This document shows, in pieces, positions 1-44,408 of a stretch of 44,408 bases of DNA. The stretch is from a virus: the IMG/VR virus record IMGVR_UViG_3300025592_000024. One strand, 5' to 3'. Below the pieces are notes generated by a model. That model worked only from the letters and a program-made list of their open reading frames with translations. It was not told the origin of the DNA and did not search any database. Every line of letters starts with the position of its first letter. Positions within the stretch are counted from its first letter, which is position 1. A program made the translations under genes and the position numbers.

Positions 1-2
1 TA

Positions 3-332
3 TTGAATGAAGGCACGGTATCTTCAAAGCAAATTAATGCTCTTGGAAATGGTATAGCAGATGGTGCTGAAAAGGCTAGAGATACTACTGAGGATAAGTT
101 AATAAAGTCTGCGATTAATAAACTCAAAGGAAGTAATGTAACCTATGATAGGTATAAGGTTGTTACTGCTCATGGGAAAACGAAAAAAATTCCTGCTACT
201 AAGGGTAAAATTGTAGATGTGAGATTTTATTATTTTGGGTCAGTTCCTAGCTTTGATTTTGACATAGAGTATATAGATGAAGATGGTAAAAAGAAAATTA
301 ACTATAAAGTCAAAAGTACGTACATATTGTAA
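3..332 (+). CDS. hypothetical phage protein, likely 5'-truncated by the window edge
   Basis: 109-aa ORF at the window start; no recognisable motif. Confidence 0.6.
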   Translation: MNEGTVSSKQINALGNGIADGAEKARDTTEDKLIKSAINKLKGSNVTYDRYKVVTAHGKTKKIPATKGKIVDVRFYYFGSVPSFDFDIEYIDEDGKKKINYKVKSTYIL

Positions 333-425
333 GAACTGAAACTAAACATAGCTTTTTATTATTAGGAGAAATATTATGATAAAGCTTATACTTTTTCAGT
401 TTATGGGATTAAAAAAAAGTTTTGT

Positions 426-433
426 ATATTTAT
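426..433 (+). promoter_or_regulatory. ATATTTAT box, candidate late promoter. Further copies at 1012, 6638, 9375, 14535, 29209, 32460, 35981 and 41959 (+), and 14461 and 41933 (-)
   Basis: Same octamer in intergenic DNA about 20-90 nt upstream of start codons, always on the strand of the downstream gene; a gp55-like sigma factor is encoded in the window. Confidence 0.6.
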
Positions 434-461
434 AATCATATAACTATAGGATATAAATAAA

Positions 462-758
462 ATGAAAATAACTAAAACACAATTAAGAGAAATGATTAGA
501 GAGGAAATCCAAGCACAGAGTAAGTCCATGAGTCAGGAATTTAAAACATCATTTAAAGAATCTGTAAATGAAGCTAAAGCACTTTCTAAGATGAATACTG
601 ATGAACTCATCAAGCATTGGGAAAAAGAATCAAAAACTGTAGAAATGATGAAAGATAAAAAACAAATTGATAAAACTGCATATAGAGTTGAGAGTGGAAA
701 AATAGCAAGAATATTAAATTATTTAGGGGGACTCAAGAAGGATATGAGTGGCAATTAA
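462..758 (+). CDS. small phage protein with N-terminal MKITKTQLREMIREEI motif
   Basis: ORF with AGGA RBS and upstream ATATTTAT box. Confidence 0.75.
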   Translation: MKITKTQLREMIREEIQAQSKSMSQEFKTSFKESVNEAKALSKMNTDELIKHWEKESKTVEMMKDKKQIDKTAYRVESGKIARILNYLGGLKKDMSGN

Positions 759-936
759 GGAATTTTTATTCTGCTCACTACTGGTGTGGCAAATAGGAAT
801 AATAATCTACATCCTGCAGGAACTCAATGAAGCGGATGAAGATAGCGTATCGGACACAGATGAAAAACAGTATATCAAAGGTGAAGATGGATTCTTTTTA
901 AGAAATTTTAAAAGAAATGAAAAGTTATATATATAG
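748..936 (+). CDS. possible small membrane protein
   Basis: GTG start, one hydrophobic segment then an acidic tail; overlaps the previous stop. Confidence 0.4.
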   Translation: MAIKEFLFCSLLVWQIGIIIYILQELNEADEDSVSDTDEKQYIKGEDGFFLRNFKRNEKLYI

Positions 937-1033
937 AAAGAAGTGAACTTGATAATATAATGAAAGGATTAAAACAAGCGCGATAATAACTATAATATTA
1001 TCACGTGGAGTATATTTATTCCATTAAAAAGAC

Positions 1034-1062
1034 TTGACTTTAACACAATAAAGTCGTATATT
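1034..1062 (+). promoter_or_regulatory. sigma70-type early promoter TTGACT-N17-TATATT
   Basis: Near-consensus hexamers, 17-nt spacer, 8 nt before ATG 1071. Confidence 0.8.
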
Positions 1063-1070
1063 AAAAGGTT

Positions 1071-1745
1071 ATGAAGAAAATACAAATAATAGCAGTATCG
1101 GATAATCATTGTGATTATTCATTTGATGTACCTGAAATTTCAGATGATGTTACTTCGGTGCTAGTACATGCAGGTGATGCAACATACACAGATAAACCAA
1201 CTGAACTTCAAGATTTCATATATTGGATGAAAGGCCAAACACAGTTTGACTATAAACTTTGGATTGCTGGAAATCACTCCTTAGGGATTGAAGATTTTCC
1301 GTATAACGCAGAAGTCATAGATAATGAATGTGATTCTATGTACATACACGATACAGTAGTAGAGATAGAAGGACTTAAATTCTTCGGTAGTAACTTCACA
1401 CCCGAATTTAATAATTGGGCATTCAATCTTACAGAAAGACAATCAAAAATATTTTGGGAGAATGCACCAGAAGCTGATGTTGTAGTTTGTCATGGCCCCC
1501 CATATAAAGTTTTAGATTCAGTTACACCAGAATATAAACACGAAAGACCATTAGGTTGTATTCACTTTAAAAATTATTTAGAACGAGTTAAACCTAAAGT
1601 TGCAATGTTCGGCCATATCCACGGTTCGGGTGGAATGAAAGAAACAATCAAATGGAATGATGATAGTGTGACTGAATGTTTTAACGTTTCTGTGATGAAC
1701 GAGCAATATAAACTAACAAATCCAGTAACCATTATAGAGATATAG
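1071..1745 (+). CDS. calcineurin-like metallophosphoesterase
   Basis: Ordered motifs SDNH, HAGD, AGNH, CHGPP, FGHIH. Confidence 0.9.
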   Translation: MKKIQIIAVSDNHCDYSFDVPEISDDVTSVLVHAGDATYTDKPTELQDFIYWMKGQTQFDYKLWIAGNHSLGIEDFPYNAEVIDNECDSMYIHDTVVEIEGLKFFGSNFTPEFNNWAFNLTERQSKIFWENAPEADVVVCHGPPYKVLDSVTPEYKHERPLGCIHFKNYLERVKPKVAMFGHIHGSGGMKETIKWNDDSVTECFNVSVMNEQYKLTNPVTIIEI

Positions 1746-2174
1746 ATGCCAAAATACACTCACGTAGATAAGGGATTAGATTTACTAAAGTGTATAGGTG
1801 TAATTAAAAAGTTTAAGTATTATACGAACACTGATTCCTATACTGTATTTGGAGACTTACAAATCCCAGGAATTAAACATAAAATTTATAATGCCGATGA
1901 ACTTTCTAAATTAAGTGCAAGTGAATTATACGCACGAATAATTGTAGATTTTAACATGAATGAAGATGATAATCATAAAGGTTTTTTCTACAAAGTAAAA
2001 AATAAATTGAAAAAGTTAAGTAATGCTATCATTAATTGCGGAGCGGCATATTGGAGTGAAGACCATACGCTTGAAATCTATAATATAATGAATAGACTAA
2101 TAAATGATGGAGAGATAAGTCGCTCTGAAATGTTACGGTGTAATGAATTATGGAAAAAATACAAAGATGAGTAA
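1746..2174 (+). CDS. hypothetical protein
   Basis: Starts immediately after the previous stop; C-terminal EMLRCNELWKKY motif. Confidence 0.7.
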   Translation: MPKYTHVDKGLDLLKCIGVIKKFKYYTNTDSYTVFGDLQIPGIKHKIYNADELSKLSASELYARIIVDFNMNEDDNHKGFFYKVKNKLKKLSNAIINCGAAYWSEDHTLEIYNIMNRLINDGEISRSEMLRCNELWKKYKDE

Positions 2175-2424
2175 GGTAATTATATTATCAACTCCATCAT
2201 TTAATGATAATTGGGTATATACTATGTTTAAACAAAATACTATAACAGAGAAATTAGATAAGTTATTACGAAGAATTATATTCACTACTTCTTCGTCTCA
2301 AACACTAGTTGAACGAAGTGATATTCTTCGGGTTAAGTCTATGATTGGATGTTATCCAACTACACAAATTAGAGAAAGAGATATGATAGAATGTAATAGG
2401 CTTTGGAAAAAATATTCAAAATAA
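2167..2424 (+). CDS. hypothetical protein sharing a C-terminal motif with the upstream gene
   Basis: Start moved to ATG 2167, which overlaps the upstream stop; ends DMIECNRLWKKY. Confidence 0.65.
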   Translation: MSKVIILSTPSFNDNWVYTMFKQNTITEKLDKLLRRIIFTTSSSQTLVERSDILRVKSMIGCYPTTQIRERDMIECNRLWKKYSK

Positions 2425-2427
2425 TCC

Positions 2428-2456
2428 TTTACTTTGTCGTTTATTATGTGTAGATT
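2428..2456 (+). promoter_or_regulatory. sigma70-type promoter TTTACT-N17-TAGATT
   Basis: Intergenic, 17-nt spacer, 8 nt before ATG 2465. Confidence 0.6.
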
Positions 2457-2464
2457 TAGGTGTT

Positions 2465-2599
2465 ATGAGAGATAAAAAAACAAACAAAAGATATAATCCA
2501 AAAGTTGAATTTGATAAAGTTATGAACTCTATCTGGTTTAAGAAGATTGTAATTCGAATGGGCTCAGAAGTTAATATTAAAAAAACGTTGGTGGACTAA
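2465..2599 (+). CDS. 44-aa hypothetical protein (not in ORF track)
   Basis: MRDKKTNKRYNPKVEFDKVMNSIWFKK...; AGGTG RBS; TAATG overlap with the next gene. Confidence 0.6.
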   Translation: MRDKKTNKRYNPKVEFDKVMNSIWFKKIVIRMGSEVNIKKTLVD

Positions 2600-2877
2600 T
2601 GAAAAATGATAAAGAAAAATACTATGTTGATTGTGAATGTGGCTGTTCAACTATAAGAATAACCCTTTGGAAAGATTGGACTGACGATATAGAAATCTCA
2701 ATGATGAGATATAGTAATTGGGGAAGCTCAACTTTGAGACAACGAGTATCTTATATTTGGAGAGCACTATGGCACGGTGAGTTAAGTGCAGATAGTATTC
2801 TGTTAAATAAGCAACAAACTAAATTATTAGCCGCACAATTAAATAAATTTCACAAACAAATGAAAAAAACTACTTGA
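2599..2877 (+). CDS. hypothetical protein
   Basis: Translationally coupled 92-aa ORF with CECGC motif. Confidence 0.7.
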   Translation: MKNDKEKYYVDCECGCSTIRITLWKDWTDDIEISMMRYSNWGSSTLRQRVSYIWRALWHGELSADSILLNKQQTKLLAAQLNKFHKQMKKTT

Positions 2878-2902
2878 TTTTAACAAAAATATGTTGTATA
2901 TT
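2874..2902 (+). promoter_or_regulatory. sigma70-type promoter TTGATT-N17-TATATT
   Basis: 17-nt spacer, upstream of ORF 2929. Confidence 0.75.
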
Positions 2903-2928
2903 ATAGGGTGACTAAATAAAGGCTACAA

Positions 2929-3291
2929 ATGAAAAAATACACATTAACAATAAATGAAAAACAACTCGATATTTTAAATCGAGCAACTCACTCATTAATG
3001 AGACAGTTAGTTGGTCAGTTAAAATATGCATTGGATGATATTACATGGGATGATAAATCATTAGAAAAGTTAAATGATAAACAACGTGAATTATTAAAAA
3101 CGTTAGATTCTGATTATGATTACAATCAAATGTTTGGACATACTGAAGATAGTGAATTAGCGTATGATTTACATCAAGTGTTGCGTCATCAACAATGGCT
3201 AGAGAATTTCGATAGAAACGAACACGTGGTTAGTTCTCACGTTACACAATTTGGAAAAACTGAATTAGCAAAATTAGAGGTGGTAAAATGA
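2929..3291 (+). CDS. hypothetical protein
   Basis: 120-aa ORF behind a promoter. Confidence 0.7.
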   Translation: MKKYTLTINEKQLDILNRATHSLMRQLVGQLKYALDDITWDDKSLEKLNDKQRELLKTLDSDYDYNQMFGHTEDSELAYDLHQVLRHQQWLENFDRNEHVVSSHVTQFGKTELAKLEVVK

Positions 3292-3458
3292 ATTTCCCGG
3301 AAATAAATAATACAGAAGATATGGATAAAGAAGTATCAGTATCACAGTGGGATTTGATAGCAGTAGCAGAAACATTCCAACGTAAAGGATTTTACTTTGG
3401 TATATTCTCTGGACTTGGATTAGTTGGATTATTCACATTAATTAGGAGTTTGATATAA
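3288..3458 (+). CDS. 56-aa membrane protein (not in ORF track)
   Basis: ATGA and TAATG overlaps with both neighbours; C-terminal hydrophobic GFYFGIFSGLGLVGLFTLI. Confidence 0.65.
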   Translation: MNFPEINNTEDMDKEVSVSQWDLIAVAETFQRKGFYFGIFSGLGLVGLFTLIRSLI

Positions 3459-3784
3459 TGAAAAAAATAGTAATAAACAGATGTTTTGGTGGATTTGGAT
3501 TGTCGGATTTGGCTATTGAAAAATATGCTGATTTGTCTGGTATAGAATTAGAGTTGACCGCTAAAGATGATAAGTTTGGTGTTGGTAAGTATACATTTTT
3601 TGTGTGGGATTTGAACCGTGATGATGAAAATTTAGTAAAAGTAGTTGAAAAGTTGGGTGAAGATGCTAACGGACGTTATTCAGCATTAGATGTGTTAGAA
3701 ATACCTGATGATGTTGATTGGGATATATATGATTATGATGGAGTTGAATTCATCTATGATAAAAATAGAGTATGGGGGCTGTAA
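3458..3784 (+). CDS. conserved phage hypothetical protein (KIVINRCFGGFGLS type)
   Basis: N-terminal motif I recognise from many phage proteins; AGGAG RBS. Confidence 0.75.
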   Translation: MKKIVINRCFGGFGLSDLAIEKYADLSGIELELTAKDDKFGVGKYTFFVWDLNRDDENLVKVVEKLGEDANGRYSALDVLEIPDDVDWDIYDYDGVEFIYDKNRVWGL

Positions 3785-4095
3785 TGAAAAAAGAATATGG
3801 TACACATCTCAATATTATTTTAAACACAATGTGTTTATTTGCAGGAGTAAATTATAATGATATTGATATGCAAGAAGATAATTGGTTCTTTAAACATACT
3901 TGGTCTGAAGAAACAGAAAAAGAATTCAAACATTGGATGGTTAATTACTTGCATAAAATAAAACCAGCACAACGAGAAGTATGTGATAGTAGTTATATGA
4001 AAAAAGCTGATTGTGAAAGAGCAGTTGATATGTTTCTTTTGAATTATTCTTGGTGTAGTAAACAGCCGGAGTGGTATTTAAATGAAAAAAAGTAA
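3784..4095 (+). CDS. hypothetical protein
   Basis: Start moved to ATG 3784 (TAATG coupling). Confidence 0.7.
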   Translation: MKKEYGTHLNIILNTMCLFAGVNYNDIDMQEDNWFFKHTWSEETEKEFKHWMVNYLHKIKPAQREVCDSSYMKKADCERAVDMFLLNYSWCSKQPEWYLNEKK

Positions 4096-4273
4096 CGGTA
4101 CACATTATATAAATTGCTATAATCAAAAAACAGAAAAGCGTGAGATGTACGAAGTACCTTATGATGTATCCGTTTATGTTAAACAATTGGAAATGAAAAT
4201 AAAATATCCTGACAATTCAAAATTAACAAGGTTGTTTCCAGAATTAAAAGAGAGAGATTATGATGGTTATTAG
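4082..4273 (+). CDS. hypothetical protein
   Basis: 63-aa ORF overlapping the upstream gene end. Confidence 0.6.
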   Translation: MKKSNGTHYINCYNQKTEKREMYEVPYDVSVYVKQLEMKIKYPDNSKLTRLFPELKERDYDGY

Positions 4274-4296
4274 AGATGAAATAAAGGAGAAACAAA

Positions 4297-4740
4297 ATGG
4301 AAAATAGAGAAATGTTGTATGATAAAGATGCAAAATGTGATAACTGTGGAAAATTAGGTGCACATGATTTCATGGGGGATTACTTTTGTAAATTCTGTGC
4401 GTGTCTATCTTACACAGAACCAGATGATACAATACCAAAAGTAGGACTTGATGCTTACACTGAACTTGGTGAATCACACGAAGCCCACGTAAGACAAATT
4501 AAAAAATTAGAAGAAGAGTTAATTTTCTACAAACGTATAGATTGTGAAGGAATAGATTTAACGGATGGCAAGGGTAAAATTATGTATCTCGAAGAATCTC
4601 AGCACAGTGACCCATTGTTTTATAAACAAGACATATTAGAATTAATCAAGTGGATTCAAGATACTCAAAGTGAGATGGACTTGGGAATCAAATCTGCGAA
4701 GGAAATATTAAAGGAGTATTATGCAGACAGTAGCGATTGA
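4297..4740 (+). CDS. hypothetical protein with N-terminal Cys cluster (CDNC...CKFC)
   Basis: AAGGAG RBS; two CxxC pairs. Confidence 0.7.
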   Translation: MENREMLYDKDAKCDNCGKLGAHDFMGDYFCKFCACLSYTEPDDTIPKVGLDAYTELGESHEAHVRQIKKLEEELIFYKRIDCEGIDLTDGKGKIMYLEESQHSDPLFYKQDILELIKWIQDTQSEMDLGIKSAKEILKEYYADSSD

Positions 4741-5014
4741 AGAATTAGTACCGTTTATGAACGAAACTAAAATAACTGAAAGGACATTTATAGATTATGG
4801 ATTTGATCGAACAGATGTATCTACAGAAGAAAGTGGGGAAGTAGAACCATCATATTACTATACATATGAGTTTGGTGATTCATACGACCCAGTATTAATG
4901 TCCAATGAAGATTTTTCAGGTGTCAATATTTTCAACCTTACTGAAGATTATAAAACTTGGCACACCGAGGGTGAAATGGTTTTGTTATTTATGTTGTTTC
5001 TAAAAGAAGATTAA
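4721..5014 (+). CDS. acidic hypothetical protein
   Basis: AAGGAG RBS; 97 aa. Confidence 0.65.
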   Translation: MQTVAIEELVPFMNETKITERTFIDYGFDRTDVSTEESGEVEPSYYYTYEFGDSYDPVLMSNEDFSGVNIFNLTEDYKTWHTEGEMVLLFMLFLKED

Positions 5015-5022
5015 TAAAGTAA

Positions 5023-5051
5023 TTGACATTACCAAATATTTGTCGTATATT
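5023..5051 (+). promoter_or_regulatory. sigma70-type promoter TTGACA-N17-TATATT
   Basis: Perfect -35 box, 17-nt spacer, upstream of the 5081/ligase unit. Confidence 0.85.
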
Positions 5052-5080
5052 ACGTCGTAACAAAAAAGGAAAAACAACAA

Positions 5081-5278
5081 ATGTATTATTCATATTACAT
5101 ACAATTTAGACGAGATAGAGGGGATACTGAAAGTATTTATTTTATTACAGCACTTGATCGCGATGAAGTAAGAGCATTTATACTGAATGAGTGGTTGACT
5201 GCACGTGGAGAAATATACTGTTTGACGCCTGTCGCTCAACCGGTGATTATAGATGAAAATTTAGAGTGGAATGTTTAA
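5081..5278 (+). CDS. hypothetical protein
   Basis: 65-aa ORF with AAGGA RBS. Confidence 0.6.
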   Translation: MYYSYYIQFRRDRGDTESIYFITALDRDEVRAFILNEWLTARGEIYCLTPVAQPVIIDENLEWNV

Positions 5279-6578
5279 AAGAAGAAAAATGAATACAGAA
5301 CATATACTAAGTGAATTAAAGGATATGACAATTGAGTTAAATTCTACAAATTCTAAAAATGATAAAATAGATATACTCTCAAAATATCCCACATTAAAAA
5401 ATGTGTTATTATATACATATGACCCATATAGAATGTTTGGAGTATCCCCTAAAAATTTACAAAAGAATTCTCATTTATTTGAGAACACTATCACGGATTT
5501 ATTTGAATTATTGGATATGTTATCTAACAGAGAAATTACTGGACATAAAGCAATATCAGTAACAAATGGATTTATAAAAACATATTCAGAATATAAAGAA
5601 TTGATTTATAATATATTGGAGAAGAATTTAAAAACTCGGACAGATGCCAAGGTAATCAATAAAGTATTTCCGGGTTTGATTCCAACATTTGATGTAGCAT
5701 TAGCTCACAAATACGAAGACCACGCTCACAAAATAAATTGGGATACAGAAGATTGGTATTGGACTCGTAAGTTAGATGGTGTGCGAGTTATTACACGTAA
5801 AGAAAACGGGGTGGTAACTTTTTATTCACGAAAGGGAAAAGAATTCCACACACTATCCAAAGTCAAAACAGCATTAGAAAATATGAGATTTAATAATTTT
5901 GTTTTAGATGGTGAAATGTGTATTGTTGATGATAACGGAAACGAAGATTTTACGGCGGTAGTAAGTCAAATTAGAAAAAAAGATTACACAATCGAAAATC
6001 CAAAATATATAGTGTTTGATTGCTTAACACTCGATGAATTTGATTCTAAAAAATCAGATGTAACATTGACCGAAAGAATGCCCTGGAATGATTTAGGTGT
6101 TTCTACTTACATAGAGCGATTAGAAATGACTCTCATTAAAAATGGTGAAGCTGAAATTATTGAATTGTTAGATATGGCGAATGATAAAGGTTGGGAAGGT
6201 ATTATGGTTCGTCGTGATTATGAGTATGAAGGTAAACGGACAAGAAATTTACTCAAAGTAAAGAAGATGTTTGATGCCGAATACAAAGTTATACGAGTAG
6301 AAACAGGACCGTTCAGAATTATTAGTAAAGAAACTGGGTTGGAAGAAACGATAGAAACATTAACCAATGTGATTATAGAGCATAAGGGTGAAGTAGTATC
6401 TGTTGGGTCTGGATTTAGTTTAGACCAACGACATAGATATTATAATGATAATAATTTAATTCTCGGAAAGGAAATAACTGTGCAGTATTTTGAAGAATCA
6501 ACTGATAAAACTGGGAAAATATCACTACGTTTCCCAACAGTAAAGCATGTATTTGAAGATGGTATTCGGGAAGTATAA
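5271..6578 (+). CDS. ATP-dependent DNA ligase
   Basis: Motif I KLDGVR, III VLDGEM, IIIa YIVFD, IV WEGIMVR, V LLKVKK, VI SLRFP; OB-fold VGSGF. Confidence 0.95.
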   Translation: MFKRRKMNTEHILSELKDMTIELNSTNSKNDKIDILSKYPTLKNVLLYTYDPYRMFGVSPKNLQKNSHLFENTITDLFELLDMLSNREITGHKAISVTNGFIKTYSEYKELIYNILEKNLKTRTDAKVINKVFPGLIPTFDVALAHKYEDHAHKINWDTEDWYWTRKLDGVRVITRKENGVVTFYSRKGKEFHTLSKVKTALENMRFNNFVLDGEMCIVDDNGNEDFTAVVSQIRKKDYTIENPKYIVFDCLTLDEFDSKKSDVTLTERMPWNDLGVSTYIERLEMTLIKNGEAEIIELLDMANDKGWEGIMVRRDYEYEGKRTRNLLKVKKMFDAEYKVIRVETGPFRIISKETGLEETIETLTNVIIEHKGEVVSVGSGFSLDQRHRYYNDNNLILGKEITVQYFEESTDKTGKISLRFPTVKHVFEDGIREV

Positions 6579-6682
6579 AAGTAAATTGATTAATTTTTAA
6601 TACCAACATTTATCTTGGTGTTTCGGTGTGGATTGATATATTTATTAAAGAATTTAATTTGAAAATAATAAGGAAGTAAAAA

Positions 6683-7681
6683 ATGGCAAAAAGAAAAAAA
6701 AGTTTAGAAAAAGTATTGGAATCTATGAGAACAACCAATATACCTAAACTAGATGTACCACCAGACTTGTGGGATGGTTGCGAATTCGAAGAAATTGATG
6801 ACATATCGGGGAAAACTAGAGAACAATATTTCTGTCAATACAATATAGAACAAGGTTCTAACTTTAGACCATCTTCTAAAACAATTGATATTTTACCACC
6901 TGGCTTATACAAGGCACAAGATGACCAATTCGGAAATTTTTTCAGTAAGGAAAGTTTGGATATTAGTGAATTGATTAGATTTCCAGATTCAATGGCAGAT
7001 ACCGTTATAGATGAGTTCGATACTTTCTGGACAATGAAGGATAGATATTTGGATCGTGGAGAACCACACAAACGTGGATTTCTTTTATGGGGCCCACCAG
7101 GTGGTGGTAAGACTTGTACTGTTTCCTTTATCATCAAAGATTTTATATCACAAGGAAATGTAGTATTTATATTTAATTACAATTTAATGAGTGCACTCCG
7201 ATCATTTAAAAATATAGAACCAGATAGGAAAGTACTTATCGTAATGGAAGATATTGATTCGCTAATTAAAGATAGGCATGAAGAACAGGCCGTATTAGAA
7301 TTCTTAGATGGTTCGATTCAACATTCAAATACTATTGTAATTGCTACGACGAACTACCCCGAAGATTTACCTGATAGAATAATCAACAGACCATCAAGGT
7401 TCGATAGAGTTTCTTATGTGGGCGTTCCTTCCCTGAAAGATAGAATACTTTATCTAACAGAGAAATCTAAAAATTTATCTAAACCACAAATTAAAGGTTG
7501 GGCTAAAGAAACTGATGGGTGGACACTCGCACATCTCAAAGAATTAATTATCGCAGTTGAGGTTTTCGATTTAGACTGCGATGATACAGTTGACCGGATT
7601 AATCTCATGCGAGCTAAACACGAGCACTCTGAGAGTTACGAAAAAGAATTTCGTGGGAAGAAAAGTACTGGGTTTGTATAA
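6683..7681 (+). CDS. AAA+ ATPase (BCS1-like)
   Basis: Walker A GPPGGGKT, Walker B IVMEDID, sensor ATTN, arginine finger RPSRFD. Confidence 0.9.
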   Translation: MAKRKKSLEKVLESMRTTNIPKLDVPPDLWDGCEFEEIDDISGKTREQYFCQYNIEQGSNFRPSSKTIDILPPGLYKAQDDQFGNFFSKESLDISELIRFPDSMADTVIDEFDTFWTMKDRYLDRGEPHKRGFLLWGPPGGGKTCTVSFIIKDFISQGNVVFIFNYNLMSALRSFKNIEPDRKVLIVMEDIDSLIKDRHEEQAVLEFLDGSIQHSNTIVIATTNYPEDLPDRIINRPSRFDRVSYVGVPSLKDRILYLTEKSKNLSKPQIKGWAKETDGWTLAHLKELIIAVEVFDLDCDDTVDRINLMRAKHEHSESYEKEFRGKKSTGFV

Positions 7682-7935
7682 TGGGTGACTGGGGTAGAGT
7701 GATAAAAAGGTATGATGATGGAACACCGTTCATACGTATAAAGAATGAACATCTACTACCGGAACGAAAAGGACAATGGAGTGGAATTTTAAAAGCCGCT
7801 ATGTTGTTTAGTCCATGGTTGGTATTCACAGTAGTATGGAATTTCAATTGGCCAGAAGCAACTCCTGTGGATGATGTATTCTTTGCAACTTGTTTTTATT
7901 TCTTTAATAGAAGTTTTATAAATCGGTTTAATTAA
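7681..7935 (+). CDS. small membrane protein
   Basis: TAATG coupling; two hydrophobic segments. Confidence 0.65.
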   Translation: MGDWGRVIKRYDDGTPFIRIKNEHLLPERKGQWSGILKAAMLFSPWLVFTVVWNFNWPEATPVDDVFFATCFYFFNRSFINRFN

Positions 7936-7936
7936 A

Positions 7937-8142
7937 ATGCCAATATATGATTACATTTACCAGTCATGTGGATTGCAAAAAGAAGTACTACAAGAAGAAA
8001 ACCCATTGACCCATTATGTCCAACGTGTTGCTATAATCATGAAATTCAAGGTGATGTCGAAATAATGAAATTGGATAATTCAAAATGGCCATTTGGGAGA
8101 ACTGGATTCTTAAACAAGAAAATGAAAATGAAAACAAAATAA
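7937..8142 (+). pseudogene. frameshifted FmdB-family zinc-ribbon gene
   Basis: Frame 1 reads MPIYDYIYQSCG... and stops at 8065. A shifted frame continues RRKPIDPLCPTCC...KTK and stops at 8140-8142, flush with the next ATG. The span is 206 nt, one short of 69 codons. Confidence 0.7.
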
Positions 8143-9351
8143 ATGAAAAAGGCATTAACATACGACGATATTGGCATAGTTCCAAAATATAGTGAAATAC
8201 TATCCAGAAGTGATATAAACTTAACAACTCGTTTCACAAAGAATACTGAAATAACTATTCCAGTAGTTTCTTCTCCAATGGATACTGTTACTGGTTACGA
8301 AATGGCATTAGAAATGATGGACTGGGGTGGAGTTGGTGTTCTACATAGATTCAATACTATTGAAGAACAAGCTCGTATGATGAACGAACTTCACACTGAA
8401 TGGGATAAGTTTTTTGGTATTGGTAAAGATTTTAGTTCATATGAAGAAACGTGGGAAAAGTGGAATAGTAAGTTCAACGGAAATTTACTTAGCAGTCAAC
8501 TCACTCCGAATAAAGATGATTGGGATGACTTAAAGGAAGATATGTCATTTGTAGATGAGATGGAAACGATGAATAAACGATGGAGAAGAAAACCATTATG
8601 TGCAGCCATAGGAGTCACCGGAGATTACTTAGAACGAGCACAAGAATTAGTAGCTAACGGATGTAATGTACTACTTATAGATGTAGCACACGGACATCAT
8701 AAATTAGTAAAAGATACAATTAGGGAGTTAAAAAATGGACTTAGAGGAGATGTTGAAATCATCGGAGGTTCGATTGCAACCGGAACCGCGGCAAAGGACT
8801 TATGTGAGTGGGGAGTTGATGGATTGCGAGTGGGAATCGGAGGAGGTTCAGTGTGTTCTACCCGCATACAAACCGGGGTTGGTGTTCCTAATATCACTTC
8901 CATTCAAGATTGTTGCATCATTGCTGATACTTATAACGTTCCCGTTATTACTGATGGTGGGATTGGGTACATTGCTGATATCTGTAAATCTATTGGCATT
9001 GGGGCTGACAGTGTTATGCTGGGATCGTTGCTCTCAGGTACAAAAGAAACTCCTGGAGAAATTCACAAAGACGGTCTCTGGCCAAACGAAAGATTATATA
9101 AAAAATACTCCGGTTCAGCCTCCCTTGAAAACAAATTAAAAAGAAATGAAAGCAAGAATGTAGAAGGTTATTCGTTTCGTGTTGAATACAAGGGTAAAAC
9201 AAAACGTATATTAAATGATATTTCTGATGGATTAAGATCGTCTATGTCATATGTAGGTGCATCTAATATAGAAGAATTTCAAACTAAATGTGAATTTGTA
9301 GAAGTAACAAATGCTGGTATTATAGAAGCTAAACCACATTTAATGAATTAA
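8143..9351 (+). CDS. IMP dehydrogenase / GMP reductase family enzyme
   Basis: LTYDDI..VP, SSPMDTVT, GGVGVLHR, IDVAHGH, catalytic loop GIGGGSVCSTR, ITDGGI, VMLGSLL. Confidence 0.92.
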   Translation: MKKALTYDDIGIVPKYSEILSRSDINLTTRFTKNTEITIPVVSSPMDTVTGYEMALEMMDWGGVGVLHRFNTIEEQARMMNELHTEWDKFFGIGKDFSSYEETWEKWNSKFNGNLLSSQLTPNKDDWDDLKEDMSFVDEMETMNKRWRRKPLCAAIGVTGDYLERAQELVANGCNVLLIDVAHGHHKLVKDTIRELKNGLRGDVEIIGGSIATGTAAKDLCEWGVDGLRVGIGGGSVCSTRIQTGVGVPNITSIQDCCIIADTYNVPVITDGGIGYIADICKSIGIGADSVMLGSLLSGTKETPGEIHKDGLWPNERLYKKYSGSASLENKLKRNESKNVEGYSFRVEYKGKTKRILNDISDGLRSSMSYVGASNIEEFQTKCEFVEVTNAGIIEAKPHLMN

Positions 9352-9401
9352 AAAACAAGAAAAATAAAAAAACCATATTTATCTCAAATCAGGAGATACT
9401 T

Positions 9402-9560
9402 ATGAATATAGATAAGATAATTTTATTATTACGAAAGGCTGTAGAAGACAAGGATTGGAAACTTATTATGGAGTTAATAGAAGATTTATTATATGAATTG
9501 GATGATCCACTAGATGCTTATAGAAACGATGAAGATTTAGATGAAGATAATTTATGGTAA
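9402..9560 (+). CDS. 52-aa acidic hypothetical protein (not in ORF track)
   Basis: AGGAG RBS, ATATTTAT box at 9375; ends 6 nt before the tmRNA. Confidence 0.65.
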   Translation: MNIDKIILLLRKAVEDKDWKLIMELIEDLLYELDDPLDAYRNDEDLDEDNLW

Positions 9561-9566
9561 ACACAT

Positions 9567-9995
9567 GGGGCCGAAATTGGTTTCGATTCATGTTATTTGA
9601 CGATAGAGTGCAACACAAGTTTGAGTACGACTTGTTACAACAGACTCACAAACTCAAATGGTGATAATTCACTAGACGGTTTGGTAGTGGATTGGCATTT
9701 AGCTAATTCAGAAATGGGATTTGACAATTATGTTGAACCTACTTCAGATTACCAATCAACTTACGCTTTAGCGGCATGAGTTCTTGGGTTGTTTAACACC
9801 CGAGTATAAAAGAAGTTAAACACACTCTCTTTTTATATTTAGAGAATAAAAATAAAATGTCAGTTACTGGATATGTTCTGTGCAAAAGAAATCCACATAG
9901 TTGTTTGTTAATTGCTACTAATAGAAATTAACTAAGTTGTGAATGACTTTACGAAGAAAACAGAGAACACGGCGGTTCGATTCCGCCCGGCTCCA
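9567..9995 (+). ncRNA. ssrA: tmRNA (transfer-messenger RNA)
   Basis: Acceptor stem GGGGCCG/CGGCTCC with G3.U alanine determinant and discriminator A; T-arm GGCGG-TTCGATT-CCGCC; pseudoknot pairings ACAAGT/ACTTGT with GAGT/ACTC and TGTTTAAC/GTTAAACA; internal reading frame ends YALAA-stop; CCA not encoded (CTA). Confidence 0.95.
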
Positions 9996-10004
9996 CTACA
10001 AAAA

Positions 10005-11501
10005 ATGGTTATGAAAAAATACTACTACGAAAGAAGTCGTCTATTAGAATCAGAAGTTAATATAACTTTTGAAGAACTATTATGGAAAGACGATACACAA
10101 ACTACACAATGGATAGATGAATTACGAGAGTTCGTAATATACGAATGGGACACTATGGGTGTGCCTCCAACTATTGGCCAAAATACTGATAAAATAAAAA
10201 AGAACTTTCGTAAATTGAGAGATTACCCACTACATCAGGGTAAAAAACAATTTCTAACCAAAGATGAAGATACTGGCAAATTTGACGTAATACAAAATTA
10301 CAATAAATTTGGAAGTGGTGTAAATCAATTCTTTCCTACCATGTTGAAAACCAAAATTGGAACTAAAAAGAACGCAACTTCCATTTACGATTATTTTACA
10401 ATTGATTACAGAGATAGTTTTCATAAAATAATACGAAGAACATTTAAACGAGATAGTATGTATTCTTGGTCAAGGTGTGTTGAAAGTAATGGTAGTGGAA
10501 TAGAATGGATACAAAAAAATCAATCAAAAAACTTTTTCATAGTTCGACAATCAAAAGAAAAAAATCCAACTCATTTAGTTTTAAGTTCAGATGAAATTAG
10601 AGGGTTATTTGATGTAGATTTAATAGATGAATCTCATATTACAAATTTAAAATCATTAGATACATTAACTGATGAGAAATTCACATATTTTATTAGAGTA
10701 TTTAATTTAGGACAAAAGATATTCCCAGCCGGCATTCAAGCATTTAGATTAGGACTTGGACAACCAGCCGTAAACTTCCCACCATTAACAGCAAGATACT
10801 TATATGAGAAATATACAGAACATATATCACAAGACGTGCTCAATGTGTATGACCCATCCGCAGGTTGGGGTGGTCGTATTCTCGGAGCTATGTCATCACT
10901 CAAGCGAATTCATTATATTGGCACAGACCCTAATACGGATAATTACATAGACGAATTAGGTAAAACAAGATATGAATATGTAGCAGATTTCTTTAATAGT
11001 GAAGTATTGGAAACGAATTCATTTTGGGAAGAGCACAAAAACACGTATCACGTTTTCCAAGACGGCTCAGAATTAATTGGGAACAATCCAGACTTTCAGA
11101 CGTATAAGGGAACACTTGATTTAGTTTTCACAAGCCCACCATACTTTGACCGTGAGCAGTATAGTGATGATAGTGAGCAATCATTCAAGGCTTACCCAGC
11201 TTACGAAGATTGGAGAAATAACTTCCTGAAACCAACTTTAACAACTGCATTTGAATATCTTAAACCAAATCGTTATTTACTCTGGAATATAGCTTCAATC
11301 AAAATCGGAGCAGATAAATTTCATCCATTAGAAGAAGATAGTATATTTATTATAGAATCATTAGGTGGTGAATATAAGGGTAAGTTGAAAATGTTAATGA
11401 CAACAATGACTGGATTAAATCCGGAGAATGTTAAAAATTGTGTAAAGGTAGATGGTAGTTACCGAAAATATGAACCTATATTCATTTTTCATAAAAAATA
11501 A
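10005..11501 (+). CDS. amino-group DNA methyltransferase (m4C or m6A)
   Basis: Motif I YDPSAGWGG precedes motif IV DLVFTSPPY; start moved to ATG 10005 (or 10011) because 9939 lies inside the tmRNA. Confidence 0.88.
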   Translation: MVMKKYYYERSRLLESEVNITFEELLWKDDTQTTQWIDELREFVIYEWDTMGVPPTIGQNTDKIKKNFRKLRDYPLHQGKKQFLTKDEDTGKFDVIQNYNKFGSGVNQFFPTMLKTKIGTKKNATSIYDYFTIDYRDSFHKIIRRTFKRDSMYSWSRCVESNGSGIEWIQKNQSKNFFIVRQSKEKNPTHLVLSSDEIRGLFDVDLIDESHITNLKSLDTLTDEKFTYFIRVFNLGQKIFPAGIQAFRLGLGQPAVNFPPLTARYLYEKYTEHISQDVLNVYDPSAGWGGRILGAMSSLKRIHYIGTDPNTDNYIDELGKTRYEYVADFFNSEVLETNSFWEEHKNTYHVFQDGSELIGNNPDFQTYKGTLDLVFTSPPYFDREQYSDDSEQSFKAYPAYEDWRNNFLKPTLTTAFEYLKPNRYLLWNIASIKIGADKFHPLEEDSIFIIESLGGEYKGKLKMLMTTMTGLNPENVKNCVKVDGSYRKYEPIFIFHKK

Positions 11502-11504
11502 AGC

Positions 11505-11533
11505 TTGACTTTCACCGAAAAATGCCGTAAGAT
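11505..11533 (+). promoter_or_regulatory. sigma70-type promoter TTGACT-N17-TAAGAT
   Basis: Immediately after the methyltransferase stop; 17-nt spacer. Confidence 0.65.
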
Positions 11534-11561
11534 CAAGGGTAATAAATTAGGAGTATTTAAT

Positions 11562-12089
11562 ATGAACAGAACAACTGCAACAGCATTTGTTATATTGGTG
11601 GTATTAGTTAATGGATTCATTTCTATTAATGCTTTACAATCAAACAAACAATTTTATTCTGATGAAGTAGATAAAGTATTAGAAATGAATTTTAAGTTAC
11701 AAGATGAATTAAAGGAATTTTATAAATATGGAGTAGAGGTTGATGTAACAATGTATCAGCCAACTCGATATCAAACTGATTCAAGTCCAAATATTACAGC
11801 CGATGGAACAAAATTCAAAATAAGTAAAGCAAGTGAATATAAGTTTGTAGCTCTTTCTCGTAATTTATTAAAACGATGGGGTGGTCCATTTGACTATGGA
11901 GATTTCATTCTAATTAAGGGAACAAAGGATAAAGATGGAGTGTATAATGTTAGGGATACTATGAATCCTAAATGGGTTAATATAGTTGATATTTTAGAAT
12001 CAACACACGTTAAACCATATAAATATAAAAATGTTCAACTTTACAAAATGAATTGGACTGATAATATACAATTAGTGAGTAATAAATAA
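11562..12089 (+). CDS. membrane-anchored 3D-domain (double-psi beta-barrel) cell-wall-binding or lytic protein
   Basis: AGGAG RBS before ATG 11562; N-terminal TM; VTMYQP..QTD...TADG, VALSRNLL, VRDTMN..VDIL. Confidence 0.75.
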   Translation: MNRTTATAFVILVVLVNGFISINALQSNKQFYSDEVDKVLEMNFKLQDELKEFYKYGVEVDVTMYQPTRYQTDSSPNITADGTKFKISKASEYKFVALSRNLLKRWGGPFDYGDFILIKGTKDKDGVYNVRDTMNPKWVNIVDILESTHVKPYKYKNVQLYKMNWTDNIQLVSNK

Positions 12090-12099
12090 AGGAGAATAA

Positions 12100-12294
12100 A
12101 TGTCTAAAGATACTAAATTAAAAATTGGGGATTGGGTTCATGTGTTAATAGTTGGTTTTAGGGCCGGAGAATATAAAAACGAACCAGCCTATCAAATAGA
12201 AAGTATTGATGGAGATGACTACACTGTAGTTCAGACGGAAGGTTCTTACGAACATAGAGTAACAGTTAAAAAAGGAAAATTGAAAAAATTATAA
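12100..12294 (+). CDS. small SH3/KOW-like beta-barrel protein
   Basis: LKIGDWVHV start, beta-rich, AAGGAG RBS. Confidence 0.6.
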   Translation: MSKDTKLKIGDWVHVLIVGFRAGEYKNEPAYQIESIDGDDYTVVQTEGSYEHRVTVKKGKLKKL

Positions 12295-12305
12295 AGAGGT
12301 TATAA

Positions 12306-13094
12306 ATGAAACAATTAAGTGAGGCCCAATTACAGGAAAATTGGGATAAATTAATACAGGTTATAAAGGATACATTTGAAGATGGAAGCGAACGCCGTGA
12401 AAAACTTCTAAAAATGTACCATGACCTTGAAGATAGAATGGTAGTAGCACCAGCATCTGGTAAAGAAGAATATCATTATTGTCATGTAGGTGGTTATGTA
12501 GAACACGTTCTTCATGTTGTAGATACAGCATTAAAGATGTCAGATACTTATGAAGCCGCAGGTGGACATAAGAATTGGACAGACGAAGAACTTGTCTTTT
12601 CTGCCTTACACCACGACTTAGGTAAAGTTGGTGATTTAAATGATGAGTATTATGTTCCACAAGATAATGATTGGAGGCGTAAAACTCTTGGTGAAGTCTA
12701 TACACATAATACAGATATACCAAATATGAGAGTACCAGATAGAGCACTTTTTCTCTTACAACATTTTGGAGTGAAAGTTAGTTTGAATGAAACTCTTGCA
12801 ATTAAACTTGCAGATGGGTTATATGATGAAGCCAACACATACTATATGAAAGTATTTGATGCAAGTCGTTCTCTTAAAAACCACTTACCATATATTATCC
12901 ATTGGGCAGACCACATGGCAACAACGGTAGAATATGATGAATGGAAACGTGGAGATAAAGATGAAAAAGAAGAGATGGAAAGTAAGATAGAAAATATTAA
13001 AAATATTACAGTTGGAAAACAAAAACACGAAGATCCAGTTATGGAAAATAAACATAACGATCTATTCGACGAATTATTTGGAGACAAAACATGA
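12306..13094 (+). CDS. HD-domain phosphohydrolase
   Basis: GGYVEHVLHV, ALHHDLGK, IIHWAD. Confidence 0.88.
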   Translation: MKQLSEAQLQENWDKLIQVIKDTFEDGSERREKLLKMYHDLEDRMVVAPASGKEEYHYCHVGGYVEHVLHVVDTALKMSDTYEAAGGHKNWTDEELVFSALHHDLGKVGDLNDEYYVPQDNDWRRKTLGEVYTHNTDIPNMRVPDRALFLLQHFGVKVSLNETLAIKLADGLYDEANTYYMKVFDASRSLKNHLPYIIHWADHMATTVEYDEWKRGDKDEKEEMESKIENIKNITVGKQKHEDPVMENKHNDLFDELFGDKT

Positions 13095-13351
13095 TTATAG
13101 AAATAATACTTGGATTATTAGTTTTCGTAGAGGGATATGTAATTTGGAATTTAACAAAAAAATCTGAAATACTTGAAACCTGGATAGAAAATTTTACCAT
13201 CCGAGTAGACACCATATATTTAGAATTAAAACAAATTGATTCCACTGGTCATTTTGAATCTGACGATGAAATCGGTTCAATATTCGATGGAATAAAAGAT
13301 ATAATAACAGACCTTAATGCATTCACCACAGGAGAAGCCGAGAGTGAGTAA
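13091..13351 (+). CDS. membrane-anchored coiled-coil protein
   Basis: N-terminal TM then a heptad-like region; ATGA overlap. Confidence 0.7.
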   Translation: MIIEIILGLLVFVEGYVIWNLTKKSEILETWIENFTIRVDTIYLELKQIDSTGHFESDDEIGSIFDGIKDIITDLNAFTTGEAESE

Positions 13352-14078
13352 CCCAACCACGCAACCAAAAAAGAAACAACCAAAACATTATTACTTCAAT
13401 GAGAATACTGAATTAAATATTATTAAATATAACAAAACAGATGATGCTATATTAAAAAATAAGATATACCGTGAACATATAGCATATCCATTTGATAAAT
13501 TAGCAGAAAATATAATTCACACATTTAAGTTTTATTATTTTGATGTCCCATCGGATCAAGTAAAACATGAAGTGGTATCATTTTTAGTTATGAATATACA
13601 TAAGTTTAAAGAGGGTAAAGGAAAGGCATTTTCATATTTTAGTATTGTAGCTAAAAACTATCTTATTCTTCATAATAATAAAAATTATAAGAATTACAAA
13701 ATTCATAGCAAAATGGAAGTAATTGATTATGGTGATAATATTAAAAATAAAAATCAAATGATAAAAATAAATGATTTTAATAAAGAATATGTAGAAGAAA
13801 TGTTAGTGTATTGGGAAAACAATCTTACTAATATTTTCAAACGCCAAAAAGATATTCTCGTAGCAGATTCTGTATTGGAAATTTTTCGTCGCAGAGAAAA
13901 TATAGAGAATTTTAATAAGAAAGCACTCTATCTACTCGTAAGAGAAATGACCGGATCTAAAACTCAACACATTACACGAATAGTGAATATAATGAAAAAA
14001 TTCAATACGCACCTCATGGAAGAATTTCAGACTTTTGGTCAAATAGATACAACAAATACTGGGTCATTTTTAGAATAA
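13344..14078 (+). CDS. RNA polymerase sigma factor, T4 gp55-like (late transcription)
   Basis: Region-2-like EVVSFLVMNIHKF..KGKAFSYFSIVAKNYLI; GTG 13344 with AGGAG RBS. Confidence 0.7.
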   Translation: MSNPTTQPKKKQPKHYYFNENTELNIIKYNKTDDAILKNKIYREHIAYPFDKLAENIIHTFKFYYFDVPSDQVKHEVVSFLVMNIHKFKEGKGKAFSYFSIVAKNYLILHNNKNYKNYKIHSKMEVIDYGDNIKNKNQMIKINDFNKEYVEEMLVYWENNLTNIFKRQKDILVADSVLEIFRRRENIENFNKKALYLLVREMTGSKTQHITRIVNIMKKFNTHLMEEFQTFGQIDTTNTGSFLE

Positions 14079-14105
14079 AACTAAAATATAACTAACATAT
14101 AACGC

Positions 14106-14135
14106 AAAAAAAAGGGGTCTTTCGACCCCTTTTTT
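14106..14135. terminator. bidirectional intrinsic terminator
   Basis: A8-GGGGTC-TTTC-GACCCC-T6 between convergent genes. Confidence 0.9.
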
Positions 14136-14150
14136 ATTATCCGATAATAG

Positions 14151-14372
14151 CTATTTACGAAATAGACCTACAAGCACCAATAAAGCGACTAACCCGGCGA
14201 ATCCGGATTCACCAAATTTATTTATGATTGCTGTCAGGTTACCTATTACATTTAAGCCAAAAATACCTGTTCCAAACAATACTTCACCAACGGCTCCGAT
14301 TGCTACAAAAGAGGTTAGTAGATGGACGGTATCGTCTATCCACTCTTTGACCAATGATATGACTTCCTTCAT
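14151..14372 (-). CDS. 73-aa multi-pass membrane protein
   Basis: GGGAG RBS before MKEVISLV...; Gly-rich hydrophobic helices; minus-strand ATATTTAT box at 14461-14468. Confidence 0.75.
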   Translation of the reverse strand: MKEVISLVKEWIDDTVHLLTSFVAIGAVGEVLFGTGIFGLNVIGNLTAIINKFGESGFAGLVALLVLVGLFRK

Positions 14373-14591
14373 TGTTTTCTCCCGTTTATTATTCTTATCA
14401 ATTAACAAAAAAGGGATTCTTAACTTCCACTTTTTGTTGTCGGTATCTTTTCCGACATAAATAAATATAATATATACATTATTTCTTATTTTGATATATA
14501 TAGAGTAGAGAACAATCAATTTTTAGGTTATTTTATATTTATATATGAGTTATAATATCTATTTTTAATCACAATATGGGAAAAATAAAAT

Positions 14592-14987
14592 ATGAGTCAA
14601 GATTACGAATTATTTGATGGTAAATCACTATCATCATTATTCAAGGACATTTATGATAATTCTAAACACAATAAAACGCAACTCGAATTATTGGTAAAAG
14701 AACTTGCGGGATTCATCAAAGATGGTGATATGGCAATACAAATCGTTCCAATGATAAAAGAGTATTTGGAAATCAATGTAAAAAATGATGAACAACTTAT
14801 AAAACTTGCAACAGTAGTTCAACGATTAATTGCCGCAGAGCAAAAGGGTAGTAGTTCAGAATCAGAATTTGGTTTATCTGATAGAGAAAAGGAACAGTTG
14901 TTGAAAAGTATAGATGATGTAGTTGTAGATATTCAAAAAAAATCAGATACGATAACAGATGATATTCAAAAAATCAAGGAAAATTAG
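14592..14987 (+). CDS. helical phage protein, first gene of the late structural unit
   Basis: ATATTTAT box at 14535; 131 aa. Confidence 0.75.
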   Translation: MSQDYELFDGKSLSSLFKDIYDNSKHNKTQLELLVKELAGFIKDGDMAIQIVPMIKEYLEINVKNDEQLIKLATVVQRLIAAEQKGSSSESEFGLSDREKEQLLKSIDDVVVDIQKKSDTITDDIQKIKEN

Positions 14988-16210
14988 TGGCATATAAAAT
15001 TAATAGAGACGATGAACATATAGTGTTACCTGATGGTCCAGCAACCGTTAGAGATATTCAAAGATATGTAAAAGATTCTCCTGAATTTTATGAGTTAGAG
15101 CCAGCAGAAGTTTTAGAAGTTTTTTTAGACGAAGAAGATTTAATGAATAGTGGAGCTATTATTAATCAATCAAGAAACGGTGAACCAATGGTAGATTGGT
15201 CTAAGTATGGATGGATTAAAGCGAGAATGTCTGTTAGTAATTCTGGTAAAGAAGATGTTGTTATAATTGCACCACTTGATAGTAATATAAAAGAATATCC
15301 ACATCCAGGTGAATATGTAATAGTTGCAAAATATTTTGGAGATTTATATTATACTCAAAAGTTGAATATGCACAATTCAATCAATTTAAATTCGTTTCCT
15401 GGGTTAAGTAAAGTATATGATATGTTTACAGGAGAGACGTATAAGGATAATTTACCATTAATAGGAAATTCTGATATAAGACAGGTTAAGGCAGAAGAAG
15501 GTGATATTATATTTAATGGTAGATTTGGACAATCTATTAAATTTGGAAGTAATGTAAAAGAGTTAATAGATGCTGATGGTGATTTAGTTCCAGACACAGG
15601 AGAACCACATTCACCAAATGTTATTATACGGGCGGGACAAGGTGAAGTTTCTACAGAAAATAATAAACCAGTCAGAGAAAATATAAATTTAGATGGTAGT
15701 TCTATATGGATGACCACTAATCAGAAAGTGAATTTAAATTTTTCTACCATGAATTCAAAATTTGTATCTATATACTCTCATGAAGCAAAAAAAAATGATG
15801 GTGGAAAACAGATAGTTATAAATTCTGACAGGTTAGTTTTTAATGCGAAATCTGATAAATCGGGTATTGTATTTTCATCTAATAGTACAGTCGGCATTTC
15901 TGCGAATAAAGAAATAGGTGTTGTTGTTCCACCAACAGGGAAAGTAAAATTAGGAGATTATTACGCAAATCAACCAGCACTCGGTGGAGATTTAACTATG
16001 GAATTATTTGAAAAATTAATTACATATTTAATAGATTTTGCTAATGGTATAAAGGGCGCAAAGGGATCGGTTGTAGATTTTGTAGTCCCAATATCAGATA
16101 TTTTACCGTCCGCTATGGGATTAGTAGCATCTTTAAACGAATTAAAAACCAGAATGGATGAACCAAAAAGTAAAACTGTTCAAGTTGGACATATAAGGGG
16201 ACCACAATAG
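14987..16210 (+). CDS. baseplate hub / central spike protein (gp5/VgrG-like, no lysozyme domain seen)
   Basis: OB-fold-like YP..GEYVIV, GDIIFNGRFGQSIKFGS, beta-repeat C-terminal half; upstream of gp25- and gp6-like genes. Confidence 0.6.
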   Translation: MAYKINRDDEHIVLPDGPATVRDIQRYVKDSPEFYELEPAEVLEVFLDEEDLMNSGAIINQSRNGEPMVDWSKYGWIKARMSVSNSGKEDVVIIAPLDSNIKEYPHPGEYVIVAKYFGDLYYTQKLNMHNSINLNSFPGLSKVYDMFTGETYKDNLPLIGNSDIRQVKAEEGDIIFNGRFGQSIKFGSNVKELIDADGDLVPDTGEPHSPNVIIRAGQGEVSTENNKPVRENINLDGSSIWMTTNQKVNLNFSTMNSKFVSIYSHEAKKNDGGKQIVINSDRLVFNAKSDKSGIVFSSNSTVGISANKEIGVVVPPTGKVKLGDYYANQPALGGDLTMELFEKLITYLIDFANGIKGAKGSVVDFVVPISDILPSAMGLVASLNELKTRMDEPKSKTVQVGHIRGPQ

Positions 16211-17460
16211 TGCCAAAACGATGTAAATCAATAGCCGGACAGCGAGTGGAAATCGGTCCTGGAGAACCTATAATACCTGGATGTGAATTAATTGAAGGAA
16301 GTGGTATTTTTAATGGAAAGGAATATTGGCCATATCAGTTTGTAGAAGTTGATGGAGTTGCTGGAGATGATGGTGCAGTAGTTATATGGCCTGATACCGG
16401 TAATGATTTATTGAAATATGATGAAGGTGAAGATGTACCAGTCGGAACTTCACTTCATGTTGGATGTGTTCTTGAAGACGGTGTGGTAAAATGTGCACCA
16501 TATAAAACACAAAAAGAATCAACAGCCGTAGAAGGACCACCACAAACACGTGGAGAAGAACCCGATGATGGTGCATTAAAAGGATTTTGTGTGGGGTCAG
16601 GAAATGTAAATGTTCCAACAGAAGATGAAAATGAATGGTTACTTAAAATGTCCAATTTAGAAATTCCAGATTTAGAAGCTTGGATGTTGTCAGGATTTAC
16701 TGCAAAGATACAAGAGATGATGGGTAAACTCAATCAAGCATTAGGTAAGTTAAATGCAGAAGTAGATAAAATAATGGCTAGGGCAACAATAAATCCAGAA
16801 GATGTTTGTACTCCACCAGTAAAGGCAACTATAAAAAAATTATTGGAAGTTATGGCGGCAATAATGGAATTGATGCCAGTACTAAAGCAAATAATTCAAG
16901 TAATAAAGATTATTCAAAAGGTCATAAAAATAGTTAGAAAAATTTTAAAATGGACACCACCATTTATTGTTCCAATAGTAGAAAAATTAATGGAAGTATT
17001 AAATATTATGGGATTAGTGGATATGGTAGTTAGTATGTTACTACAGACCATTGGTAGATTTAGTACTATACTCCCAGTATTACAAGCACAATTAATGTCA
17101 ATTTTAGCACAATGTGCTGGACAAGTTGCTGGGGAAATGACAAAAGAAGATTGTGAAGCGGCTGGTGGAACGTGGATAGATCCAAAGGATATTCAAGACC
17201 TACAAGATATGTATAAGAAGATAACAGAAGAAACACCAACTATGGGTGATGATGAATCTGCTGGTTTCTGTACCATAACAAAACACTCAACGAAAAAAGA
17301 ATGTGAAGATAATGGTGGAACTTGGAAAGAATTAGATGCTGATACGGACTTTGACGAAACAGATACTTCAGCCTTATCAGAAGAATTGGCAAAACAAATA
17401 GAAGAATTGGATAGATGTTTTTCTAGTGACGAATTAAAACAATATTTAGATGGGTTTTAA
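16210..17460 (+). CDS. probable virion protein with long hydrophobic helical region and CxxxGGTW repeats
   Basis: Coupled to the hub gene; residues about 215-305 strongly hydrophobic or amphipathic. Confidence 0.65.
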   Translation: MPKRCKSIAGQRVEIGPGEPIIPGCELIEGSGIFNGKEYWPYQFVEVDGVAGDDGAVVIWPDTGNDLLKYDEGEDVPVGTSLHVGCVLEDGVVKCAPYKTQKESTAVEGPPQTRGEEPDDGALKGFCVGSGNVNVPTEDENEWLLKMSNLEIPDLEAWMLSGFTAKIQEMMGKLNQALGKLNAEVDKIMARATINPEDVCTPPVKATIKKLLEVMAAIMELMPVLKQIIQVIKIIQKVIKIVRKILKWTPPFIVPIVEKLMEVLNIMGLVDMVVSMLLQTIGRFSTILPVLQAQLMSILAQCAGQVAGEMTKEDCEAAGGTWIDPKDIQDLQDMYKKITEETPTMGDDESAGFCTITKHSTKKECEDNGGTWKELDADTDFDETDTSALSEELAKQIEELDRCFSSDELKQYLDGF

Positions 17461-17477
17461 TAATAGGAGATAACAAA

Positions 17478-17996
17478 ATGAAAAAACAAGAGTTAATAAA
17501 AATAATTGAACTTGTAGTCCGTAAAGAAGTGAAAAAACAGGTAAACGAGATATTTATTAAGGAAGATAGATCATCTTCACTTACCGAATTAGTTTCAAAG
17601 CCCTTAACAGAGAACCACTTGAATTTGCCAAGTAAAAAACAATATAAGGCCAAGAAACACGAGACAATCAATTATACAGAAAATGAAGTTCTCAATAATA
17701 TTTTAAATGAAACGGTCGGTGGAATTCAAGGTGGTGGTACTAATGACTATCCAACAATGGGTGGTGGAACTTACGACACAAATAAAATGAATGATTTATT
17801 AGCAGGTTCTTACGGAATGAATACTGAAGGTGACAAACAGCAAAAACGAGATATTGCAGCAGTAGAATCGATAAAAAAAGCTGGTGTAAATGTTGAAAGT
17901 GTTCCAGATCATGTACAAAACGCACTGACAAGAGATTATTCAAAGGTAATGAAGGCAATAGACGAGAAAAAAGGTGGAAAACATTTCCGCCCATAA
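17478..17996 (+). CDS. phage protein with MKKQELIKIIELVVRKEV N-terminus
   Basis: AGGAG RBS; late cluster. Confidence 0.75.
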   Translation: MKKQELIKIIELVVRKEVKKQVNEIFIKEDRSSSLTELVSKPLTENHLNLPSKKQYKAKKHETINYTENEVLNNILNETVGGIQGGGTNDYPTMGGGTYDTNKMNDLLAGSYGMNTEGDKQQKRDIAAVESIKKAGVNVESVPDHVQNALTRDYSKVMKAIDEKKGGKHFRP

Positions 17997-18007
17997 TGAG
18001 ATAAATA

Positions 18008-18601
18008 ATGGCATTAGATAAACAGTTTTTAAAGTACAAACTTGAAAAAATAAAAAATGATAGAATTTATAAGGATCAAGATACTGAAACTAAACGTAGA
18101 ATACGAAAAGAAAATGCTAAATTGGCAGCTGAAGAAGCTGATGCTATACATTCCTATTTAACTGGTGAAGATGAGATAGATAAACTTGATAATAAGTCTT
18201 ATTTAGAAAATAGGTTACCTGGTAGTTTATATTTAACACCAAAAGGACAGTTAAATATTAGACGGGTACAAACTAATCCTAAAACTAAGAAAACTAAATT
18301 ATCAAGATTACTAAAAAGATTTAGAACAGTAGCTAAATCAAATATTGATGCAGCAAAACAGTTAATAATATTTAGAAATATTTTTGATAGTTTAAATATT
18401 ACTTTTAATCGTAAAGAAATTAAATTTGATGGAAAGATACGGACTGGTGGCTATAAATCAAAGGATGGTGATATCGGATTAACAGAAGATTTTATAGTAA
18501 CTGATACTATTGAAAATGAAAATGGAACTGTATCATATATTAGAAAAAGAATTATAGTAAAAGATGGGTTAATAGTTGGTCAAGAAACAATAAATAGGTA
18601 G
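18008..18601 (+). CDS. hypothetical protein in baseplate cluster
   Basis: 197-aa ORF between late genes. Confidence 0.7.
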   Translation: MALDKQFLKYKLEKIKNDRIYKDQDTETKRRIRKENAKLAAEEADAIHSYLTGEDEIDKLDNKSYLENRLPGSLYLTPKGQLNIRRVQTNPKTKKTKLSRLLKRFRTVAKSNIDAAKQLIIFRNIFDSLNITFNRKEIKFDGKIRTGGYKSKDGDIGLTEDFIVTDTIENENGTVSYIRKRIIVKDGLIVGQETINR

Positions 18602-18611
18602 GAGACTATAC

Positions 18612-19046
18612 ATGGGAGCAAGAGAAAAAGATTTAAATCCAGATGTATCCATTGGTCTGAGTTTACCAATGGGATATTCCAACACTGGTCATTTTACTCA
18701 AACAAATACAACTCTTGAACAGGCAAAACACAATATAGTAAATTTATTGAAAACTATGAAGGGTGAAAGGGTGGGTCAACCAGAATTTGGTTCAAGATTA
18801 AATGAAGTTATTTTTGAACCAATGGATGAGAATTTAAATGATAAATTAGAGGAGGCAATTAGAGAATCTATGGAACAATGGCTTCCATATGTAAATATTA
18901 AAAAACTTAAAGTGGAACTTCCAGATTACGGAAGAAATACAGTAAATATATCAATAGACTTTGGATTATCATTCGAACCTGGAATGTCTGCACAAGTGTC
19001 TATAAGTTTTGAGCAATTTGAATCATATAGTGAATTAGCACAGTGA
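18612..19046 (+). CDS. baseplate wedge protein, gp25/GPW-like
   Basis: NIVNLLKTMKGERVGQPEFGSRL...EQWLPYV signature. Confidence 0.9.
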   Translation: MGAREKDLNPDVSIGLSLPMGYSNTGHFTQTNTTLEQAKHNIVNLLKTMKGERVGQPEFGSRLNEVIFEPMDENLNDKLEEAIRESMEQWLPYVNIKKLKVELPDYGRNTVNISIDFGLSFEPGMSAQVSISFEQFESYSELAQ

Positions 19047-19066
19047 CAATACAATGGAGAAATTAA

Positions 19067-20995
19067 ATGGCTAAACATGGACTTAGCAGAGATGTAAAAT
19101 ATTTAAATAAAGATTTTAGTAGTTTCAGGAATGGGTTAATGGAATATGCACAGACCTATTTCCCAAACACATATAATGATTTTAATGAAGCAGACCCTGG
19201 GATGATGTTTATAGAAATGGCATCATATGTTGGAGACGTTTTATCATATTATATTGATGAACAATTTAAAGAAAGTTTATTATCATTTGCAGAAGAAAAG
19301 AAAACAATTTATGAAATAGTTCAAGGATATGGATATAAGCCCAAATTATCATCTCCATCTTCGGTAACACTTGACGTGTTCCAAACCGTTCCATCAGATC
19401 CAAATAATGTAGTAGATGGAAAACGGCAACCAAATGAAGATTATTGTCTTAATGTATCCAACGGATTACAAGCAACTTCAACAAATGGCACGGTATTTAG
19501 AAGTGTGGATGATGTAATTTTTAGAAATTCAAGTTCAATGAGTCCACGACAAGAAGACATATTTGAAGTGGATGATAGTGGTAACATTACAAAGTGGTTA
19601 CTTAAAAAATCAGCAAAGGCTGTAAGTGGAACGGTTTCTACTGAATATATTACATTTGGTTCTGCTGAAAAATATAAAAGAGTAGTTTTACAAAACACTC
19701 CAATTTTAGAAATAATTTCAGTAACGGATAGTGATGGAAACAAATGGTATGAAGTCCCATTTTTAGCACAAGATACTGTATATGCAGACTTTGAAAACAC
19801 TTCAAAGAATTCACCAGATTTAGTGAATGGTAGAAATTTTGCACCATTTTTATTGAAACTTGTAAAAACTTCAAAGAGATTTAAAACTTACATTAGAACA
19901 GACGAAAAAACCGAATTAAGGTTCGGCTCAGGAGTAGCTTCTGGAGCAGATGAAGAAATAATACCAAACCCAAATAACGTTGGGTCTAGTCTACCAGGAA
20001 CTCCAAGTTTTCTTGATACTTCATTTGATCCAGCAAACTTTTTAAATACAGATACGTATGGTCAAGTTCCAACAAATACTACATTAACAATAAAATATAG
20101 TTACGGTGGTGGTATTAGTGATAATGTCGCATCAAACGGAATAAATAACATTTCATTGATAAGTTCAGAGTTTGATAATTCTTTAACATTAGATGCGAGT
20201 TTAAAAACAAGTACTCAAAATTCTATAGCAGTTACTAACCCAAACCCAGCAACAGGTGGTAGTAGTGGTGAAACAATAGAAAATGTACGAACTAATGCAC
20301 TTGCATATTTTCAAGCTCAAGGTCGTGCAGTAACCAAGGATGATTATATAACTCGTGTATATTCATTACCATCAAAATATGGCAATATATCTAAAGTTTA
20401 TATGATCCAAGATGAACAAGTTTCTGCAACAGGTCAAAATGAGTCAGATACAACATTTCAACCAAACCCATTAGCATTAAATATGTATATGTTGGGATAT
20501 AATCAAAGTAAAAAATTAGTCGGACTAAATACTGCAGTAAAAGAAAATGTAAAAATTTATTTAAGTCAATATAGAATGATGACAGATGCAGTTCAATTAA
20601 AAGATGCTTGGGTAATAAATATAGGATTGCAATTTGCAATTTATACAAAAAAAGGATTTAATAAAAATGAAGTATTGTTGAAGTGTGTAGATTCACTAAA
20701 AACATATTTTAATATAGATAGGTGGCAAATAAATCAACCAATTATTCTATCAGGAATAGCTTCAGAGTTATTAAAAGTTGATGGTGTAGCTACAATAGTT
20801 AAACCTCTTGAAAATAGAGATGAGTTGGTTATAGTAGAAAACAAATGGGGAACATCTTCTGGATATTCAGATAATATTTATGATATTCAAAGTGCGACAT
20901 TTAATGGGACAGTTTACCCATCGGTTGATCCAGCAATTTTTGAAATTAAATTCCCAGATACAGATATTAGGGGAAGAGTATTGGGAGATATATAA
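19067..20995 (+). CDS. baseplate wedge protein, T4 gp6 / baseplate J-like
   Basis: KDFSSFRNGL..YFP..YNDF..DPGMMFIEMASYVGDVLSYY; GGSSGETIENVR; RAVTKDDY. Confidence 0.88.
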   Translation: MAKHGLSRDVKYLNKDFSSFRNGLMEYAQTYFPNTYNDFNEADPGMMFIEMASYVGDVLSYYIDEQFKESLLSFAEEKKTIYEIVQGYGYKPKLSSPSSVTLDVFQTVPSDPNNVVDGKRQPNEDYCLNVSNGLQATSTNGTVFRSVDDVIFRNSSSMSPRQEDIFEVDDSGNITKWLLKKSAKAVSGTVSTEYITFGSAEKYKRVVLQNTPILEIISVTDSDGNKWYEVPFLAQDTVYADFENTSKNSPDLVNGRNFAPFLLKLVKTSKRFKTYIRTDEKTELRFGSGVASGADEEIIPNPNNVGSSLPGTPSFLDTSFDPANFLNTDTYGQVPTNTTLTIKYSYGGGISDNVASNGINNISLISSEFDNSLTLDASLKTSTQNSIAVTNPNPATGGSSGETIENVRTNALAYFQAQGRAVTKDDYITRVYSLPSKYGNISKVYMIQDEQVSATGQNESDTTFQPNPLALNMYMLGYNQSKKLVGLNTAVKENVKIYLSQYRMMTDAVQLKDAWVINIGLQFAIYTKKGFNKNEVLLKCVDSLKTYFNIDRWQINQPIILSGIASELLKVDGVATIVKPLENRDELVIVENKWGTSSGYSDNIYDIQSATFNGTVYPSVDPAIFEIKFPDTDIRGRVLGDI

Positions 20996-22113
20996 TGCAT
21001 TATTTTGAATTTAGTGAAAAGGACACAACACTTTACGAACAAAGTCATAGCATGAATACAGGGTTGGATGAAATTTTAGAAATAAGAAAAGATATGAATG
21101 TAGCCGGAACTCAAATATATGTTTCAAGAGCACTCGTTAAATTTGATTTAACTTATATTTCTCAATCAGTATCATCTGGTTTAATAACTTCCGGTTCAAG
21201 CACAAAATTTTATTTAAATTTATTTGATGCAAATTCATCTGCATTGAATGTAGATCAAACTTTATACTCATATCCAGTAAGTCAATCATGGGAGAATGGA
21301 TCTGGAAGATATAATCTTTCTCCAATCGTAGAAGATGGAGCAGGTTGGAAATGGAAAGATAATGGGATAACAAGAACCCAATGGAATACTGTTTCTGGAT
21401 CTGGTGGAACGTGGTATAGTGGAAGTGGATACGAAGCATCACAATCTTTTACAAATGAACCAGCAGATGTAAGAATGGATGTAACTGATATTATGTGGAA
21501 ATGGTTACACAGTACAGTTTCAAACGAGGGATTTATGGTAAAAAGAAGTGGTAGCATTGGAAATATTGATTCTGATGTTGAAGAAGGAAATACTACACGA
21601 TATGGAAATTTCAGTTTTTTCTCAAGGGAAACTCACACAATTTATCCCCCAAAATTAGAAGTAGTTTGGGATGATTCAAAATGGGTAACTGGTTCATTAA
21701 CAGCATTATCATCAGCTAATTTAGAAGATGTGCAAATTTATATGAGAGGGTTTAGAGAAAAGTATAAAGAAAATTCAAAAGTAAAATTTAGAGTTGTTGG
21801 TAGGGAAATGTTTCCAGAACGGTCATATTCATCAACTCAATATACTACCGGATATAATACGGTAAAAACTCTTCCAAGTGGCAGTACATATTATCAAATA
21901 AAAGATGCTTATACAGATGATGTTATTGTTCCGTTTGGCAGTGGTTCAGTAGTTAGTTGTGATTCAACCGGAAACTATTTTAACTTCTGGATGAACGGAT
22001 TACAATCAGAACGATTTTACAGAATAAATTATAAAATAGTAAGTGGTAGTGGTACTGCCGATGAAACTGTTCAATATTTTGACGAAAAGAACAGTTTCAA
22101 AGTGGAAAGATAA
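20995..22113 (+). CDS. baseplate-associated structural protein (jelly-roll, DNRLRE-like N-domain)
   Basis: KDTTLYE..N.G.DEILE..SRALVKFD; FSRETH..PKLEVVWDD; TAATG coupling. Confidence 0.6.
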   Translation: MHYFEFSEKDTTLYEQSHSMNTGLDEILEIRKDMNVAGTQIYVSRALVKFDLTYISQSVSSGLITSGSSTKFYLNLFDANSSALNVDQTLYSYPVSQSWENGSGRYNLSPIVEDGAGWKWKDNGITRTQWNTVSGSGGTWYSGSGYEASQSFTNEPADVRMDVTDIMWKWLHSTVSNEGFMVKRSGSIGNIDSDVEEGNTTRYGNFSFFSRETHTIYPPKLEVVWDDSKWVTGSLTALSSANLEDVQIYMRGFREKYKENSKVKFRVVGREMFPERSYSSTQYTTGYNTVKTLPSGSTYYQIKDAYTDDVIVPFGSGSVVSCDSTGNYFNFWMNGLQSERFYRINYKIVSGSGTADETVQYFDEKNSFKVER

Positions 22114-22114
22114 A

Positions 22115-22417
22115 ATGCCATATAACAAAGAAGAATTAAAGGTTAATGATTTCTATCAAGAAATTACAAGACGCGATGAAGCAAAATATATAGAAGTTAT
22201 TCAAAAGAGAACCACCACCGGAAATCTAACAGATGGAATTTTAAGAGATTCAACATCAGGAAATATAATTTTATTTGAAAAGATAACCCCAGGACAGGGA
22301 ACCGATGGATCAGGTCATCCAGAAAATAATAAGATTACTTGGTCTCATGGTTATTTTGATTATGATGAAAATGAAGATTTAAATAAAATAATAGACAGAG
22401 AATTTACGGAACTATAA
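22115..22417 (+). CDS. hypothetical structural-cluster protein
   Basis: Start moved to ATG 22115, after the upstream stop. Confidence 0.65.
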   Translation: MPYNKEELKVNDFYQEITRRDEAKYIEVIQKRTTTGNLTDGILRDSTSGNIILFEKITPGQGTDGSGHPENNKITWSHGYFDYDENEDLNKIIDREFTEL

Positions 22418-25400
22418 TGCCAAGAAAAAAACAATTAACATTAGATAATGTAACTGGAAAATTATCAAGATTAAATTCTGAAAATCTTCCTTTGATAAGT
22501 ATTTCTGGATTAGATGTTGGAGACGAACCTATACCATTTGGTGAATCACCAACTGATGTTATAGAATTTCATTTATATGATACATCAGACAATTATATAG
22601 CATCAGGAAAACTTCCACATCCGCTTCCACCAAAGTTGGATGTTGGTTCTCATGTTAGAAGTCTTGGATATGAAAGGGGAACTTATAAAATAGTTTATAA
22701 TTTTTTACGAGAACTTGGTGGCAGTGATAAGTTTATTTTGGTTTATAAAAATGATAGAAGTATTTATCAGTCAGATGACCCACATTGGGTAGATACAAAT
22801 GGTAAAATATATGCTGGAACTGTAGAAGAACCATTAAAAGATGAAAATAATAATTTTATAGAACTTCTCATACAAGAAGATAAATTTTGGTTACAAGAAA
22901 TATCACCTTCAAGAACAGAAATTAGATTACGACCAAATCCTGGAATAAATGATCCAGATTTTCACGAACAATTTAGGTTAATATGTTATACTTGTTTAGC
23001 GTATTCAATCGTAAATGGTACTTCATATTTAACATTTGACGATACTGGAAAAGTTGTAACTTTACATAGTCCAGGTGATATTCAATTAAATAATTCCATG
23101 GTAGGTGGAACTCTTAAAATTAGAAATGCATTTGTTATAGACAAGGACGAGAGTGCCGAAGTAATATCAAAATATACTCCTGTAATAGAAAATGAAACAT
23201 TACCTATATCTGAAAATTTAGTTTCCAATGGGAACTTTTTTGATGGAAATGATATTACTGAAAAATCGTTAATATCAAATAATCACACGATAGAAAAATT
23301 TTCTAATCCAGGTAATAGTGCATGGACATTAAAAACAACATCTAATGGATCTGATAACAAGTATGAAGTTATTGTAAAGGGAATATCAAATGAAACTTAT
23401 ATATTGAGTTGTTGGGTGTATTGGAGTGATGATTGGACATCCAACAGAGAATTATTTTCTGGAAAAATCAATAAGGGAGACTCCGAGGTTAATATCTCTT
23501 CAATTGAAAATGCAGGTGGAACATTTGAAACTAAAATTATAAGTGGAAATGAATGGAAGCGTGAATATAAAACTATAACTATTCCAGAAAATTCCGATGG
23601 TACTATAAAATGGCTTTTAGGAAAAACCACTGTAACAGAAACAGGAATTAGGTATATTACAAATGTTCAAGTTGAACCAGGAAGTGTTTCTGGAACTCCA
23701 AGTCCATATATGGTCAGTTCAAGACAAGAAGAAATGGATAGCCAAACAACTGGTACAATTTCTTTTATAGATGATAATAAGTTATATGCAGAAATATCGA
23801 ATGAAGATGCTGGATTTATATCCCTTATGGGAGAGGGTGGTAGTAGAGGAAGTGGTAAAATTATCATTAAGGATGCTTTCGTAGTAGATGAAAATTTTAG
23901 CGAAGTCACTGAAATCAAAGTTGTGGATGACATTTCAATAAAAAATTCTAATGCCACTCAAATAACTAATTATGAAGGAGAATTTAGAAAATCTAAATAC
24001 CACGGTGATTTTCCAGATATAGGGAATTCTACAATAAAAGTGTGGATACAAGCGGACCATGAATTTATACTTTATAAAGTAGATTCAAACGGCAATGAAA
24101 GTCAATTGGGATCACATAATAACTGGAGACAAAGTAAGGATTTCAGCACAGCAGATTTTTCACTGTCAGATAAGCTCAGATTGGTTACAAAAAATATTTC
24201 CGGTGCTGCAGCATTTTTAGCAAAAATAACATATAAGGGAACGGAATATAAAACTGGTGATGTTGACGGTGATTATGTAATAGATACAGAATCTGAATCT
24301 AATTTATCTACCACTTCACCTGGAGTGTGGAAAATTATTGAAGCTGATGGTTCTACTTCTAATTTACCTGGGTGGAAGTCACTCGGACTCGCAAATAGCA
24401 GTGGTACTTGGGGGAGTAATAATGACCCAGAATTGGAAGAATGTGAATGGATTTGGAATAATGGAAATAGAAAAAATAATTTAGTTTGGGAGTGGACACC
24501 CACATTCAACATAACAGATGAAATTTGGAAAGCTTGGGATCCCGCATTACATAAAGATGCAGTACAGGTTGAAAATTGGTCATATGGATTTAATTGGTTC
24601 GATTGGGGTGGGAGTGTTGATATACAAAATAGTAGATCAAGATGGCACAGTGGTTGGTTAGGATATCACGCTAAATGGGTACAAGGTGAAGGACAATATG
24701 GTGATACTGTAATGAAATTCATCGATAAAAATTCTCAATTTGATGCTCCAAATCATACAAGTTATGATGGTCCATTTAAAACGGGACTTAATACAGTTGA
24801 AAGTCAACCAATGGGTCTTGCACATAGATGGTTGGGTATAGCCCAAACATTGCCATATGAAATGGCATCACAAGGAATTAGTGTTGGTGATAACATTACA
24901 ATAACCTGGTGGCAAAAATCCGATACCATTAAAAAAGGTGCAATGGTTGGATTGTTACATCATAGAAAAAGTGAAGTTGGTCAATATTGGGGATCTAATA
25001 TTGGAAATCATCCATCAACTTTAGAGGAAGGTAGTCATCACGCATGGCAACGAGAATTTCAAAGGTATATTCCAGTTTCCAATACTGATGAATGGGAACA
25101 GGTAAGTTATACGGCAGAAGTAGAAGAAGATTGGGATTTAACGAAACCAACATCTTTATATGTATATGGTCACTATGGTCCAGAAGGAATACTTTGGGTA
25201 GAAAATGTACAAATACAAAGAACTGTAATATCAACCACTATTGATAAAATTCCTGTTACGGAGGACTTGGTTGCAGAAATTGAAACCATAATAGATAAAA
25301 ATACTATTATTTTAAAAGATACTTATGAGAATTTAGCACCCAATGGTTCAGTTTTTGATAATTCTACAAACATTCGTCCTTGGAATGAATTTACAGAATT

Positions 25401-28400
25401 TAGTGTAGATTATACATCATCACTTTATTCAGTAGAACCTACCTTTGGAACACTACGGGGTGATATTGCTGGAATAAGTGGAAATACTATTACGTTATTA
25501 AATTCATATGAAGAACTTGGAAATGAAGCTGGTCATGATTTTGATTCGTATTCATTATATGATATGCAATCTATAAATGATGAAAATTCAAATGGGTTTG
25601 AAAAGTGGTTTATAAATAGTCCAAGGGATACCGAAGAAGATTTAAGTAAACTTATAAAATTTGGCCCTAATAATTTTAGTTTGATAACTAATTTTAAATT
25701 GGATACGATTACATATCCAGAATATCCACACTCAGCTGTATATAAATTATATGAACCGTTACAGGGTGACATAAAAGATCAAGATTTTTGTAGTGTGGTA
25801 AAGGAAATGATACCACCTATTGAAGAAACTTGTACTCTCATTCCTTTTATTGAAGAAGAAATAAGTGATATAGTTCTTCGTACACCAGAACCTGGAAATG
25901 TTAATAGTCCCATTGGAACAGGAAAAACAGAATATAAAGGATATGATTCATTAACAACAACAGATTCTTCTATAAAAGAAAGTTTAGAAAATGAACTTTT
26001 GAGTGGAAGTTTAAGTATAGATATCAATATTGATCATTTTTTATTCGATAATTTCATACATTTTGGTTCAGCAGAAAAACGAGTCCGGAATTTTAAATAT
26101 AAATTAGATTTAATCGAAATGTATTCAGATAGAAGTGCGTCTCTTTCTGGAACATTAAGTGGAACTGGTTATCTCCCACTTTCAGGGTCATCATCATATA
26201 ATCCAGGATTATCTCCGATTAGTGGTTCTACAACTCAAATTGCATGGTGGGAAAGAAAGCGTCGTGAAACTATAAATACGTTTGATAAATTTGAAAACTA
26301 TATGTATAACAAAAGTTCATCTTATTCAAGTAGTTCCATTGGAATACAACACGACAATGCATGGCCGAAACTATCTGGAACTGGGACTTATTCCGACCCG
26401 TATATAAATTACAGAGTTACACAATCTGTAGCTGTTGATTGGTATAATAATCAAATAATTTCATCATCTGTATATGATAAACAAAATATGAATAGATTAA
26501 GAGTTAATCTTCCAACATTTGTCCAAGATGATTCTGAAAATGACTTATTCTTAAACTTTATAGATATGATTGGTCATTATTTTGATGACATTTGGGCATT
26601 CGTAAAGTCAATGACCGATGTTCATGATAGACGAGATGGTGTAGATAGTGGTTTAGCAAGAGATTTATTAAAACCTGTTGCACAATCACTTGGTTGGGAA
26701 GTTTATGATGGAAAAGATTTAGTTTCCATACCACGATACATTTTGGGAATGGAGCAAACTGGTTCAGAAACTCCATGGCAATTTAGCGGAACATCAGATA
26801 GAGATATATCCAGAGAAATATGGAGTCGTATAATAAACAATATGCCATATTTCCTAAAAACAAAAGGGACCTCCAGAGCAATTAATGGTCTGATAAGTTG
26901 TTATGGTATTCCATCTTCTATTTTACGTGTTGTGGAATATGGTGGACCAAAACTACCAGGACAATCTGCAGAATCGTTTTTAACAAGAAAATTTACAAAA
27001 GCATTAAATTTCTTCGGAGCAACAAATAACACTTATGTTCAAAATGATACTTGGCAAGCAGTTACACAAGGAGATGGAGCAACAAGTAGACGACCAGACA
27101 CAATAGAATTTAGATTTAAAGCTGTAACGGGTTCTAATCAAGTATTAGTTAGACGAGGAACAGATTGGTCTATTGGACTTAAAGACAATGGCTCATCAGA
27201 TCAATATGGATATGTTAATTTTAAATTAAGTGGCAGTAGAGGGTACAATGAAATAACATCATCAGCACTACCAGTATATGATGGAGAGTTTTATTCGGTA
27301 ATGTTAACCAGAACTTCTGCATCTGGAACTCATTTAAGTGATGATGATACAAGTCAGGATGTAGTTTATACATTATACACTAAAAAATACGATGTAGGTA
27401 GAAGTAAAATATATTTAGAATCCACAAGTGAAATGACAGTAAGTGGTTCATTAGGAGCTGTTTCACAATCATATAATACTTCATATAATGGAGGTGGAAA
27501 TACAATTACAATAGGTGGTCCAGAAAGTGTTGATTTCGGTGAATCATTTAGTGGTTCTATGATGGAATATAGAAATTGGACTACACCACTATTAGAATCG
27601 TCATTTGATAATCATGTGACAGCTCCAATATCATTTGATGGAAACCACCCATCCGCATCTTATACAGATTTAGTCACACGTTATTCATTCGATGATGACA
27701 AAGATTTGAGTGTTGGAGTAAATCAATGGTTTCAAGATGCAAGTGCAGACCAATCATTCACTTCATCTGCAGTTCCATATAATTTTACAAGTGGACTTAA
27801 AGATCACTTCTCATCAGTAGTTGATGAAACTAAAATGAAAGTTCCAAATCTTGGTCCATCTCGTAGATCATCTACAAAAATTAGAATAGAAGATGATGTT
27901 AGAAATGATAAGATAGGAAACCCAATATTAAAATTCGGTGAAAGTATTACAACACCGGCTTATGACAATGCTCCAATTGATTCTAACAAACTTGGAATAT
28001 ACTTTTCACCATCTGCTCCAATTGATGAAGATATTATATTATCAATGCCAGACCTTGATTTCGACCAATATATTGGAGATCCACGTGACCAGTACAAAGA
28101 ACAATATACCGGACTTGTGGAGGCACGAAATTTATATTGGCAGAAATATAGTGGACCAAATAACTTCTGGGATTATTTAAGATTATTAAAATATTATGAT
28201 AGTTCATTATATAAACAAGTAAAAAGTTTAATTCCAGCAAGAGCAAATGCAAATGTTGGAATTATGATAGAACCAACTGTATTGGAAAGGGATAAAATAA
28301 TTATTGGTAAGAAACCAATACTTGAGACAGCACACCACACAACATTTATTGACACCATGGCATATATTTCAGAGAGCTCGGAGTATCCTAATTATGATGC

Positions 28401-29184
28401 AAATATAAATTATAGTAATCCATTCAAAGTATCCTCAAAAACAAATAAAACGGGGTCATATATTTCAGCGTCATCAGAATATGTTCCATTAGAAACAAAC
28501 ATGAATTATTCAAATCCATTTAATGTTAATTTTCATACAAATGAAACGGGTTCTTATATTTCAGCATCCGCTATACATGAAGATTTTACTTCAAATGTAA
28601 ATTTATATGATCCATTTAAATTAAATTATAAAACACAAGAAACCGGTTCAAGTGTAGTGTTTTCTGCAGACCTTGTATCATATAACGCACCAAGTCATAC
28701 TTTTTCAGAAGTAGCATCAGGAACAGGGTCATATGTAGGAAAGGATATATTAGAAATGCCAGCTTTATATGGAATAGGGGATAGAGATGAAAGTGGATGG
28801 TACGGAAGTGATTATTATAATGCCACAATCCAATTAGGAAGTCAAAAATCAATTTTTGAAGAAGTAGTTATGCCAAGAATTGAAACGAATGTTACATCAT
28901 ATTTTAATTCTGAAGTTGAGTATCATTATTCATCTTCATTAAGTGCATCATTACATAATCCATATTCATCAAGTTTTGTATTATCTGATTTAGATAATAA
29001 GTGGGATGAATCCTTGGGTACTGATAGACTATTTTATCTTGGGTGTGTTCAAACTAACGATACAACAGTTTCAGATAATGGAAGTAGATATGAAGATAAA
29101 TCAGCGGCAGTAGAAATAACAATAACAAGTCCAACAAAACTTGTAACAACAGACTCACCATCTACCCCACTTAACGTTAAATAA
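22417..29184 (+). CDS. 2255-aa baseplate/virion protein with CBM-like, lectin-like and LamG-like domains and a phage tail-protein-like segment
   Basis: ENLVSNGNF..VQVE and WVENVQIQ CBM-like ends; TIEFRFKA..SMMEYRNW LamG-like region; FIDMIGHYFD..W..V and YFLKTKGT wedge-like motifs. Confidence 0.7.
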   Translation: MPRKKQLTLDNVTGKLSRLNSENLPLISISGLDVGDEPIPFGESPTDVIEFHLYDTSDNYIASGKLPHPLPPKLDVGSHVRSLGYERGTYKIVYNFLRELGGSDKFILVYKNDRSIYQSDDPHWVDTNGKIYAGTVEEPLKDENNNFIELLIQEDKFWLQEISPSRTEIRLRPNPGINDPDFHEQFRLICYTCLAYSIVNGTSYLTFDDTGKVVTLHSPGDIQLNNSMVGGTLKIRNAFVIDKDESAEVISKYTPVIENETLPISENLVSNGNFFDGNDITEKSLISNNHTIEKFSNPGNSAWTLKTTSNGSDNKYEVIVKGISNETYILSCWVYWSDDWTSNRELFSGKINKGDSEVNISSIENAGGTFETKIISGNEWKREYKTITIPENSDGTIKWLLGKTTVTETGIRYITNVQVEPGSVSGTPSPYMVSSRQEEMDSQTTGTISFIDDNKLYAEISNEDAGFISLMGEGGSRGSGKIIIKDAFVVDENFSEVTEIKVVDDISIKNSNATQITNYEGEFRKSKYHGDFPDIGNSTIKVWIQADHEFILYKVDSNGNESQLGSHNNWRQSKDFSTADFSLSDKLRLVTKNISGAAAFLAKITYKGTEYKTGDVDGDYVIDTESESNLSTTSPGVWKIIEADGSTSNLPGWKSLGLANSSGTWGSNNDPELEECEWIWNNGNRKNNLVWEWTPTFNITDEIWKAWDPALHKDAVQVENWSYGFNWFDWGGSVDIQNSRSRWHSGWLGYHAKWVQGEGQYGDTVMKFIDKNSQFDAPNHTSYDGPFKTGLNTVESQPMGLAHRWLGIAQTLPYEMASQGISVGDNITITWWQKSDTIKKGAMVGLLHHRKSEVGQYWGSNIGNHPSTLEEGSHHAWQREFQRYIPVSNTDEWEQVSYTAEVEEDWDLTKPTSLYVYGHYGPEGILWVENVQIQRTVISTTIDKIPVTEDLVAEIETIIDKNTIILKDTYENLAPNGSVFDNSTNIRPWNEFTEFSVDYTSSLYSVEPTFGTLRGDIAGISGNTITLLNSYEELGNEAGHDFDSYSLYDMQSINDENSNGFEKWFINSPRDTEEDLSKLIKFGPNNFSLITNFKLDTITYPEYPHSAVYKLYEPLQGDIKDQDFCSVVKEMIPPIEETCTLIPFIEEEISDIVLRTPEPGNVNSPIGTGKTEYKGYDSLTTTDSSIKESLENELLSGSLSIDINIDHFLFDNFIHFGSAEKRVRNFKYKLDLIEMYSDRSASLSGTLSGTGYLPLSGSSSYNPGLSPISGSTTQIAWWERKRRETINTFDKFENYMYNKSSSYSSSSIGIQHDNAWPKLSGTGTYSDPYINYRVTQSVAVDWYNNQIISSSVYDKQNMNRLRVNLPTFVQDDSENDLFLNFIDMIGHYFDDIWAFVKSMTDVHDRRDGVDSGLARDLLKPVAQSLGWEVYDGKDLVSIPRYILGMEQTGSETPWQFSGTSDRDISREIWSRIINNMPYFLKTKGTSRAINGLISCYGIPSSILRVVEYGGPKLPGQSAESFLTRKFTKALNFFGATNNTYVQNDTWQAVTQGDGATSRRPDTIEFRFKAVTGSNQVLVRRGTDWSIGLKDNGSSDQYGYVNFKLSGSRGYNEITSSALPVYDGEFYSVMLTRTSASGTHLSDDDTSQDVVYTLYTKKYDVGRSKIYLESTSEMTVSGSLGAVSQSYNTSYNGGGNTITIGGPESVDFGESFSGSMMEYRNWTTPLLESSFDNHVTAPISFDGNHPSASYTDLVTRYSFDDDKDLSVGVNQWFQDASADQSFTSSAVPYNFTSGLKDHFSSVVDETKMKVPNLGPSRRSSTKIRIEDDVRNDKIGNPILKFGESITTPAYDNAPIDSNKLGIYFSPSAPIDEDIILSMPDLDFDQYIGDPRDQYKEQYTGLVEARNLYWQKYSGPNNFWDYLRLLKYYDSSLYKQVKSLIPARANANVGIMIEPTVLERDKIIIGKKPILETAHHTTFIDTMAYISESSEYPNYDANINYSNPFKVSSKTNKTGSYISASSEYVPLETNMNYSNPFNVNFHTNETGSYISASAIHEDFTSNVNLYDPFKLNYKTQETGSSVVFSADLVSYNAPSHTFSEVASGTGSYVGKDILEMPALYGIGDRDESGWYGSDYYNATIQLGSQKSIFEEVVMPRIETNVTSYFNSEVEYHYSSSLSASLHNPYSSSFVLSDLDNKWDESLGTDRLFYLGCVQTNDTTVSDNGSRYEDKSAAVEITITSPTKLVTTDSPSTPLNVK
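28402..28689 (+). repeat. three tandem 32-aa (96-nt) repeats in the 2255-aa protein
   Basis: NINYSNPF..TNKTGSYISAS / NMNYSNPF..TNETGSYISAS / NVNLYDPF..TQETGSSVVFS starting at 28402, 28498 and 28594. Confidence 0.85.
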
Positions 29185-29287
29185 AAATGATGAAAACTAA
29201 AAAAAATTATATTTATAAGTGAAGAATAACAAGTTTTATTACATCTTATAAAAAAATCCAAATTATTTTACACAGGAGAAAAGAAAA

Positions 29288-30100
29288 ATGGGATATCTAA
29301 ATAATACAACACGAACATTAGACGCTATTTTGACAAAAAAGGGTAGAGAACTTTTGTCAACTGGTGGAAATTTTACAGTCAGTAAATTTGCATTGGGAGA
29401 TGATGAAATAGATTATGATCTATGGGATACAACACATACAAGGGGAACGGATTATTACGGAGCTGTAATAGAAAATCTACCAGCACTAGAACCATTTAAC
29501 GATCCATCTGAAATTATGAAATATAAACTGGTATCAAGATCCGATGGTACTCGGGCGATGGCAAAGTTGGTTGAAACCAATAACACAAGCACTCAATTAT
29601 CTGGAACAAATAGTGCATTAGTTTGGGAGACAACAGAAAATGATTTCAATAGGGCGCTTGTTGTTGGTGAACCGACATTAGAAAAATTTGGTGCTCCAGG
29701 AGTTGCAATATCAATTCAACATAAAGATAATTCTAACTATGGCGCTGTCGATCAAAACTTGTATTCAGGAGAAAGTTATACTATTACTTTGTTAGACTCA
29801 TCTATTGCTTTATTAGCTCCAGATTATCAAACTGTGAAAGAAGGTGTTATGGTTGAAAAATCAAATAATACATCATTAGATTCATTGTGGCTACCATTTG
29901 TGAATAATGTTCAGCATATATCTCAAACTATTTCTGGAACAGTAATAGGTAGTGGTGGTAATTTGAGAAAATCAGGGTTGGCAGCACCAATAATGATTTA
30001 TCCAAAACGAATTTCACAACAAACTAAAACTTCAATAGTAATTACAGGTGAAAGTTCTGGGGCAGTAATAGAGTTTGATGTTACTGTTCGTAAATCATAA
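29288..30100 (+). CDS. virion structural protein, paralog N1 (ILTKKGRE..FALGDDEIDY family)
   Basis: Shared N-terminal module; ATATTTAT box at 29209. Confidence 0.75.
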   Translation: MGYLNNTTRTLDAILTKKGRELLSTGGNFTVSKFALGDDEIDYDLWDTTHTRGTDYYGAVIENLPALEPFNDPSEIMKYKLVSRSDGTRAMAKLVETNNTSTQLSGTNSALVWETTENDFNRALVVGEPTLEKFGAPGVAISIQHKDNSNYGAVDQNLYSGESYTITLLDSSIALLAPDYQTVKEGVMVEKSNNTSLDSLWLPFVNNVQHISQTISGTVIGSGGNLRKSGLAAPIMIYPKRISQQTKTSIVITGESSGAVIEFDVTVRKS

Positions 30101-30123
30101 AATAATAACACGAAGGAAAATAA

Positions 30124-30819
30124 ATGGGATTTATAAATAATACTTCGTACATACTAAATGCGGTATTAACTAAAAAAGGTAGAGAATATCTATCAAAAAG
30201 TGATGGTAAGTTTAATATATCAAAGTTTGCATTAGCAGACGATGAAATAGATTATACATTATGGGATACAGCACACCCAAGGGGGACAGATTATTACGGT
30301 GCGGTATTGGAAAGTACTCCAATGATAGAACCAGTTGTTGATCCAGAAGTGGTAATGAAATATAAGTTAATTACACTTCCAATAGGAACAACAGCTTTAC
30401 CATATATTAGTAACATAACTCCTCCAACTGGTTTAACAGGTGTGAATGCATTAAATACAGAATATAATGGAAATACAATTCCGAAATGGTCAATGAGTGA
30501 CCACGTTTTAAATCCAAGTACGGTAGGAGCAGATGGAGCATTTTCCAATGAAAAATATAGTTTTTTAGTATTGAATAAAAATGTAATTGATATTGGAACA
30601 GGACAAGGTGAAAATGTAAATTATGATATTGGAGCGGTTTATAATGAAGAAAGTGGTAGATTGAGTAAAAAGGTAGTTTCAAGAGTATCAACAATAAAAT
30701 CTCAAATGCTTACATCTAATAGAGAAACTTCAATAATTATAACAGGACAAATGTCAGGGGCAATTTATGTTCTTCCAATAGAAGTAAAATATGTGGATAA
30801 TACTTCAGGTGGTGTATAA
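30124..30819 (+). CDS. virion structural protein, paralog N2
   Basis: LNAVLTKKGREYL..ISKFALADDEIDY; C-terminal TSIIITGQMSGA matches N1 TSIVITGESSGA. Confidence 0.75.
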   Translation: MGFINNTSYILNAVLTKKGREYLSKSDGKFNISKFALADDEIDYTLWDTAHPRGTDYYGAVLESTPMIEPVVDPEVVMKYKLITLPIGTTALPYISNITPPTGLTGVNALNTEYNGNTIPKWSMSDHVLNPSTVGADGAFSNEKYSFLVLNKNVIDIGTGQGENVNYDIGAVYNEESGRLSKKVVSRVSTIKSQMLTSNRETSIIITGQMSGAIYVLPIEVKYVDNTSGGV

Positions 30820-31121
30820 TGGGATTTATAAATAAAACAACTTTAGTTTTAGATGCAGTATTGACTAAACGTGGAATTGATTATCTACGGTCTGCTGTTT
30901 TTGGTGAAAATCAAAATAGAGAACACATTATTACTAAATTTGCATTAGGTGATGATGAAGTGGATTATGGTTTATGGGATGTTACCCCAAGTGGTTCTAA
31001 TTTTGTAAAACCATATGGTCAAGTAATAGACAATCAACCAGTATTCGAACCTATAATTACAAATACTGAAATTATGAATTCTTTTATTTTTAAAAATAGA
31101 ATTGAAGAGAGTAATAAATAA
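30819..31121 (+). CDS. virion structural protein, paralog N3 (N-terminal module only)
   Basis: LDAVLTKRG..ITKFALGDDEVDY; 100 aa. Confidence 0.7.
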   Translation: MGFINKTTLVLDAVLTKRGIDYLRSAVFGENQNREHIITKFALGDDEVDYGLWDVTPSGSNFVKPYGQVIDNQPVFEPIITNTEIMNSFIFKNRIEESNK

Positions 31122-31375
31122 TGTTAAGTGCAAAACAAGTTGGTAAAGATGGTATTGGAAAAGAAAAAACTTTGTTTAGTAGTGGAGTTAGATTAAAAGG
31201 AAAGGAAATTTCAACTACAAAGTTTACAACACTAAAAGTAACAGGAATGAATACTGGAGCAACTCGGACATTAGATGTAATGGTTAAACCTGGTGGTGGA
31301 GTATATTTTACTCCACCAGCAGAAGAATATACTCCACAATTACCAACTGCAAATTTTTCATTCAATATAATATAG
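31121..31375 (+). CDS. small structural-cluster protein ending in a PKD-like strand
   Basis: TAATG coupling; ends LPTANFSFNII. Confidence 0.6.
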   Translation: MLSAKQVGKDGIGKEKTLFSSGVRLKGKEISTTKFTTLKVTGMNTGATRTLDVMVKPGGGVYFTPPAEEYTPQLPTANFSFNII

Positions 31376-31384
31376 GAAATAATA

Positions 31385-31921
31385 GTGGGATATTTAGATA
31401 AAACATCTCTAACAGTAACTGCAAATTTTACAAAACGTGGAAGAGAAGTTTTGGCCGATTGTATTTCTGGTGATGGGGAAGTAGATTTATCATATATCAT
31501 TACTAAATTTGCATTAGGAGATGATGAAATAGATTATGGATTATGGGATGAAACTCAATCTTCAAATTTAAAGGGAAGAATAATAGATAATATGCCCATG
31601 GTAGAATCATTTATAAATCAAAAAGAAATTATGAATTCGTTTATAGTAGATCCACCACCTACTGGATATGGACCAACATTGTCAAATTTACAAGACCAAA
31701 TAGAATTAACTGGAGTCGGTGATATAATAGATATTTTACCGACAACGGATAATTATGATGATACAGAAGTATATGAGTTTTTCTTAGAACATGATAACTT
31801 ATTTGAAATGTACGTTCCTTGGAACGCACCAACATCAGATTTTAGTTGGTCAGTAAATTCGGATGGAAGTGATATAAATTTACCACCTATTTCAGGATTT
31901 ACTTGGTCAATAGGATTTTAA
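31385..31921 (+). CDS. virion structural protein, paralog N4
   Basis: GTG start with AGGA RBS; ANFTKRGREVL..ITKFALGDDEIDY. Confidence 0.75.
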   Translation: MGYLDKTSLTVTANFTKRGREVLADCISGDGEVDLSYIITKFALGDDEIDYGLWDETQSSNLKGRIIDNMPMVESFINQKEIMNSFIVDPPPTGYGPTLSNLQDQIELTGVGDIIDILPTTDNYDDTEVYEFFLEHDNLFEMYVPWNAPTSDFSWSVNSDGSDINLPPISGFTWSIGF

Positions 31922-31937
31922 CCAGAGGAGAATAAAA

Positions 31938-32447
31938 ATGTCAGTACAGTCAATACAACAGGGAACAGCACCGTTAACAATAAATTTTAATGATACTTCC
32001 ATCGGTGATGGGTTAACATATTTTTGGGATTTTGGAGATGGTAATTCATCCACGGATAAAAATCCTACTCATACTTTTATAAACGGTGGAGTATATTCTG
32101 TTTCATTAGCTGTAAGTAATGATAATGGAAGTGATATTAAATCGGTTCCAATAGTAGTTGCATCTGGTGGAAACACAGGTGGAGTTGGTGGAAACACAGG
32201 TGGAATTGGTGGAAACACAGGTGGAGTTGGTGGAAACAAAGGTGGAGTTGGTGGAAACAAAGGTGGAGTTGGTGGAAACACAGGTGGAGTTGGTGGAAAC
32301 ACAGGTGGAGTTGGTGGAAACAAAGGTGGAGTTGGTGGAAACACAGGTGGAGTTGGTGGAAACAAAGGTGGAGTTGGTGGAAACACAGGTGGAGTTGGTG
32401 GAAACAAAGGTGGAGTTGGTGATTCTAGTGGATTTAAACTTAAATAA
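31938..32447 (+). CDS. PKD-domain protein with Gly-rich heptad tail
   Basis: GAGGAG RBS; GTAPLTINF, YFWDFGDG, NPTHTF..GVYSVSL. Confidence 0.85.
   Translation: MSVQSIQQGTAPLTINFNDTSIGDGLTYFWDFGDGNSSTDKNPTHTFINGGVYSVSLAVSNDNGSDIKSVPIVVASGGNTGGVGGNTGGIGGNTGGVGGNKGGVGGNKGGVGGNTGGVGGNTGGVGGNKGGVGGNTGGVGGNKGGVGGNTGGVGGNKGGVGDSSGFKLK
32166..32417 (+). repeat. 12 x 21-nt tandem repeat encoding GGN(T/K)GG(V/I)
   Basis: Unit GGTGGAAAC(ACA/AAA)GGTGGAGTT counted directly; unit 2 ends ATT. Confidence 0.95.
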
Positions 32448-32489
32448 TTTAATAACAATATATTTATAGATATATTAAGGAGATAAACA

Positions 32490-33533
32490 ATGAGTGAAGT
32501 AAGTAACTTCTTTACTATTTTAGAAAATAGTGATAAAAGAACAAACATACCAAGTACTATTTCATCACCAGTATGGTCTGGTGGTGCTGCTACTCTAACA
32601 TCATTTTATACCGGATCAACTCAAAGTGGTAGTAGTGGTGATTATTATTATGATGTATATGATAAAGCTGGAAGTGATTCTACACGACAGGTACAATTTG
32701 CTGTGTCTTATGGACACATCGAAGGAAGTGGATCATTATCTACATCTGCCGGTAACAATCCAACAAAGGCAATTTATCGTCAAGTTAGAAACATTTGTAT
32801 TAAAAATGCGTCAAGTGAAACACGATTCAATTTTAATGCTGATGGTGATGGTACATCTTATGAAGCAGCTGATGTATTTGCGATTGGTGTAAACAGAGCA
32901 AGATATAGAGAAAAAATAGATCCAGGTAACTGGGAACTACATTTGACTAAAGGTGGAAATACTTTAAAATTAATTGACGATAGTGGTGCAACTTCTGATT
33001 CAACAGTTAACGCATCTCAACGAGTATTCAACATAGTTAGTGGTTCAATAAGTGGTGGTACTGCAACAATAAAAACGACAGCAGTTGCCCAATCAGCAAC
33101 TAATGGTTCATTTGGATATTTTTATCCAGAACTCGGTATTATTGTATTGAATGCATACGCGTTAAATCAAGATTCACTCGCAATTACACTGACAAGATCA
33201 ACTGCCACAAACGATAATACTGCATACGAATTAGTATCATCTATTAGTACAGGAGCAAAATTCCAAGCACGTAGAGAAGAACAAATTAAATCTTCTCATT
33301 ACTTTTGTAGAGTTAGATCTGATGAATATAACTGGAGTCAAAATCCAACATATTACACAGGGTCAAATGCAGAATTGAGAAATCCTACATTTATTCAAGA
33401 TCCAAAATCTTATATCACTACGGTTGGTCTTTACAATGATAACAATGAACTTTTAGCAGTAGCTAAATTAAGTCAACCATTACTAAAATCAAGAGATAGA
33501 GAAGCTGTAATAAAAGTTAGATTGGACTTTTAA
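32490..33533 (+). CDS. virion structural protein, paralog C1 (YITTVGLYND..ELLAVAKLSQP family)
   Basis: RARYREKIDPGNWEL; C-terminal motif; ATATTTAT box at 32460. Confidence 0.75.
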   Translation: MSEVSNFFTILENSDKRTNIPSTISSPVWSGGAATLTSFYTGSTQSGSSGDYYYDVYDKAGSDSTRQVQFAVSYGHIEGSGSLSTSAGNNPTKAIYRQVRNICIKNASSETRFNFNADGDGTSYEAADVFAIGVNRARYREKIDPGNWELHLTKGGNTLKLIDDSGATSDSTVNASQRVFNIVSGSISGGTATIKTTAVAQSATNGSFGYFYPELGIIVLNAYALNQDSLAITLTRSTATNDNTAYELVSSISTGAKFQARREEQIKSSHYFCRVRSDEYNWSQNPTYYTGSNAELRNPTFIQDPKSYITTVGLYNDNNELLAVAKLSQPLLKSRDREAVIKVRLDF

Positions 33534-33544
33534 GGAGAACTTAA

Positions 33545-34570
33545 ATGTCATTTAAAGTTTTTGATTCTAAAGATAAATTGGAAAATATGGTCAGTACGGT
33601 TGCTGAACCAATGTGGTCAAGTGCAGTAGGAACATTAACCACGTTTTTTACTGGATCAGTACAATCATCCAATACTGGAAAATACTATTATGACGTACAT
33701 TCGTCAGATGATCAAACAACGGATGTTCAGTTTGCTGTATCGTATGGTCATAGATTAGGTTCCGGTTCAGAAGGTGGAACTGCTACTGGAGAAACAAATC
33801 CTACTAAAGCAATATACTCTCAATTTAGACAAGTTTTACTTCCAGCAGAAACAACTAAATTTAATTTTCATGGGGATTCTGGTACAAATTATTATAGTGA
33901 TGATGTTCTAACTGTAGTAGCAAATCGTGCACGATATAGAGAAAAGATGGATCCAGGTAATTGGGAATTACATTTAACAAGTGGTAGTAATACTATTAAA
34001 CTCATCGATGACAGTGGAGCTTCTTCAAACTCGAATGTAGGAGATGCTCAAAGAGAATTTTGGGTAGTATCTGGTTCAATTGCAAACGGAGTTCATACAA
34101 CTGCAACTTCAACAGCAACATCCACAACTTCAGGTTCATATGGATTATTTTATCCTGAAACGGGTATAATTTTATTAAATCCAAGTTCTTTATCTTCTGG
34201 ACTTAGTGATAGAGTTATGCATACAATGGGAAGTAGTGCTTCTACAAATGACTTAAATCATAGAAAGCTATTCACTTCTATAAAAAGTGGATCATATTTT
34301 GCATCACGACGAGAAGAACGTAAACGAAGTTCATTTTACTTCTGTAGAGTACAAAATACTGAATTTAATCACAGTCAAAATCCGTCATATTTCACAGGAT
34401 CTAATGCTACCCTCGTAAATAATTCATTCATTACCGAACCAACTTCATATATTACAACTGTTGGTTTATATAATGATAAGAATGAACTTCTTGCAGTTGC
34501 TAAATTATCTCAGCCTTTCAAAAAAGACCAAAATACCGAAGCACTTATCAAAGTACGACTTGATTTTTAA
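33545..34570 (+). CDS. virion structural protein, paralog C2
   Basis: Full-length similarity to C1 (RARYREKMDPGNWEL, YITTVGLYNDKNELLAVAKLSQP). Confidence 0.75.
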   Translation: MSFKVFDSKDKLENMVSTVAEPMWSSAVGTLTTFFTGSVQSSNTGKYYYDVHSSDDQTTDVQFAVSYGHRLGSGSEGGTATGETNPTKAIYSQFRQVLLPAETTKFNFHGDSGTNYYSDDVLTVVANRARYREKMDPGNWELHLTSGSNTIKLIDDSGASSNSNVGDAQREFWVVSGSIANGVHTTATSTATSTTSGSYGLFYPETGIILLNPSSLSSGLSDRVMHTMGSSASTNDLNHRKLFTSIKSGSYFASRREERKRSSFYFCRVQNTEFNHSQNPSYFTGSNATLVNNSFITEPTSYITTVGLYNDKNELLAVAKLSQPFKKDQNTEALIKVRLDF

Positions 34571-34581
34571 GGGAGATCCCA

Positions 34582-35715
34582 ATGTTTAAGGATATATCTC
34601 CAGACGATAGATCAATAAAAGAATTCAAAACTTATAAAAAATTCACCTTCACGCAAACAGATAGTGGAAGTGGTGTTTATGGAATAGAAGGTGTGAGTGG
34701 TAGTTTTCACAATTTCCTAACGGGATCAGCTGCATCTCAAAGTTATGGTGTATTTAATCAAGATTCTCAAAGTGTAGGTAAAGATTGGAAAACTTGGTAT
34801 AGTGATGGAACTTTTTTTAAGATTCCATTATATTATTCATTAAATCATCTATATTATCAATACGATAAAACTTCAAATCCAAAATCAAATACTACAAGAT
34901 TCCCAATTTATACTGTCACTGATTGGAGTAGAAAATGGCCACATGGCAGAGAAAGTTGGGGTTCAATAAATCCACGACAACTTCATAATAAATTTAATGT
35001 TATAACAATTCCACAAGAATACTATGGCGAAGAAATAAAACCACACTCCGTAAAGATATTAGATGATAGTGGAGACACCACTTTAGATTTAAGAGATGAT
35101 GGAAACGGACAACTCTACGATTACCAGTATTCAGCAAGTTTTGCCGCTGGAACTCCTGGTGGAAGTCCTTTAACTGGAAGTTGCGTGGGAAATGTATTTT
35201 ACGAACATGGACTTATCACAATTACAGATACAGGTTCTCTATATATTTCTGCAAGTATTGGTAGTGGTTCATCACCGTCTGGACAATATGATGGAACTGA
35301 TGGATTTACTGTTACATTTCAAGCAACAAAAACTTCATATGAATATGAATATGTTTGTCATGTTCCAGAATTTGAATTTACTGGTACTACAAATCCAAGT
35401 GCAGTTAATGGACGAAGTGGAAGTATTTATGTCCCACAGGGTGCAAAATATATTTACGATGGAAACCTTCAAAATCCACAATATGAAAATACTATTGATT
35501 TAGTAATGCCACCAGCAAGTAGTTCATATAATTTATCATACGATTCTGGAACACATTATCAGAATTTCACAACCCATTCAGAATTTGGGACTTATATTAC
35601 TAATATAGGTCTTTATAATGATGCAAATGAATTAATGGTTATAGCAAAATTATCAAATCCAATTAAAAACGATAAAGAATTGCCACTTTCATTTTTAATT
35701 AGATTTGATTCTTAA
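34582..35715 (+). CDS. virion structural protein, paralog C3 (divergent)
   Basis: YITNIGLYNDANELMVIAKLSNPIK..IRFD. Confidence 0.75.
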   Translation: MFKDISPDDRSIKEFKTYKKFTFTQTDSGSGVYGIEGVSGSFHNFLTGSAASQSYGVFNQDSQSVGKDWKTWYSDGTFFKIPLYYSLNHLYYQYDKTSNPKSNTTRFPIYTVTDWSRKWPHGRESWGSINPRQLHNKFNVITIPQEYYGEEIKPHSVKILDDSGDTTLDLRDDGNGQLYDYQYSASFAAGTPGGSPLTGSCVGNVFYEHGLITITDTGSLYISASIGSGSSPSGQYDGTDGFTVTFQATKTSYEYEYVCHVPEFEFTGTTNPSAVNGRSGSIYVPQGAKYIYDGNLQNPQYENTIDLVMPPASSSYNLSYDSGTHYQNFTTHSEFGTYITNIGLYNDANELMVIAKLSNPIKNDKELPLSFLIRFDS

Positions 35716-35751
35716 AGTATATTATAATTTATGATCCATGGGAGAAATACA

Positions 35752-35970
35752 GTGTATAATGACGATAGTGGAAAATTAGGAAAATTGTTATTGAATACTA
35801 ATACTATTACAAAACGACAATTATCAAAGGCAATTCAAAATCAAATGAGGGGGGACGATAGAAAACTTGGTAAAATACTTGTTGAATTAAATTATTGTAA
35901 TTATGATGATATAATAGACGTTTTATTAGATTTAAATCGTAAATTAATTAATTTGGATGATACGATTTAG
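35752..35970 (+). CDS. stand-alone MshEN-like (GspE/PilB N-terminal) protein
   Basis: Tandem KLGxxLL..I....L...I..Q / KLGxxLV repeats; GTG 35752 has a GGGAG RBS (ORF track start is 35731). Confidence 0.7.
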   Translation: MYNDDSGKLGKLLLNTNTITKRQLSKAIQNQMRGDDRKLGKILVELNYCNYDDIIDVLLDLNRKLINLDDTI

Positions 35971-36021
35971 TGTATATATTATATTTATATAAGGGAAATA
36001 TAATATATTTGGAGAATGTAA

Positions 36022-36390
36022 GTGGATCAAGAAATAAAACTGTTAGTAGAAGATGTGTTAGGACATTATGGGTGGATGGTGCTAATGATAGTAGCGGGAT
36101 TTTTATTTAAAGAATCTATAACAAACGCTTTAGAGGCTATAATGATTTTTATTGGTAATGATTTTAATAATGATGATGTGATTTATATTAGTGGTAGAGA
36201 GGCTCGTATAGTTAGAGTAGGAATAAGTAAAACTGTTTTTTATATGACTGACAGGGGAACTAAAATGATTGTACCAAATGAAAAATTAAAAAATTTAACA
36301 TTAGAAAAAATATTACCACACCGTATAGGACATAATTTATCAAAGGATGCGACACCAGCAGATACATTAAGAAAAAAAACGAATGATTAA
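36022..36390 (+). CDS. truncated MscS-family protein (TM + TM3-like helix + beta-domain)
   Basis: AGFLFKESITN..F..DDVIYISGREARIVRVG..T..D.GTKMIVPNEKL follows the MscS TM3/beta-domain pattern. Confidence 0.75.
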   Translation: MDQEIKLLVEDVLGHYGWMVLMIVAGFLFKESITNALEAIMIFIGNDFNNDDVIYISGREARIVRVGISKTVFYMTDRGTKMIVPNEKLKNLTLEKILPHRIGHNLSKDATPADTLRKKTND

Positions 36391-36766
36391 ATTAAAACAT
36401 CTATTATTAGAACGAGTTGATTATATAGAATTTGCGGAACAGCTCGTAAAACAATATAAGTTAAAATCAAAAGTAAAAATCACCAATGGTCCAGATAAAG
36501 CTGACTACGATGTGGATAGAGACACTATCAATATAAGATCATCTTATTCATCCGTTAAAGATTTTTATATTACAGTTTTACATGAAATCGACCATGCTAA
36601 AGATGCCAAAAAGATGGGTAAGTCTAAATATAAAAAGGATTATGAAATGGAAACTGCTTATGCTATAGAAAAAGGTGGTCATCACCATGACGATAATAGA
36701 TATGAAGAAAAGGCGGAGAATTGGGCACAGAAAGAATTTATTAGGGTGTGGAAAAATAAAATATAA
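36383..36766 (+). CDS. zincin-like HEXXH metallopeptidase with MIKLKHLLLE N-terminus
   Basis: TVLHEIDHA plus downstream YEEKAE glutamate. Confidence 0.7.
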   Translation: MIKLKHLLLERVDYIEFAEQLVKQYKLKSKVKITNGPDKADYDVDRDTINIRSSYSSVKDFYITVLHEIDHAKDAKKMGKSKYKKDYEMETAYAIEKGGHHHDDNRYEEKAENWAQKEFIRVWKNKI

Positions 36767-36812
36767 TTGATTTTGAGGTTTTAGTTTAATAGTTATTAAA
36801 AAAGGTTACAGT

Positions 36813-37181
36813 ATGACTAAAAAACGAAAAATATCAGTCCAGAGTGGTAAAGCTAAAGGTCGTAAATTACAGCAAACAGTTAGGGATTTACTATTAGAAG
36901 CATTCAAAGATGAATTAGAGCCCGATGATATTAGATCAACTTCAATGGGAGCTGGTGGTGAGGATCTTCAAGTCTCCCCATTATGTCGTAAATTAATCCC
37001 ATACTCATGGGAAATGAAAAATCAGCAGTCCATTTCAATATGGAGTTCATTAGAACAAGCAGAAGCAAATTGTCCTGATAATGTAGACCCTGTTCTGGTA
37101 TTCAAAAGAAATAGAAGTAAAACATACGCAGTTATAGAATTGGATAAATTTATAAAGTTAATACATGACAAATCAAAATAA
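36813..37181 (+). CDS. PD-(D/E)xK nuclease, Holliday-junction-resolvase-like
   Basis: KAKGRKLQ, GAGGEDL, WEMKNQ, PVLVFKRNRS. Confidence 0.78.
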   Translation: MTKKRKISVQSGKAKGRKLQQTVRDLLLEAFKDELEPDDIRSTSMGAGGEDLQVSPLCRKLIPYSWEMKNQQSISIWSSLEQAEANCPDNVDPVLVFKRNRSKTYAVIELDKFIKLIHDKSK

Positions 37182-37240
37182 AATAGTTTATTTATTAGAC
37201 AGAGTTATAGGTTCAAAGGGTAGGAAGTTAAAGAAACAAA

Positions 37241-37435
37241 ATGAGTATATGTATTGGTCCCCATTCATATCACACCATAAGCCCAAACTTAAATATAGTA
37301 ATTGAGTGGGATGAAGATAGTCATTATGAAAATGGTGAATTAATGGATAAAGATAAACATAGACAATCTGAAATAATTAAAGCTTTAAAATGTGATTTTT
37401 ATAGAATAAAACAAAGTGAGTTCGTTATTGGATAA
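37241..37435 (+). pseudogene. C-terminal remnant of a Vsr/DUF559-like endonuclease
   Basis: NIVIEWDEDSHY..KDKHRQSEI..LKCDFYRIK; the N-terminal catalytic Asp region and DNA-binding part are absent. Confidence 0.6.
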
Positions 37436-38384
37436 ATTATATTATTTAGTTGAACGACTTATAGGAAAATATCAGAAATTAAAATCTGGTGAATTGCAAT
37501 TTTATTGTCCAAAGTGTAATCACTATAAGAAAAAATTACAGGTAAATTTAAATCGAAATTCTAAACAATTTGGTTTTTATCATTGCTGGGTGTGTGATTT
37601 TAAAGGAAGAACGTTATTCCAGTTATTCAAAAAGTTAAATGCAACAAAAGAACAATGGAGTGAGCTTCGTGATATCGTTGGTGAAACTTCGTATAATCGA
37701 ACTAGTGTAAAAAATACACAAGTTCAAACTGTAGAGTTACCAAAAGAATATCAACCATTATGGAATGGTGGTAGAGGTCCTGAATTTGAAAATGCTAAAA
37801 AATATATGTTCAGGCGTGGTATTACACAAGAAGATTTATTAAAGTATAATATAGGATATTGCACAAGTGGATTGTATACTAATAGAGTTATTATACCGTC
37901 ATATGATAATAACAGCCAATTAAATTTTTTTGTGGGTAGGGATATATTTGATAGTAAAATGAAATATAGAAATTCGCCGTCTCCAAAGAATATTATTGGA
38001 TTTGATTTACTTATTAACTGGGATGAGCCAATATGTTTAGTTGAGGGAGTATTTGACGCGATAGCAATCAAAAGGAATGCCATTCCTCTATTCGGTAAAA
38101 CTATCCTATCAAAATTAAAAAGAAAAATTATTGAAAAAAAAGTAAAAACGATATATATATCATTAGACACTGACGCTATTAAAGATTCATTAAAAATGGT
38201 TGATGAGTTTATGAGAAACGGTATAGATGTATATTTTGTAGAACTTTCACAAAAGGATCCATCGGATTTGGGATTTACAAAAATGGTAGATATACTAAAA
38301 TCTACCAAAAAAATGAAGTTTTCAGATTTGATGCGATATAAATTAAATGGCAAAAAACCAAGACGTTTGGAAACTTTACGATGA
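37416..38384 (+). CDS. DnaG-type DNA primase
   Basis: Zinc finger CPKC..HCWVC; TOPRIM LVEGVFDA and SLDTDA; KDPSD. Confidence 0.9.
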   Translation: MSSLLDKLYYLVERLIGKYQKLKSGELQFYCPKCNHYKKKLQVNLNRNSKQFGFYHCWVCDFKGRTLFQLFKKLNATKEQWSELRDIVGETSYNRTSVKNTQVQTVELPKEYQPLWNGGRGPEFENAKKYMFRRGITQEDLLKYNIGYCTSGLYTNRVIIPSYDNNSQLNFFVGRDIFDSKMKYRNSPSPKNIIGFDLLINWDEPICLVEGVFDAIAIKRNAIPLFGKTILSKLKRKIIEKKVKTIYISLDTDAIKDSLKMVDEFMRNGIDVYFVELSQKDPSDLGFTKMVDILKSTKKMKFSDLMRYKLNGKKPRRLETLR

Positions 38385-38553
38385 TGAATACAGAATTCAT
38401 TCGGAGAAAAAACGTAAAGTGAACAAAATAGTCAAAGAAGCAAACGGAAAAATCGTATGTGAATATTTTAAGAAAAGTAAAGTATTTGCATGGGATATTA
38501 GTGTTCCTGCAAATAAAATAAAAGTTGCAAGAAAAATTCTCAAGGAGAAATAA
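38347..38553 (+). CDS. basic hypothetical protein
   Basis: 68-aa ORF between the primase and the nuclease fusion. Confidence 0.6.
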   Translation: MAKNQDVWKLYDDEYRIHSEKKRKVNKIVKEANGKIVCEYFKKSKVFAWDISVPANKIKVARKILKEK

Positions 38554-38558
38554 ATAGT

Positions 38559-41500
38559 TTGAAAGAGCAAGTTGTAAAAGTTCCATTTCGTAAACTAAAA
38601 AAAATATTTCATATATCCGATATACAAATCAGAAATTTGAAACGCCATCGTGAATATGAAGAAGTGTTTGAGCGGTTATATGAATCAATAAATAAACACA
38701 ATGATGGTAATTCAATAGCTTATATCGGTGGTGATATAGCACATTCAAAAACTGAAATGTCACCTGAGTTGATTGACCAATTATCAAGGTTATTTAAGAA
38801 TTTATCTGACATTTGTCCTACAATTATCATTGCGGGAAATCATGATTGTAATTTAAATAATTTATCAAGGATGGATTGTTTATCACCAATAGTAGATAAC
38901 CTCAATCATCCAAACTTACATTATCTAAAAGATAGTGGAATATATAAATTCGCAGATGTTAGGTTTGTGGTGTGGGATGTATGGGATGAATCGAAAAATT
39001 TTATCAAAGCTACAGATGTAGAAGGTGATACTAAAATAGTATTATTTCATGGAACGGTTGATAAAAGTTCAACAGATTTAGGATTTAGATTGCCATCCGA
39101 TGTTAAAATTAACAAATTCAAAGGTTACGATTTGGGATTACTGGGAGATATTCACCTTCGACAGCATCTAAATAAGGAAGAGACGATAAGTTATTGTGGT
39201 AGCCTCGTACAACAAAACCATGGGGAAGGATTAGATCACGGTTATCTATTATGGGATGTTCCAAATAGAAAATCTGAATATATAAAAATACAAAATGATT
39301 ACGGATATTATACTATGGATATTGATGATGGTATAGTTCCTGATGTACCCGATATGCCTCAAAAGGCCAGGTTAAGAGTAAGGGTATCTAACACTGACTC
39401 TGTTCAACTAAAGAAGGCCTTGACTGTAATACAGACGAAATACGGTATAAAGGAGATAGTTGTAAATAGGACTGACAGATTGACAGAAAGAGTTCGTGGG
39501 GATAGAACCGTTGATGTTGGAGACGTTACAAATCCAGATTACCAGTTTAAATTAATTAGAGATTATTTAAAAAGAAACCACACAGTAAGTGATGAAATAT
39601 TATTAGAAATAAAAGGAATAAATGATGATTTAAATAATCAACTTCCAGATGAAGATGTTTCTCGTAATATAAATTGGAAATTAAAGAAATTTGAATTTTC
39701 CAATATGTTTAGTTATGGTGAAGATAATATAGTTGATTTTACTAAGTTAAATGGTATTATTGGATTATTCGCACCAAACGCATCAGGAAAGTCAGCTCTT
39801 TTGGATTCTCTTTCTTTTTGTTTATTCGATACGTCAGATAGAGCATATAAAGCGGATAGAGTATTAAATAACAAAAGAAATTATTTTAAATGTAAAGTTA
39901 ATTTTGAAATAAACGAAACTGAATATTTTATTGAACGTAACGCAAAACGACAACGAAATGGGCATGTAAAAGTTGATGTTGATTTCTGGACAATTGATGA
40001 TAGTGGAGATAAAATTTCCTTAAATGGAGATCAACGTAGAACCACAAATAATAACATATATAGAATTATTGGAACATACGATGATTTTATTATAACATCT
40101 CTTTCTCTACAAAATAATTCAACTGTATTTATAGATAAAACTCAAAAAGAACGGAAAGATCTACTTGCCCAGTTCATGGGATTAAGTGCATTCGATAGTC
40201 TTTATACTTTAGCAAACGATGAAATGTCAGATATATCAGCAGTATTACGAGATTTTAATAAAACTAATTATGACGTGGAATTGGCTGATATAGAAAAAGA
40301 CAATACTCAATATAATGAAGTTCGTAGGGATTTAAAAAGTCAAAAGAAAACTCTTACAACAAGACGAACAGAATTAAGTGAGCAAATATTAGGATTGACT
40401 AAAAAGTTAAGACCTATCGATGCATCCATTTCAGATATAGATAAGTTGAATGTGGAGTTAGATGGATTTAATACTCAACTTGATGTAATAGATACGAGAC
40501 TTGGCTCAGTTAAATCAGAAATGATTGTTTTACAATCAAATAATACTGAATTAACGAATAGAGCGAAATCATATACTGATTCAAATGTGAATCAAAAGTA
40601 TAACGATTTTATTAATTTGGAAAATAAACGACAGAAAATTCAGATAGAAATTGACAAGCTAAAAATTGAAGTTCGTAATAAATTAGACAAAATTGAAAAA
40701 CTTGGTAATTTAGGATGGGATGAGAATTGTGAGTATTGTATGAACAATCCATTCACGTTAGATGCAATGGAAACCAAAGAAAGATTAAATGGTGACAAGA
40801 AGTTAGCAAGTGAATATATTTCTAAGTTAGATGATATTGATGTTAAATTAAAAAAGATTGAAAACATTCACGATGACAAAGTAAATTATGATGAAGTGAT
40901 TGAATCATTAAAACAAATTGAAATAACGCAAAATAAATTAGAATCAGAAGAAGTTATTTTAAAAGAAAAAAAGATAAATGTACTTCATCAAATGTCAAAT
41001 ACTAATAATAAGATTGAAAAATACCATGAAAATGAAAATGATATAATCTATAATAATAAGACAGAAATAGAAATTGAAAATTTAAAAAATTCAGTTGAAG
41101 ATTTTGATTATCAAATAGAAACCATAGATAAAAAAATACAAACTATTCATGGTGAAATAAAGATAAATCAAACAAAGAAAACGTCTATCATTGAAACAAT
41201 GAATAGAGTGGAAGATTTAGAAAATAAATATGAAGCTTACGATTTTTACATGGACGCGGTAAAACGTGATGGTATTCCATATGAACTTATAGAGAAGGCA
41301 CTCCCTGCAATTGAAGGTGAGGTTAATGATATTCTTGCTCAGATGGTAGAATTTGGTATTGTATTAGAAATGGATGGAAAGAATATAAATACATATATTA
41401 CATATGATGAAGATAATGTTTGGCCACTTGAATTAAGTAGTGGAATGGAACGATTTGTTAGTTCATTAGCAATACGTGTTGGATTGATTAACGTGTGTAA

Positions 41501-41723
41501 TTTACCACGAGCCAATTTTTTAGCAATAGATGAAGGGTTTGGAAATATGGATTCGGATAATTTGAATTCTGTTTATATGCTATTTCAATATCTTAAAACT
41601 CAATTTCAATTTGTATTTATTGTTTCTCATATTGAATCAATGAGAGATGCCGTAGACAGTTTATTAGAAATATCTAAAATAGATGGATTTAGTCAGTTGA
41701 AATTACCATCTAAATTTAAATAG
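38559..41723 (+). CDS. fused SbcD/Mre11 nuclease - SbcC/Rad50 ATPase (gp47-gp46 fusion)
   Basis: SDIQ, GGDIAH, AGNHD, FHG, LGDIH; then Walker A APNASGKS, coiled coils with CEYC hook, LSSGME signature, IDEGFG..D, IVSH. Confidence 0.92.
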   Translation: MKEQVVKVPFRKLKKIFHISDIQIRNLKRHREYEEVFERLYESINKHNDGNSIAYIGGDIAHSKTEMSPELIDQLSRLFKNLSDICPTIIIAGNHDCNLNNLSRMDCLSPIVDNLNHPNLHYLKDSGIYKFADVRFVVWDVWDESKNFIKATDVEGDTKIVLFHGTVDKSSTDLGFRLPSDVKINKFKGYDLGLLGDIHLRQHLNKEETISYCGSLVQQNHGEGLDHGYLLWDVPNRKSEYIKIQNDYGYYTMDIDDGIVPDVPDMPQKARLRVRVSNTDSVQLKKALTVIQTKYGIKEIVVNRTDRLTERVRGDRTVDVGDVTNPDYQFKLIRDYLKRNHTVSDEILLEIKGINDDLNNQLPDEDVSRNINWKLKKFEFSNMFSYGEDNIVDFTKLNGIIGLFAPNASGKSALLDSLSFCLFDTSDRAYKADRVLNNKRNYFKCKVNFEINETEYFIERNAKRQRNGHVKVDVDFWTIDDSGDKISLNGDQRRTTNNNIYRIIGTYDDFIITSLSLQNNSTVFIDKTQKERKDLLAQFMGLSAFDSLYTLANDEMSDISAVLRDFNKTNYDVELADIEKDNTQYNEVRRDLKSQKKTLTTRRTELSEQILGLTKKLRPIDASISDIDKLNVELDGFNTQLDVIDTRLGSVKSEMIVLQSNNTELTNRAKSYTDSNVNQKYNDFINLENKRQKIQIEIDKLKIEVRNKLDKIEKLGNLGWDENCEYCMNNPFTLDAMETKERLNGDKKLASEYISKLDDIDVKLKKIENIHDDKVNYDEVIESLKQIEITQNKLESEEVILKEKKINVLHQMSNTNNKIEKYHENENDIIYNNKTEIEIENLKNSVEDFDYQIETIDKKIQTIHGEIKINQTKKTSIIETMNRVEDLENKYEAYDFYMDAVKRDGIPYELIEKALPAIEGEVNDILAQMVEFGIVLEMDGKNINTYITYDEDNVWPLELSSGMERFVSSLAIRVGLINVCNLPRANFLAIDEGFGNMDSDNLNSVYMLFQYLKTQFQFVFIVSHIESMRDAVDSLLEISKIDGFSQLKLPSKFK

Positions 41724-41903
41724 TTATAATTTAGACGACAGTAAAATATTCCTTGGAGAAGAATGACCTTCTCTATCCCGTTTCAAATTTAAAATATAAG
41801 CATTAACAAGGGCTGACATAGTAGTATGTTCGTCCTTTATGTGCAACCTAAACCAAGCTATTAAATCTTCATCAATAGTAAAAGATACTTTTTCTTTTTT
41901 CAT
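41724..41903 (-). CDS. 59-aa ribbon-helix-helix DNA-binding protein (not in ORF track)
   Basis: Hand translation MKKEKVSFTIDEDLIAWFRLHIKDEHTTMSALVNAYILNLKRDREGHSSPRNILLSSKL; GGAGG RBS. Confidence 0.8.
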   Translation of the reverse strand: MKKEKVSFTIDEDLIAWFRLHIKDEHTTMSALVNAYILNLKRDREGHSSPRNILLSSKL

Positions 41904-41996
41904 CTATATATCCTCCATATAATATCCATACTATAAATATCAATAATTCCCATTTCGTATATTTATTACTGAATAACACTATTCAGGAGAATCCGA

Positions 41997-44408
41997 TTGG
42001 GTGTATTAAAACGTAAAAACGAGTTATTAAACTTAAAAGACATAGATATATTAGTAGAAGATACTTTATTTGATTCCAAGTATTTTAGGGTATTGGAATG
42101 CCCTACAATATTAACTCAAGGTAAAAGTAGTTTCCTAATCGGTGGATCATCCTATTTAAAGTCTGGTGTTGAATTAAAATTTGAGTTAATACATAACGGA
42201 ACCGGTGAAGTAATATATACTCAAGCCGTTAGTGGTCATTTAGAAGCCGGTTCTCGTAGAGTTTCCATTGAAATATATGAAGATGTTGAACCAGGTCCAG
42301 CAACTCTTTATATAGTTGGAGAATTAAATCCAGATTCTTCTGATGTAAATATACCAACAGAATGGCAAGGGATTTATAATGTAAGGTGGACTAAACAGAT
42401 TACAATAAATGCTGCTGGTGTAAATACCGAACCTATATTTTTCTATAAACAACCAACTATAACAGTTTCAGAAATTTTTAAGGGATATTTAAATGTTCCA
42501 AGTGTAACTCCAATAACTTCTTCTTTACTTGTAAGTGGTCAACCGAGAGACGGTTTACAAAGTATTACACCAACTCCAAATTCTGTAGCTGGTGATTATC
42601 CAGAACTTGATTTTAAACAAAAAGCAAATAAGGCTACAATAGAAGAAAATAAACCACTTATTAAATTAACTGGTAAAGGTGGTCATATTGGTTCACACGG
42701 AAAATTATTAAAAACGAATTCTCCATCTCCAAATGATTATATAATTACAACTGATTCTTCCACATTAGTAACAAGTTTATATGTAGGTCAAGAAGTTACT
42801 ATAACTTCACCACAAGTAGATGCTTCAAAATTCACATTAGAATCATATCACTCCATCCCTACTTATTTCAGTTCATCAGTAATGAAAGTATTGAATGAAA
42901 CTTCATTTGTAACTTCTGATCTATTTTATGTTCACGATACGAGAACTTCTCCTGTAACTCTTGTACCAGCCCCTTTGGCATCTCAAACTATAAATACAAG
43001 TTACAAAGATATTTCAACTCAGACTACATCATCTATAAATTATGTTTCATTCGCTGATATGGAAATTTCCGATTTAAAAACATTTTCAGGAGATGTACAT
43101 AAAGTAAAGATTTATTCAAAGGCTGAAGGTTCACTTGGGGACTTTGAAAAGATATTTGATTCTCCAATAGAAAGTTCAGAAATATTATTTGATTCTAACG
43201 AAGATACTTCATTATCTAACATGGGGTATTGGATTGACCAGGCGAGAATAACAAAATACTGGGAATCGTATGAAGGAAATAATGGAGATGGGGGAAGTGG
43301 AACATTAACTTTTGATTCTTCTATTGTAATAGATTCTATGAAAATCTCTGGATCAAATAGAGAATATGAAAGTGAACTACGTGTTCAAGTAAAAAATGAT
43401 TTAAATTTTGTTGCTAACGGACTATACACTTTCCGTGCAAAACTTTACGGTACAAAGACGAATAAAAAGGATGTTAGTGGGAATGTAACTAAACGGGGTG
43501 ATTTTCAAGTATACGTGGTAGGTGATGCATTTAATAAAGATACTACAGAAGCATCACATTGGGGAGTTCAAAAATTAGAAGTTCCAGAATTCCCAAGCGG
43601 AGTTGATAATTACGACTTTGGAACCATAGAAGGAAATTTCACAGCAGACAATACAGGAACAGGAAAATTACAATTTAAAGTTCCGTCAGGTGAATGGTAT
43701 ATTTCAGATATTTCTGTAAAAGCAGCGTCAGATACTGCTTTTAATCCTGATTATGTAAAAGTAGTTGCACCGATACCACCATTGTACACCCGACCAGATA
43801 GTGTAAGATTTTTAGTGGAGTTTTATGATGTAAATAATAATATAGCCGACACGGTAATTTTTAGTGATTTTTTTACATTTCAAGGAGAGAATACGTCCAT
43901 TGGTGGAACTGATAATATATTAAGTGGTTCTATGTATATTGGTAATGCCATCGGTAGTGGTATTGAAATGGCAGGTGTAAGTTCTGGCTTTATTCGTTCA
44001 ATAGGATATGAAGGATTCACAAGTGCATCAGAAGGAACTGGTCAAGGTGGATTCTTAATGTGGTCCGGTTCAGTATTACCAGATAGTGGTGATTCTTATA
44101 CGGGTGTTGGGTTAGAACTCGTAGCTACAAGTGAAAGTTATTTAAGATATAGAAGTAGTCCAAGTGAATTAGATATTAGAGCCGATGCATTCTACGTAGG
44201 GAATCAAAACACTCAATACATTAGTGGTAGTGGTGGAAATATAGAAATTAGTTCATCTAATTTTCATTTATCTGCAAGTGGTGATGTTACTATGACAGGA
44301 ACTATTACAGCCACGGCAGGTAATATTGGTGATTGGATTATTAAAGATGGTAAATTAAGTGGTAGTAACGCTACATTAGATGCAACTGGAGCGGCATTAT
44401 ATATGTCC
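41997..44408 (+). CDS. large virion / tail-fibre-like protein, 3'-truncated (at least 804 codons; not in ORF track)
   Basis: TTG start 7 nt after AGGAG; hand-translated with no stop to the window end; Ser/Gly-rich beta repeats (ISGSGGNIEISSSNFHLSASGDVTMTG). Confidence 0.85.
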   Translation, partial: MGVLKRKNELLNLKDIDILVEDTLFDSKYFRVLECPTILTQGKSSFLIGGSSYLKSGVELKFELIHNGTGEVIYTQAVSGHLEAGSRRVSIEIYEDVEPGPATLYIVGELNPDSSDVNIPTEWQGIYNVRWTKQITINAAGVNTEPIFFYKQPTITVSEIFKGYLNVPSVTPITSSLLVSGQPRDGLQSITPTPNSVAGDYPELDFKQKANKATIEENKPLIKLTGKGGHIGSHGKLLKTNSPSPNDYIITTDSSTLVTSLYVGQEVTITSPQVDASKFTLESYHSIPTYFSSSVMKVLNETSFVTSDLFYVHDTRTSPVTLVPAPLASQTINTSYKDISTQTTSSINYVSFADMEISDLKTFSGDVHKVKIYSKAEGSLGDFEKIFDSPIESSEILFDSNEDTSLSNMGYWIDQARITKYWESYEGNNGDGGSGTLTFDSSIVIDSMKISGSNREYESELRVQVKNDLNFVANGLYTFRAKLYGTKTNKKDVSGNVTKRGDFQVYVVGDAFNKDTTEASHWGVQKLEVPEFPSGVDNYDFGTIEGNFTADNTGTGKLQFKVPSGEWYISDISVKAASDTAFNPDYVKVVAPIPPLYTRPDSVRFLVEFYDVNNNIADTVIFSDFFTFQGENTSIGGTDNILSGSMYIGNAIGSGIEMAGVSSGFIRSIGYEGFTSASEGTGQGGFLMWSGSVLPDSGDSYTGVGLELVATSESYLRYRSSPSELDIRADAFYVGNQNTQYISGSGGNIEISSSNFHLSASGDVTMTGTITATAGNIGDWIIKDGKLSGSNATLDATGAALYMS

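Follow-up and report, generated by a model that had tools for sequence, protein, structure and literature searches.

The interval 29288–35715 of the window, by which we mean the whole 44,408-nucleotide stretch of viral DNA analysed here (IMGVR_UViG_3300025592_000024), appears to encode an enlarged repertoire of peripheral baseplate proteins, which belong to two families shared by a large group of myoviruses, most of them aquatic. Each family bears the sequence signature of one part only of PF12571 (Phage_tail_fib), the N-terminal adaptor domain of P2 gpH, as judged by hhalign and reciprocal HMM searches. The N and C parts probably join across separate proteins. We tentatively propose, at a little short of an even chance, that the N and C chains co-assemble into an adaptor-like unit that would tie the variable domains to the scaffold of the baseplate. 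The original prediction, in which the domain is divided between separate polypeptides, is partly supported.

The ORF calls in this interval, all on the + strand, include four proteins (A, B, C, and D) with a common conserved N-terminal segment of ~90 residues, hereafter the N segment, and three proteins (F, G, and H) with a common conserved C-terminal segment. Protein A (29288–30100, 270 aa) carries the N segment at residues 1–89 ahead of a variable C-terminal part, and has orthologues in the related loci L003–L013. In protein B (30124–30819, 231 aa), the N segment spans residues 1–90 and an Ig-like sandwich occupies residues 90–225, while protein C (30819–31121, 100 aa) is nearly the N segment alone and is short in every relative of the clade (100–144 aa). 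Protein D (31385–31921, 178 aa) starts with GTG and has the N segment at residues 1–94; it also gives a weak match to phrog_23632. Among the C-type proteins, F (32490–33533) has 347 aa with the PF12571-like segment at residues ~261–347 (nucleotides 33270–33530), G (33545–34570, 341 aa) is a recent paralogue of F with 57% identity, and H (34582–35715, 377 aa) is the orthologue of the second C-type gene in phages with one N-type and two C-type genes.

Two accessory genes, C′ and E, which the original prediction did not include, come between members of the N-type and C-type sets. C′ (31121–31375, + strand, 84 aa) is a small conserved ORF kept in L003–L013, where it follows C in some relatives and E in others; its middle part is similar to the last strands of the Ig-like domain of A and B. 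E (31938–32447, + strand) consists of a PKD domain (PF18911, E 1e-17) followed by a Gly-rich (GGNTGGV)n region, which is encoded by ~12 copies of a 21-nt repeat (TRF array 32165–32421), and every relative encodes it as an ORF of its own.

The four N-half and three C-half genes described earlier are indeed present, and they form paralogue families in which the end segments are conserved above the remainder. The N segments are 40–64% identical, as compared to 26–31% for the remainders of the N-type proteins, and the last 45 residues of F, G, and H are 40–76% identical, as compared to 30–55% for the rest of these proteins. The alignment of the first ~90 residues of A–D contains 24 invariant columns, including T16, K17, G19, K33-F-A-L36, D38-D39-E40, and D42-Y43. 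The C-terminal block of F–H is marked by Y271, C273, V275, E279, N285-P286, S307-Y-I-T310, G313-L-Y-N-D317, N319-E-L321, A325-K-L-S328, and P330. The motif strings quoted for the two families are present in a slightly less ideal form: B reads ALAD, D reads FTK, and H reads YVCHV and ELMVIAKL. The gpH motifs given with them were correct, as PF12571 spans gpH residues 1–151 and these motifs are found there.

How firm is the likeness to PF12571? We compared each family with a PF12571-type profile, built from 11 phage sequences rather than taken from the curated Pfam model, and both halves matched. The N segment aligned with the N-termini of the PF12571-type domains at positions 6–39 (hhalign probability 87.6%, E 3.5e-6), with N-type residues 10–40 covering this stretch and the alignment extending up to positions 6–72 in some relatives. 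The C-terminal 98 residues of the C-type proteins aligned at positions 85–127 (hhalign probability 90.6%, E 1.3e-6) through residues ~300–343. An HMM of the last 43 C-type residues placed 7 of the 11 PF12571-type domains higher than every one of 3,000 shuffled decoys (positions 88–116). When, reciprocally, the PF12571-type HMM was searched against the 2,933 ORFs of 85 loci at E ≤ 1, the match proved highly specific, with 114 C-type proteins, 23 N-type proteins, and nothing else; every N match fell in the first half of the model, every C match in the second.

We regard it as very improbable that this likeness is convergent or fortuitous and that the two families are unrelated, uncharacterised baseplate or fibre proteins. 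Such an explanation accords with the absence of any match above the Pfam or PHROGs thresholds for these proteins, and with the shortness of the aligned stretches (25–45 residues, below the Pfam threshold for every window protein). None of the nine proteins of the interval matches the curated PF12571 model at E ≤ 1 (gathering score, 23 bits), nor do any of 54 N-type relatives; among 67 C-type relatives, three match it, with a best E of 0.09, and PF12571 is the second most frequent family among them. We also found no solved structure to which PF12571 is detectably similar in sequence. However, a chance or convergent resemblance is at odds with the hhalign probabilities of 88–91%, with the 137 family matches in the correct model halves against none in ~2,600 other ORFs, with profile scores exceeding 3,000–4,500 shuffled decoys, and with a position in the gene order that is the same as that of gpH.

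Among the closest known systems is the N-terminal adaptor of P2 gpH and the R-pyocin fibre; in P2, a long trimeric fibre begins with this domain as a single uninterrupted stretch of 150 residues. The first strand-helix-strand signature of PF12571 (positions 6–39) recurs in the N family, and the GLYDD..LIAVA hairpin with the next strand (positions 85–127) recurs in the C family. In the window, these signatures lie on different proteins, the second being C-terminal, behind ~260 other residues, and there is neither a long fibre shaft nor a protein that passes the Pfam model. A contiguous ~150-residue N-terminal PF12571 domain was found in neither family, each of which aligns to one part. Likewise, a search for N+C fusions came up empty in 81 loci, in database proteins of the N type (150) and the C type (120), and in two further searches limited to longer proteins.

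We propose the following arrangement. The conserved ~90-residue segment of the N-type proteins is homologous to the first part of PF12571 (positions ~6–39, or up to 72), with a putative variable display domain behind it (Ig-like in B, while D is followed by the separate PKD protein). The C-type proteins carry variable N-terminal or inserted domains, and their conserved C-terminal strands are homologous to positions ~85–127. Through beta-sheet augmentation, the N segment and the C-terminal sandwich may then combine in a unit like the gpH adaptor, which would anchor the variable domains on the baseplate scaffold. The adaptor, a single chain in P2, would thereby be formed by two chains here. In P2, the gpH adaptor has been modelled on 8JOU as binding the gpI tail through beta-sheet interactions, and its anchoring by beta-sheet augmentation with the gpI tail is itself a proposal (10.64898/2026.09.14.750843).

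The predicted structures bear on this arrangement in two ways. The N segment alone is not folded by AlphaFold2 (pLDDT 43–70, protein B model mce4a9d0fb879), while residues 90–225 of B in the same model form a confident Ig-like sandwich, with VIA Z scores of ~8 against Ig-like domains, T5 pb6 and Big_2 among them. The C-type protein F alone yields a confident fold (pLDDT 85.5, pTM 0.80, model mb857b3f4cefb), in which its own N-terminal strand joins the C-terminal strands to form a small beta-sandwich. The original prediction was to fall if each protein folded a complete domain alone; the C-type protein does fold as a monomer, but the N segment does not. The confident fold of F alone counts against the two-chain adaptor, as the C-type proteins possibly need no partner. 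The shortness of the PF12571 matches and their sub-threshold Pfam scores, the lack of a natural N+C fusion in the searches above, and the low Z scores of the structural matches given below also count against it.

Incomplete beta-sandwiches that are completed in trans have been described in Bas63 and GP4 (PMC12609058), A1002 (PMC13730344), and phage 812 (PMC13433997). In the rope-and-bead anchors, namely the Bas63/Sf14 collar-whisker, the GP4 fiber-tail-adaptor with Fiber-1 (8JOU), VP1, and the A1002 nozzle-rope with its fibre dimers, an incomplete small beta-sandwich is completed by a strand of another chain, and chains from these entries give the C-type sandwich its best structural matches. 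Since trans-completion is known in such phage fibre anchors, the two-chain idea is less exotic than it was first presented. The top match in the wide search was 9euf_b, a 176-residue 812 baseplate chain (Z 5.1, rmsd 4.3 Å, 77 residues), whose length suggests that it is the 812 arm segment. The other matches were the Bas63 connector 9mt4_K (Z 3.9, rmsd 2.7 Å, 66 residues, Foldseek probability 0.89), the Sf14 neck chain 9c39_K (Foldseek probability 0.85), and the GP4 fibre I chain 8jou_a (Z 3.4). The alignments begin only at bead residues ~30–50, leaving the N-terminal helix part of the beads unmatched, so that the C-type proteins lack this part. The N segment resembles the very part that is lacking.

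These matches lend themselves to a different assembly, in which the N-type protein is a tether with an extended “rope” and C-type dimers are threaded beads, the rope strand completing each sandwich. The N-type layout, an unfoldable conserved 90-aa N-terminus followed by an Ig-like domain, fits the Bas63 collar protein, which has a rope extension and an Ig-like globule and bears two whisker dimers per rope (PMC12609058); it also fits the A1002 nozzle-rope, which has an Ig-like domain at the end of its extension (PMC13730344). That the N segment alone is unfolded agrees with threading of this kind but does not single it out. A1002 has two paralogous bead proteins, and a set of one N-type and two C-type genes, the usual count among the relatives, would correspond to one rope bearing two dimer kinds. 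Nevertheless, we consider this assembly unlikely. The bead-chain scores are weak (Z 3–5) and tied with those of generic Ig-like sandwiches of GH2 enzymes, and the similarity to the rope-and-bead anchors themselves (Z 3.2–3.9, Foldseek probability 0.85–0.89) comes without detectable sequence similarity. The N segment aligns to the initial strand-helix-strand of PF12571, a part of an adaptor domain and of no known rope. Moreover, the known beads have 107–176 residues (107–171 in the rope-and-bead assemblies, without inserted domains), whereas the C-type proteins have 341–377 residues with large inserts. The rope-and-bead assemblies are situated at the neck or on podophage tails, while the window genes lie beside myovirus baseplate genes.

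The 812 baseplate chain 9euf_b has been described as gp8-like (PMC13433997), and a C-terminal likeness to T4 gp8 (baseplate wedge subunit, Pfam Phage-Gp8) can be seen by eye (..P I..R..D..E.I.I..F), which we treat as a lead only. A relationship to gp8 was not supported by sequence: hhalign gave probabilities of 0.1–0.4% against gp8 alone and a six-sequence gp8 profile, and the gp8 sequences scored below shuffled decoys. As to the fold, T4 gp8 is absent from the 50 matches listed in the wide structural search of the C-type model, which do include 9euf_b.

The module is not peculiar to the large marine phage of the window. Clustering gives over 6,700 groups for the C-type family (90% identity) and ~1,900 for the N-type family (50% identity). 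Their members, all annotated as hypothetical, derive both from marine and freshwater metagenomes and from cultured phages that infect Microcystis, Flavobacterium, or Rhodothermus. In 75 of 81 loci, the N and C genes are neighbours, with N first, and lie downstream of baseplate wedge genes. Thousands of metagenomic relatives have one N-type and two C-type genes, and the N:C gene ratios are 1:2 (usual), 2:2, 4:3 in the window, and 1:5 in Mel-JY01; their departure from 1:1 is a further point against the two-chain adaptor. The gene-count survey of relatives shows the 4+3 set as an expansion in one clade, that of the window, within which this number is fixed. The earlier claim that both halves were duplicated holds for this expansion, but the widespread ancestral state was already two families, with one N-type and two C-type genes. 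With four N-type and three C-type genes in place of one and two, the clade could probably display more host-binding modules.

The gene neighbourhood is that of a baseplate. The N and C genes come after those of a gp25-like wedge protein (18612–19046, + strand; PF04965, E 3.8e-13; phrog_261, phrog_43) and a gp6/gpJ-like wedge protein (19067–20995, + strand; phrog_6, phrog_219, phrog_10646 “baseplate wedge subunit”, E 1e-13 to 4e-19), plus three further ORFs. Similarly, in the P2 gene order W-J-I-H, gpH follows gpJ and gpI. A giant 2255-aa baseplate protein (22417–29184, + strand), without a Pfam or PHROG match, stands in the gene order where T4 has gp7 or phage 812 its arm scaffold, and this placement makes it a candidate scaffold to which the N and C proteins could attach. 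In nearly all related loci, the N-type gene is immediately preceded by a large ORF (~400–2,300 aa, mostly >1,000). Microcystis phage Mel-JY01 has the same synteny, and in Flavobacterium phage immuto a 403-aa gene stands between the giant gene and the N-type gene. Within the giant protein, three 32-aa tandem repeats (SYISASSEY..LE..NYSNPF.VN..TNETG; 28360–28647, + strand) may, speculatively, be docking sites. They occur in 2–6 copies only in the 4N+3C clade and are absent from the 1N+2C clades.

The phage 812/A511 arm (scaffold gp117 and segment gp118) shows the same order of wedge, very large scaffold, and small proteins used repeatedly, although it has one small-protein family and the window has two. 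In phage 812, scaffold linkers join the arm-segment dimers into continuous sheets with no third protein (PMC13433997). By this precedent, the N and C segments could make no mutual contact, each being anchored to the giant scaffold or the wedge, and their similarity to the PF12571 ends would reflect the shared ancestry of short docking elements rather than a divided domain. The confident fold of F alone, the variable gene ratios, the gpI tail as the adaptor partner in P2 (10.64898/2026.09.14.750843), and the extra repeats, possibly added docking sites, are all consistent with separate docking. We nonetheless judge it quite unlikely, because it leaves unexplained why two families hold complementary, non-overlapping parts of one known domain and why they are adjacent, and because the repeat number (2–6) is not tied to the fixed gene number.

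Returning to the two-chain adaptor, its stronger form, a gpH-type adaptor permanently divided throughout a very large, uncharacterised group of aquatic myoviruses, which reassembles in trans with free pairing of N and C chains (up to 4 × 3 in this clade), possibly on the 32-aa repeats, seems to us somewhat unlikely, and combinatorial N–C pairing is speculation. If pairing were free, interchangeable half-anchors would create a combinatorial host-recognition periphery. A true two-chain adaptor would show how environmental myoviruses swap and multiply their receptor-binding modules, and it would carry the rope-and-bead principle beyond necks and podophage tails to myovirus baseplates. The link to the gpH adaptor gives these families, so far annotated as hypothetical, a testable role: they would hold variable modules of Ig-like, PKD, or lectin-like type on the baseplate. 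The lectin-like variable domains occur in the C-type proteins of some relatives.

The locus at positions 29288-35715 carries two sets of related genes, all on the + strand. Four N-type proteins, A (29288-30100), B (30124-30819), C (30819-31121) and D (31385-31921), have in common an N-terminal stretch of ~90 residues (the N segment) with 24 invariant columns, which is 40-64% identical among them, as compared to 26-31% in the remainders. Three C-type proteins, F (32490-33533), G (33545-34570) and H (34582-35715), end in a common block (the C segment) with 40-76% identity, versus 30-55% in the remainders. These alignments confirm the four N-segment and three C-segment proteins of the original prediction, while its interpretation, a gpH-type domain split between separate polypeptides, is partly supported. 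Scanned against Pfam and PHROGs, the nine proteins of the locus gave a PKD domain in the accessory protein E and one weak PHROG (function unknown) for D, and nothing else.

Where does this locus lie? The window is AT-rich (about 31% G+C), with nearly all of its genes on the + strand. A gp25-like gene (18612-19046, +; PF04965, E 3.8e-13) is followed by a gp6/gpJ-like wedge gene (19067-20995, +), matching several “baseplate wedge subunit” PHROGs, then two ORFs without assignment and a giant ORF of 2255 aa (22417-29184, +). The tblastn matches of protein F are confined to large myoviruses: Microcystis phage Mel-JY01, Flavobacterium phage immuto, Rhodothermus phage RM378 and an uncultured 484-kb phage. 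Mel-JY01 and immuto share the order of the window, from the wedge genes through the giant protein and the ~210-aa and ~340-aa proteins to the fibre/spike genes; immuto has an additional 403-aa gene between the giant and ~210-aa genes, and Mel-JY01, like the window, encodes a primase and a large AAA protein further downstream. The wedge genes and this synteny identify the window, on sequence grounds, as part of the baseplate module of a large myovirus. NCBI lists a hypothetical protein 99% identical to F (P0005) under “Candidatus Woesearchaeota archaeon”; most probably, phage DNA was assigned to the metagenome-assembled genome of an archaeon during binning.

Next, we consider the relation to PF12571 (Phage_tail_fib), the N-terminal adaptor domain of P2 gpH and the R-pyocin fibre. 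The gpH motifs given in the original prediction are indeed present in the P2 gpH sequence, in which Pfam assigns residues 1-151 to PF12571. The Pfam model matches no window protein at E<=1; among the relatives, it weakly matches 3 of 67 C-type proteins (best E 0.09) and none of the N-type proteins. For profile comparison, we built an alignment of eleven diverse N-termini of the gpH type, drawn from phage genomes. The N segment matches this profile with a probability of 87.6% (E 3.5e-6), pairing residues 10-40 with positions 6-39. The full C-type alignment matches with a probability of 80% (residues 309-331 with positions 90-112), and its C-terminal 98 residues alone reach 90.6% at positions 85-127, while the C-type N-terminus has no similarity to the profile. 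An HMM built on the final 43 C-type residues scores 7 of the 11 gpH-type domains higher than any of 3,000 shuffled decoys, in each case at positions 88-116; with the N-segment HMM, three outscore all 4,500 decoys, at positions 3-37. In the reverse search, the gpH-type HMM was run over the complete set of 2,933 ORFs of at least 50 aa in 85 loci, and at E<=1 it retrieved 114 C-type ORFs (model positions 87-113), 23 N-type ORFs (5-37, or 6-72 in some) and zero others. The likeness is thus short yet specific, and falls in complementary parts of the domain. The proposed division between polypeptides holds in that each family matches one such part, but no window protein matches the Pfam model itself. 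Neither Pfam's criterion nor domain architecture places the N and C families within PF12571; nevertheless, the profile matches make remote homology to it quite likely, and the two families are probably remote relatives of its two parts. Searches of the PDB by sequence and by profile, using gpH together with the PF12571, N and C profiles, returned no relevant entry and yielded for comparison no solved structure detectably similar to PF12571 in sequence.

Each family was also examined by structure prediction. In the AF2 model of B (54-sequence alignment), the N segment is unfolded (pLDDT 43-70), with three short helices and no strands, and an Ig-like sandwich is confidently predicted for residues 90-225, which match Ig-like domains, among them that of T5 pb6, at Z about 8. 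In the model of F (67 sequences; pLDDT 85.5, pTM 0.80), the N-terminal strand 16-27 and the C-terminal strands 261-275, 307-315, 321-334 and 339-346 enclose the inserted domains. The C-type protein is therefore predicted to fold well alone, which counts against a domain shared between chains, but the same cannot be said of the N segment of B. ESM Atlas look-ups of both segments were uninformative. A Foldseek search of the PDB with the C-type model found nothing at E<=0.001, and only two high-probability rows, 9mt4_K (Bas63 connector, 0.89) and 9c39_K (Sf14 neck, 0.85). The best matches in a wide VIA search were 9euf_b (phage 812 baseplate; Z 5.1, rmsd 4.3 Å, 77 residues) and 8jou_a (GP4 fibre I; Z 3.4), and that in a second look was 9mt4_K (Z 3.9, rmsd 2.7 Å, 66 residues). 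These scores are low and level with generic sandwiches, so the likeness to bead proteins is a lead only. In all four, the C-type protein aligns only from bead residue ~30-50 onward. Against BFVD, Foldseek found uncharacterised relatives only, of which some carry lectin-like domains; gpH-type fibres were absent from the matches. Given the unfolded N segment and the Bas63 match, the N segment might be an extended rope bearing C-type dimers, as in the Bas63 collar protein; beside its specific match to the start of the gpH-type profile, we regard the rope as rather improbable.

The data fit a two-chain version of the gpH-type adaptor with a putative N-C interface. The N-type protein would provide the initial strand-helix-strand, plus more, and the C-type protein the later strands, while the variable parts (Ig-like, PKD-associated and, in relatives, lectin-like) would be displayed on the baseplate. 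For P2, a 2026 preprint proposes that the gpH adaptor binds the gpI C-terminal tail by β-sheet interactions, modelled on 8JOU (10.64898/2026.09.14.750843). In the source assemblies of all four structural matches, the incomplete sandwiches of small proteins are completed by a strand from another chain, and sandwich completion in trans is already a known principle (PMC12609058, PMC13730344, PMC13433997). The novelty lies in its likely use at the baseplate of a myovirus, with the signature of the gpH-type adaptor split over two abundant unannotated families and, in one clade, enlarged to 4+3. Against the two-chain adaptor, the N:C gene ratios differ from 1:1, and a fused N+C protein is absent from the material examined. 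Rosetta-stone searches found no fusion; two of them, limited to longer proteins, are weak as evidence because they depended on shared words.

Alternatively, the N and C segments could each dock independently on the giant scaffold. The giant protein contains three 32-aa tandem repeats, SYISASSEY..LE..NYSNPF.VN..TNETG, in a hypervariable stretch (28360-28647; aa 1982-2077), with 2-6 copies in the 4N+3C relatives and a short non-repetitive stretch instead in the 1N+2C clades. The repeats could be extra docking sites; their number does not equal that of the N or C genes (2-6 versus a fixed 4+3), and independent docking appears to us unlikely, slightly more so than the rope. The first ~250 residues of the giant protein (22417-23200) match a separate 260-448-aa ORF in outgroup contigs (L014:2894-3958, L049:2802-3584, L052:2473-3663 and L056:2776-4122), and the giant gene therefore looks, from these matches, like a fusion of two ancestral genes. 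A relationship with T4 gp8, suspected because of the gene order and a C-terminal resemblance by eye, was unsupported by hhalign and HMMER with a small gp8 profile.

How widespread are the two families? The C family comprises >6,700 database clusters at E<=0.001, and the N segment 1,904 clusters at 50% identity; the best 150 of the latter are 95-325 residues long, and nearly all start the segment at residue 1. Among 83 surveyed loci (80 viral contigs, two cultured relatives and the window), the commonest layout is one N-type gene with two C-type genes directly after it. Three contigs have 2 N + 2 C, and Mel-JY01 has one N-type protein and five with a terminal C segment, three of them 591-954 residues long. 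Four N-type genes occur in the window and eleven contigs (L003-L013), nine of which have all three C genes; L006 and L009 end inside the third and second C genes, respectively. The genes A to H keep their order throughout this clade; F and G stem from a recent duplication of the first C gene, and H corresponds to the second. Since 1 N + 2 C is widespread and 4+3 is confined to this clade, the predicted duplication of both halves stands as a clade-specific expansion, but the two-family module itself was already widespread. The A-type orthologue at L005:6702-7517 lacks the first ~55 N-segment residues in frame, which may reflect a frameshift, an assembly error or a pseudogene. The C segment also terminates far longer proteins of 552-954 aa (L066:10995-12653, L078:11026-12786 and, in Mel-JY01, L001:13048-19850), and two C-type relatives contain Laminin_G_3/ConA-like lectin domains (best E 4e-14); both observations support an anchor role for binding modules.

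The locus also contains two accessory genes. The small conserved ORF C′ (31121-31375, +) follows C in L003 and L009-L013, and E in L004-L008; as a separate ORF that shifts position among relatives, it is not part of a frameshifted C gene. E (31938-32447, +) encodes a PKD domain and then a Gly-rich tract, and is separate from D in 11 of 11 clade relatives, which rejects a single broken D + E gene. The central part of C′ is similar to the final strands of the Ig-like domain in A and B, and both C′ and D end in a PKD-like first-strand motif. In E, the (GGNTGGV)n tract behind the PKD domain is encoded by a 21-nt repeat in 12.2 copies (32165-32421, 96% matches), and the array also yields long spurious ORFs at 32158-32469 (+, another frame) and 32069-32548 (-).

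Follow-up and report, generated by a model that had tools for sequence, protein, structure and literature searches.

The window, that is the whole stretch of 44,408 nucleotides analysed from the IMG/VR virus record IMGVR_UViG_3300025592_000024, contains at 35752..35970 (+) a small open reading frame (hereafter the ORF) that begins with GTG and codes for 72 aa: an MshEN_N-type four-helix domain and a short novel C-terminal tail. Initiation further upstream, at an ATG at 35731, would give a product of 79 aa (35731..35970, +), and residue numbers such as K15 and L68 refer to this longer form. The GTG at 35752 is more likely to be the start, because a GGGAG lies 7 nt upstream of it, because in an alignment with the closest relative (locus L001) it coincides with the GTG at which the full-length gene begins, and because it is the commonest gene call. 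The Shine-Dalgarno-like GGGAG (35740-35744, +) is located inside a stretch (35738..35751, +) homologous to the region preceding the start of that gene; homology between the two DNAs begins 14 nt ahead of the GTG. In public gene calls, 72-aa forms occur on 184 and 81 contigs and the 79-aa form on 35, together about 300 contigs, one of which has 63,961 bases. Across these contigs, three single substitutions were observed as population variants.

The gene upstream (34582..35715, +) encodes a tail-fibre-like protein of 377 aa and is syntenic in relatives. Downstream, a block of intergenic DNA and an MscS-like gene occupies 35972..36390 (+). The gene itself (36022-36390, +) encodes a one-pass membrane protein of 122 aa with an MscS β-domain (Pfam E 2.4e-5). 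It is followed by a gene for a zincin-like metallopeptidase of 127 aa (36383..36766, +; MPTase-PolyVal, E 4.3e-7), the product of which also matches a PHROG annotated as anti-restriction protein (E 5e-5). It should be mentioned that Rfam reports a full-length one-piece tmRNA at 9567-9998 (+) of the window (RF00023, 56 bits, E 1.9e-19). ARAGORN, unlike Rfam, reported neither tRNA nor tmRNA in the window, leaving no tRNA for host inference.

Tandem motifs and fold

The residues that the preliminary description quoted for 35752-35970 are exact, in the plus frame and at the place given, and the two tandem 24-residue MshEN-like motifs it described are real. Motif I (K15-Q38, KLGKLLLNTNTITKRQLSKAIQNQ) is encoded at 35773..35844 (+) and motif II (K45-L68, KLGKILVELNYCNYDDIIDVLLDL) at 35863..35934 (+), with a spacer of six residues, not five. 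Compared with the consensus taken from PMC5013675 and PMC11731258, motif I keeps the Lys, the Leu-Gly, the hydrophobic positions and the terminal Gln (K15, L16, G17, L20, L21, I26, L31, I35, and Q38) and departs at position 10, which is Asn (N24), and position 11, which is Thr (T25). Motif II agrees with the consensus at K45, L46, G47, L50, V51, Y55, I61, and L65; position 10 is Asn (N54), position 12 is Cys (C56), and position 24 is Leu (L68) instead of Gln. This Leu falls in the non-homologous tail, and motif II is without its terminal Gln. The changes from Arg to Lys at position 1 and from Gly to Asn at position 10, described earlier for both copies, are confirmed in the translation. Both hydrophobic triads, L31/I35/L46 and I61/L65/L16, are present. 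Motif I does not satisfy the pattern (R/K/L)LGxx(LVI)(LVI)xxG(LVI)(LVI)xxxxLxxxLxxQ and passes only when positions 10 and 11 are freed; neither motif of the ORF matches the relaxed pattern of Wang et al.

Neither Pfam nor PHROGs assigned the ORF to a family. In the PDB, a single-sequence phmmer search matched the N-terminal parts of PilB from Geobacter (E 1.2e-4) and of PilF from Thermus (E 6.7e-5). A profile built from 24 family members gave stronger matches to PilB (5zfr, 4.8e-12; 5tsg, 3.8e-11), PilF (6f8l, 1e-10), and MshE (5htl, 2.3e-6). An exhaustive phmmer search returned 414 proteins at E<=1e-3, which fall into two groups: bacterial multi-repeat proteins with about 33% identity, and proteins with a single N-terminal unit and 45-61% identity. 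As judged from these sequence comparisons, the resemblance to MshEN N-termini is far beyond chance. The HMM search suggested in the preliminary description had a divided outcome, since the family profile recognized PilB, PilF, and MshE and the Pfam MshEN model (PF05157) did not match the ORF even at E<=10; only DUF4388 appeared, at E 0.024. The PF05157 model has 90 positions and may extend past the N-subdomain of about 53 residues, which might explain the missed match.

AlphaFold2, run on the family alignment, produced a confident four-helix model (pLDDT 86, pTM 0.69) with helices at residues 5-15, 21-32, 39-45, and 51-71. Ranks 1 to 8 of the Foldseek search were all MshE or PilF GSPII, at about 2 Å over 51-55 columns, and seven of these eight were complexes with c-di-GMP. 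In a search of 48,161 chains independent of Foldseek, MshE (Z 8.5), PilF GSPII-B (8.2), and PilF (7.1) took ranks 1 to 3, followed by XpsE-N (6.5, rank 4), Xanthomonas PilB-N (7lkm; 5.8, rank 5), and PilF GSPII-A (5.3, rank 7). The Z of 8.5 for MshE is that of the VIA-align match with 5HTL (rmsd 2.5, 57 aligned), and the Z of 8.2 for PilF GSPII-B that of the match with 8PDK. A structural search of BFVD yielded no clear relative of the ORF model. We regard the MshEN_N homology and the predicted fold as established, because the phmmer and profile matches, the AlphaFold2 model, and the two structure searches concur. The earlier assignment of an MshEN-type protein is in line with this model and its top matches.

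The ORF product resembles Vibrio cholerae MshE MshEN_N (5HTL; PMC5013675) and Thermus thermophilus PilF GSPII-B (8PDK; PMC11731258) as a four-helix bundle with two helix-turn-helix motifs. Common to all three are the basic residue at position 1, which is Lys as in PilF GSPII-B, the Leu-Gly, the hydrophobic stacking residues, and the Gln of motif I. Unlike these two domains, the ORF product has Asn instead of Gly at the turn of both motifs, a Leu at the end of motif II, and a six-residue spacer. Furthermore, it carries neither the C-terminal subdomain nor an ATPase, and it is viral and free-standing. The same fold (Z 5.3-6.5) is found in domains that do not bind the nucleotide, namely PilF GSPII-A (9G1W; PMC12002112), XpsE-N (2D28), and Xanthomonas citri PilB ND0 (7LKM; PMC8389850), which are parts of ATPases with a second subdomain; the ORF has neither. 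This means that the structural matches include c-di-GMP binders and non-binders alike. One good and one degenerate motif are present in both the ORF and PilF GSPII-A; the latter lacks the motif I Gln, whereas the ORF keeps it.

Origin from a phage membrane-protein gene

When the single ORF protein was used, the IMG/VR scan gave no relatives; matches came only via an alignment-based scan, which identified 110 viral relatives. Eighty of the 110 were fetched (L001-L080). In all 80, the domain is at the front of a larger protein, which has 181-231 aa wherever the locus is uncut. This protein consists of MshEN_N, a variable charged or Pro-rich linker, a juxtamembrane segment with a transmembrane (TM) helix, and a periplasmic segment that has a coiled coil at its end. 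The juxtamembrane segment, the TM helix, and the periplasmic segment are conserved across the full-length relatives. In the AlphaFold2 model of the L001 protein, the N-domain has pLDDT values of 81-88, the linker is below 50 and disordered, and helices are formed by residues 93-122 and 147-190. ESM Atlas clusters of this viral family carry the automatic name "GspE N-terminal domain-containing protein".

The N-domains of the family are 45-68% identical to that of the ORF, the highest value being for L001 (68% over 53 residues), and the start region is homologous. The ORF also occupies the syntenic slot of the family, with tail-fibre-like genes upstream and zincin, resolvase-like, primase, and SbcCD genes downstream. 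Unlike the family, it is without the linker, the TM helix, the periplasmic part, and both partner genes.

These partners are part of a trio with a fixed order: an outer-membrane-barrel-like gene, the MshEN_N-TM-coiled-coil gene, and a periplasmic thioredoxin-like gene. The trio occupies 4221-7007 in L001 and the same slot in L002-L080. The barrel-like protein, present in 76 of the 80 loci, is about 428 aa long, aromatic-rich, and equipped with a signal peptide; it had no match in Pfam. The thioredoxin-like protein (78 of 80 loci; Pfam E 1.9e-9) also has a signal peptide, shows a thioredoxin fold without CxxC, and is encoded immediately downstream. The few missing barrel and thioredoxin-like genes are all at cut ends of loci. 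Three metagenomic proteins of 160-165 aa (P0157, P0159, and P0163) form a shorter subfamily, in which the same N-domain and TM helix are followed by a brief periplasmic coiled coil and the conserved EYPS..NWPRSYEQYK segment is absent.

The region downstream of the trio is variable. In three relatives, type IV pilin-like ORFs of 142-156 codons (stop to stop), which start with KGFTLIEL and continue into a hydrophobic helix, are located 1.5-3.5 kb downstream of it: at about 8837, 9270, and 9767 in L002, about 7845 and 8280 in L013, and about 8463 in L039, all on the plus strand. Neither the window nor L001 yielded a gene of this kind. In L047, the genes downstream of the trio include one at 7260-7916 (+) for a protein of 218 aa that has a cyclic-nucleotide-binding domain (Pfam cNMP_binding, E 8e-16; POPDC-like) and one at 9859-10260 (+) for a NUDIX hydrolase; this variable region therefore gathers signalling-type genes. 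An endolysin looked for downstream of the trio in L047 was not found.

The junctions of the window with respect to its relatives were mapped along the locus. The end of the 377-aa gene (35601-35716, +) is followed by a part of the membrane-protein gene (35738-35931, +), namely its start region and initial ~62-66 codons, and homology to the full-length genes stops at 35918-35931. The junction (35932..35971, +), in which helix 4 is completed from about L68 on and the tail runs to the stop, is homologous to no relative. Homology to the region upstream of the MscS-like gene begins at 35972, and the segment 35972-36317 (+) comprises the intergenic region and this gene; the zincin gene follows from 36382 onward (+). 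In relatives L021 and L074, the block corresponding to 35972..36390 comes directly after the 377-aa tail-fibre-like gene. Homologues of the MscS-like gene are present in many relatives, directly after that gene and upstream of the barrel gene, and the zincin-like gene of the relatives is downstream of the whole trio. No single deletion from either of the observed arrangements yields the order in the window, and therefore at least two events are needed. Both of the rearrangements inferred left the domain and its ribosome-binding site intact.

As judged from these comparisons, the ORF is a 5' fragment of a conserved membrane-protein gene, and the partner genes are absent from the window: no trace of the barrel gene, the TM and coiled-coil part, or the thioredoxin-like gene was detected anywhere in its 44 kb. 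The window is one contig, and a full-length copy or the trio could be located elsewhere in the phage genome. The earlier statement that the protein is phage-encoded and stands alone is borne out for the present phage.

The position of the MscS-like gene 52 nt downstream raises the question whether the parent was split into a domain-plus-anchor pair, composed of the soluble domain and the one-pass MscS-like membrane protein. The two genes adjoin on the same strand, and the MscS-like protein has one TM helix and a β-domain of cytoplasmic type. However, relatives carry both the MscS-like gene and the full-length form of the MshEN membrane protein, with the barrel gene in between, so there is no sign of co-evolution. 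It also carries its own upstream region from its usual position. The 122-aa protein has no similarity to the lost C-terminal part and was rejected as its replacement. A split parent is thus highly improbable.

Searched by tblastn with the ORF and with the full-length protein of L001, 50,697 GenBank phage records gave no match, and the family is therefore taken to be absent from cultured phages. In 185,579 species genomes, only bacterial MshEN-type proteins of <=50% identity were found; the phage family was not represented, and the search therefore provided no host clue. The nearest cultured relatives of the phage are Microcystis phage Mel-JY01 and Flavobacterium phage immuto (38-48% protein identity). 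Although the latter is among the nearest relatives, the frequency of Shine-Dalgarno-like sequences in the window, which precede 26 of 44 starts, counts weakly against a Bacteroidota host.

Constraint and candidate ligands

The 47 unique full-length N-domains have 13 invariant positions, and 19 positions are at least 90% conserved. The window copy alters two of the 13 (D to N at position 10 of motif I, T to I at position 18 of motif II) and three of the 19 (D to N, E to K, and T to I). In a leave-one-out control, the full-length members showed either no change (43 sequences) or one (four sequences). Ten family-invariant residues, all of those in half-site I included, are kept. The window copy is the most diverged N-domain of the family: its nearest-neighbour nonsynonymous distance is 0.221, against a maximum of 0.191 among 58 full-length sequences, and its median pN is 0.284, against 0.162 for the family, with comparable pS values that are saturated at about 0.7. 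The larger distance and the higher pN mean that the window copy is faster-evolving at the protein level, as would be expected under relaxed or shifted constraint; its pN is still well below its pS.

In the family as a whole, the two half-sites behave differently. Half-site I is fully conserved: position 1 is K or R, the G and Q never vary, and the hydrophobic positions are retained. The second half-site is degenerate. Of 48 full-length relatives, 38 have Thr, Ser, or Ala at its position 1, and only three have Gln at its position 24. In addition, T27, K28, R29, G41, and T62 are invariant in the family and are outside the nucleotide consensus. Because half-site II is degenerate, canonical binding of c-di-GMP is probably not the conserved job of the parent N-domain. 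Its conserved role might instead be a half-site contact with guanine or an interaction with a protein partner.

Studies of related domains give a measure of what these changes would cost. The MshEN_N of MshE (53 residues; construct 1-62) binds c-di-GMP by itself with a KD of 0.35 µM (PMC5013675, in which a relaxed pattern is also given). PilF GSPII-B binds it at 6 nM with Lys and Leu at position 1, so that Lys or Leu is compatible with binding there and even favourable (PMC11731258). The Arg-to-Lys change is therefore no obstacle. The terminal Gln is more critical: in PilF GSPII-B, Q190E led to a 158-fold loss and Q218E to a 77-fold loss, and the double mutant did not bind (PMC11731258). By itself, the missing Gln of motif II would thus be expected to lower the affinity about a hundredfold. 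In engineered forms of the non-binding PilF GSPII-A, Ser at position 1 of motif II abolished binding, and Ala in place of the Gly at position 3 cost about 10-fold (PMC12002112). By analogy with these domains, high-affinity canonical binding of c-di-GMP by the ORF protein is unlikely; weak binding is possible.

It might still be supposed that the free domain binds c-di-GMP or a related guanine dinucleotide and acts as a sensor of, or a sink for, the messenger during infection. The self-sufficient binding of MshE residues 1-62 and the tight binding of PilF GSPII-B with Lys or Leu at position 1 would permit this. The ORF keeps both position-3 Gly residues, both hydrophobic triads, K15, K45, and Q38; half-site I is invariant family-wide; the top structural matches are ligand-bound MshE and PilF-B; and the two rearrangements spared the domain and its ribosome-binding site. 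Against it stand the Leu in place of the motif II Gln, a position where even a single change to Glu is so costly in PilF-B, the Asn at both turns, the Thr at position 11 of motif I, the Cys at position 12 of motif II, and the failure of both motifs to match the relaxed pattern. The Thr, Ser, or Ala found at the first position of motif II in most relatives recalls the Ser that abolished binding in PilF GSPII-A and, together with the rarity of the motif II Gln, indicates that canonical binding is probably not the conserved function of the family. Furthermore, no GGDEF motif was found in the window. Taken together, a dinucleotide-binding role is unlikely, if worth keeping in mind.

The more specific proposal of the preliminary description, a dedicated small c-di-GMP sponge, is not supported, since the ORF is the 5' fragment of a gene that is full length in 80 of 80 relatives and its partners are absent. 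Tad1, Tad2, Acb2, and Acb4 (PMC11722364, PMC10312549) are likewise small phage proteins, and the ORF product could in principle sequester a cyclic dinucleotide as they do. Unlike them, it originates as a fragment of a membrane protein; the known sponges have other folds, and none of those listed in the literature searched is described as MshEN-type. None of the four appeared among the PHROG, PDB-sequence, or structure matches of the ORF, although a distant relationship might go unnoticed in such lists. The literature searched contained no phage-encoded MshEN protein; the related matches concern NfrB and phage N4, or other topics. The domain type is known, and its viral free-standing version, derived from a membrane protein, represents a new form of it.

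A protein-binding decoy was also considered, as the preliminary description had suggested competition with host partners. The ORF product would imitate the N-terminal part of either a pilus or secretion ATPase or the parent membrane protein and compete for its partner, leading to altered pili or secretion or to interference with the envelope module of co-infecting relatives. PilB N-termini are the closest sequences to the ORF. Degenerate MshEN_N/ND0 domains without c-di-GMP binding are documented for PilB of Xanthomonas and Pseudomonas, and the N-domain of Xanthomonas PilB, which is rank 5 among the structural matches (7lkm), forms a complex with PilZ (PMC8389850). The invariant residues outside the nucleotide motif (T27, K28, R29, D/N24, G41, and T62) suggest another surface, and pilin-like genes are located near the trio in some relatives. 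However, MshEN_N itself has no known partner, and the Xanthomonas contact with PilZ uses an N-region of two subdomains, the second of which is missing in the ORF. The pilin-like genes are found in neither the window nor L001, and three otherwise conserved surface residues are altered in the window copy. We consider a decoy quite unlikely.

A remnant or a retained gene

The ORF seems rather to be a leftover or a side-product, i.e. a domain-only remnant or derivative that still folds and is not a dedicated sponge. We hold this to be probable, though by no means certain; the cut-off front end and the missing partner genes make it more likely than a purpose-built sponge. The parent is the middle gene of the fixed trio found in related marine myophages. 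In the locus of the present phage, at least two rearrangements removed the barrel gene, the TM and coiled-coil part, and the thioredoxin-like gene. The first ~62 codons and the ribosome-binding site were left in front of the MscS-like gene, closed by a novel tail of 13 codons. The ORF encodes a soluble cytoplasmic four-helix bundle of MshEN_N type, the truncated N-terminal domain of a phage inner-membrane protein. Most likely, this fragment still folds and may be made, but has been released from part of the constraint on the parent. If active, it would titrate whatever is bound by the cytoplasmic domain of the parent, which could be a protein partner or a guanine nucleotide held mainly by the intact half-site I, and would not serve as a canonical high-affinity receptor of c-di-GMP.

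The sparing of the domain, the start codon, and the Shine-Dalgarno-like sequence, the intact and near-invariant ORF, the ten family-invariant residues kept, and a pN below pS fit a retained functional stand-alone gene equally well as a recent relic. In the former case, selection might have preserved the free MshEN_N through the loss of the envelope module, as a cytoplasmic binder of guanine nucleotides (c-di-GMP or other) or as a mimic of the pilus-ATPase N-terminus. We give this rather little credence. If it were true, the ORF product would be the first viral MshEN-type second-messenger receptor or sponge, and the membrane-anchored parent family would couple a cytoplasmic nucleotide signal to a phage envelope machine. 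Should the fragment bind a nucleotide or a partner, it would illustrate how a phage can derive a free regulator in the cytoplasm from one domain of a membrane machine, and a new fold would be added to phage interference with second messengers.

As it stands, the main value of the ORF is as a pointer to a widespread, unstudied protein family of marine phages. This parent family places a PilB/MshE-type N-domain on the cytoplasmic side of a three-gene envelope module, sometimes near phage pilin genes. The phage of the window is a natural deletion variant without the module, and would be useful for asking whether the module is dispensable.

A further similarity between the window and L001 was noted at an unrelated position of the window. 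Positions 455-506 are 90% identical over 52 nt to 5575-5626 of L001, which are in a 127-aa gene of that locus; this stretch may be a shared regulatory or mobile element.
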